From Dipteris shenzhenensis (Eukaryota), in the NCBI GenBank assembly GCA_047967505.1, contig CM106538.1: DNA of 64,000 nucleotides; one strand, written 5' to 3'. Below the pieces are notes generated by a model that was not told where the DNA came from, did no database searches, and worked only from the letters and a program-made list of their open reading frames with translations. The position numbers and the translations under genes were made by a program. Below, piece after piece: positions 1 to 64,000 of this stretch (its first letter is position 1; each line of letters starts with the position of its first letter).

Positions 1-1095
1 GGGGGAATGGCACTAGTGACATTCTCCACAATCTTACAATTGTGACATTAAGATGGGGGAAATTTTGAAGAATGGAAATAGTGCCATTTTCTGGAGACGG
101 TGGATAGATACATCCAAACCTTAGATTTGGTATTCTAGTATTTTGATGCTATATGTTTCTTATCCAAGTTACAAGTTCTAGTGTCCTCGATCTAAGTTTT
201 AGATTCCACATTCCAAGCTTCATATTCTACAATCTTTGGGTTCAATTTTTGGGATCTGGATCCAATGTTTAGGTCTAGGCTAGGTTTATGAGCTTTGGGT
301 TTTAGTGTTCTAAATTGTGATCTCAAATATCAGATTTTGGGTTACATTTTGTCTTGAATATTGGGATACCAGGTCCTATGTTCAAGTTTTGAAGTTGCCA
401 GCTTTGGTATGGGTCTAAGGTTTCACGATTTGGATCCTAGCTATATGCTTCCAACAGGTCCAGGTTTAGCATCTTAGACCCTAGGGGTTCTAGCTCAAGG
501 TGACAATGCAATAGTATTTGTTCAATTTACTTTTTATCCCTTCCCCCTATATTATTTCCATGTTTAATTTCCCCTCCCCTCTTCCTTTTTCCCTTCCTTC
601 CCCCCACCCCCTCTCTAATTTTTCCCTAGCTTTCTCCTTTATTTCCCCCTAATTCTGCTTAAATTTCCCTTGAATTTTTCTTAAATATTTTTTCTAATTT
701 TCCTACCCCCCCTCTTTGCCCCCTCAATTTTCACCTAGTTCTTCTCCCGATTTCCCCCTATTTTTGCCCCCCTAAATTCCCCCTAAAATTTCCCAATTTC
801 TTCCTTAACTAAACTTATAACCCCCTCTCCCCCTAACCTCCCCTCCCTAATTAAACCTCTATCCAACCGCCTAGTTTACTCCCTCCAAAAGAAACCCCTT
901 ATCTTCCTCGACCCTTCTTTTCCCTGCCTGATAGTCGCTTCCAACTACCGACTAGCCTCACAAGCTACTTAACCCCCTCCACTCTCAGCAATTCTCCTAC
1001 GCTCTAAATTCCCCCCTCTCTAAAACTCTTAACCCTCCCTCTGCCCGACTGATTGATTTTTCGTAAACGACGTGCCTTCGTCCCATCGATTGCGT
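1..1095 (-). repeat. Inverted copy of 40300-41394 (non-autonomous Helitron 5' part plus adjacent sequence); runs off the left edge
   Basis: Reverse complement matches 40300-41394, with coordinate sum 41395 at both ends and only scattered substitutions seen. It includes the 14-bp filler found only in the right-hand duplicate. Confidence 0.95.
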
Positions 1096-2647
1096 CCTCC
1101 AACTTTTTTTGTTACACTTTCTGCAGGAGAAAAACTATGGAAGCCTCTAATTGAAGCAATACAAAAACTAAACACAAATACCACACCCAACGTGGACATA
1201 AATCAACAAGCTCGAATAAGACATCTATTTCGCTCTGATCCCGTCACTACAGCCCAATAGTATGTGCACAAATTCCAAGCCCTTAAAAACGTTATAAAAA
1301 AAGACCACAACATTCTGGGAAAATTGAATGACTTCTTCTTCATTATGGAATTCCAAAATAGAGGTAGTCAACACGATCACGGACTATTGTGGGTCAAAAA
1401 TGCACCCATCTTTGGAATTTCTTCAAACACTGAAATTGAGCAATTTGCAGAAAGATACATATCAACAAACAGTTTGAAACTTCCAATTGAACTACAACAA
1501 ATTCAAACACATAGGCATCGTAAGACATGCTTCAAGAGAAAACAAAAATGTTGTTTTGGATTTCCACGCGCTCCCATGTCCTCCACAAAAGTCTTGCTTC
1601 CATTAAAATTTGAAGATCGTAACGACATTTTAAAAAAACTAGCTCTCATTAACTCTACATTGTCACAAGATACAACATTAACTTTAGACTATCATGGATT
1701 CTTGCAAACTATCAACCTAACATAGGATGAATACATAAACAGTCTACGAGCATCTATTTCACAACCTACTCTTTTCTTGAGAAGAGAACCAAAAGATATA
1801 TACACACAAACAACTTCAACCCTCATTTATTAAAATTATGGGGAGCAAATATAGATGTTCAATTTATAGTGAATCCACATGGAGTAGCAGCTTATTGTAC
1901 ATCTTACATGACTAAAATTGACAAAGAAACCACATTAGCAGTTAAGGAAGCTTTGTCCCAAAGCATTAACACAAATGCTGCCCCTAATGAATGCATACGA
2001 AAAGTTGGAAATGCAATATTGAACACACAACACATAAGCTCTCAACAAGCAGTGTATTTGGCACTATCACTACCACTCTCCACTTCAAGTAGACAATTTC
2101 AATATATTAAGACTAGCCCTCCTGACAAAAGAACCCTATTGCTTAAACGCAGAGAGCAATTGCAAAAACTAGACCCAGAAAGCATGAATATATTTTTCGA
2201 TGACATCATTACAAAGTACTTACATTGATCACAAGGTCTTCATGATGTTTGTTTAGCAAGCTTTGTCAGTGACTACACAATCAATGGAAACAATGCAAAA
2301 AAAAGGAAAAAAAATAAAATTATATGATTCAACAACTACAATCAAACAAAAGACCCATAAAATTACTACAGAGAGATATGTCTCTTGTACTTCCCATTCC
2401 ACACTACTGAGCTAATTCTTGATGAGATTGTTTATACTTGGCATGATATGTACCACAACAACAAAAACATCATAGATCCCAACAAAGACAAGTTCAACAA
2501 GCTTATCTTAAATAACAAAAAAGTTACCTCAACCAACTCAACTACAAAATCATCATACACTAATCTTATCCAAAATAATAATGATGGATATGACATTGGA
2601 ATAGACATGCCCAATCCTTTAAAAGAAAACAATATTTCCATAATACT

Positions 2648-4000
2648 TTGCTACCATGTAAAAAAAACACTGAAGATTGTTACTATGAAAACTTTAGGTC
2701 TTTGAATTCGGAGCATCAACTTATTGTTGATGACATAATTTTAAAGAAAAGAACATCACCTACAAAACCATTCCATCTTTTCCTAACAAGCAATGCAGGA
2801 ACTGGAAAAACATTCACGCTACTTGCAATCGTCCAAGCGTTGTTGCGCACTTACTCACACAAAGAAACAAACAATATAGAATCTCCCAAAATATTATTGC
2901 TCGCTTACACAGGAAAAGCAGCTTTCAACATTGGAGGCAGAACGATCCATGCTGCACTACATCTATCACTTATGACATCTCAATACACAAGCCTATCGAG
3001 CGAGAAACTACAAGAACTATCACAACTCTTCAAAGATCTTCAGCTAGTAGTATTTGATGAAGTATCTTTGATTGGATACAACACATTTGCTGCAGCAGAC
3101 CTGCGTCTAAGAGAGATAAAACACAACCACATGCAACCATTTGGTGGTCTTGATGTTCTCCTTTGTGGAGACTTATGCCAAGCTAGCCCTACAAAATACT
3201 CATGGCTATTTATCGATCAATCAATACAAACATCAGTACAAACATCATTTTGGAAGAACAATGTCTACCAATACGAACTAACAACACCAATGCGACAAAC
3301 AAACTATGAATTCATTAACATTCTCAACAAAATTAGAACAGGCATACATACAGAGGCCGACATCACACACATAAACGAAAAGTATCTAAGACAACCACTT
3401 AAAAAAGAAATCATTCCCCATCTATTTTACACTAATGCTTCTAAAGACATTCACAACAAAGAAGAATTCCATTTACTCAAACAAATTCCTCATATTCTAC
3501 AAGCAATAGACATAAGGCACAAAACATGTAGCAAAACAATAACAATCCCAATGAACCCATCGAACACTTCTGGATTACATTAAACATTGCATTTAAAGCC
3601 TACAGATAGTCGAAATGTGCTCGGGTAATCTAGACATCTCCGATGGATTGGTTAATGGAGTAGATGGGATCTTTCAACATTCTACCCTTATAGGAGAATT
3701 GTAATGTGTTTGGATCTTGTTCCACAATGATACTATCGGCAAGGAAGCACGCTTAAATAACTCCTCTCTATATTCCAACGAAGTACCGAAGTTGTGGACA
3801 CCAATATTACAAATCACAAAAGAATTTCAAGTAGGGAAAAACAACTTCAACACTGTTTCTCGAACACAATTCCCAATTCAGCCAGCTTCAGCTAGGACAA
3901 TACACCGTTCCCAAGGTCTATACCTCGCATTTGATCCATCCTTAATTAAGACACATGGCCTCACATACACAGCTCTATCATGAATAACGAACCCTGATAT
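2648..4000 (+). pseudogene. PIF1-family SF1 helicase domain of the Helitron
   Basis: Walker A (SNAGTGKT), Walker B (VVFDEVS), PFGG, MRQ and TIHRSQG motifs across ORFs 2648-3583 and 3717-3983. Confidence 0.9.
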
Positions 4001-4515
4001 CTTTTACCTTCTAAAGCCACTCCACTCAAAACACATTAAAGTGGACAAAATCGTCATCCAAGAGATGGGAAGACTTCGAACACATAGACAATGGATTCCA
4101 ACACAAATAAACTTCTCAACTAATATCAGCCAACAAAATACATTGCAATCCCTCAATACACGTGCATTAAAGTCCCACTTAATTGACATAATTAAAGATA
4201 CAAGTCTCCTTCAAGCATCAATACTCTGTCTCCAAGAATTGCATTGCAACAAATCATCAACACTATCCTTGCCAGAATTCACGTGTCTCCAAGAAACAAA
4301 TGGTGTGGGAATAGCAACATGCTACAAAAAAGAAATGCAACTACAACAAAAAATTTACAAACAAAACCAAGGGTTTGAATGCTTATTGACCATATTTCAA
4401 ACGCAAACAAATAAAAAAGTAGCCATCATAAATGTCTACAACTCGCCCCTCTCCAAAACTTCTTCAGTCCTTGACAATCTCCAAAAAATATTTCTACACA
4501 TTGAGGAAGATACAC

Positions 4516-5482
4516 TGTTATGGATAAATTTATCTAAGGAAAAAGGCATAAATATGTGTGGCAATAGTATAATAAAATATGGTATGCATAGGGCCCAGGG
4601 TTGAGGTGGCAGGGCATGACCCTTCCACGTAAGAGGACCCATAAGGTGTGATGTACATAATCCATGGTAGTAATATTATAAAATGTAAGGTGGCATGGCT
4701 CCTCCATGTGCCACCCCTCCACCAAGGTTGCATTTAGTGAGATATGGCTCAAAGTCCATGGGAGAAGTAATATAAAATAGGTGGAGATGGATATTATATT
4801 GGGTTATTCCCTCCATAGAGGATAGGCCCATATGGGGGAGGTATAGAAAGTCCAAGAGAGCAAGTTAAATAATGGGGAAAGTAGGATGAGGTGGCAAGAT
4901 TCCTTGTGCCAACCCTCCACTTGTCCTCCTAAAGGTTTGAACATATTATAAAATTGGGAAGAGACCAAGGGAGTATCATAGACTTGAGATATGGGACTTG
5001 ATTTATGTGGAAAAATGAGGCAAAGGGTTGTCACACACAATTGAGAGTGCGTAAGCGCCTAGCCCACATGGGAGACTTTTCCACACACACCATGCATGTG
5101 GGAGGAGGCATTTATTGGGAGAGACCCCCTCTCTTGGCTATAAAAGGAGGGGCTATTCCTTGATGTGACACGCTCATTCTTGTAAAGCCACCTAGCTACT
5201 ACTTTGATATTTCCCTCTCATCCTTTCTTTCAAATAAAGCATGGTCCTCTTCCCTTGATGTCTCCATCTTTACATTTCTCCTCCCATTATATACATGCTT
5301 CTCTTCCCCCTCTCCCTTTCCCCTTGTGCCATAGTCTCCCTCTTCATTCCCTCCCCTTCTAATCCCATTTCCCCTCCCATGATAACGTTTTGCCCTCACG
5401 TTCTCCTTTCCTCTATGGCCCTTGAGCGTCGCCATGCTTAGTGTCTAGCCTCTTGTCCTGATTTCTTTTCCAGCTAATAACA
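4516..5482 (+). mobile_element. Solo LTR inserted in the Helitron endonuclease domain
   Basis: Absent from the paralogous site (32541-32560, gaagatacacccataac). Ends are TGTTAT...ATAACA, with internal CTATAAAAGG (~5138) and AATAAA (~5233). No coding potential; target-site duplication imperfect. Confidence 0.8.
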
Positions 5483-5970
5483 CCCATAACAATCATAGGA
5501 GATTTCAACATCAACTTCCACAAAAAAACAAAAAACCAAACAACTAACAAATTTCATGGATCAACAAAACTTCGATCAATTGATTTTGCAACCAACTACT
5601 ATTCATGGATCTACTATTGACCACATTTGGACAAATCACAAGAACAACCACACATTGTTTGATACAAATTACATCTATTGGTCAGACCACTCACTTCTTT
5701 ACACAAACATTGTTTCCTAACAATCTTATGCAACTTTACAAAACCTTCTTCAAGAAATTCAAAGGGAAATTCCTGAAGGCCATTTGAATGTAATTCATCT
5801 TGTTTGATTATATGTATTACTTCTTTTTGCAAAACAATAGACAATGTTTAAGAGTTTCTTAGTAAACGAAAGACCAATAAGCCAAAGGAAAACCAAAAAT
5901 CATTGGTGTTCCCATGGCCTCTACTTATAATTATGTCACCATTGCTTTCGAATGAGCTTGCTCTCAAGCT

Positions 5971-8332
5971 ATGGCGACTTCTTCTTCCTCCTCTCCCTTG
6001 TTAGTTTCAACCCTCGCGAATTTCGAATTTTGGTTCATCGCTGTGCTCTACTGCCTCGCCTCGCTTCTCATGCTATGCCTGATGGCCTACGATATCAGGC
6101 TTTCCAAATTCTATCGCCAATATTGGTTCCCCTGCAGATTTCTCCGGTTCGACTCCTTCACTTTGATGCTGCTGCTATTGTGTCTCAGCGCCATTCGGAT
6201 GTCTTTCGACCTTAGATCTTAGCTATATGCCCATTGCTCATCAACTTGATGCGTATGTGGCATACGAAAGTCGGGTCCTGGTGTTGAAGGTCCTTGTGTG
6301 TGTTGTCATTGGGTATATCCTTCCCTCGGTTGCAAGTGACTCGTCTGCACAGAGCGATATTTGGAGCAGCGTTAGGGGCCTTGCTTTCCTCATAGCGTCT
6401 GTCGTTGCTCACATGCTTTACGAGTTGTATGTCTTGTACAATATTGCGTCTGCAATGTTTTCCTCCGGAAGCAACATCAGTGCGTACGTCCATCATGGGA
6501 CAACTGCAAAAATTATCGTAGTTGCAACAGCAAGCATTTGCGTCACGGCAGCTCTGTTGTTCTTGGTATTGCTGTTGATGGCAGCTGCGACAGCTGTGCT
6601 AGGTTTGAGAGAGTTGTTCGGCCACAAGTTAGAACTTTGTCTTCCACGACACAGTTTTGCATACTCATGGGAGCAAGTCCGCTTTAAGGCATTGAAATCT
6701 TGGGTTGTGGCTCGAACATCGGATCCTGAATTTGTTCTTGCCAGGTCAGTGATCGGTCCAGTCTCAGCAATCACCGTATCAGGTTGTTTAATGGCCCTTA
6801 TATCTGTTGAAATTTTCGCGATAATGAGTGTGCGGGATGGAGGGTCTTTGTCTGGCTACTTCCGAGGGGCCGAGTTTTTTTCATTTCCTACCATTGCACT
6901 TGGGTGGAGTGTAATAGTCACAAGATCGTTGTTGCAAGTTATGAATTGCCCGAGATTCGAGCTTTCATATTCGAGCTGTAAAAACTTCTTCAAGGTGGAG
7001 ACCTTCTGGAACAGACATCTTCTTAGGAGCATCCATTCCAGTGTCTGCAATCGTCAGGACCACAACGGATCATGGCAATTATGCTTGAGGAAGATCTACA
7101 TCCTAATTCGGTACTTGCTTTTCTACATAGTCATATCCTCAAACTTTATCACAATTTGGATGAGCAAGATAGGATGGTTGACGATGGAGTTGACTATGGG
7201 AGCGATGTTCAAGACGATTAGACGATTCCTCTTGTGCAGGAGGACAAACTCAAGCAGTGAAGAGACAACGTCATTAGAGCCTCTAGAAGAATGGGTTATG
7301 GGCGTGGAGGGAGAGGATAAGCGTGCTCTTTGGAACGCTACTAAGGGGGCATTGAACCGTACAAGGAAGCTGTTGATGGCCGAGCGTGTGGAGGACCACC
7401 AGATTTCTGCCTTAACAACTCTGCTAGGAATGGTAGACACACAGAATTTTTGTGGAGTAAGAGAGTACGTGAAGTTTGTGGAAATGCTGGAAGGAAGTGA
7501 AGACCGCAAAAGCGCGGACCCCCTGGAAAGCAGCTGGACGATGTTAGCAGCCACTCTCGCGGTCGTGCTGTCTTGTCTTGATGGGAGCCTACACGATCAT
7601 AATGTAAAGGATCCATTGGCTCCGTGCTGGGCGAGAAGCTGCTACGAACAAGCGAGGGAGATGATGAGAGCTGTAGACACGGCAAGCAGGAAGGATGACA
7701 ATGCGCAGATGCTATTGATGAGGGCAGCGGAGGAGGCACTGATTTCAGATTGGACATTGAGGGTGGTGGGCAAGAAGCTAGGAGGATGTACGAGGGAGGA
7801 AGAAACGGCGTTGGAGAGGATAAGAGCGTGGAAGGGGTTGGGCAAGGAGATGGGCAAAGGTGATGGAGAAGACTACAGAGCAGGAAGTGTGGTTGCTGGA
7901 AGAAGTATGTTGAAGGTGTGTGCTTTGGCAGAGACTGTAGGAGAACGATTGGGAGAGAAGGCGATGGTGGAGTGCTTGATTCAAACGTTTGCAGATGTTG
8001 TGGGGGCTTGCTTGACAAAGCTTCCTTGGGCATGCGTTGTCCATTGCTACTATGGTTCAAGAGCCTTCTGTGAGTCCAAGGTTTTAAGCATCTTCCCTAT
8101 CATTGCCAAAGGTGAGAAGCTTTTCAACGCTGCAGGATGGTCTCTTCAACCCTCTCCCAACACGACCAACTTGACTTTACACAACTTTCACAATTTGATC
8201 CCCCCTCCTCCTTTTCCTCCTCCTCAAAGATCATTTTGGCGCATCTATGGAAGCCTTCTCAGCTCCCCACCCTCACGTTTGACACATTCCACCACAACCA
8301 TTAGTTCCATTCATAGCATTCCCAATATTTAA
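5971..8332 (+). pseudogene. Frameshifted copy of the plant multi-pass membrane protein gene (At4g17250/At5g47580-like)
   Basis: Nearly identical to 33107-35473, but a 2-bp deletion (CA) after 6200 splits it into 83-aa and 701-aa ORFs. Confidence 0.85.
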
Positions 8333-9113
8333 TCATTGCACCTTGGAAATTATCAAGCCTATAGTCTCCCCACCCACCTCGTGTAACACATGATATTACA
8401 AGAAGTTTATATTCATATTGGCACATATTTCAACCCACAATCTCCCACTCCTTTATTTTTTCTTTCAAAGAACAATTTACAAGCATGCTTTCCAACTTCC
8501 CCTCCAAAATAGCTACTCAAAGAAGTAAGGAAGAATGAATTCTTGTAATTAAAAATCATCTATAGAAACGAATCAATTGTTGTTTTCTCCTCCTACTAGG
8601 AATCAAATCAACTATATCATTATGTTGCAAGGCTCAAAGGTGTGTGTATATAAAGGTTGGCCATCAACGGTAATTAACTCCTCACGTCAAGGGAGCCACT
8701 TGAAAATTTGTAACCTTAGCACATGTGTTTTAACTTTGATACTCCTTTGCACATAACGTTTACATACATTCAAACTTTTAGTGCTAAAAAAAAATATCTG
8801 AATTAATTAGCTCTTGAAGACATGTGGTATGTGTGATTTCTATACAGATTTGACCTCCCTAAGTATTTTCACTAGCAATAAATTCTTCCACTAAATGCAT
8901 AGTAGCTATGATCCCTCCAAAAAACACAAGGATTTAATGATCATTACTTTAATTTTTCAAAATGTACTAATAGAAATAGTAGCAACAAATAAAAATTAGT
9001 TCAAAAAATGTTGCATATTGTAAAATTCTAGAAAGATCAAATCAAGAATTAGACCCATAACTCATCTTGGGCTACTTCATCATTTCACCATTTATCTTTT
9101 GCTAACTTGTTGA

Positions 9114-9242
9114 AGATGTAAATTATACTATGTGTGTAATTGGGATAATGTATATGCCAAGAGGCAAAATGTGCATAATTAAAGATGTAAATTTCACTAT
9201 GTGTGGAATTGGGACGACGTATATGCCAAGAGGCAAAATGTA
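9114..9242. repeat. ~68-bp tandem duplication (also at ~36255-36383)
   Basis: aagatgtaaatt..actatgtgtg.aattggga...gtatatgccaagaggcaaaatgt occurs twice. Confidence 0.8.
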
Positions 9243-10129
9243 CATTTTGTCCATCAAAACTTTTGTATTTATCAAAATAATAACTACAAACGTTTGTAAT
9301 TCAATCTTTGCACCTAAACTGCTTCAGTTTGAGAGGGGGTAGAGTTTGCACTTCCTCTTCCTCGTATTTCTTTTTTCAATATGAGAGTATGCATAATTTT
9401 GCACCTCTCTCATTTAGTTAGTTTGTCAAGAGGAAAGGATGTAGCTCTTTGCCTCTCACATGTGCTTTCACAAGTCTTGTCAAGGTTTGTAGCTACTCTA
9501 CTGATATGCCCTTTCTCCCATTTGGTTGGTTAGGAGGGGCCATAAAAAACCCAGCACCCCTCTTCTTTTTGAGTACACAAGGCTGGTCCTCATTATCCTC
9601 ATTGGTCGAGGCATGAGGGACGAGCCTAGCCACTAAGATGGTGATTGTGAACAAGGCCCCATCCTAGCCTAGCACCCAATGTGCGACCTAATGTCCCAAA
9701 TGTAGTGCCAAACAAATTGCAAGGGATACAAACAAGGATACAGATGGGCGTACATAAACATCTAATGAAGTCCACCATTACAACAAAGAATCTACATGGA
9801 GTACCACAACTTGCCACATAGATGGCAGAACAATTGCTATGATGATGCTAGAGTAGTAGAAAGTGATAGAAGTTTCCCCACCCTAGCATGTTGTTCATGA
9901 TAGAAAAAGTACAAAGGTGGCCCAAAGAAAGTAAGCCTAAGGCCCTATTTGATGGTTTAGCCAATGCAGCTACACCTAGTTCATATCTTTTCATATCTAT
10001 TTAGTGGTCTAGCTATTGGTGGTGGCTTGATTAGAGAGGATAAGTTACATAAATATTTGACAACTAAACATATTCTCAAGCTTGCCTCTCAACTTCTGGC
10101 CAAAGCCAATGAGAGAGTGAGCATCGTAG

Positions 10130-10560
10130 TAGAGGAGCAAGAGGTGATGTGGCCTCATCAATGCCACATGGTAGTCTTTCAAGCCAACACTAATTGTTGC
10201 TACATGGTAGCCTCAAAGCCTACCTTTTAGGCCCCCCTTGAATCTTTGTCACTATTCTAGTTAGAAAGGCAATAAAGCCTTCTCCTCCAAGCTTGTTCAA
10301 AGGTCTCACTCGTGCCATCTCAAGTCTTTTGCAAAGGTCCTCTCTAAATCTTTTCAAAATGCCCTATCTTAAACCACATTCAAGCTTCAAAGGGTGGTTT
10401 GCACCATTATTTTATCCTCTTAAAATGCTAAAAAATGTGTCCTCCATAGCATCCCATTTAGTAAAATATGTATTACCATATTGCACGTACCAATTCACAC
10501 AATCTAGTTCTATCTTTAGACCCTTCAAAAAGTAGGAGTCAGATAGTGGGTCAAAGCTCA
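10130..10560 (-). mobile_element. Possible highly decayed retrotransposon gag remnant (copy at ~37270-37700)
   Basis: Minus-strand translation ..VNWYVQYGNTYFTKWDAMEDTF.. resembles the gag W-Y..TW..L..F pattern; heavily disrupted. Confidence 0.3.
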
Positions 10561-10653
10561 TTCCTTATTTGATAATGACATGATATTGAGTGGAGTCACA
10601 CTAGTACACATAGGCACTTTTATGACTCTTAACATACTATTCTAATATTTCTG

Positions 10654-12180
10654 GAGGGTCATTGTTTGCTTGGGTGTAGCCATTTTTGGTGAGGTTCAGG
10701 ATTTTTTCTATATATAGGTATCTTGCATGACCCATAACTTATGCATTGCTCAACGGAATTCGGTAAACTTTGTCTTCAAGTTGTAGTACACATTTCAAAC
10801 TTGAACATGAGAGCAAAAAATTATGGAATAAGCATTTGGAAAGAGACTGTTAAAGCATTACAAGTGCTATGTTACATGGCAAGCATGCATCTTGAAGACT
10901 ATAGGATATAGCAATTTATTCAAAAGCATCAAAATTTGTTTATTATATACTTTAATTAGACTGTGTTTTGTCTTCTTTTAGTAGTAGCAAAAAGGAGGCT
11001 CACTGTTCTATTGTTCTCGCATGTTGGGTCAGCAGACCGAGTTGTATCTCAAGTTTATGGATCAGAATCCATACATTTCAATTGGACAAAGGAGCTTTGA
11101 GCATTGTAAGCCCTGGTACATCAGGAAAGTCAAAGACAAAAATGTTTATTATTACAAAACACACATAGACTTTGACCTGGACCGACAAGCTATGAATGAC
11201 TTGAGATCTGGTCGTGTTGGAGCATTGCTCCATGGGGATCGATGCCCATGCCTCCCCGATGAATGCGCAGTCTGTAGGCCACCTGGATCCTCATCCTGTG
11301 TTGCAAGGGAGGGCAGGTTTTGTAGCCTAAGGTCTCTGTGGGAGACAGTGGTTTGTCCAAAGAGAGACCATGAGTAGCACCGGATTGAATGCATTCACAG
11401 CACATGCAAGCATTGCAGTTTGACGTTGAAGAACAAGACATTCAATGTCTATCCAAATGAAATGAGGGAAGACAACCATGTTGCTCTAAAATGGAGAAGA
11501 TTTGAAAATGTCAATGTTGAAGGATCTGATAAAAAGAGATGGCTACTATCATATAAGAGCACCCAGCCAAGGGAGCTTATAGGTTACGTGGTTCAATCCA
11601 TCCCAAAATATGTGCTTCACAATTTCACAGCCAGATGTCAGGATAAGCAATTCAAGATGTGCCTTGCCAATTTTCCCCATGACACTTTTATATCTGTCAT
11701 AGATTTTGCTAAAAATTATTCATTTCAAGAATAAGATGAGATACAAAGTGCTCACTGGTACAACAAGTAGATAACAATTCTTGTGCATATCACATACCGT
11801 CATTTTCTTGATTCTTCCATGCTTGATGCCAATCTGCTTGCTGACTCACAGGAGTCCAGGTCAGTGCAATGCATGTATCATTTCTACATTTTAGATGATA
11901 GGGAACATGACACCTTATTTATGGAGCATGCTTTTCTAGTGCATCGGGAATGGCTGAAAAAGGAAAATCCCCATGCAGAAAATATAAAACAACATTGGGT
12001 GTGGTCAGATGGTGCTGCCTGTCAATTTAAATCAACCTGTGGATTCTACTTCGTCTCAAGGTTCAAATCCGAGTCAAATCCTTGACCCATTTAGACATGA
12101 TGTAGAATTTCTTTGGGTCTAGCCATGGCAAGGGTGAACATGATGGATGCGGTTCTATTATTAAGCAAGCTCTCTTCAAA
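10654..12180 (+). mobile_element. 3'-truncated Sola2-like DNA transposon fragment (transposase pseudogene ~10982-12180)
   Basis: Motifs IGQRSFEHCKPW, SVIDFA(K/E)NYSF, EIQSAHW, HFYILDDREHD, WSDGAACQFKS, HGKGEHDG. Putative 5' end GAGGGTC..GGGTGTAGCCATTTTTG at ~10654. Confidence 0.7.
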
Positions 12181-13736
12181 AGGTCAATGAGAGGTGGGCT
12201 TTTTTTAAAAAAATTTGTAGAATACACAATTGGTTGTGCTTTGATAAGTCTTAGCAAGCATCACTTTTATTGAAGAGGGGAGTCTGCATACCAGCCACCA
12301 TCCAACAAACAAATTGATAAGAACCATAGTTGAATTTAGTTGGGAAGACAGGTGTTATAAACACCCCTCCTTGTTATCGGGATCACGATAAAAAAAGTTG
12401 CTCACACTACAAACTCATAAAGCTAAATTTTGACACAATGATATACGTGTAAAATTAGTTGCGTTGTGCCGGAGGAAATGCAATTTTATTGTTATGCAAT
12501 GAAGAAAAATGTTAATGCATTTGTGTTGAGAACAAAAAAAAGGAGAAAAGAGGAGATAATAAATAAATACATAGAGCATTAAATGTAGAACTAAGATTTA
12601 GAGCAAAGAAGGGGGAAATTTTATAAGAAAGAGGAGCATAAATTAATATTTAGAGCATAAAATGCAAAATTTTAAAAGAAAGATGGGTTTTTTTTAATAA
12701 TTAAAAAGTAAGGACTTGGAAAGATTTAAGAAAGACTAAGAGCATAAAACTTGAATAAATGAAGCCTTAGAGCCCTAAATGATCAATTAAGAGAGAGAGT
12801 TTTAAGGGAAATAAAGGATGGGGAAAAGTAAAGGATTTGGGGGGAGGGGGATTGAAAAGAGAGGACCTTAATGTCCAAGTCGTAATGATAGGTGCAGGTA
12901 CAACAAGGTACAATGATGGAGTGCCACGCGATCAGAGGACCATGCACAACTGTCGAGACGTAGTGTAGAGGGGGCACGGGATTTGGGGACTATCATCGTA
13001 AAGAGACACAGAGACAGCTACAGTACAGAGACTACTAGGGAACCACAAGGAAGGGGAGCAGCTAAAGGTGAGAGGTCCATGTATGAGAGGCGCAAGAGGT
13101 GATAGGACAACAATGGGAGCAAAAGGCAAGGGGCTTAAAGTAGGTTGCAGCATTACGCAATTGATGGGATGAAGGCACGTCATTTACGAAAAATCAATCA
13201 GTTGGGCAGAGGGAGGGTTAAGAGTTTTAGAGAGGGGAGAATTTAGAGCGTAGGAGAATTATTGAGAGTGGAGGGGGTTAAGTAGCTTGTGAGGCCAGTC
13301 GGTAGTTGGAAGCGACTATCAGGCGGGGAAAAGAAGGGTCGGGGAAGATAAGGGGTTTCTTTTGGAGGGAGTAAACTAGGCGGTTGGATAGAGGTTTAAT
13401 TAGGAAGGGGAGGTTAGGGGGAGAGGGGGTTATAACTTTAGTTAAGGAAGAAATTGGGAAAATTTAGGGGGGCAAAAATAGGGGGAAATCGGAAGAAGAA
13501 CTAGGTGAAAATTGAGGGGAAAAAGAGGGGGGGTAGGAAAATTAGAAAAAATATATAAGAAAAATTTAAGGGAAATTTAAGCAGAATGAGGGGGAAATAA
13601 AGGAGAAAACTAGGGAAAAATTAGAGAGGGGGTGGAGGGAAGGAAGGGAAAAAGGAAGGGGGGAGGGGAAATTAAACATGGAAATAAAATAGGAGGAAGG
13701 GATAAAAAGTAAATTGAATGTAAAGTGGGAAAGGGA
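12177..13736 (-). mobile_element. Non-autonomous Helitron copy A (3' end lost)
   Basis: Homologous to 14277-15844. Minus-strand 5' end A|TCCCTTTCCC at 13736. Fused to the Sola2 fragment at a shared tcaaaa microhomology. Confidence 0.75.
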
Positions 13737-13741
13737 TAGTA

Positions 13742-13764
13742 TGTGTGTGTGTGTGTGTGTGTGT
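13742..13764. repeat. (TG)11 microsatellite
   Basis: Direct reading. Confidence 0.95.
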
Positions 13765-13795
13765 ACCCAACTTAACCCCAATAGGATACAACACA

Positions 13796-15844
13796 CTAGG
13801 TGAGACAGTAGGTCATCACCTAGTGTGATGACCTACTGTCTACCTGAAGAGGAATAGAAGTGTTGTTTAAGGATTGGAAAGGATGTATTAGAGTATGGTG
13901 AGTTTGAAATTAGACAAGCAAGGGTAATTATTTAAGAAGAGTCTATGGTAGGTAGAAAGTTAAGAAATACCTAGGAATTATTTAAGATAGAAGATTTATT
14001 TTGGGGATACTATGGGAATCGTTTGGGCTAGTAGAGCAAGATGAAAAGGGTAAGTGGGGAAGAGAGAATTGCTCAGCGAGCAAAGAAGTGAGTCAAGAGG
14101 CAAGAAGGCCTTAATGACTTAAATATACTATGTGCAACCGTCAAAGTTACAGGGGAAACATTATTGTGTGCTTTAGACTTGACAAGACCCCTTTCCATAG
14201 TGAAATGAAAACAATGTAGCTCAAAAGAGAGAGCAATTGTCATTAATGAAAAATATTAAACGCTAATGTTTTGTCAAAAAGGTCAATGAGAGGTGGGCTT
14301 TTTAAAAAAAAATTTGTAGAATGCACAATTATTCAAAAGGTTGTGCTTTGATAAGTCGTAGCAAGCATCACTTTTATTGAAGAGGGGAGTCTGCATATGT
14401 GCCACCATCCAAAAAACAAATTGATAAGAACCATATTTGAATTTAGTTGGGAAGACAGGTTTCATAAACACCCCTCCCTTGTTATTGGGATCACAATCAA
14501 AATAGTTGCTCATGCTACAAACTCATAAAGCTAAATTTTGACACAATGATATACGTGTAAAATTAGTTGGGTTGTGCTGAAGGACAGGCAATTTTATTGT
14601 TATGCAATGAAGAAAAATGTTAATGCATTCATGCTGAGAACAAAAAAAAGGGGGAACGAGGAGATAATAAATAAATACATAGAGCATTAAACGTCAAACT
14701 AAGATTTAGAGCAAAGAAGGGGGAAATTTTATAAGAAAGAGGAGCATAAATTAATATTTAGGGCATAAAATGCAAAATATTAAAAGAAAGACAGAGTTTT
14801 TATAAAAATAATAATAATTTAAAAATAAGCACTTAGAAAGACTTAAGAAAGACTAAGAGCATAAAAATTAAATAAATGAAGCCTTAGAGCCCTAAATGAT
14901 CAATTAAGAGTTTAAAGGGAAATAAAGGATGGGGAAAAGTAAAGGATTTGGGGGGGGGGGGATTGAAAAGAGAGGACCTTAATGTCCAAGTCGTAATGAT
15001 AGGTGCAGGTACAACAAGGTACAATGATGGAGTGCCACATGATCAAAGGACCATGCACAACTGGAAAGGAGTCGAGAGGTAGTGTAGAGGGGGAACAGGA
15101 TTTGGGGACTATTGTAAAGAGATGCAAAGACAGCTACAGGGCAGAGACTACTAGGGAACCACAAGGAAGAGTAGCAGCTAAAGGTGAGAGGTCCACGTAC
15201 GAGAGGTGCAAGAGGTGATAGGACAATGATGGGAGCAAAAGGCAAGGGGCTTAAAGTAGGTTGAAGGCATTACACTATCGATGGGATGAAGGCATGTCGT
15301 CGACAAAAAATCAATTAGTCGGACAGAGGGAGGGTTAAGAGTTTTAGAGAGGGGATAATTTAGAGCATAGGAGAATTATTGAGAGTGGAGGGGGTTAAGT
15401 AGCTTGTGAGGCCAGTTGGTAGTTGGAAGCGACTACCAGGCAGGGAAAAGAAGGGTTGAGGAAGACAAGGGGTTTCTTTTGGAGGGAGTAAACTAGGTGG
15501 TTGGGTAGAGGTTAAATTAGGGAGGGGATGTTAGGGGGAGAGGGGGTTATAGGTTTACTTAAGGAAGAAATTGGGAAATTTTAGGGGGAATTTAGGGGGG
15601 CAAAAATAGGGGAAAATCGAGAGCAGAACTAGGTGAAAATTGAGGGGAAGAAGAGGGGGGGTTAGGAAAATTAGAAAAAATATATAGGAAAAATTTAAGG
15701 GAAATTTAAGCAGAATGAGGCGGAAATAAAGGAGAAAACTAGGGAAAAATTAGAGAGGGGGTGGGGGGAAGGAAGGGAAAAAGGGAGGGGGGGGGGAATT
15801 AAACATGGAAATAAAATAGGGGGAAGTGTAAATTGGGAAAGGGG
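13796..15844 (-). mobile_element. Full-length ~2.05 kb non-autonomous Helitron copy B
   Basis: Minus-strand 3' end has a perfect 17-bp hairpin (13803-13841) followed by CAC-CTAG|T. 5' end aligns with the TC end of copy A. No target-site duplication. Confidence 0.8.
13803..13841 (-). terminator. Helitron 3' terminal hairpin (rolling-circle termination signal)
   Basis: AGACAGTAGGTCATCAC-ctagt-GTGATGACCTACTGTCT perfect inverted repeat, 3 bp from the terminal CTAG. Confidence 0.85.
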
Positions 15845-17041
15845 TAGTAAGTGTGTGTGTGTTGCTTGCTCTTCCTTTTTTATCACCCTAGAATCATATG
15901 CAAAAATCTTAAATATTATATTCTCTACGATCGAGAAGGGCCTGAAGATGGAGGAGATTGAAGGCTGGAGTGGAAGGGGAAAACCAATTCGTGGGAGGAT
16001 CTAGGGCCTAATGCTCTTCCTTTTTTGTCACCTTGAGCTAGAACCCCTAGGGCCTAATGCTAAACCTGGACCTGCTGGAAGCATATAGCTAGGATCCAAA
16101 TCGTGAAACCTTAGACCCATACCAAAGCTGGCAACTTCAAAACTTGAACATAGGACCTGGTATCCCAGTATTCAAGACAGAATGTAACCCAAAATCTGAT
16201 ATTTGAGATCACAATTTAGAACACTAAAACCCAAAGCTCATAAACCTAGCCTAGACCTAAACATTGGATCCAGATCCCAAAAATTGAGCCCAAAGCTTGT
16301 AGAATATGAAGCTTGGAATGTGGAATCTAAAACTTAGATCGAGGACATTAGAACTTGTAACTTGGATAAGAAACATATAGCATCAAAATACTAGAATACC
16401 AAATCTAAGGTTTGGATGTATCCATCCACCGTCTCCAGAAAATGGCACTATTTCCATTCTTCAAAATTTCCTCCATCTTAATGTCACAATTGTAAGATTG
16501 TGGAGAATGTCACTAGTGCCATTCCCCCATTGCATAAGCATGACATTGCACTAGCCCTTAGATGATGGAGTCACTATCTACCTTAATGGTTCCTCTTTCT
16601 ACCATTTGATATAACTAGTTATTCTTGCAGAAATCCCCTCTTTTATTGTCTCTATTTTTTGGTTCCTTCAGCCCATAGCAGCAAGGCTATTTTGGCTACT
16701 TTTTACAATGCTCAAGAACACAATCAGATGACATGTGTACAAGAAAATCCACACAAAATAGAGGTATGTATAGTAATATTGATAGCAAAAATACCAAGTT
16801 ATATATTGCTCTAAGGTATGACAAAAGAGGCACAATCTACATAACACCTAAAGCCCATTGCCTACACATAACAAACACAACACACAATCTTCACAACCCT
16901 TTTCCAAATCTCTCAACAAAATCCAAACATCATACTTGAATCAAAATCCGTACAAGGTTTTGAATTGCAAGAAGATATCCCAATTCAAAAACCATATATA
17001 ATTGCAAAGGCATCATAATAAGACACTCTACAAAAATATTG

Positions 17042-17044
<3 letters not shown>

Positions 17045-17078
<34 letters not shown>
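17045..17078. repeat. (AG)17 microsatellite; the paralog at 41909-41976 is (AG)34
   Basis: Direct reading. Confidence 0.95.
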
Positions 17079-17081
<3 letters not shown>

Positions 17082-17669
17082 CCATGCACACCAAATTCCA
17101 TGTATTCTAGAATATGTGTATGAGACTAATGGACCCTTCTACAAATTTTGGAAACTTTTTGTTGGTGTTTAGAAGTGGGTAGATGAAACTGGTGTGTTGC
17201 TCAATCCCCATGTTGTAGATGGTACACAATTTTGCTCTTGGTGTAGCTTCTCCATGGAGGATCCCAATTCCACTCCCAAATTTTTGGATCTATTGTGCAT
17301 TAGTGCGTGGAACATCCATCCCATGGGATAGGTGATTTTCATACCTTATCTTCATTTGTAGTGATGTCACCATGAAGCATCTTAGAAAATGTCATCTCAT
17401 TCATATCAGCATTCGCTTCACCATAAGAATCCTGATATAAAATATTTAAAATAGATGAATTGTGAATAACTGAATGGTTAATAATACTTTTTCATAATAG
17501 AAGAAAACTCATGATTGAAACTTACACACCTGATCAGAGTGATAATACTCAAACCCTTCGAATCTCTTCGCCATGAACTTATCTATCTACACAAAAGAAC
17601 ATATGATTTTATTAAAGAAAACATTTTATATTCTTTATAAAAGTAAAAACATATCTTTTATTGGAAATG

Positions 17670-18680
17670 CTTCAACAACATCAGATGTTGGACATCCTTG
17701 TCCATAAAATTCTCCTCCAATAGAAACTGAATTTCCAATAGACTGCCAATGAATTGAATAATCCAAGTAAGCTGTCACATAAATTACACGAAAAAGTATA
17801 ATTTTTTACTAAAAGTAGAGAACCATTCAAGGTATTAATATAAACATACCTTCTCTGAAATTGGATTACGTGGAGACTCGTCAATACAAGGAGTAGTTGC
17901 TTGAGGCTCCATATATCTCTAAAAAGTTTCAAATAGACATACAAAGTGTTATTAAACTCTTATATATCACTTTAAAATCCAAAGGAATGAGAACATAGTT
18001 CAATTGGTATACGATATTCTTATTTTTTCTTGGAAAAACATATCTTTCAAATGCGTCAACAACCTGAGATATGGAATATCCTTGTTCATGAAATTCCCCT
18101 CTAATAGAAATAGAATCTCCAATAGACTGCTAAAGAGTTAAATAATCCAAGTAAGAAGTGGCACAAATTATGCAAATAAATACAAAATTTTTACTTCATG
18201 CTAGAGAACCATTAAATGTATTGAACATACCTTCTCTGAAATTGGATTACGTGGAGACTCATCGATACAAGGAGTAGTTGCTTGAGGCTCCATATATCTC
18301 TAAAAAGTTTCAAATAGACATACAAAATTTTATTAAACTCTTATATATCACTTTAAAATCCAAAGGAATGAGAACTTAGTTCAATTGGTATACGATATTC
18401 TTATTTTTTCTTGGAAAAACATATCTTTCAAATGCGTCAACAACACCTGAGATGTTGAATATCCTTGTTCATGAAATTCCCCTCTAATAGAAATAGAATC
18501 TCCAATAGACTGCTAAAGAGGTAAATAATCTAAGTAAGAAGTGGCACAAATTATGCATATAAATACAAAATTTTTACTTCATGCTAGAGAACCATTAAAT
18601 GTATTGAACATACCTTCTTTGAAATTGAATTATACGGAGACTTGTCAATACAAGGACTAGTTGCTTCATGCTCCAAATTT
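17670..18680 (-). repeat. ~383-bp tandem repeat (about 2.6 copies), each unit containing two small exons
   Basis: Units start at ~17672, ~18056 and ~18438 (tcaacaac..gatgttg.a.atccttg). Exon EPQATTPCIDESPRNPISEK is followed by GTATGT. Confidence 0.8.
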
Positions 18681-19319
18681 CTGTGAACTTTGCTCATTTC
18701 GTCCTTTGAAACACAATAGAATACATTGACTAGATCATATCTATATTACAAATATACAGTTTTATAAAATATCACATAATTGAAAAGCCAACTCACATTA
18801 TTTACAAGGGTCCTCTTCTTCGAGTATTTCTTGCTAGACTGCTTTGAGGAGATCCACCACCTGTATATATCTTCCTCTCTCCAGCTATATTCAACTCCAC
18901 TAAACTTTAGAGGCACTATCTCATGATGACGCTCATGGATGATGCCTTTAATATGCTGTTGTTCTTCCTTTTTATGCCGTAGATCTATAACAGTCTCTAT
19001 TCCCTCGAACCACCTTCGTACACGACGGTAGTTTTCTAACAATAGAGAATGCTGGTCTCTGAAGCACTTTTCTAGGAGCTCTTTCCCATATAGCTTGTTC
19101 TTATCCCTACTATTCATTTTGGGTGGTTTAAACACCTCATCATATGTAGGTGTAAAACTTGCCCCTGAGATCGGAGGAACAGAAACTTGAGATTTATCTT
19201 GCAAAGAGAGACGCTCCTTGTTCTCTTTGAAGGACACATCCTTTGATGCATCTCCCATAGGCATTTTCCCTATATAAAAAACATACATGCCATATATTTA
19301 GCCACCTAGATTCTCCAAG

Positions 19320-19630
19320 TGCATAACATACATGCTTACAAATCAGCCCCTTCTTTCTCTAAATGCAATGAATACAGCCCATAAATTCATAAAACAGTTC
19401 TCTTCACCTAAAAATTCAGCCTTCTCCCTTAAATCCAAGTGCATAAAGTCAGCCCCCTCCCTTACATCCAAAAGCATAACATACATGCTTACAAATGCAT
19501 AACATACACACTTACAGTCAGCCACCTTTTTTCTCCAAATGCATAACATACATGCTTACAAAATCAGCATAACATACATGCATAACATACATGTTCAACC
19601 CCTTCTTTCTCAAAATGCATAACATAAATC
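19320..19630. repeat. Degenerate GCATAACATACATGCTT minisatellite (intronic)
   Basis: Motif recurs at least six times. Confidence 0.75.
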
Positions 19631-21029
19631 CAACAAAAAATGACATACCTTTAATTGAACTAACCATGGAATCCATGAGTCAAAGGAAACTTGCATCTTC
19701 ACTCATCATTTTCTTTAGTAGCGCCGCCATATCCATGTTGTTGCTAGCCATCTTGATCCTGCACAACATAAGCATAAAAAAGTATAGTTATTGTTAGTAT
19801 CAAATAAAAACACACAAAATAGAAATAGATGTAAAAGGAAATCAAATACCAAATCTGTTTTCGAATTCCTTGAATGATGCTAACTCTATTATTGATATCT
19901 CTCATTAAAGAGCTCATGTACTTTGAAAACATATTCACATGAGATAAATCGAACCCATAAATCGAATCCAATGCTAGTATGTTTCTGGAAGTTGGACCAA
20001 TATTTTACTCAGACTCGATCTTTTTGCACCTTCATGTGTTGTAGACCTAGGACCACCCATATCTCCAAATAGAATTTTAAGCATACTATCTTGAAACTCC
20101 ACTGAAGCTTGATGTCCATCCCAAAGAGCTTGCAACTCAATCAATCTTTGTATGATTTTATCAGCGAGAGATAAATGGCTATCCTCTCCTAAAGCATCCA
20201 TGTTATCCTCATCATCATCCAACCTATCCTGTTCATGCATATCAGTAAATTCATCGATCCCTTCCATCTGATGCATAGGCTCATTGTTCTCCTCTTCTTC
20301 AGGTCCAGAAGAGCTAAGGTGTGGAGCATGCAAACCAAGATTTTTTGCAATAGTTTCAAATTGCTCATCGACTTGCATATGCCTTGCATAAGTTGATGGA
20401 GCGACCAAGTGGCCACCATGGCAATAAGTTTCACATCTACACCATACCCGCCTCCGTCGATTAGATGATTCAATGAGTTCTTCATTCACTGCAGTATCAT
20501 TGTCATCAAAGTTCTCCTCATTCACATTCCTCAAAATTGATGCGTGTAAGTTTCCAATGGAGTCTTCTTGCAAATGCACATAATATGTCCTCCGGCTCAC
20601 ATGTTGATAGCCAAGAGGCGAATGCCTACACCTATAATTGCATCTACATCTCCGTAGGCTATCATCTGTTGCCATCTGGAATAAGGCACATGTAATCATA
20701 AATAAAACACCCCAGAGAACAAACACTTATATAAGCTCAACAAAGTCCATCACAAGCATAGAGACATAGCATTTATAAACATGTATAAAGACATTTAAAA
20801 TAAAAACACATAGTAGGGTCCTAAGTATGGGCAACTAGTGCCAGTCATATAGACGGCCTCCCAACAGATATCATCAAAGCAGCCTCACCCATGGTAAAAC
20901 CATAGGTAAGCCGTTGTAGGCCATGCAAATGCACACCCTAGCAACGACTCCATGGATAAAGAAGGACTATACCCGTGAGATTTTGTCACTTCTGGTACTT
21001 AGCTCCCACACATAGGACCATAGATACAT

Positions 21030-22600
21030 GTCTAGCATAGCATAAGTGCATAGCATATCATAACATAAAAATGAAACTGCCATACCATAAGCTAATAAAA
21101 GAAATATTGCCATACCATAAGCTAATAAAAGAAACAATGGCATTCACATAGGCACAAACACCAATAGAAACATCCATAAAGCATAAAGCATAAAGCATAA
21201 AACATGCATAAAGAATTAGGCATATAGGCATTCACATAGGCATATAGACATATAGAAGCATAGACTAAAGAAGCATAGGCAAATAGGCATTCACATAAAG
21301 CATAGAAATAGGCATTCACATAAAGAATACACTTAATAGGCATAGAAGCATAGACTAATAGGCATTCACATAGGCATATAGACATAGAAGCATAGACTAA
21401 AGAAGCATAGGCAAATAGGCATTCACATAAAGCATAGCGATAGGCATTAAGCATAAAGAAGGCATCCATAAACATTTAAAGAGTCCATCCATAAAGCATA
21501 AAGCATAAAACATGCATATAGAAGCATAGACTAAAGAAGCATAGGCAAATAGGCATTCACATAAAGCATAGAAATAGGCATTCACATAAAGCATACACTT
21601 AATAGGCATAGAAGCATAGACTAATAGGCATTCACATAGGCATATAGATATAGAAGAAAGACTAAAGAAGCATAGGCAAATAGGCATTCACATAAAGCAT
21701 AAACTTAATAGGCATTCACATAAAGCATAGCGATAGGCATTAAGCATAAACAAGGCATCCATAAACATTTAAAGAGTCCATCCATAAAGCATAAAGCATA
21801 AAACATGCATATAGAATTAGGCATATAGGCATTCACATAGGCATATAGACATATAGAAGCATAGACATAGGCATACATAAACATAGATGCATAGACATAT
21901 AGGACCATAGATATGTGTCTAGCATAAACCCAATGAAACATAGAAGCACAAACAATGGCATTCACATAGGCACAAACAATAACATAGACATATAGAAACA
22001 CCAATAGAAACATAGGCATAGACTATAGCATAAATAGCATAGAAGCATGTAGAAACATAGGCAAGCATAAACATAGGCATTCATCAATGGAAAAGAAGGC
22101 ATCCATAAACATTTAAAGAGTAGATCCATAAAGCATAAAGCATAAAACATGCATATAGAATTAGGCATATAGGCATTCACATAAAGCATAGAAATAGGCA
22201 TTCACATAAAGCATAAACTTAATAGGCATAGAAGCATAGACTAATAGGCATATAGACAAATAGGCAAATAGGCATAGGCATTCACATAGGCATATAGAAG
22301 GATAGACATTCATTAAATAAGCATAAAGCATATACTAGCATTCACATAAAGTATAGAAGCATAAGGCATAAACATCAAGCATAAAATAAGGCACGCAATG
22401 GCATTCATTAAATAGACTAAAGAAGCATAGGCAAATAGGCATTCACATAAAGCATAAAGCAAATAGAAGCATAGGCAAATAGGCATTCACATAAAGCATA
22501 TAGACATATAGAAGCATAGGCAAATAGGCATAAAGCATAAAGTAGGCATTCACATAAGCATATAGACATATAGAAGCATAGACATAGGCATACATAAACT
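21030..22600. repeat. Hierarchical low-complexity repeat built from GCATA/GGCATTCACATA units
   Basis: Dozens of aggcattcacata(a/g) units with larger re-duplicated blocks; the ORFs here are repeat artefacts. Confidence 0.9.
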
Positions 22601-23727
22601 TATTACGAGATAGGATTTGTGGCATGGGAGGCATATATATTAAGAGAGGATTCTTTAGGATAGAAAATGGGGGTTAATGCTGGAACATTCCTTGGTCAAA
22701 GGATCGAATTAGTACTAACCTGGAAATTGCTGCCCAAGGTGAGCTGACTGCGTTGCAATCGACCTGTTGGGAGTTCACCTCGGAATGTACCCTAATGCCT
22801 CGATCCTCCCAATGTTTATGTCGCAATCGATACTCTTGGGAGTTGCAACTACTCACGGAGTCAAGGGCAATGGGCAACGTACGCCCCGGTCGTGAGTTGC
22901 TTCGAATGGTGCACTGCAGCAGCTAGTACACTGCATGTATAGATCACCCTTTTATTGCCTGCAGCTGCAGGGCGAATGGAATATCGGAACTGGCCTGGGC
23001 GCGGTGTACTAACTGCTAGTGTAGTAGCTGCTGGCCAAAAAATCAGAGCTGCTGGCCGAGCGCCTGCAATGTAGATGAATAAGGTGCCGCGCACGAGCAG
23101 CTGATCGATATGGTGCTTTGGTGGTACGCTAACGCGTATGGGAGTACAAGAAAGGTGTGGCATGTTAGCCCACCATTTAATTTCACTACTTTCTTTTGGA
23201 TTTGGTGGTTTACGTACAAGAGAAAGGATTGGTAGTTGGTGCAAGGGAAAGTGTTGGTGTTTGGTTTATGTAAAAGGAAAAGGTTGGTGTGGCTATGCTA
23301 GTAAATTTCTCCCTCTTAAACTTACTTTGGTCTTGTAAATTTCAAGATGTTAAAAATAATATTGACTATAGGTGATTTTGTGACAATTGATATCTAACGC
23401 TGGTCATGTTCAAGTTCCAACTTTATCATTTTGAATATCATATTGAATTTCGTATATATCAATGCTTGCAATTATTACACTAAACCTAAGAGCCGTGCGA
23501 AGTTTCATCCCCATGTGCGTATTTAAAATTAAGAGTATGATTTTGAATTTCAAATATCTCAATTCACACATCTAATACATAATGTATTTTAAAAATAATG
23601 CCGTGTGTCGTAATTGTAAACATTAAGCATTGAAAAAGTGCTTGCAAAAATGCATGCACTTCGATGTTATACTTCACCCAATCCGTATCATGCACAATCT
23701 TCTTTACTACATGTGAGATTTTGGATT

Positions 23728-24861
23728 AGTCGTGCTAGTAGGGATTGCTTCTACGTGGCGCAAACCAAATCAGTTGGAGACCAAATCTTGCGTGGATGTA
23801 CATCTAGGGTGGCCTAAGAGGCGTGTGAAGTTTCGTCCCCAACAGGGTTTAGGATTTAGGGTTCAGGGTTTAGGGTTTAGGGTTTAGTCGTGCTAGTAGG
23901 GATTGCTTCTATGTGGTGCAAACCAAATCAGTTGGAGACCAAATCTTGCGTGGATGTACGTCTAGGGTAGCCTAAGAGGTGTGTGAAGTTTTGTCCCCAA
24001 CAGGGTTTAGGATTTAGGGTCCAGGGTTTACAGTTTAGGGTTTAGGGTTTAGTCGTGCTAGTAGGGATTGCTTCTACGTGGCGCAAACCAAATCAGTTGG
24101 AGACCAAATCTTGCGTGGATGTACGTCTAGGGTAACCTAAGAGGCGTGTGAAGTTTTGTCCCCAACAGGGTTTAGGATTTAGGGTCCAGGGTTTAGGGTT
24201 TAGGGTTTAGTCGTGCTAGTAGGGATTGCTTCTACGTGGTGCAAACCAAATCAGTTGGAGACCAAATCTTGCATGGATGTACGTCTAGGGTAGCCTAAGA
24301 GGTATGTGAAGTTTCGTCCCCAACAGGGTTTAGAATTTAGGGTCCAGGGTTTAGGGTTTAGGGTTTAGGGTTTAGTCGTGCTAGTAGGGATTGCTTCTAC
24401 GTGGCGCAAACCAAATCAGTTGGAGACCAAATCTTGCGTGGATGTACATCTAGGGTAGCCTAAGAGGCGTGTGAAGTTTCGTCCCCAATAGGGTTTAGGA
24501 TTTAGGGTCCAGGGTTTAGGGTTTAGGGTTTAGGGTTTAGTCGTGCTAGTAGGGATTGCTTCTACGTGGCACAAACCAAATCAGTTGGAGACCAAATCTT
24601 GCGTGGATGTATGTCTAGGGTAGCCTAAGAGGCATGTGAAGTTTCGTCCCCAACAGGGTTTAGGATTTAGGGTCAAGGGTTTAGGGTTTAGGGTTTAGGG
24701 TTTAGTCATGCTAGTAGGGATTGCTTCTACGTGGCGCAAACAAAATCAGTTGGAGACCAAATCGTGCGTGGATGTACGTCTAGGGTAGCCTAAGAGGCGT
24801 GTGAAGTTTCATCCCCAACAGGGTTTAGGATTTAGGGTCCAGGGTTTAGGGTTTAGGGTTT
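23728..24861 (+). repeat. Tandem array of 7 units (158/165 bp), each ending in plant telomere-type TTTAGGG repeats
   Basis: Unit starts at 23728, 23886, 24051, 24209, 24374, 24539, 24704; unit lengths differ by exactly one 7-mer. Confidence 0.95.
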
Positions 24862-25795
24862 AGTCGTGCTAGTAGGGATTGTAAAAATGTATGCATTTGT
24901 CCTTCCATGTGGCGCATACCAAATCAATTGGAGACCAAATCTTGCGTGGATGTCGTCTAGGGTAGCCTAAGAGGCGTGTGAAGTTTCGTCCCCAACAGAT
25001 AAGTCCACGTGCGTATTTCATTAGTACGTGCGCCATTTTTCATACGTAGTCGTGCTAGTAGGGATTGTAAAAATGTACGCAACTGTCCTTCCATGTGGCG
25101 CATACCAAATCAGTTGGGCACCAAATCTTGTGTGGATGTACATCTACAGTAGCCTAAGAGTCGTGCGAAGTTTCATTCCCAACAGATAAGTCCACATGCG
25201 TATTTCGTTAGTACATGCACCATAGCTCATACGTAGTCGTGCTAGTAGGGATTGTAAAAATGTTTACATTGTACCTTCCACGTGGCGCATACCAAATCAA
25301 TTCAGACCAAATCTTGCGTGGATGTACGTCTACGGTAGCCTAAGAGCCGTGCAAAGTTTAATCTCCAACAGATAAGTCCACATGCATATTTGGTTAGTAC
25401 GTGCGCCATTTCTCACACGTAGTCGTGCTAGTAGGGATTGTAAAAATGTACGCATTATACCTTCCACGTGGCGCATACCAAATAAGTTGGAGACCAAATC
25501 TTGCGTGGATGTATGTCTAGGGTGGCCTAAGAGTCGTGCGAAGTTTCATTCCCAACAGATAAGTCCACACACGCATTTCATTAGTACATGCGCCATAGCT
25601 CATACGTAGTCACGAGTGCTAGTAGGGATTGTAAAAATGTACGCATTGTACCTTCCACGTGGCGTATACCAAATCAATTCAGACCAAATCTCACGTGGAT
25701 GTATGTCTAGGGTGGCCTAAGAGTCGTGCGAAGTTTCATCCCCAACAAGCAAGTCCACACGCGTATTTCGTTAGTACGTGCGCGAATTTTCTTAG
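24862..25795 (+). repeat. Five ~187-bp units of the same satellite lacking telomeric repeats
   Basis: Unit starts at 24862, 25048, 25235, 25421, 25608; same agtcgtgctagtagggattg...ccccaacag core. Confidence 0.95.
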
Positions 25796-26117
25796 TCACG
25801 TTTTTAAAATGTCCTAAAGCACAAAACAAATTACAACATTACTACTAATAAACAATTTTTTGTATTACAAACACAACAAATCCCATTGAGAAGACATCGG
25901 ACATCATGTTAAAAATAGAATCTAATACAATGATGTGTATGAACGTGTATACAACCATCATAGTGAAATACAAAATATGAGTCCATGAAAATTACAATGG
26001 TACGGTCACACAGTGAGCCTATATATATCGAATACAAAAAAGTGTAATCAACTAGTGATACCCAATAAAAATCAATCTGATCAACTGATGATCCCAAAAA
26101 ATATGATATGTAATGTG

Positions 26118-29031
26118 CTACTCCTCAGGATCAGCTCTCATGCCAATAGTTGCAAGTATGCTCTCATGATCCGCCACTGCAAGGTGCCATCGTGGGGTGG
26201 ACGTCGCCTTGCGAGTGCGAACACGACTCAAAGTAATCTTGATCCCAACAACAAGATGAGAATACATGTATGCCTCCTGATCCGCCATGTACTCCTGGAA
26301 CTCAATATAGCGACCACGCCTCTGTATCTGCTGAAAATAGTGGCCACCTACGATCATGCTATGAGCATTGAAGTGCACCCCATGCCCATCCACTGTATCC
26401 TCATTCAGCACACTCTTCAGCATAGAGCATCGCAACAAGTAATAATCCACACCCTCCTCATTGCCCTCCGAAGCAATAACCGCGAAGATATCACCAATAC
26501 GCAAAATATCTGTAAGCTGGTCATAATCTCTAGAGGAAATGAATCCCGCATCCTGATCATCATGTATCTCCTCCCAAGGCTGGAAGGGAGAAAGCACTCG
26601 CCGTACCCATGGATCGGCCCATGGTATCATGGAGCACCCTCCCCAATCATCATCAATGCATGCAGAGCAAAAACATGCAAACCGTCGAGAAAAGATCGCG
26701 GGGTGAGACTCACCTACACTCCTGATGGAATGGAAATCAAGAGTGCCAGGCACAGAACGACAATCAAAAGGCCTCGACAGATCAAGACTCCCAATGTCCA
26801 CGCACCAAAAATACCGGCTCACCACCCTATTGTCACGCGACTGAAACGAGGACGTAGCACTAGTGGATAAGTGCTGGCTGCACCACCGCACCACATCATG
26901 TGCATCCTTGAAGCGATCGGCACTGTGACGCAACTGGTATCGACGCAAAGCACGCTTCACGCAAGCACCTGCACCATCGTGCTCTCCCTTACCGTGCCCT
27001 GTCTCGAAGTAGCTCCATGTGATCGGAATGCATGTCTCACGATGCCATCTGCAGAACCAATAAAACTGTCTAGCGGATTTGAACTGACCACCGCAACCGT
27101 CTGACCAGATCTAGCGCCGCTGCCATGTGACACCATGATCCCTCAAGAAACTATCATGCAAAGTGAAGCAATGCTGCACAAAATGGGCATCATGCGATCG
27201 ATCATCACTAATGTAGAAGTGATACTCTCGCACAATGATGCGTGAGTCCATGGTGCTATCAATGCCATCCACATGAGCCTGTGCATGACGATAGCTAATG
27301 TGCACAAATATAGCAACCTGCAATATGGCATTGAAAAAAAATATGACTATTGAAATAATTCAATATAATGAGGCGGGGAAAAAATCAATACTAAATCACA
27401 TGTCACCTGTTCGGAGAAATAATACTCCGATTGGATCTCATGCTATGGTGCAAAGGTGTAATTCTCCGCAAAGTCCACCACTGAGACAACCACCCCTATA
27501 GGAAATGTCCTCAAACATGCACGAAACTGACGATCCTCCCATTTCGCAGTGTGCGAGTGGCGTATGTAGCGGTACAGCTTCCCTCGAAAACAGTCAATGA
27601 ATACAACACGTGGTGTCTCCTTCCCCACAAGCTGCAACCTCCTCGACTGTGCACCACCATCTAATGTCAAGGTACAGTACTCATACTGCTGCCAACGAAC
27701 CATCTGCACATCACAAGTATCTAGTGCAACTCGTGGCACTCTAGCAAAGTCACCACACAAAGTACACGTGCCTTCCACACAATCAAGGGAGTGGAATAAA
27801 GCATCACCATCTCGTGTACACAATATGGAATGAATGAAGTCGCGAGGGCTAGTAGGAACCACTCCCCTATGACCATCAAGGGAACGGAATACATCATACA
27901 TCAATCCAAAATCCACATGGTAGCGACAACAGCATGTGTCACGCTCCTGAGAGCATCGCACAAACCATGGCCTGCATTGCTCAAATGACCTCTGCCCAAT
28001 CTTGAACTCCGGGTGCGCCTCTACAAACTGAGTGTACAACTCAGTCTGGGTACACTATAAAAAACATGCACCATGCTCAATGTACACACCGCGTGACACC
28101 CTCTTCCGCAATGCCTTCTTGAACACCAGGGATGCTCTGCAATGCTCCTCCCAAAACTGTTGTATGAAGGACCTAGTGGAATCATCCATCGATCGCTATG
28201 AGGTGCACGACCACTCGAAGCCCAAAGAGCATCAGTCTCACTATCCTCTAGACTCTGCCTCTAGGCTGCTCGCAATGTGCGCGGTGCAATCTGAAGAAGA
28301 CGTGAAGTGGTACGCACATGGCCTATCATATGAGGTCTACTAATGGCAACCACAATAGCACGACGTGCTGCCAAGGCATCACTGGAGTTCCTATGCTTAA
28401 TAGAAGCATAGGAACATCAAACACTGCTAAGGACCTCGCTAGATACAACCCTATCTCTACGTGCACCAAGACCAGCAAGCCTCCTACACTCTACCAAGTC
28501 AGGGTGATCAATCAGGGACGTAAGAAGAGAAGACTGCGAAGCTGGCGTGAGGTCACAAAAAAAAGACTGCACAATCTTGCTAGTACGACGACGGATAGTG
28601 GACTTCGGCAAGTCACGTCGTGAAGCAACACTGCTGCTGCAAGGTGGGGCAAGGGGATCAATGGGAGATGGTAGGGTGGACGGGGGAAGGGAGGCGCCAA
28701 GTGGAGCGGGGGGAGGGGGAGGGGGAGGGGGAGGGGGGAGGGTGGAGGGGGAAGAGGTAGAGGTGGAGGCCAAAATGTAGGTGGCTAGGGGAAGGGCGAA
28801 GGCTAGAGGTAGGGGAGCGGATGAGCATGGGGGGACAATGGAGGTGGGGGTGGGGGTGGAGGTGGGATGTAGAGGTAGAGCTGGAGGTGGATCAGTGGTG
28901 GCAGCGCGAGCTCGAGCTCTAGAGGCTCTCTTGCGCTCACGAGCCTTCCGCTTGCGCTCCTTGTCAATGAGATTTGGGGGGGGGTTCCTACATCTTTCAC
29001 ATCTACTAGCTCTACGGCTTTGAGAACCCAT
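26118..29031 (-). pseudogene. Near-full-length Sola2-like DDD transposase with premature stops and one intron (27318-27406)
   Basis: ATG at 29031, basic and Pro-rich N-terminus, IGQRSFEQCRPWFV, TCCCRYH, SVVDFAENY, HFYISDDRSHD, WSDGCGGQFKS, GHGKGEHDGAGACVKR, C-terminal CFCSAC. A GT-AG intron joins EQ|VAIFVH. Confidence 0.8.
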
Positions 29032-29253
29032 TCTCAATGAAAGTAGGATGGAAGGTGTGACAAAGTGATGAGGAGGCAAGAATGGCTAAGAATGGGTGAA
29101 ATGAACCAAAACGTGGTGTCTTATAGAGAGCCTCAACTCATCCACTAGATTGCTCTTAGATTGCTCTTCATTATTATTGGTGGAGAGGTGCCAAGATTGA
29201 TACTAATTGGCTTAGTTTTGGTGGAGAGGTCTGCTATGCCCAGAGTCCCGATC

Positions 29254-29420
29254 ATATACCTTGATCAGACCTTATACCTCGATCGAGGTATTCAGTGCAT
29301 TGCGCATGTATGTATGAACCTCGATTGAGGTATCTCTAGGTGTCCTCGGTCACATACCTCGAACGAGGTATTGTATGCCTCACCCAGGTTATATACCTCG
29401 ATCGAGGTATTGTATGCCTC
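29254..29420. repeat. Cluster of 18-bp palindromes ATACCTCGATCGAGGTAT
   Basis: Perfect at 29274-29291 and 29393-29410; variants at ~29317 and ~29354. Confidence 0.85.
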
Positions 29421-30710
29421 GCACATCGTCATGTGTATACATCTGGCTGATGTGGCACCATGCATGGTCATGATGTGGTAATATAGTCTCTTCCTGCATG
29501 GTCATGATGTGGTACTGGGCCTCTTCGATGACATTGAAAGGTGATGTGGCATGATGAGTTGGCATTCATGAGGTGGTAGATTGACATGGCAAATTGAGGT
29601 GGAGGGATTGGTGACGTGGCAAGGTTGAGGAGGTATGCCAAGGTGTCATTGTGTGATCACATGGCTGATGATGTGGAATGATGAGGTGGCACATGTGGCA
29701 GCACTTGTGGCAATGTAAGGTGACATGGCAAGGAGTGATGTCACATCTGCTTGATGAGATGGCACCACGTGGTCTAACAACGTGGCATGGTTTTGATGAC
29801 TCAGCCTTCCACATGGGCAGCATGCAGACTCCAAAGGCTTGCCACTAGGATCGGTGATGCTCCTAGCCTACCTCACCAAGCCTAATACCAAGCCTACCTT
29901 GTCTTGGTATTAGGCTTGGATGGCCCTTTTTCCCCCACAAAAGGGAGATTTAACTGTTGGAGGCCATATCGTACGTTTCCCTTACTCAAATTTAACCAAA
30001 ATTTTTTCATTTTATTCATCATGCAGAGCACTAAAAATATTGACATTTTTGAAATGTTTGGTTATGTTTGAGAATTACTAGATTTATTTTTAATATTCTT
30101 TGTTGATCCTCTGAGGAGTAAAAGTAAAAATTAAACTTCAATCTTCCTAAATCTAACCGTTGGATTTGGGATTTGATGATTCAATCACACACCCTTATGT
30201 GCCTACTAACCTTCCACCGAATTGGATTTGCTCAATTATTCAAAATACTAAAAAAATGTGGTGTGCTACTAAAATGCATGTATTTTATGACTTTATTTAT
30301 TATAAATAATTATTTATAATTAGATAAATCATTTAAAAAATTACCAATAAATCAAGTTAAGCTCTACATAATGCAAAGAGACCACTTACAAAGTTTCAAT
30401 AACATTTAATCTAAAATGAGTGAGAAATTTAGAATTTAATATGACACTCTTTGTTCGTGACAAACGTGTGACCACCCTGGAACCATGCCTATGACACAAA
30501 GAAATTTTTTGTGTGTGCATCGAATTTTCGATCAGACTATACGATTGTGTGCACAATAGCAAGTGTGATGTTGTGTCAGAAGACTTCAAAGACTAGATCC
30601 ATAGGGAAGTAGGTGAGATTTGCATTTTTGTGTGCTAAAAAGCTTGTTTTTCCACCTCCTTAGGATTGGGGAGTGAACAAAAAGTGGACACCCTTAGCTT
30701 GCTACCACCC

Positions 30711-32792
30711 TACTATGAAAACTTTAGGTCTTTGAATTCGGAGCAACGACTAATTGGTGATGACATACTTTTAAAGAAAAGAACGTCACCTACAAAACCA
30801 TTCCATCTTTTCCTAACAAGCAATGCAGGAACTGGAAAAACATTCATGCTACTTGCAATCGTCCAAGCGTTGTTGTGTACTTACTCACACAAAGAAACAA
30901 ACAATATAGACTCTCCCAAAATATTATTGCTCGCTTACACAGGAAAAGCAGCTTTCAACATTGGAGACACAACGATCCATGCTGCACTACATCTACCACT
31001 TATGACATCTCAATACACAAGCCTATCGAGCGAGAAACTACAAGAACTATCACAACTCTTCAAAGATCTTTCGCTAGTAGTATTTGACGAAGTATCTTTG
31101 ATTGGATACAACACATTTGTTGCAGAGCAGACATGCATCTAAGAGAGATAAAACACAACCACATGCAACGATTTTGTGGTCTTGATGTTCTCCTTTGTGG
31201 AGACTCATGCCAAGCTAGCCCTACAAAAGATTCATGGCTATTTATTGATCAATCAATACAAACATAAGTACAAACATCATTTTGAAAGAACAATGTCTAC
31301 CAATACGAACTAACAACACCAATGTGACAAACGAACTATGAATTCATTAACATTCTCAACAAAATTAGAACAGGCATACATATAAAGGCTGACATCACAC
31401 ACATAAATGAAAAGTAACTAAGACAACCACTTCAAAAAGAAATCATTCCCCATCTATTTTACACTACTGCTTCTAAAGACATTCACAACAAAGAAGTATT
31501 CCATTTACTCAAACAAACTCCTCATATTCTACAAGCAATAGACATAAGACACAAAACATGCAGCAAAACAATAACAATCCCAATGAACCCATCGAACACT
31601 TCTGGATTACATTAAACATTGCATTTAAAGCCCGCAGATAGTCGAAATGTGCTTGGGTAATCTAGACATCTCCGATGGATTGGTCAATGGAGTAGATGGG
31701 ATCTTTCAACATTCTACCCTTATGGGAGAATTGCAATGTGTTTGGATCTTGTTCCACAATGATACTATCGGCAAGAAAGCACGCTTAAATAACTCCTCTC
31801 TATATTCCAATGAAGTACCGAAGTCGTGGACACCAATATTACAAATCAAAAAGAATTTCAAGTAGGGAAAAACAACTTCAACATTGTTTCTCGAACACAA
31901 TTCCCAATTCAGCCAGCTTCAACTAGGATAATACACCGTTCCCAAGGTCTATCCATGGACTACCTCGCATTTGATCCATCCTTAATTAAGACACATGGCC
32001 TCACATACACAGCTCTATCACGAATAAGAAACCCTGATAACTTTTACCTTCTAAAACCACTCCACTCAAAACACATTAAAGTGGACAAAATCATCATACA
32101 AGAGATGGGAAAACTTCGAACACATAGACAATGGATTCCAACACAAATAAACTTCTCAACTAATATCAGCCAACAAAATACATTGCAATCCCTCAATACA
32201 CGTGCACTAAAGTCCCACTTAATTGACATAATTAAAGACACAAGTCTCCTTCAAGCATCAATACTCTATCTCCAAGAATTGCATTGCAACAAATCGTCAA
32301 CACTATCCTTGCCAGAATTCACGTGTCTCCAAGAAACAAATGGTGTAGGAATAGCAACATGTTACAAAAAAGAAATGCAACTACAACAAAAAATTTACAA
32401 ACAAAACCAAGGATCTGAATGCTTATTGACCATATTTCAAATGCAAATAAATAAAAAAGTAGCCATCATAAAAGTCTACAACTCACCCCTCTCCAAAACT
32501 TCTTTAGTCCTTGATAATCTCCAAAAATTATTTCTACACATTGAGGAAGATACACCCATAACAATCATAAGAGATTTCAACATCGACTTCTTAAAAAAAA
32601 CAAAAAACCAAACAACTAACAAATTTCATGGATCAACAAAACTTCGATCAATTGATTTTGCAACCAACTACTATTCATGGATCTACTATTGACCACATTT
32701 GAACAAATCACAAGAACAACCACATGTTGTTTGGTACAAATTACATCTCTTGGTCAGACCACTCACTTCTTTACACAAACATTGTTTCCTAA
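30711..32792 (+). mobile_element. Second copy of the Helentron-type helicase-endonuclease region (no Rep, no LTR insertion)
   Basis: Colinear with 2681-5720; AGTGKT, DEVS, IHRSQGLS, TYTALSR, DFN, IDH, SDH. Confidence 0.9.
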
Positions 32793-33039
32793 CAATCTTA
32801 TGCAACTTTACAAAACCTTCTTCAAGAAATTCAAAGGGAAATTCATGGAGGCCATTTGAATGTAATTCATCTTGTTTGATGATATGTATTACTTCTTTTT
32901 GCAAAACAATAGACAATGTTGAAGAGTTTCTTGGTGACTTTTTCATGGGAAAGTTAGAGAAGAAAAACAATGACCAGTAAACGAAAGACCAATAAGCCAA
33001 AGGAAAACCAAAAATCATTGCTGTTCCCATGGCCTCTCC

Positions 33040-33046
33040 TTATAAG
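33040..33046 (+). promoter_or_regulatory. Candidate TATA box of the 788-aa gene
   Basis: TTATAAG ~65 bp upstream of ATG 33107; TTATAAT at the paralogous position. Confidence 0.35.
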
Positions 33047-33106
33047 TATGTCAAGCATCCTTCAAGCATACATACCATTGCTTTCGAATGACCTTGCTCT
33101 CAAGCT

Positions 33107-35473
33107 ATGGCGACTTCTTCTTCCTCCTCTCCCTTGTTAGTTTCAACCCTCGTGAATTTCCAATTTTGGTTCATCGCTGTGCTCTACTGCCTCGCCTCGC
33201 TTCTCATGCTATGCCTGATGGCCTACGATATCAGGCTTTTCAAACTCTATCGCCAATATTGGTTCCCCTGCAGATTTCTCCGATTCGACTCCTTCACTTT
33301 GATGCTGCTGCTATTGTGTCTCAGCGCCATTCGGATCAGTCTTTCGACCTTAGATCTTAGCTATATGCTCATTGCTCATCAACTTGATGCGTATGTGGCA
33401 TACGAAAGTCGGGTCCTGGTGTTGAAGGTCCTTGTGTGTGTTGTCATTGGGTATATCCTTCCCTCGGTTGCAAGTGACTCGTCTGCACAGAGCGATATTT
33501 GGAGCAGCGTTAGGGGCCTTGCTTTCCTCATAGCGTCTGTCGTTCCTCACATGCTTTTCGAGCTGTATGTCTTGTACAATATTGCGTCTGCAGTGTTTTC
33601 CTCCGGAAGCAACATCAGTGCGTACGTCCATCATGGGACAACTGCAAAAGTTATCGTAGTTGCAACAGCAAGCATTTGCGTCACGGCAGCTCTGTTGTTC
33701 TTGGTATTGCTGTTGATGGCAGCTGCGACAGCTGTGCTAGGTTTGAGAGAGTTGTTCGGCCACAAGTTAGAACTTTGTCTTCCACGACACAGTTTTGCAT
33801 ACTCCTCATGGGAGCAAGTCCGCTTTGAGGCATTGAAATCTTGGGTTGTGGCTCGAACATCGGATCCTGAATTTGTTCTTGCCAGGTCAGTGATCGGTCC
33901 TGTCTCAGCAATCACCGTATCAGGTTGTTTAATGGCCCTTATATCTGTTGAAATTTTCGCGATAATGAGTGTGCGGGATGGAGGGTCTTTGTCTGGCTAC
34001 TTCCGAGGGGCCGAGTTTTTTTCATTTCCTACCATTGCACTTGGGTGGAGTGTAATAGTCACAAGATCGTTGTTGCAAGTTATGAATTGCCCGAGATTCG
34101 AGCTTTCATATTCGAGCTGTAAAAACTTCTTCAAGGTGGAGAGCTTCTGGAACAGACATCTTCTCAGGAGCATCCACTCCAGTGTCTGCAATCGTCAGGA
34201 CCACAACGGATCATGGCAATTATGCTTGAGGAAGATCTACATCCTAATTCGGTACTTGCTTTTCTACATAGTCATATCCTCAAACTTTATCACAATTTGG
34301 ATGAGCAAGATAGGATGGTTGACGATGGAGTTGACTATGGGAGCGATGTTCAAGACGATTAGACGATTCCTCTTGTGCAGGAGGACAAACTCAAGCAGTG
34401 AAGAGACAACGTCATTAGAGCCTCTAGAAGAATGGGTTATGGGCGTGGAGGGAGAGGATAAGCATGCTCTTTGGAACGCTACAAAGGGGGCATTGAACCG
34501 TACAAGGAAGCTGTTGATGGCCGAGCGAGTGGAGGACCACCAGATTTCTGCCTTAACAACTCTGCTAGGAATGGTAGACACACAGAATTTTTGTGGAGTA
34601 AGAGAGTACGTGAAGTTTGTGGAAATGCTGGAAGGAAGTGAAGACCGCAAAAGCGCGGACCCCCTGGAAAGCAGCTGGACGATGTTAGCAGCCACTCTCG
34701 CGGTCGTGCTGTCTTGTCTTGATGGGAGCCTACACGATCATAATGTAAAGGATCCATTGGCTCCGTGCTGGGCGAGAAGCTGCTACGAACAAGCGAGGGA
34801 GATGATGAGAGCTGTAGACACGGCAAGCAGGAAGGATGACAATGCGCAGATGCTATTGATGAGGGCAGCGGAGGAGGCACTGATTTCAGATTGGACATTG
34901 AGGGTGGTGGGCAAGAAGCTAGGAGGATGTACGAGGGAGGAAGAAACGGCGTTGGAGAGGATAAGAGCGTGGAAGGGGTTGGGCAAGGAGATGGGCAAAG
35001 GTGATGGAGAAGACTACAGAGCAGGAAGTGTGGTTGCTGGAAGAAGTATGTTGAAGGTGTGTGCTTTGGCAGAGACTGTAGGAGAACGATTGGGAGAGAA
35101 GGCGATGGTGGAGTGCTTGATTCAAACGTTTGCAGATGTTGTGGGGGCTTGCTTGACAAAGCTTCCTTGGGCATGCGTTGTCCATTGCTACTATGGTTCA
35201 AGAGCCTTCTGTGAGTCCAAGGTTGTAAGCATCTTCCCTATCATTGCCAAAGGTGAGAAGCTTTTCAACGCTGCAGGATGGTCTCTTCAACCCTCTCCCA
35301 ACACGACCAACTTGACTTTACACAACTTTCACAATTTGATCCCCCCTCCTCCTTTTCCTCCTCCTCAAAGATCATTTTGGCGCATCTATGGAAGCCTTCT
35401 CAGCTCCCCACCCTCACGTTTGACACATTCCACCACAACCATTAGTTCCATTCATAGCATTCCCAATATTTAA
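33107..35473 (+). CDS. Intronless plant-specific multi-pass membrane protein of unknown function (At4g17250/At5g47580-like, PTHR35307-type), 788 aa
   Basis: Open ORF with several hydrophobic N-terminal helices. Family-like motifs ASLL..MAYD..WFPCRF, W.VA.T.DP.FV.ARS, FKVE.FW, WTM...TL, D..GACLT.LP. Confidence 0.85.
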   Translation: MATSSSSSPLLVSTLVNFQFWFIAVLYCLASLLMLCLMAYDIRLFKLYRQYWFPCRFLRFDSFTLMLLLLCLSAIRISLSTLDLSYMLIAHQLDAYVAYESRVLVLKVLVCVVIGYILPSVASDSSAQSDIWSSVRGLAFLIASVVPHMLFELYVLYNIASAVFSSGSNISAYVHHGTTAKVIVVATASICVTAALLFLVLLLMAAATAVLGLRELFGHKLELCLPRHSFAYSSWEQVRFEALKSWVVARTSDPEFVLARSVIGPVSAITVSGCLMALISVEIFAIMSVRDGGSLSGYFRGAEFFSFPTIALGWSVIVTRSLLQVMNCPRFELSYSSCKNFFKVESFWNRHLLRSIHSSVCNRQDHNGSWQLCLRKIYILIRYLLFYIVISSNFITIWMSKIGWLTMELTMGAMFKTIRRFLLCRRTNSSSEETTSLEPLEEWVMGVEGEDKHALWNATKGALNRTRKLLMAERVEDHQISALTTLLGMVDTQNFCGVREYVKFVEMLEGSEDRKSADPLESSWTMLAATLAVVLSCLDGSLHDHNVKDPLAPCWARSCYEQAREMMRAVDTASRKDDNAQMLLMRAAEEALISDWTLRVVGKKLGGCTREEETALERIRAWKGLGKEMGKGDGEDYRAGSVVAGRSMLKVCALAETVGERLGEKAMVECLIQTFADVVGACLTKLPWACVVHCYYGSRAFCESKVVSIFPIIAKGEKLFNAAGWSLQPSPNTTNLTLHNFHNLIPPPPFPPPQRSFWRIYGSLLSSPPSRLTHSTTTISSIHSIPNI

Positions 35474-37794
35474 TCATTGCACCTTGGAAATTATCAAGCC
35501 TATAGTCTCCCCACCCACCTCGTGTAACACATGATATTACAAGAAGTTTATATTCATATTGGCACATATTTCAACCCACAATCTCCCACTCCTTTATTTT
35601 TTCTTTCAAAGAACAATTTACAAGCATGCTTTCCAACTTACCCTCCAAAATAGCTACTCAAAGAAGTAAGGAAGAATGAATTCTTGTAATTAAAAATCAT
35701 CTATAGAAACGAATCAATTGTTGTTTTCTCCTCCTACTAGGAATCGAATCCACTATATCATTATGTTGCAAGGCTCAAAGGTGTGTGTATATAAAGCTTG
35801 GCCATCAACGGTAATTAACTCCTCACGTCAAGGGAGCCACTTGAAAATTTGTAACCTTAGCACATGTGTTTTAACTTTGATACTCCTTTGCACATAACGT
35901 TTACATACATTCAAACTTTTAGTGCCAAAAAAAAATATCTGAATTAATTAGCTCTTGAAGACATGTGGTATGTGTGATTTCTATACAGATTTGACCTCCC
36001 TAAGTATTTTCACTTGCAATAAATTCTTCCACTAAATGCATAGTAGCTATGATCCCTCCAAAAAACACAAGGATTTAATGATCATTACTTTAATTTTTCA
36101 AAATGTACTAATAGAAATAGTAGCACCAAATAAAAATTAGTTCAAAAAATGTTGCATATTGTAAAATTCTAGAAAGATCAAATCAAGAATTAGACCCATA
36201 ACTCATCTTGGGCTACTTCATCATTTCACCATTTATCTTTTGCTAACTTGTTGAAGATGTAAATTATACTATGTGTGTAATTGGGATAATGTATATGCCA
36301 AGAGGCAAAATGTGCGTAATTGAAGATGTAAATTTCACTATGTGTGGAATTGGGACAACGTATATGCCAAGAGGCAAAATGTACATTTTGTCCATCAAAA
36401 CTTTTGTATTTATCAAAATAATAACTACAAACGTTTGTAATTCAATCTTTGCACCTAAACTGCTTCAGTTTGAGAGGGGGTAGAGTTTGCACTTCCTCTT
36501 CCTCGTATTTCTTTTTTCAATTTGAGAGTATGCATAATTTTGCACCTCTCTCATTTAGTTAGTTTGTCAAGAGGAAAGGATGTAGCTCTTTGCCTCTCAC
36601 ATGTGCTTTCACAAGTCTTGTCAAGGTTTGTAGCTACTCTACTGATATGCCCTTTCTCCCATTTGGTTGGTTAGGAGGGGCCATAAAAAACCCAGCACCC
36701 CTCTTCTTTTTGAGTACACAAGGTTGGTCCTCATTATCCTCATTGGTCGAGGCATGAGGGACGAGCCTAGCCACTAAGATGGTGATTGTGAACAAGGCCC
36801 CATCCTAGCCTAGCACCCAATGTGCGACCTAATGTCCCAAATGTAGTGCCAAACAAATTGCAAGGGATACAAACAAGGATACAGATGGGCGTACATAAAC
36901 ATCTAATGAAGTCCACCATTACAACAAAGAATCTACATGGAGTACCACAACTTGCCACATAGATGGCAGAACAATTGCTATGATGATGCTAGAGTAGTAG
37001 AAAGTGATAGAAGTTTCCCCACCCTAGCATGTTGTTCATGATAGAAAAAGTACAAAGGTGGCCCAAAGAAAGTAAGCCTAAGGCCCTATTTGATGGTTTA
37101 GCCAATGCAGCTACACCTAGTTCATATCTTTTCATATCTATTTAGTGGTCTAGCTATTGGTGGTGGCTTGATTAGAGAGGATAAGTTACATAAATATTTG
37201 ACAACTAAACATATTCTCAAGCTTGCCTCTCAACTTCTGGCTAAAGCCAATGAGAGAGTGAGCATCGTAGTAGAGGAGCAAGAGGTGATGTGGCCTCATC
37301 AATGCCACATGGTAGTCTTTCAAGCCAACACTAATTGTTGCTACATGGTAGCCTCAAAGCCTACCTTTTAGGCCCCCCTTGAATCTTTGTCACTATTCTA
37401 GTTAGAAAGGCAATAAAGCCTTCTCCTCCAAGCTTGTTCAAAGGTCTCACTCGTGCCATCTCAAGTCTTTTGCAAAGGTCCTCTCTAAATCTTTTCAAAA
37501 TGCCCTATCTTAAACCACATTCAAGCTTCAAAGGGTGGTTTGCACCATTATTTTATCCTCTTAAAATGCTAAAAAATGTGTCCTCCATAGCATCCCATTT
37601 AGTAAAATATGTATTACCATATTGCACGTACCAATTCACACAATCTAGTTCTATCTTTAGACCCTTCAAAAAGTAGGAGTCAGATAGTGGGTCAAAGCTC
37701 ATTCCTTATTTGATAATGACATGATATTGAGTGGAGTCACACTAGTACACATAGGCACTTTTATGACTCTTAACATACTAGTCTAATATTTCTG

Positions 37795-39319
37795 GAGGGT
37801 CATTGTTTGCTTGGGTGTAGCCATTTTTGGTGAGGTTCAGGATTTTTTCTGTATATAGGTATCTTGCATGACCCATAACTTATGCATTGCTCAACGGAAT
37901 TCGGTAAACTTTGTCTTCAAGTTGTAGTACACATTTCAAACTTGAACATGAGAGCAAAAAATTATGGAATAAGCATTTGGAAAGAGACTGTTAAAGCATT
38001 ACAAGTGCTATGTTACATGGCAAGCATGCATCTTGAAGACTATAGGATATAGCAATTTATTCAAAAGCATCAAAATTTGTTTATTATATACTTTAATTAG
38101 ACTGTGTTTTGTCTTCTTTTAGTAGTAGCAAAAAGGAGGCTCACTGTTCTATTGTTCTCGCATGTTGGGTCAGCAGACCGAGTTGTATCTCAAGTTTATG
38201 GATCAGAATCCATACATTTCAATTGGGCAAAGGAGCTTTGAGCATTGTAAGCCCTGGTACATCAGGAAAGTCAAAGACAAAAATGTTTATTATTACAAAA
38301 CACACATAGACTTTGACCTGGACCGACAAGCTATGAATGACTTGAGATCTGGTCGTGTTGGAGCATTGCTCCATGGGGATCGATGCCCATGCCTCCCCGA
38401 TGAATGCGCAGTCTGTAGGCCACCTGGATCCTCATCCTGTGTTGCAAGGGAGGGCAGGTTTTGTAGCCTAAGGTCTCTGTGGGAGACAGTGGTTTGTCCA
38501 AAGAGAGACCATGAGTAGCACCGGATTGAATGCATTCACAGCACATGCAAGCATTGCAGTTTGACGTTAAAGAACAAGACATTCAATGTCTATCCAAATG
38601 AAATGAGGGAAGACAACCATGTTGCTCTAAAATGGAGAAGATTTGAAAATGTCAATGTTGAAGGATCTGATAAAAAGAGATGGCTACTATCATATAAGAG
38701 CACCCAGCCAAGGGAGCTTATAGGTTACGTGGTTCAATCCATCCCAAAATATGTGCTTCACAATTTCACAGCCAGATGTCAGGATAAGCAATTCAAGATG
38801 TGCCTTGCCAATTTTCCCCATGACACTATTATATCTGTCATAGATTTTGCTGAAAATTATTCATTTCAAGAAGAAGATAAGATATAAAGTGCTCACTGGT
38901 ACAACAAGCAGATAACAATTCTTGTGCATATCACATACCGTCATTTTCTTGATTCTTCCATGCTTGATGCCAATCTGCTTGCTGACTCACAGGAGTCCAG
39001 GTCAGTGCAATGCATGTACCATTTCTACATTTTAGATGATAGGGAACATGACACCTTATTTATGCAGCATGCTTTTCAACTGCATCGGGAATGGCTGAAA
39101 AAGGAAAATCGCCATGCAGAAAATATAAAACAACATTGGGTGTGGTCAGATGGTGCTGCCTGTCAATTTAAATCAACCTGTGGATTCTACTTCGTCTCAA
39201 GGTTCAAATCCGAGTCAAATCGTTGACCCATTTAGACATGATGTAGAATTTCTTTGGGTCTAGCCATGGCAAGGGTGAACATGATGGATGCGGTTCTATT
39301 ATTAAGCAAGCTCTATTTA
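37795..39319 (+). mobile_element. Duplicate of the truncated Sola2-like fragment
   Basis: Colinear with 10654-12180; DFAENYSF, WSDG, HGKGEHDG. Confidence 0.7.
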
Positions 39320-40874
39320 AAAGGTCAATGAGAGGTGGGCTTTTTTAAAAAAAATTTGTAGAATGCACAATTGGTTGTGCTTTGATAAGTCTTAGCAAGC
39401 ATCACTTTTATTGAAGAGGGGAGTCTGCATACTTGCCACCATCCAACAAACAAATTGATAAGAACCATATTTGAATTTAGTTGGGAAGACAGGTGTCATA
39501 AACACCCCTCCCTTGTTATCAGGATCATGATAAAAAAAGTTGCTCACACTACAAACTCATAAAGCTAAATTTTGACACAATGATATACGTGTAAAATTAG
39601 TTGGGTTGTGCCAAAGGAAATGCAATTTTATTGTTATGCAATGAAGAAAAATGTTAATGCATTTGTGCTGAGAACAAAAAAAAGGAGAAAAGAGGAGATA
39701 ATAAATAAATACATAGAGCATTAAATGTAGAACTAAGATTTAGAGCAAAGAAGGGGGAAATTTTATAAGAAAGAGGAGCATAAATTAATATTTAGAGCAT
39801 AAAATGCAAAATTTTAAAAGAAAGATAGGGTTTTTTTTAAATAATTAAAAAGTAAGGACTTGGAAAGACTTAAGAAAGACTAAGAGCATAAAACTTAAAT
39901 AAACGAAGCCTTAGAGCCCTAAATGATCAATTAAGAGAGAGACTTTTAAGGGAAATAAAGGATGGGGAAAAGTAAAGGATTTGGGGGGGGGGGGGATTGA
40001 AAAGAGAGGACCTTAATGTCCAAGTCGTAATGATAGGTGCAGGTACAACAAGGTACAGTGATGGAGTGCCACGTGATCAAAGGACCATGCACAACTGTCG
40101 AGACGTAGTGTAGAGGAGGCACGGGATTTGGGGACTATCATCGTAAAGAGACATAGAGACAGCTACAAGACAGAGACTACTAGGGAACCACAAGCAAGGG
40201 GGCCAGCTAAGGTGAGAGGTCCACGTATGAGAGGCGGAAGAGGTGATAGGACAATGATGGGAGCAAAAGGCAAGGGGCTTAAAGTAGGTTGTAGGCATTA
40301 CGCAATCGATGGGACGAAGGCACGTCGTTTACGAAAAATCAATCAGTCGGGCAGAGGGAGGGTTAAGAGTTTTAGAGAGGGGAGAATTTAGAGCGTAGGA
40401 GAATTGCTGAGAGTGGAGGGGGTTAAGTAGCTTGTGAGGCTAGTCGGTAGTTGGAAGCGACTATCAGGCAGGGAAAAGAAGGGTCGAGGAAGATAAGGGG
40501 TTTCTTTTGGAGGGAGTAAACTAGGCGGTTGGATAGAGGTTTAATTAGGGAGGGGAGGTTAGGGGGAGAGGGGGTTATAAGTTTAGTTAAGGAAGAAATT
40601 GGGAAATTTTAGGGGGAATTTAGGGGGGCAAAAATAGGGGGAAATCGGGAGAAGAACTAGGTGAAAATTGAGGGGGCAAAGAGGGGGGGTAGGAAAATTA
40701 GAAAAAATATTTAAGAAAAATTTAAGGGAAATTTAAGCAGAATTAGGGGGAAATAAAGGAGAAAGCTAGGGAAAAATTAGAGAGGGGGTGGGGGGAAGGA
40801 AGGGAAAAAGGAAGAGGGGAGGGGAAATTAAACATGGAAATAATATAGGGGGAAGGGATAAAAAGTAAATTGAA
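39319..40874 (-). mobile_element. Non-autonomous Helitron copy C (both ends lost)
   Basis: Homologous to 12177-13718. Confidence 0.75.
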
Positions 40875-41902
40875 CAAATACTATTGCATTGTCACCTTGA
40901 GCTAGAACCCCTAGGGTCTAAGATGCTAAACCTGGACCTGTTGGAAGCATATAGCTAGGATCCAAATCGTGAAACCTTAGACCCATACCAAAGCTGGCAA
41001 CTTCAAAACTTGAACATAGGACCTGGTATCCCAATATTCAAGACAAAATGTAACCCAAAATCTGATATTTGAGATCACAATTTAGAACACTAAAACCCAA
41101 AGCTCATAAACCTAGCCTAGACCTAAACATTGGATCCAGATCCCAAAAATTGAACCCAAAGATTGTAGAATATGAAGCTTGGAATGTGGAATCTAAAACT
41201 TAGATCGAGGACACTAGAACTTGTAACTTGGATAAGAAACATATAGCATCAAAATACTAGAATACCAAATCTAAGGTTTGGATGTATCTATCCACCGTCT
41301 CCAGAAAATGGCACTATTTCCATTCTTCAAAATTTCCCCCATCTTAATGTCACAATTGTAAGATTGTGGAGAATGTCACTAGTGCCATTCCCCCATTGCA
41401 TAAGCATGACATTGCACTAGCCCTTAGATGATGAAGTCACTATCTACCTTAATGGTTCCTCTTTCTACCATTTGATATAACTAGTTATTCTCGCAGAAAT
41501 CCCCTCTTTTACTATCTCTATTTTTTGGTTCCTTCAGCCCATAGCAGCAAGGCTATTTTGGCTGCTTTTTACAATGCTCAAGAACACAATCAGATGACAT
41601 GTGTACAAGAAAATCCACACAAAATAGAGGTATGTACAGTAATATTGATAGCAAAAATACCAAGTAATATATTGCTCTAAGGTATGACAAAAGAGGCACA
41701 ATCTACATAGCACCTAAAGCCCATTGCCTACACATAACAAACACAACACACAATCTTCACAACCCTTTTCCAAATCTCTCAACAAAATCCAAACATCATA
41801 CTTGAATCAAAATTCGTACAAGGTTTTGAATTGCAAGAAGATATCCCGATTCAAAAACCATATATAATTGCAAAGGCATCATAATAAGACACTCTACAAA
41901 AA

Positions 41903-41979
<77 letters not shown>

Positions 41980-42389
41980 CCATGCACACCAAATGCCATG
42001 TATTCTAGAATATGTGTATGAGACTAATGAACCCTTCTACAAATTTTGGAAACTTTTTGTTGGTGTTTAGAAGTGGGAAGATGAAACTGGTGTGTTGTTC
42101 AATTCCCATGTTGTAGATGGTACACAATTTTGCAATTAGTGTATCTTCTCCATGGAGGATCCCAATTCCACTCCCAAATGTTTGGATCTATTGTGCATCA
42201 GTGCGTGGAACATCCATCCCATGGGATAGGTGATTTTCATAACCTTCTCCTCAGCTCATGTGTAAGTCCCCAACACTTGTGGTTCATTGCATGTAGTGGT
42301 ATTTGAAGATGTGTGTGCTTTGTTCCACTATCGATGTAGAGCATCCTACAACTTGCATTCCTTGTGCATTGTCACAGATGGAAGATCCA

Positions 42390-42710
42390 ACGTCCATTCG
42401 ATGTTCCACCTTTCGAACCATGCTTGCACATAAAGAACCCAACCTCTTAAGAGTATCCCACCCTAGATAGTCCAAAGTCCATGTTCCACCCTTCGAACCA
42501 TGCTTGCACGCAAAGAACCCAACCTCTTAAGAGTATCCCACCCTAGATAGTCTTTTGTAGCATGGACCCTTAAGAGTACCTTACTCTTAATAGTCTTCTG
42601 TAGAATGGACCCAACATCCATTCAATGTTCCACCTCTAGAACCATGCTTGCATGTCAAGATCCCATCCTCTTAAGAGTATCTTACTCTTAATAGTCTTCT
42701 ATAGCATGGA
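42390..42710. repeat. Imperfect ~80-bp tandem repeats (atgttccacc..gaaccatgcttgca..ctcttaagagta)
   Basis: Two near-complete copies and further partial copies. Confidence 0.75.
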
Positions 42711-43981
42711 ATCAATCTCCCAAGTGAGTCTTGGTAGTTTTTCATTGGCAGGTTCTTCACCTTTTTTTTATATTAGTATACTGTTGACTTCCAAATTTTG
42801 GTCTCAATCAATGTGGCAATCTATGCACCGTATGTCTTTCAATTGGATTCACATCCATCTTATGTGAGAAGTGCGACCTTTAAAGAGGTTTTGGGCACTA
42901 CAAGTCCATCCTTCAATGAGAAACCACTTTCATTAGGACATCTATAATAGGTATATTCACATTTTCAAAGATGGTTGGAGCATCGGTAGCTTGCATGCAT
43001 GTGCAATGGCAAGGAGATGCACTAGGAATTGCCTAAGTGAAACAAAACCTATGGCACTTCTGGCACACCACCTTTGTTGACCGTGCTAAGGAAGGCCTTA
43101 TTGAAGGAAGATGATAGGATGGAGTTTGCAAGAATGGAAATGGGACCCCGAAATTGATGAAGGAGCAAGATGGGAGGATGGCAAAGAACCCCCAAAACTA
43201 ACAAAGGATCACAATACGAGGAAGTAAGATGAAGATACCAATGACTCCTAGAAGACTTGAAAGTGGCAAGATACAAGACACAACAAAGCCAATGTTGAAG
43301 CATCATGAGCAAAAGGTTCCCTACAAAGTCCTACCCTAAGAAGATGAGTTCATGACATGCATTAAGGTATGGAGAGGAACTTATTTGCATCCCAATAAAT
43401 TCATCAATTCGGCACTAATGTAATTGCCAAGGAATGCTTTTTTTGTCGAATAGACGAAGAGGATGCCTTAATACTAGTTATACTAAGGGTGAGGACCAAA
43501 GAAGGTCAGAGGAGTAGTGTGAACTTGCACAAAATAATGTAAAGCATTCCAGATGATATTAGGAAAAAAAAAAGAGTGGATGAGAAAACTCATATAATCT
43601 TGTCACTGGATGAGAAAAGAATCCAAGACAAGGAAAAATGAGAGAATTTCAGCATTTCAAAATTGGATATGATGCAAAAGATAGCAAAGAGCATGGAGTA
43701 AAAGAATGCCGAGTCAAGGTCCTACGTCTAAAGCATGCCGCTACATAATGGACTAGGAAGTAGTACCCCACCAAGAATGGATCTAAGCTCAAGATCCATC
43801 AGGGAAAAGGACTGATTTGAGCTCAATAGAGCTCTCCACAAGGATGAAGATCCGATAGGAACTTCACCAACAATTCCGCTAGCAAACCATTCAGGAATGG
43901 CAAGACCAAAAGTGAAGATTAGATTACAAAAATTTATGAGAAAAGAGGGGGAAAAGGTCTAGGGTTTTTTCCAGTATAGCT

Positions 43982-45090
43982 CTATTGCTTTTTCCATAGT
44001 GGACACTCGGCATTGGTATGGTTCTCTCCACAAAAAATAGAACTGAATCTTGTATGGGCCTTGATTCTTCCCCTTATTGTTTCTACCTTTACCCTTGCCT
44101 TGCTTGGACCCGGTAGGAATCTATCTTTCACCTTAGTATCAGATACCACTTGATTCACATTTGTAGTCCTCTTCTTTGCATACCAGTAGTCGGAATCATC
44201 ATGACCAAAATTAGTACATCCATCACAATATTTGTTCTGCATTCATTTTTGTGTGTCCTTTTCAAGAACACTTGTTGTTCCTTTTTTTGTTCGGGCCTAG
44301 TTTCTCTTGGAAAGCCATTTCTTTTAGGACTTTCTTCACTACATCGCATCCATCCAAAACATTTGCTTCTCAAAGTCCATGCAACCCTTCCATTTTCCCA
44401 TAATGAGGTTGTAGTTTGTCCTATCCTCTATGCTTGATCATTGTAAATGTCAAACCATGATCTTGAAATTTTATGCACAATATGCTCCAAAACATGGTAG
44501 ATCACTTTGGCACTTTGGAATACAAAACCAATACCTTAGCACAAGAACCAAACCTTACATCTTTGGAATTTTCTTGATTGTGTATGTTTAAGTTATAGCT
44601 AGAGTGCCTATGCTTTGCTCCACTTGGATGATGCCTAATGCATCTCCTCACCTCTCATGCAAGCTATACATTCCCCGACCCTATGAAGGAAATATACCCA
44701 TTACTAAATTGACAAATCAAAGTTGTTGCTCATGGAAGGATGGATTCTACCACACGAAATCCCTCCAAAATTGCAATTTTCACACAAGATAGAAAAATAT
44801 GAATGTGAAATCATTTGTGAACACATTGCAGAGATGGACAATTTAATTTGGAGCAAATTCGGGAAGAGAATTAATTCTTTGATTTATCCTCTGTGTACTA
44901 AAGTACAAGTAGGCACATCAACAATCGACACACCCTCCATGTTTGACACCCCTTGCTTCATTTTCCTCTCATGTAGACACCTATACTACCTTCACACTTG
45001 TCATATATTATGCATATTCCTATACTACTTCACACTTGGCATCCACCTCCACACACTCCTATACACTACTTGTTCAGAGTGCATTCAATA
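43982..45090 (-). mobile_element. Decayed retrotransposon gag-like fragment
   Basis: Knuckle-like CDGCTNFGHDDSD and FCGENHTNAEC; disrupted frames. Confidence 0.4.
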
Positions 45091-45092
45091 AA

Positions 45093-45480
45093 TGAAAACA
45101 CAGATCACACGACGTCAACTCAGATGCAATAGGTGCAAGGAGTTGGACAAGAGACTAACAGGAGTCGGATTGCATGTAAACTGAACTAAACAATGAAAGA
45201 ACAGCAAAGGACTCGTGAATTTGCAAAACGGATATATTGTATTATGCTTCAGCAGAGATAAACAACAACTCAACCTCAAAATGGGTGGTTACAGGACTTT
45301 TATAGCTGTCCAAATCCATTCTGACTGTTATAAGTCTGCAATCAGTTATATCTTTTAGTAACAACCCTTGTTACAAAACATCATACTATTGCATTAGCCC
45401 ACTACTTATTAGTTATAGAAAGTGGTATCCACTATAGACTTAGTAACTGCCTTGTGCCACGGGACAGACTTATCCTAACA
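45093..45480 (-). repeat. 3' LTR of the Ty3/gypsy element
   Basis: Minus strand TGTTAGG...TTTTCA with internal CTATAAAAAG; lies downstream of pol and the extra ORF. Confidence 0.65.
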
Positions 45481-45499
45481 TATGCTGACCCTGGGTTAT

Positions 45500-47723
45500 T
45501 AGCGACATAAGTGGAGATTGAGTCTTTAACACCTGGCACTTCCGGTGGAGAGACTTTTTCTCAAAAAGTTGGAGACTCGAACCCTTTACTGGAAATAATC
45601 CTTCAGATCAAGCTTGAAACTATGTGTCACTGCCAGGTCAATTTCTATACTTTGACTGACAATAGGGTCAGATGTGGGCTGGTCTTCGTTTTTGTCATGC
45701 TTCTCTGCATCTACTGTATATTCTGCTACTTCTATTGTCTTAGGTGGACTAGCACACCATGATTGAGTTGGGCTACTCATAGCATCAACATTTGCAAATA
45801 ATTCACGCATCTCTGTTTCTACCTAGGCATACCGATTAACCTCTTCTGCATGGATTGTAGGAGTTTTTGAGGTGTCTGTAGGTTCTTCACATAGTATGGA
45901 AAAATTTTGCTCAAATGGCATTTGTCTTTTAGTTCCTGCCTTCACTCTTGCCCTGAGACCCTTTAGCTTGTGTGCCATAGCCTGATATGTGTAAGCAGCT
46001 GATGTGAATGCTTCATATGGGCATGTAGCAATTGTAAAAAGCTTGCTTTTAAGATTGGCCCATGCTTCTTGTGAAGTTCTGCTAAGCTGATTCTTCATTT
46101 CAGTAATATCTGTTGTTGTCATAAGCACACTGCCTACTTCTTCTTCCATTTCCTTGAGTTGTACTTCAACATTTTCAAGTGCATAGATACGGTCTTTCAG
46201 GAGTGTATTCACAATCTATAATTCTCTCTAATCAGCTCCCATTTTGTCAAGTTGAATAAAAAATTCATCCTTCATTTCTTGCAGCCATGCTTTGATAGTA
46301 GGCATGCATTCTTGTTGTACTTTGACCTGCCGTGCCAATTTTCCTATGTATCTGTTTTGTTGTTCATAGAGCTGTGGTATTCTTTAGCCATCTTTGCAAC
46401 CTCTGCATGTGCATTAGCTACCTCTTTCTCAAGTTTTGTCTGTTTGAGAAGGAAACTCTTTGCTACCTCTTTTTCTTTCTGTAACTCCTGTACTTGCTTT
46501 TGCGATTCCTGGTTCTTTTTTCTTTGCTGATCACAGTAGTCTTTCATTGTGATTAAGGCATGGTCTACCTCCATTGTTGACACTTCCTCATGTGTCCTCT
46601 TTGCCAGTGTATTTGAGATCGGGGTATCTGAAAGAATAGTAAGTTTCCGTAGCAGTGAGAAACCACCTACTGGGCTATGTGGAGGAGTATTGAGTAGGAT
46701 TCTTGGGAGGTCTTCCAGCTGCACCCATGTCTGTTTTGCTACTGTGTTTGCTTTTGGATTTAGCTTAATCTTCCTTGTTGCTGGCTTCTTTGATTTGCTT
46801 GGGAGCTTTGCTTCTTTGGCAATGGGAGTATCCCATAACGATTTTGCTAGTAATGTTCCATACACCGCTTGCATGCTCTCTTCATGTGAATAGTTGGCTG
46901 CCTCCAAATCTTGTACCAAGGCATCTTTAGGGGATCCGGGTTGTGCCTGCTCTCTTGCTTTGTATCTTGGCTGTGCCGCATTTTTGTCCTTTGCTCCCTA
47001 TATTGGATAATCACATGAGGCTTCTTAGTCAAACTTTGTGCTACAAATTCGAATAGAGCGGTGATGATTGGTGAAATCTTCAAGTGTGCATTTGTTGACG
47101 TTAAGTCCTTTTTTACAATTTCGCTCATGACCCTTGAATGCAGGATATGAGCTCAACTGATTCTGGTCCCCTTTTCGGCTACTCTGAGCAAGGAATATGA
47201 GTCGTAGCTCATTGTATTAGTTTTGACCAACAATTGCATTCTCTCCAAATACTAGATTAATTGCTGCCTTCTCCTACTGTCTTGCACATTACTAAAAAAA
47301 AAAACTTTTTGGCCGTCTTAGGCGGACCGAACTCTTGCTGCATCTCTTTTTGGCCATCTCAAGTGGACTAAACTCTATCTGCATCTCTTGATCAATATCC
47401 TTTTGATACGTTACCTCCTATTTTATCAACTATAATTGAAAAACTTCAACAATGACTTCGGGGGTAACCATTAATGTATCTATCAACTCACCTCCCATTT
47501 TTTGGAAAGACTCGTACTGTTTGAGAGCATCGGGTGAGGATTTCCAAGCCACCCAGGGCAGTGTCACATAGTGCAGCAAGCCGATCTTTTTCAGCCATTT
47601 TTGCTTCTTCTGCATGTCTAGAGATACTTTGAATCTGGGGAAGGTAGCTGTAATTATCTGCTTCTTTAGTGCTGGCTGTGGCATCTCATAGTCACTCTCT
47701 GTCTCTTCGTTTGCTTCCGCCAT
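45500..47723 (-). pseudogene. Extra ORF between gypsy integrase and 3' LTR, with coiled-coil C-terminal part
   Basis: Same-strand ORF pieces 47430-47723, 46847-47128, 46344-46919, 45823-46212, 45586-45810; heptad E/K/Q-rich segments. Confidence 0.6.
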
Positions 47724-48252
47724 GATGGCTTTCTCTACAGCAGGGCTCTAGCATGGGCTCTTTCATGCGGGGGTCATCAGCTTCTTCTTGGGAGCCATGT
47801 CCGAGTCAAGGAGGGTGGTAGAGATGAGGAGGTCGAGGGATGGCTGTTGAGGCTGAGAAGAGATCAGGGTTGTGGGTCGGGACTTACATTTCGGTGCCAT
47901 ATGTACCAGTTCATGTGGCGTGGAGCTTGCTGGGACTGGCATTTTTTGGTTGATCTTTGTTGAGCTTACTTGTTGTCAACTGGCAGTCGGAGTTGGCAAT
48001 TGGGGGAGAGTTGCATCGAGCTCCCATCGTCGGATTATTAGAGTCCTTGTGAGGATTGCATCAGTGTCATGTGTAATTTCCATGATTGGCCGCGTTAAGG
48101 CTGGAGCTTCACATGAAAGTGGGAAATTATCCACATACTATGGGCGGTGAAGTCGTATGCTCGCATTCTAAGGCAAGAGTATGAATTGTGCATTGGATGG
48201 GACAAAATTTCCTTGGTGGTGGATAGTCGACGGGCGATAGTCAGGGGGTGTG

Positions 48253-48395
48253 GATGGTTGACTTACTGGAGTCGGGGCAAAGTCGGATGCTTGGCAGATG
48301 GTTGACTTACTGGAGTCGGGGCAAAGTCAGATGCTTGGCGGATGGTTGACTTACTGGAGTCAGGGCAAAGTTGGGGCAAAGTCGGATGCTTGGCA
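48253..48395. repeat. 43-bp tandem repeat x3 in the gypsy pol to extra-ORF spacer
   Basis: gatggttgacttactggagtcggggcaaagtcggatgcttggc repeated. Confidence 0.9.
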
Positions 48396-49110
48396 GTGTG
48401 TGCACCTTTAGTTGAAAGAGGGACGAAAGTGTTCTCATTGGCAAAAAACTAAGAGCAAAAAGTAGACCCATCAGGCATTAGAATCCCTCTAATCAACCTC
48501 GTATGTGTCAATCGGATGTGGCATGCAGCCTAAGGTTCAATCAAACTTTGGCCGGATAGATTATGGTGGAGCACTGGCGGACACGAGTCGGATATATCTG
48601 ACTGGGCCGACTGTGCTATCAGATGCCAGTCAAAGTGCATTGTCCAGGGAGTTAGACTCCTGTCGGACTACTGCTTTGATCAAATATGGCCTTTTTTGTA
48701 TGCTCCAACTCTCCTATGATGACATTATAATTAACCACTTGTTTGCTAAGATAAAATAAAATTGCCTAATCAGATAGCTTACTGCTTTGTAGTTGGTTTG
48801 AGTGTCTTGTCGGGAGGGCTGCTGCTTGATGTCAGAGCTGTTTTGTTAGGGTGGCGAAGAGATGTCCACTGTTGCTGCTACTTTTCTAGTAACCTTTGTC
48901 GCTACTGCTTCATATAGTGCTCTTTCATTGTTGCTGCTCTTGATTTCTTCCATCAGTTGTGTAAAATATTTTTGATATTGCATTATTCTCTTCATTCATC
49001 ACTACGGAGGGTTCTTCTTTGATTTTTTGTAGACTAAACAGTTGAAATCTCTTGAATCCTTGTAAGTGATTTTCTTATGCAGGTCCTTGTCTATGTGATA
49101 TACATATAGT

Positions 49111-52100
49111 TTATACTTTGGAGATGCTTGGTACTATGGTAACCTGAAATGTTGAAACAGAGTGAAAATATTCTGTTGTATATGCAGAATCATGTAGAGA
49201 AATTGTATTTATTTTTGCCTTTGTTGTATGATCTTCAATGTATGGTTTCAGTCTGAAGCCATTTACTGGTTTGTCAAATGTATTACCATGGAGATCTGAG
49301 AGAAGAAATGTCCCTTGTTCATATGCCTCAATTACCCTGAAATGGACCATCATATTTGAGTTTGAATTTTCCTGGCATTTTTCATAGTTTGGTGTTGAAC
49401 ATCAACACTAAATCTCCCTATTTGAAAAGCTTAAACTTTATGTTTCTATTTTATCCATGCTGCTCTTCTTCTTTGAATAATGTCGACTGTGTGAGAGCTT
49501 GTCAATCTATCCTCATCCAATTGTAAAAGCTGATCCAATCTTGCATTGATGGAGTCTTATGGGGAAAGTTTGTTGTCAATTTCTACTTTGAGACTTTCTG
49601 CAATAAATTCCATGGGTACTACTGCCTCACATCCATACACTAGCCTAAAAGGCGTCAATCCTATGGCTACCTTGTGTGCTGTCCTTAGTGCCCAAAGTAC
49701 TAAGTCTAAATGTTGATCCCAATCCTCTAGATGATCAACAATGGTTCTTCTGTAAACCTTTTTCATTACCTTGTTTGTACTCTCAGCCAAACCATTGGCT
49801 TGTGGGTAATATGCTGTATACTTTTTGTGCAACATCATGTGCATTTTCATCATCTTTTTAATTGTTTTATTTATGAAATGGGTCCCTCTATCAGATACAA
49901 TCTCAATTGGAACACCAAATCTAGTAACAATATTATGGTAGAGAAAATGTGCAACTGTTCTAGCTTTACATGTTTTGAATGCAACAGCCTCTACCCATTT
50001 TCTGCAATAATCAGTAGCACCAAGTATATATTGATTACGTGAATATTTTGTTGGACTTGATTGGTCCAATAAAGTCCAATCCCCACTTTTGAAATGGACC
50101 CAATGGAAGGATGGGTTCGTGTGGCATCTTGTCACTATCCATTGGTCTATCGTCTCTTTGGCAAGGTAGGCATGATTTTGCATAATTGCGGGCATCCTTT
50201 AACACTATGGGCCACCATAATCCAGCCTGCAAGATTTTCTTGCCTGTAATATCTCCTGAGAAGTGACCTCCTACTGTACCTCCATGTGCTTCTATTAATA
50301 TAGCTTTTTGCTCATGGTCCTGGACACATCTCTTGATGACCTGATCAATGCCCCTTCTGTACAACACTCTAGTAATGATAAGAAAAGGTATGCTTTACAA
50401 CACTAACTTCTTTCTTTAATTTTGATTCATTGTTTCTAGGATTAGTCCATCAATGAGGAAAAATAACATTTTGTCATACCAGTTTGGCTGCTCATCAATT
50501 CTTACCATGAACAAATTTGCATCAGAAAGTTCATCTGGTATACCTGTCGGAGGCTCTCCTGACTGCAGCCTGCTCAGACAATCTGTAATTGCATGCTGTT
50601 TCCCTAGTCTATGGACAATTGTGTAGTCAAACTCTTGCAACAATAGCATCCATCTTGCTAATCTTCCTGTTAGATGCTGTTTGTTGACCAAGTAAATTAA
50701 AGCCTAGTGGTCAACATGAAAATGTACTTTGTTAGCCAAAAGATAATGTCTAAATTTATTCAAAGCATACACCATACCAAGTGCTTCTCTTTCTATTGTT
50801 GCATAGTTCTTTTCATGCTTTGTCAGGATTCTGCTTGCATAAGATATAGGCCTGAACCACATAGGTGATTGTTGTTGCATGAGGACTGCTCCCACTACTG
50901 AATCTGATGCATCCACAAAGACTTCAAAAGGAAGAGACCAATTAGGAGGCTATAATACAGGAGCAACCATCAGTATCTTCTTTAGAATGTTGAAAGCTTG
51001 TTCTTGAGGAGTGTCCCAGATGAATGGTTTAGTATCCCTTGTGAGTTTAGTGAGAGGATAACAGATATCAACAAGGTATCTCAGAAATCTGTAGTGCCAT
51101 TTTATTTGGCCAATGAATCTCTGTAGTTGCTTGACATTTTTTGGAGCTTTAGCATTCTGGATTGCTGAGACCTTGTTAGGGTCAATCTCCATGCCTTGTT
51201 GTGAGATAATATGTCGCAGTAGAATACCTCTACTAATAGCAAAAGCACATTTTGCTGGGTTTAGACCAGCAAATCTTTAGTTAGCAAAGCATAATTACAA
51301 GTGATGCAAATGATCTATCCTTTTTCCAAATACTAAGAAGTCATCCATAAATACCTTCATGAATGAGGTCACGTACTGTGCAAATACCTCTTGTATATAT
51401 TTTTGGAAAGTGGGTGGTGCATTTTTCAATACAAAGGTCATGACATTGGATGCAAATGCACCCCATTCTGTTACAAATGCAGTTTTATCTATGTTTTCTA
51501 GAGCCATTCTGATCTGGTTATACCAACTGAAATCATCTAAAAAACTATAAATCTCATGTCCAGCCACAGCATCAAGCAATGAATCACAAAATGGAAGAGG
51601 GAATGGATCAGTGATGGTTGTTGCATTCAACTTTCTGTAATCAACACATATTCTCAGTTTCCCATATTTCTTTGGAACAATAACAATTGGAGATAACCAT
51701 GTCACATGTGTTAGGGGATATATGAAACCAACCCTTAGCAACTTGTTAATTTCCTCCTTTACCAACTTGGCATAATTTGTATTCATTGTATATCTCCCTT
51801 GAATGATTGGTACTACATCAGTCTTTAGATTTATTCTATGTTGACAGAATGATGGATCTACCCCCTTCATATCAGTGTAATGCCATGCAAAAATGTCCTT
51901 GTACTGGCCTAATAACTTTGAGAGCCACTTTGAATGGTGCGGGGAGATTTGTACTTACCATGACAAATGTCCTTCTACTGGCCTAATAACTTTCTGAGAG
52001 CCACTTTGAATGGTGGGGGGAGATTTGTACTTACCATGACTGTTTGTGGGTTGTCATTGTCTCCCAAATTTATTTCTTCCAAGTGATCTTGTCTTACCCT

Positions 52101-52800
52101 AGCACTCCTTTGCATTTGCTCTTCAAACTGAATTTTTGCTTCTTGAATTGCTTGTTCTGGTGATGTAGAAGCAAGAGATATTTTTGCATCGATGTTGTCT
52201 GCATTTATATCCTTTTTTATAGATTCTGCTGTTAGAAGCTTTTTTTACTGTGTTTCGATTCTATTCTGTCCTGCAGCAGCTGGAATTGTATCATCGGACT
52301 AATATTTTTGTTCATCCAGATCAGCATATTGATCAATAATCTTCACAACATAAATTTCAAAAATAGGGAAGATAGTGGGGTTCCTTTTGAGAAAAATTTC
52401 TTCCACATCTTCATCAGTAACTTTGATTTTCTTTTTTTCCTTCCTGACAGTGATTCTCTCTGAGCCCCAATCTTGCTTGACTTTGGTAGCTCTCAACCAT
52501 GGCCTACCCAATAGCATGGTGTAAGCATAATCTTTTTCCTCCATTCTGAGTACCACAAATGTAACTATGAATGTCATACCCATGATTGTAATTTCTTGCC
52601 CTCTCAAGGTTCTAAGAGGTTGGATTCTTCTTTGGTCAGCCATCCTCACTTGGAATGGTGATGGAACCAGCTCATTATAGCAAAAAATTTTAAATATATC
52701 CTCTGATAGAATATTCACACTTCAACCTCCATCAACTAAAACTTTTGGAATTTTCTGCCTTTTGTATATGACATCAATGAGTGGTACTTGATAGTCCACA
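49111..52800 (-). pseudogene. Gypsy pol (protease, RT, RNase H, integrase) with stops and frameshifts
   Basis: ORF fragments 52299-52718, 51295-51870, 50950-51192, 50704-50916, 50416-50691, 50035-50367, 49557-50195. Confidence 0.9.
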
Positions 52801-53904
52801 TCTTCAATTGTAGATGTATAAATGTCTGGAGTCTCTTCTTCATCATCACTTGCTTTATAATCTTTGCATGTATCTGACTCTTGTGTTAGCAATCCCTTGC
52901 AAATCTAATATTTGAAGGCTAGGACCAAGTTCAATAACTGGTCAAGAGTGATTTGAACTTGGGACTCCATAAGCTTTTAGTAAAAGAGTGTATGGTCTTC
53001 TTATTTTGTATCGATGTCTTCTTTCTGCTTATTGTCTGTTGTCACAGGCATCTGACTTTTTTCTACTGTGGTGGAATGTAGCACATCTTGAGGTTCTGCT
53101 GTTATATCTGTGTTTTGCCTTTCTGGTGTTTTTGACCCTGTTCTGACTGGTTCTGACTGGTTCTGACTGCAGAATGCATATGCTGTTTTGCAGATGTGTC
53201 TTGTTCTAAGGAAGCTTTTTCTATGTAGTTTCTATCATTGCAATTTGTTCTGATGGCTATTGACTACTTTGAGGAGCTTTAGCCTAATTGTCATCTTTGG
53301 TTTGTTGTACAGACGTCTTGCTGTCGGATCTATTTATATTAACTGATCCCTTTGCCTTTGTTAATGTGATGCTCTTTCTTGACATCCTGGGAAGCATTGT
53401 TGGCAAGTACTTGTTGCAATGCTTTGTTTCTTGTCTCATTTTGATTAGGCCAATTCATTGCCTTGGCATTGTCTCTTTGTGTTTCTCCCAATCCTTGTAG
53501 AGGCTTTGTGTTTTTTGACCTTGTAATTGCTAATGCATGAATAGTATTTTGTCTTTGCTGATTGTTGTAACTGTTATCCAGATTATGAGGAGCTATATAT
53601 ACCATATTCACTCTTGGAGGTTGTTGTTATTGACCATTTTGATTGTTTCTCCCATCATAATGGATGATTTGCATACCTCTTTCCCCACGGTGTTTACACC
53701 AAAGTTCACATTGTAGGCCTTGCCTATGGCCATCAATGCCACAATAAGTCCATGCCTGGGTTTGTCCTTACTATTGTTGTTGTTGATTTCCCCATTGTTG
53801 CTGAATTTTCCTTTTGGGGGTTGCACTTGGATATCTTTGTTGGGCTAGCCTTGCTACTGCTACTTGATTGGCAGGTATAGTTGGCAAGTGGTTGACAGGC
53901 ACTT

Positions 53905-58870
<4,966 letters not shown>

Positions 58871-59158
58871 ATTGACTTCATCATGTTCACCATTGTATTT
58901 AGAAGGAGCACTCAGTTGTGGGCCACTACTATTATGTTTCGAGACTTTTTTATATTGTCTTTGAAGCTCTTTCCTCGAGTTGCTTTGTTTTTAGGGTATT
59001 TTGAGAGAGATTAGTGACACTCTCTTGGGACTCTCTCTTTCATTTGCATCTATATCTCACCCTTTTCTGGGGCACCCAACAATGTTTGAGCTCTAGTTTT
59101 GGTCATTATTGGTTGGAATTATGGATTATGGATTATGTTTCTTCTTTCTCTAATTGAG

Positions 59159-60559
59159 TTAGTTAATAGACTTCTCTATTTCTAAGCTTTCTTGAATTAT
59201 CCCTATGGTAAGCACTTCCCTTTTGGCTTCATCCAATGTGACTTGAAGTTCTTGAGTAGCCTGAAATGCATCCATCATGTACCTTGCTAATCCATTTTTC
59301 AAATTGAATGGAATCACTGAGGATGCCCCCCATTCTGCGATGAGAAAGGGTATTTTGCTTATCTTCTTTAGCCAAGAAGATTTGGTTACACCCACTATAC
59401 CCATGCATGAATGAATACATCTTGTGCCCTGCCACTTTATCTAGAATGCTATTCAGCAAGGGTAGTGGAAAAGTGTCTTTGATAATCCATTCATTCAACT
59501 TTCTGCAATCCACACATACTCTTAGCTTTCCGTTCTTCATAGTCACCATGAAAATGGTGAACAACTTCAATCCATACCATAAGTAAACCTTGGTCTTAGT
59601 AACTAGTCAATTTCTTTGTTGACCAACTTTGGATTTTTGGGGTATGTTCAATACCTTTACTCTCTGGTAGGCTCTTTGAAAATGGAGAACAACTTCAATC
59701 CATAGCATAAATAAATACTAATCCTACCAACTAATCAATTTTGGTCTTGACAAAATTTGCAAGTTTGGGGTCCCATTCGATACCTTTACTATCTAATAGG
59801 CTTTGCATTTGGTATCAAAGGGACTTGGTGCTCAATCAAAGTGGGTGCACCGTACATGCTTTATGTATGTGTTCTCCCATAGAAAAATATCCTTGTATTT
59901 TGAGAAGAGCTTGAAGCCTACTTGATGAAATCTTATCGTAATTCTTTGTTGATCTATATCATCTATGGATCCTCTTTAGAACCTACATTAAGGTTTTTTA
60001 TTGTCTTTCCCTTGGTGATTCAAGCATTGCCATTTATTTTGATGAGAGCTATCATCTTAATTTTCCTTTATCCTTCTTCATCCTTTGTGAATCCCTTTGA
60101 AATGCCTATTTGGCTCCTCTTAATCCATTAGCATATGTGTTCCCACTCTTATGGCATCATTGTAGTTATTGGTACAATATTCAATGTAAATTTGTATCCA
60201 TGGCATGTAATTCCTCCACTTTGAGGCATTTCTACTTGCACTCCTTTGTGAATCTACTTTTTTCATTGCTATCTACACTTCTTACCTTCATTTTGAATCA
60301 TGAATGTATTATTTCCTCAATTGTGCACAACTTTTCCTCCTTTCAAGAAGGGCCTACCCCCTCACATGGGGTGTCCTTGGTCACTTTTCATGTTGACTAA
60401 TAAATATCACTATGAAGTAAGCCTCATTTATTTTGATGCATATGTCTTTCAGCATACCTTTTGGCATCATCAACCTCTGATCTTTCACGCAAAGCTTGAA
60501 ACATGATGGTCTTAAATTCTTCAACTTGAGGTATTTTTGGACTTTATCAGAGAATATTA
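59159..60559 (-). mobile_element. Second decayed Ty3/gypsy fragment (protease to RT)
   Basis: KNGKLRVCVDCRKLN..KDTFPLP..YSFMHGYSG; protease tail KDQRLM.PKG; cut by the copia LTR. Confidence 0.75.
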
Positions 60560-60745
60560 TGTTGACCCCTAAACTGAGAGTGCTCTCAACGGAAGCAAGA
60601 ATGGAAGAAGGAGAGAGAGAGACAGAGAGCCACACAAGTTTTGGTGGGTGCAGAACCACCCTAATCTTCTTTTTTCATTCATTTATATATGTGTTTGAGT
60701 ATTGTACATAACTGGGGTTAAGGCACAGTGACCTTTAACCCCACA
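60560..60745 (-). repeat. 3' LTR (186 bp) of the copia element
   Basis: Minus strand TGTGGGG...TCAACA, directly after the polypurine tract; internal TATATAAA. Confidence 0.75.
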
Positions 60746-60756
60746 ACCTCCCACTT
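60746..60756 (-). other. Polypurine tract
   Basis: AAGTGGGAGGT abutting the LTR TG. Confidence 0.75.
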
Positions 60757-60798
60757 AAAGGACAATGTGCCGTTAAGGGAGAACAACCTGTGAGCATA

Positions 60799-63700
60799 CT
60801 ATCCACTGCCCATCAATACATGACAATACTCAAACCGCTGACTAGGTAGACTCTTCGTCAGCATATCTGCAGGGTTATCATCTGTATGAACCTTGACAAG
60901 CTCTATGCGCTTGTCCTCAAGTACCTCCCTGATGAAATGGTACCTGACCTCAATGTGTTTGGTCTTTGCATGAAAGACCGGATTCCGTGCTAGCTGAATA
61001 GCACTCATGGAATCACTATGCAATGTCGGTACACCTGTATGAATCCCCAAATCTCCCACTAGCTGATCAAGCCATATAGCCTCCTTGTAACCCTCTGTGG
61101 CTGCAACATACTCAGCCTGTGTGGTAGACAAAGCAACGCACTTCTGTGCGCGAGACATCCACGACACTGCACCACCTGCAAAGGTAAACACATAACCAGA
61201 AGTGGATCTCCTACTATCCACATGCCCTGCATAGTCTGAATCTGTGTACCCAAGTACACGCATGTCTCCTTTACCAAAGCAAATGCACATCTCCTTGGTA
61301 CCCTTCATGTACCTCATGATGCACTTAACTGCCTCCCAATGCCTCTTTCCTGGATTAGCCATATACCGGCTAACAACTCCCACTGCAAATGCAATGTCTG
61401 GTCTAGTAGCTATCATAGCATACATAAGACTCCCAACTGCTGATGCATAAGGAACCTTGGCCATCATGGCCCTCTCCTCATCTGATTTGGGACTATCTGT
61501 ATGACTCAGTTTCACATATGGAGGCAATGGAGTACTCACTGCCTTCCCCCCCTCCATATTGAAACGCTGTAATACTTTTGGAACATACTCTTTTTGTGAA
61601 AGCCAAAGGAGTTTCCTACTCCGATCACGCGTGATGCGCATACCAAGAATATGACCTGCAAATCCCAAATCCTTCATATCAAAGGCCTCATGCAACTTGG
61701 CCTTTAATGCATCTAGCTCATAAGTATTCTTGCTAGCCAATAGCATATCATCCACATATAGTGCCAGGATTATCAGGCTACTATCCTTAGCCCTTTTAGT
61801 GTAGAGGCAGTGATCAATTTCACTCCTTCTAAAACCCTGGGATCGAATGAAAGCATCAAACTTCTGATACCATTCTCTAGGTGCTTGCTTAAGACCATAG
61901 AGACTCTTTTTCAGCTTGCAAACTAAATGCTCTTTGCCCTTTTCTTCAAAGCCTTCCGGCTGCACCATGTAGATGTCCTCATGCAAATCCCCATGCAAGA
62001 AAGCTGTCTTGACATCCATTTGCATAAGCTCCATATCCTCTACTGCCACTAGTCCAAGCATGCATCTAAGTGTGGTCATCTTCACAACCGGAGAGAATAT
62101 CTCATCAAAGTCCACACCCTTCTCTTGCTTGAACCCTTTAGCAACCAAACGGGCCTTGTATCTAGGCACATCATCACCTGTGACCTTCATTTTGTAGACC
62201 CATTTACATGGCAATGCTTTCTTTCCATGTGGCAAAGAAACCAAGTCCCAAGTCTTATTCTTCATAAGTGAACTCATCTCTGATTGCATAGCATACTCCC
62301 ACTTGCGTTGATCCTCACGCATCATAGCCTCTCTGTAGCAAGAAGGCTCTCCGCAATCAGTAAGCATCACATAGTCTACCCCTGGAACAAACCTATCAGG
62401 CGGTCTAGACACTCTAGATGATCTTCTCAAGGGCATTTCAGCTTGCTGTCCCACTTGCATATCAGCCACATTTGGCTCATCATTTCCACCAATAGATGAT
62501 CCATAATCTACCCTTGATTGTATACCTGTGGGAGTACTTGGTTGTACCATTTCTTGCACATTTGGTGCATGGACAGCTTGCTGCCTATCAACATATGCAG
62601 GTGGATTCACATCCTGGAAAGTGATTCTCCTCATTTCCACATCCCTCATGGGTGCCTTATGCATCTTCTTCTCATTGAAGACCACATCATGGCTGCGTAT
62701 GATCTTCTTTGCTTCCGGATCCCAGAGACAATAGCCCATCTCTCCACTTTCACCATAACCCAGAAAGATGCATTTCCTAGACTTAGGATCTAGCTTCTTT
62801 CGAAGCTCTTTTGGCACATGTGCATATGCCTCACACCCAAATATACGCAAATGAGAGTAAGAGGGCTTCTTGCCACTCCATGCCTCTTCAGGAATACCAC
62901 CATCCAAACTCTTACTAGGTGATCTATTGATCACATGCACTGCAGTCTTCATTGCCTCAGCCCAGAAACCACCAGAAAGACTTGCATTGGAAAGCATGCA
63001 TTGCAACCTTTCTTGAATGGTACGGTTCATCTTTTCTGCAACTGGATTTTGCTCTAGAGTACGAGGGGATGTGAGCTCCCTCTTAATCCCACGTGTATCA
63101 CAGAAATGCTGAAAGTCATGAGAGAGATACTCTCCACCATTGTCAGTCCGTAGGCATTTAAGCGTTCTAGCTGACTGATTCTCAACCAAGGCCAGCCATT
63201 TCTGAAATACCTGGAACACATCACTCTTCCGAGCTATAGCATAAGCCCACACTTTCCTAGTTGCATCATCAATGAATGTCACATAGTATTCAGCCCCGCC
63301 TAATGACCGTGTAGGCATGGGACCACATACATCTGAATGCACCAAATCAAGCATTTCAAACTCTTTCTTTCCCCTTCTTTTATGGGCTGATTTCATCTGC
63401 TTCCCATAGAGACAATGCTCACAAAATTCAAAATCAGAGAAACTCAAATGCGGTACATAACCCAAACGGCATAAGAGTTTCATTCCATTCTGGCTCATGT
63501 GCCCCAACCTGCAATGCCACAAAGAAGTGCTTGGCTGCTCGGTTATTGCAACAACATGATCAAATACCCCTGATACATGTAAGGGATACAAAGTCCCACA
63601 CTTGGCACCCCTAGCCAAAAGCATAGAGCCCTTTTGAATTTTCCACCTTTGAAAGCCAAAAGTGGTGTGAAAACCAGCATCATCTAGCTGACCCACTGAA

Positions 63701-64000
63701 ATAAGACTCTTGGTCAACTTAGGCACATGTCTCACATGTTTCAAAACAAATGCAGACCCATTTGCAAAAGAAAACTTTATGTCACCTGCTCCCACTATGT
63801 CACATGCATAGTCATTTCCAAGATGCACACAACCTGTCTTTCCACTATCATAAGTGGAGAACCATTCCCTATGGGGAGTAACATGGAATGAAGCACCAGA
63901 ATCCAAAATCCAATCCTGGGAATATGCATCATCTGAAGTGGTAAGCAACTCTGCAGATAAACTAGACATGAAGAGAACATCATTGTCACTATCATGTGTG
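60799..64000 (-). CDS. Ty1/copia (Tnt1-like) pol polyprotein, open to the window edge
   Basis: WILDSGAS protease, GAG-pre-integrase WH.RLGH, INT (VHSD, TDNGGEY), RT (KARLVAKG, YVDD), RNase H (DSD, TKHI, NPADMLTK); 1056+ aa without a stop. Confidence 0.95.
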   Translation of the reverse strand, partial: THDSDNDVLFMSSLSAELLTTSDDAYSQDWILDSGASFHVTPHREWFSTYDSGKTGCVHLGNDYACDIVGAGDIKFSFANGSAFVLKHVRHVPKLTKSLISVGQLDDAGFHTTFGFQRWKIQKGSMLLARGAKCGTLYPLHVSGVFDHVVAITEQPSTSLWHCRLGHMSQNGMKLLCRLGYVPHLSFSDFEFCEHCLYGKQMKSAHKRRGKKEFEMLDLVHSDVCGPMPTRSLGGAEYYVTFIDDATRKVWAYAIARKSDVFQVFQKWLALVENQSARTLKCLRTDNGGEYLSHDFQHFCDTRGIKRELTSPRTLEQNPVAEKMNRTIQERLQCMLSNASLSGGFWAEAMKTAVHVINRSPSKSLDGGIPEEAWSGKKPSYSHLRIFGCEAYAHVPKELRKKLDPKSRKCIFLGYGESGEMGYCLWDPEAKKIIRSHDVVFNEKKMHKAPMRDVEMRRITFQDVNPPAYVDRQQAVHAPNVQEMVQPSTPTGIQSRVDYGSSIGGNDEPNVADMQVGQQAEMPLRRSSRVSRPPDRFVPGVDYVMLTDCGEPSCYREAMMREDQRKWEYAMQSEMSSLMKNKTWDLVSLPHGKKALPCKWVYKMKVTGDDVPRYKARLVAKGFKQEKGVDFDEIFSPVVKMTTLRCMLGLVAVEDMELMQMDVKTAFLHGDLHEDIYMVQPEGFEEKGKEHLVCKLKKSLYGLKQAPREWYQKFDAFIRSQGFRRSEIDHCLYTKRAKDSSLIILALYVDDMLLASKNTYELDALKAKLHEAFDMKDLGFAGHILGMRITRDRSRKLLWLSQKEYVPKVLQRFNMEGGKAVSTPLPPYVKLSHTDSPKSDEERAMMAKVPYASAVGSLMYAMIATRPDIAFAVGVVSRYMANPGKRHWEAVKCIMRYMKGTKEMCICFGKGDMRVLGYTDSDYAGHVDSRRSTSGYVFTFAGGAVSWMSRAQKCVALSTTQAEYVAATEGYKEAIWLDQLVGDLGIHTGVPTLHSDSMSAIQLARNPVFHAKTKHIEVRYHFIREVLEDKRIELVKVHTDDNPADMLTKSLPSQRFEYCHVLMGSG

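What the first reader, a model, noticed from the sequence alone, without database searches (positions are those of the whole stretch)
30640..30730. Duplication breakpoint coincides exactly with a putative Sola2 transposon terminus
Seen: homology to copy 1 starts precisely at 30711 (=2681, mid-helicase). The adjacent sequence reads GGGTGGTAGCAAGCTAAGGGTGTCCACTTTTTG inward, similar to the putative end at 10654, and no matching partner end with a TACT target duplication was found. Recalled knowledge: Sola2 termini are GRG..CYC, and alternative transposition of Ac ends makes tandem duplications bounded by an element end. Inference: a Sola2-type transposase generated this gene duplication.
Basis: partly seen in the sequence, partly recalled or inferred. 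Interest (0 to 1): 0.7.

Follow-up and report, generated by a model that had tools for sequence, protein, structure and literature searches.

The report
Transposon end at a duplication boundary
A cut-and-paste (Sola2-type) transposon ends within two bases of where the second copy of a 12-15 kb duplicated segment begins, but the sequence does not show that the transposon made the duplication, and an ordinary insertion followed by a deletion explains it at least as well.

Summary
The observation mostly holds. Copy 2 (30711-42253) becomes homologous to copy 1 (2681-17354) exactly at 30711=2681, inside a Helitron Rep/helicase gene. The first 35 bases are identical and there is no cryptic homology upstream.

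The DNA left of 30711 is a real Sola2-superfamily transposon on the minus strand. Its transposase exons (26133-28656) carry the Sola2 signature motifs. The family is high-copy in four public runs. In one related organism two contigs follow it to 30712 and then run into flanks unlike the window. One contig of another run already leaves the window's sequence at 30655.

The claimed likeness to a "putative end at 10654" is not above chance. No partner end was found, with or without TACT.

The inference that the transposase generated the duplication is not supported. The 13.4 kb spacer is composite, and its left 6 kb belongs to other repeats. Copy 1's end at 17354 does not abut a Sola2 end, and copy 1 is not preceded by the element.

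I favour ordinary insertion into copy 2 followed by deletion (about 0.45) over alternative transposition (about 0.2).

The parts
30698..30714 (.). Junction J2. The last bases of the transposon (...TTGCTACCACCC, ending at 30710) are joined to TACTATG... of the Helitron helicase region (30711 = 2681).
   Evidence: 35-base identical run from 30711; no homology upstream; two X5 contigs leave the window at 30712
25696..30710 (-). Sola2-superfamily transposon, the part shown to be a multi-copy family; its 5' end relative to the transposase lies at 30710. It probably extends left through the 23726-25791 array to about 23485.
   Evidence: all 4 runs cover 25801 to about 30710; X5 contig 25 runs 105 bases past 25801
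26133..28656 (-). Transposase coding blocks 28656-28201, 28195-27404 and 27323-26133, matching residues 79-919 of the 942-aa relative P0004. Motifs are VVDFAENYTF, IWSDGCGGQFKS and FETGHGKGEHDGAGACVKRAL.
   Evidence: tblastn; ORFs; alignment A1; Sola2 reference alignment in PMC3627910 supplementary file 2; no Pfam hit
23726..25791 (+). Tandem array of 165-186 bp units downstream of the transposase. Each unit carries ACGTGGCGCA/TGCGTGGATG motifs, and the 165-bp units up to 24863 carry a run of 6-7 AGGGTTT heptamers. The units hold a weak inverted likeness to the 30661-30712 terminus.
   Evidence: TRF; best unit scores 31, above the 99th and below the 99.9th percentile of 3496 tiles; orphan partial unit 23485-23513
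17355..23484 (.). Left part of the spacer, not assignable to the Sola2 element. It holds a 383-bp tandem array (17665-18682), the N-terminal fragment of a multi-copy fern-type protein gene (20636-18851, minus strand), an AT-rich array (21175-22592) and a GC-rich stretch (22674-23300).
2681..17354 (+). Copy 1 (A) of the segmental duplication. It has two stretches absent from copy 2: 4516-5479 and 13719-16024.
30711..42253 (+). Copy 2 (A') of the segmental duplication.
1096..4604 (+). 5'-truncated Helitron Rep/helicase remnant of copy 1: Helitron_like_N tail in ORF 1261-1725 and PIF1 helicase in ORF 2594-3583. Stretch 1096-2680 has no second copy in the window.
11033..12192 (+). Second, distantly related Sola2-like transposase fragment inside copy 1 (the same fragment lies at 38174-39333 in copy 2). 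It breaks off where the repeat that begins at 12178 starts.
   Evidence: 27-41% identity to P0004-P0010
33092..35473 (+). 793-codon open frame for a plant-type membrane protein of unknown family, the gene that is duplicated. The copy-1 version, 6167-8332, has a 2-base deletion at 6200 that puts the N-terminal part out of frame.

Best explanation
Position 30710|30711 is the place where the 5' terminus of a Sola2-superfamily cut-and-paste transposon (minus strand, about 7 kb, transposase at 26133-28656) was integrated into the linker just before the helicase domain of a Helitron Rep/Hel gene in the second copy of a pre-existing 12-15 kb segmental duplication.

Homology to copy 1 stops there because the transposon interrupts it. 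The Helitron sequence that should resume on the far side of the element, together with the element's own 3' tip, was later removed by a deletion in this repeat-rich region. On this reading the coincidence of breakpoint and transposon end is a by-product of an ordinary insertion, not evidence that the transposase made the duplication.

Shown: the breakpoint, the Sola2 nature and multi-copy status of the element, the composite nature of the spacer, and the absence of a second end. Inferred: the order of events (duplication, then insertion, then deletion) and the deletion itself.
For: The breakpoint is exact, with no cryptic homology upstream.

The element is Sola2 by its three catalytic-region motifs, compared with the Repbase Sola2 alignment. 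It is high-copy in 4 of 4 runs laid, and cover stops in the bin that holds 30710. Two X5 contigs diverge at 30712.

No inverted partner of the terminus exists anywhere in the window. The leftmost array-like unit (23485-23513) lacks the TAGGGTGG part, as a truncated 3' end would.

Spacer 17355-23484 belongs to other repeats: a fern-type multi-copy protein family with a weak Transposase_21 hit in one relative and no link to Sola2. So the end of copy 1 does not touch this element.

Other rearrangements have hit the same locus: two copy-1-specific stretches, and an inverted 99.8% copy at 1-1095 that truncates the Helitron at 1096.
Against: No trace of the upstream Helitron part (1096-2680) lies anywhere in the 13.4 kb spacer, so the deletion is postulated, not seen. 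The scenario needs three events.

It also requires that 17355-23484 was the native start of the second repeat unit. That cannot be checked, because the matching region upstream of copy 1 has been replaced by the inverted segment at 1-1095.

CTCA-G-CTCA at the end of copy 2 (42250-42258) resembles a 4-bp duplication with an excision footprint, which the alternative-transposition model predicts and this one does not. One X1 contig leaves the window at 30655, so the terminus at 30710 is not beyond doubt.
Confidence: 0.45

Rival explanations
1. Alternative (sister-chromatid or reversed-ends type) transposition. The element sat just after copy 1. Its two ends, taken from sister chromatids, were inserted at TACT (2681) on the sister. 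This gave pre-A-element-A'-post in one step, and the donor flanks were rejoined at the end of A'.
For: The order pre-A-spacer-A'-post, with the element's end exactly at the start of A', is the order this model gives. In the Ac alleles of PMC3744419 one Ac lies at the duplication junction (passages). The end of A' reads CTCA G CTCA before the unique sequence, like a 4-bp target duplication plus footprint, and the end of A reads TTCA. Sola2 elements make 4-bp target duplications (PMC3627910). An exact coincidence of a breakpoint with a transposon end is improbable for a random breakpoint.
Against: The end of copy 1 (17354) abuts 6.1 kb that is not this element, and 17355 onward has no inverted likeness to the 30710 end. 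The spacer's left part is several unrelated repeats, not one later insertion. Copy 1 is not initiated by the element, unlike the genomic examples in PMC3744419. The CTCA repeat has a chance probability of a few percent (my estimate, no call). The edges of the duplication differ by about 4% while the element differs by about 1.3% from X1 contigs (38 differences in about 3000 bases), which does not place the element before the duplication.
Confidence: 0.2
2. Junction made by DNA repair, not by transposase: a tandem duplication by end joining or template switching with a 13.4 kb inserted stretch. Its right edge happens to lie at, or was set by a break at, the transposon end, for example a transposase-cut or excised end captured at a break.
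For: If the terminus is TAGGGTGG..., as the two X5 contigs matching to 30712 and the CTAGGGTGG in the array units suggest, the element and the Helitron overlap by 2 bases (TA), as in end joining. TTGCTACCA occurs both at 30698-30706 and 24 bases upstream of the breakpoint in copy 1, at 2648-2656. The locus carries other non-transposon rearrangements.
Against: The 9-mer is not significant in a 200 x 200 base comparison, and the 24 bases between it and the breakpoint are missing, which microhomology joining would not give. A 2-base match has a 1 in 16 chance. A random breakpoint within 2 bases of a transposon terminus is improbable unless the break was at that terminus.
Confidence: 0.2
3. Copy 2 is an independently transposed, 5'-truncated copy of a very long Helitron that carries the downstream genes, or else the tandem arrangement is an assembly artefact.
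For: The duplication starts inside a Helitron. An ATCCCATGGGAT palindrome lies 27 bases before the end of both copies. No contig from any of the four runs was shown to bridge 30710|30711. The segment at 1-1095 is 99.8% identical to copy 2.
Against: Neither 30711 nor 17354/42253 has the Helitron ends (5' TC, 3' CTRR, insertion between A and T; recalled definition, read directly). The segment holds fragments of several unrelated repeats in the same order in both copies. The 33149-35486 part has depth 0 in all four runs, except a trace of 0.22 in X2 over 34151-34484, so it is not a repeat there. The copies differ by indels and 0.3-4% substitutions, with no run of N.
Confidence: 0.1

Closest known systems
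Sola2 DNA transposons (Sola superfamily; Repbase families such as Sola2-5_HM, and the Dictyostelium and Polysphondylium elements of PMC3627910)
   Same: The transposase has the same three conserved blocks: DFAENY(S/T)F..Q.EIQS, SDG(C/A)..Q(F/Y)K and HGKG..DG.G..KR. The element end reads GGG inward, in line with the G-purine starts of the Dictyostelium elements (GAA/GAG) seen in supplementary file 3.
   Different: No terminal inverted repeat and no 4-bp target duplication could be shown, because only one end is present. The flank TACT is not of the AWWT type reported for the amoebozoan elements. The element carries a long 3' tandem array with telomere-like heptamers. The closest proteins are unnamed plant, moss and metagenome sequences at 30-60% identity.
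Tandem direct duplications made by alternative transposition of maize Ac/Ds (PMC3744419; passages read)
   Same: Two direct copies, with a transposon end lying exactly at the start of the second copy.
   Different: The first copy is not initiated by the element. The spacer is composite, and its other edge is not an end of the same element. The target duplication shared with a reciprocal product cannot be examined.
Ordinary nested transposon insertion into one copy of a segmental duplication, followed by illegitimate-recombination deletion (general knowledge of plant genomes, recalled)
   Same: Homology between the copies stops exactly at a transposon terminus. The element lacks its other end. 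Neighbouring repeats are truncated fragments.
   Different: The expected continuation of the Helitron on the far side is nowhere in the window, so the deletion is inferred only.

Membership tests
Sola2 (Sola superfamily) transposon | DDE transposase with the Sola2 conserved blocks | tested here: met
   The window frames and 7 relatives align with invariant WSDG..QFK and G.GKG.HDGAGA..K. The same blocks stand in the Repbase Sola2 alignment of PMC3627910 supplementary file 2. The comparison was by eye at motif level, not a profile search, and Pfam has no hit.
Sola2 (Sola superfamily) transposon | 4-bp target site duplication | tested here: inconclusive
   Only one end is present. The flank is TACT, and no second TACT next to a candidate end was found.
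Sola2 (Sola superfamily) transposon | Terminal inverted repeats (12-21 bp in the elements of PMC3627910) | tested here: not met
   There is no inverted partner in the window. Only a weak likeness to the array units was found, between the 99th and 99.9th percentile. The other end is probably missing, so this counts against an intact element, not against the family.
Sola2 (Sola superfamily) transposon | Multi-copy family whose copies share the sequence up to a common terminus | tested here: inconclusive
   The family is high-copy in 4 of 4 runs. Two X5 contigs stop matching at 30712, but one X1 contig diverges at 30655. The table was cut and only one call was allowed.
Transposon-made tandem direct duplication (reversed-ends or sister-chromatid transposition) | Each repeat initiated by the element, or one element at the junction with both of its ends touching the two copies | tested here: not met
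   Copy 1 is preceded by Helitron sequence 1096-2680. Position 17355 onward is not an end of this element, and 6.1 kb of other repeats lie between. The criterion is taken from PMC3744419.
Transposon-made tandem direct duplication (reversed-ends or sister-chromatid transposition) | Target duplication shared between the duplication junction and a reciprocal deletion, or an unmatched duplication at the middle element | not testable with these tools
   This needs other haplotypes or the whole genome, and none is held.
Helitron copy (5'-truncated rolling-circle product) | 3' CTRR end with a nearby hairpin, and insertion between A and T | tested here: not met
   The copies end ...CTTCA|T and ...CCTCA|G, and copy 2 starts CCC|TACT. 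The definition is recalled, not taken from a call.

The most novel reading that the evidence does not exclude
A Sola2 element, through an aberrant or alternative transposition that joined its 5' end to the sister chromatid inside a Helitron, produced the tandem duplication of a 12-15 kb segment that includes an intact membrane-protein gene. The left part of the spacer was altered afterwards. This would be the first natural case of duplication by alternative transposition outside hAT and P elements, and in a fern-like genome.
Probability: 0.2. Interest if true: 0.6.

Novelty: new member of a known kind. Interest (0 to 1): 0.3.

Why it matters
If the transposase did make the duplication, alternative transposition as a source of gene duplicates would extend beyond the hAT and P systems to the little-studied Sola superfamily.

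As it stands, the locus documents an apparently coding-competent, high-copy Sola2 family in a fern-like genome, and a duplicated gene pair in which one copy is already frameshifted. It also shows that homology which starts at a transposon end is not by itself evidence for transposon-made duplication.

Tried and rejected
1. Whole genome: none is held, so family ends could not be defined from genomic copies.

2. Exact 20-base terminus (30691-30710) in metagenome contigs: 0 hits.

3. Protein-guided scan of metagenome contigs: 80 loci were kept of 275 confirmed. All share only coding similarity (window 26883-27987) with the element and none shares the terminal region. Contig groups L007-L011 and L042-L059 gave no usable termini. 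The look-alike GGGTTGTAGAAAG in L059 has no extended similarity: score 18 against null 19.8 +/- 3.2.

4. CACTA reading of junction J1. CACTACAAA lies on the minus strand at 17355-17363, with a possible partner at 12405. But CACTACAA occurs 4 times against 2.5 expected (22 of 100 shuffles reach this), the inverted repeat is only 9 bases, the 3-bp flanks differ (TCA, ATG), and the 90% copy of that repeat lacks the motif. I treat it as chance.

5. Alternative terminus at 30697 with an inverted repeat starting at 23485: score 19, reached by 27% of 4078 tiles. The DNA left of 23485 has no Helitron homology: score 83 against null 74 +/- 7.

6. Earlier findings of this scan: nothing by place, by sequence or by words.

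7. The parts of 25801-35800 without cover in the runs are not used as evidence of absence.

8. Bao et al. 2009 (Mol Biol Evol 26:983) and Yuan and Wessler 2011 (PNAS 108:7884) are not held. The GRG...CYC terminus rule is therefore recalled only.
Full report
ANATOMY OF THE WINDOW

No genome is held for the window. It looks like a repeat-rich land-plant genome, probably a fern: the nearest named proteins come from Adiantum and the moss Ceratodon.

Self-comparison shows two direct copies of a 12-15 kb segment:
- Copy A is 2681-4515, 5480-13718 and 16025-17354.
- Copy A' is 30711-32555, 32552-40874 and 40889-42253.
- A has two extra stretches, 4516-5479 and 13719-16024.

The copies differ unevenly: 4.1% over the first 1.8 kb, 0.3-0.8% over 6861-11860, and 2.7-4.2% over 11861-13718 and the tail.

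Each copy holds, in the same order:
- the helicase half of a Helitron Rep/Hel gene (PIF1 domain);
- a long open frame for a plant-type membrane protein of no known family;
- a fragment of a Sola2-like transposase on the plus strand (11033-12192 in A, 38174-39333 in A');
- a G-rich repeat.

Because fragments of several unrelated repeats stand in the same order, this is a true segmental duplication and not two insertions of one element. The 1585 bases before copy A (1096-2680, the Rep part of the Helitron) have no second copy in the window.

THE OBSERVATION

Homology starts at 30711=2681. The first 35 bases are identical. The 200 bases upstream of the two points give no alignment above shuffled controls on either strand. 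In copy A the breakpoint lies in the open Rep/Hel frame just before the LNSEQ start of the helicase domain, so copy A has the native context and the join at 30710|30711 is the new one.

The sequence left of 30711 belongs to a transposon on the minus strand. Three coding blocks (28656-28201, 28195-27404, 27323-26133) match residues 79-919 of a 942-residue relative at 42-61% identity. They carry VVDFAENYTF, IWSDGCGGQFKS and FETGHGKGEHDGAGACVKRAL. These are the blocks that stand in the Repbase Sola2 transposase alignment in supplementary file 2 of PMC3627910. Pfam has no model that hits them.

IS 30710 THE ELEMENT'S END?

The only family-level evidence comes from laying Logan contigs of four public runs on 25801-35800 (the tool allowed one call, on 10 kb).

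For:
- All 4 runs cover 25801 to about 30710 as a multi-copy sequence. X5 depth runs from about 3 to the thousands. X1 pieces differ from the window by about 1.3% (38 differences in about 3000 bases of the pieces listed).
- X1-X3 have depth 0 from 30811 on.
- In X5, two contigs match as far as 30712 and then carry tails of median 184 letters that are unlike the window. Their mutual agreement is 0.7, close to the 0.63 I expect for two unrelated sequences.
- GGGTGGT recurs in the same orientation 233 bases inward, at 30465-30477.
- The 165-186 bp units of the array on the other side of the transposase hold, in inverted orientation, a weak colinear likeness to 30661-30712 (TAGGGTG..GC..CTAAG.G...TTCA.TCCCCAA). 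It scores 31, above the 99th and below the 99.9th percentile of 3496 tiles.

Against:
- One X1 contig of depth 17.4 leaves the window's sequence at 30655.
- Only a small part of the tables was printed.
- No contig was shown to bridge the junction.

I put the terminus at 30710-30712 with about 75% confidence. If TA belongs to the element, as the X5 contigs and the array units hint, element and Helitron overlap by two bases.

WHAT DOES NOT HOLD

The likeness to a "putative end at 10654" is at chance level under both scoring schemes. That site is merely 380 bases upstream of the second, distantly related Sola2 fragment, and it has no inverted partner either.

No partner end of the 30710 terminus exists in the window: not by BLAST with short words, not by Smith-Waterman tiles, not with up to 3 mismatches in 13 bases, and not next to a TACT.

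THE SPACER IS COMPOSITE

The 13.4 kb between the copies (17355-30710) is not one element.
- The Sola2 family is shown from about 25696 rightward. It plausibly includes the 23726-25791 array and an orphan partial unit at 23485-23513 that lacks the TAGGGTGG part.
- Further left lie an AT-rich array (21175-22592), a GC-rich stretch, and the N-terminal third of a protein that is multi-copy in Adiantum (20636-18851, minus strand). It has 24 relatives at E<=0.001, and one of 8 relatives scanned has a weak Transposase_21 hit at E 2.4e-4, below Pfam's cut-off.
- Next to the end of copy A is a 383-bp array (17665-18682).
- That protein family is absent from all 80 Sola2-bearing metagenome loci and shows no similarity to the Sola2 transposases.

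So the end of copy A (17354) does not touch this Sola2 element. About 6.1 kb of other DNA lies between.

MECHANISM

Two facts need explaining: the exact coincidence of the homology start with a transposon terminus, and the absence of the rest of the Helitron on the far side. A random breakpoint would hit a terminus within 2 bases only rarely, so the join was almost certainly made at the transposon end, either by integration or at a transposase-made break. Three histories fit.

(a) Ordinary insertion of the element into the Helitron of a pre-existing second copy, then a deletion that took the element's 3' tip and the upstream Helitron.
- This uses only common events. It fits the missing second end, the truncated leftmost unit, the composite spacer and the many other rearrangements at the locus.
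- It treats 17354|17355 as the original duplication junction and 17355-23484 as the start of the second unit.
- The matching region upstream of copy A cannot be inspected, because an inverted 99.8% copy of 40300-41394 now abuts the Helitron at 1096.

(b) Alternative transposition, as in maize Ac (PMC3744419, passages).
- It predicts the order seen (pre-A-element-A'-post). It could also explain CTCA-G-CTCA at the end of A' as a target duplication plus footprint.
- But it needs both ends of one mobile unit at 17355 and 30710, and the left one is not there. Copy A is not initiated by the element either.

(c) A repair junction (end joining or template switching) at a broken or excised transposon end.
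- This is hinted at by the possible 2-base overlap.
- The TTGCTACCA 9-mer shared by the element's tip and the Helitron 24 bases upstream of the breakpoint is not significant.

My weights are (a) 0.45, (b) 0.2, (c) 0.2, with 0.1 for a Helitron product or an assembly artefact. The remainder is unassigned.

COMPARISON WITH WHAT IS KNOWN

The element is a new member of the Sola2 group by its transposase. Intactness and the 4-bp duplication could not be shown. Sola2 elements elsewhere have 12-21 bp inverted repeats and AT-rich 4-bp duplications (PMC3627910: main-text passages, supplementary file 3).

The Dictyostelium elements in that supplement start GAA/GAG and end TTC/CTC, while the Polysphondylium elements start GTT. 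GGG...CCC here is compatible with the G-purine starts, but three bases are weak evidence.

Literature search was limited. For Sola2 I made two searches. I did not search for Sola-made duplications specifically, so I make no claim that none is in print.

VERDICT

The coordinates and the core observation are right. The transposon is real and of the stated type. The comparison with 10654 is chance. The causal inference is possible but disfavoured by the spacer's anatomy. Whole-genome family ends and a second haplotype would settle it.

Noticed in passing
window 1-1095 and 40300-41394: The first 1095 bases of the window are an inverted copy of 40300-41394 (copy A') at 99.8% identity, against 94-98% to the equivalent in copy A. 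It abuts the Helitron at 1096 and cuts off its 5' half. This is either a very recent inverted duplication running off the window or a misassembly.
   Followed up: partly
window 23726-25791: This tandem array has 165-186 bp units. Each 165-bp unit up to 24863 contains a run of 6-7 AGGGTTT (plant telomere-type) heptamers; the later 186-bp units lack them. The array lies just downstream of the Sola2 transposase and is at least partly shared by family copies in another organism.
   Followed up: partly
window 5861-13718 against 32976-40874: Divergence between the two copies is 0.3-0.8% in the centre (6861-11860, including non-coding DNA) but about 4% at both edges. This pattern suggests gene conversion between the copies, or a two-step origin.
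   Followed up: no
window 6200 (copy A) against 33337-33338 (copy A'): Copy A of the membrane-protein frame lacks 2 bases, which puts its first 70 or so codons out of frame. Only copy A' keeps the frame from MATSSSS... (793 codons, against 721 open codons in A).
   Followed up: partly
window 12178-15870 against 39319-40874: Copy A has two 90%-alike 1.5 kb repeats (12178-13706 and 14277-15832) about 570 bases apart, where copy A' has a single one. This looks like an LTR pair against a solo LTR. The repeat starts where the second Sola2-like transposase fragment breaks off at about 12192.
   Followed up: no
window 17355-17363: TTTGTAGTG, the reverse complement of the CACTA-type terminus CACTACAAA, stands immediately after the end of copy A, with CACTACAAA on the plus strand at 12405. 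The flanks do not form a 3-bp duplication and the 8-mer count is at chance level.
   Followed up: yes
window 30655: One contig of run X1 (depth 17.4) follows the element to 30655 and then reads 21 other letters that begin with a repeat of TTTTTCCA. The family therefore has at least two variants of its last 55 bases.
   Followed up: no
window 29440-29800: This region is a cluster of about a dozen GTGGCA-containing motifs (GATGTGGCA, GACGTGGCAAGG, ACATGGCAAGG), 0.9-1.3 kb inside the element's 5' end. Related ACGTGGCGCA motifs stand in the 3' array. They may be transposase binding sites.
   Followed up: no
window 60799-63999 and 49557-51954: A Ty1/copia polyprotein frame open over 1066 codons (gag_pre-integrs, rve, RVT_2) runs off the window's right end on the minus strand. 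A degraded Ty3/gypsy-type RT and integrase lie at 49557-51954.
   Followed up: no
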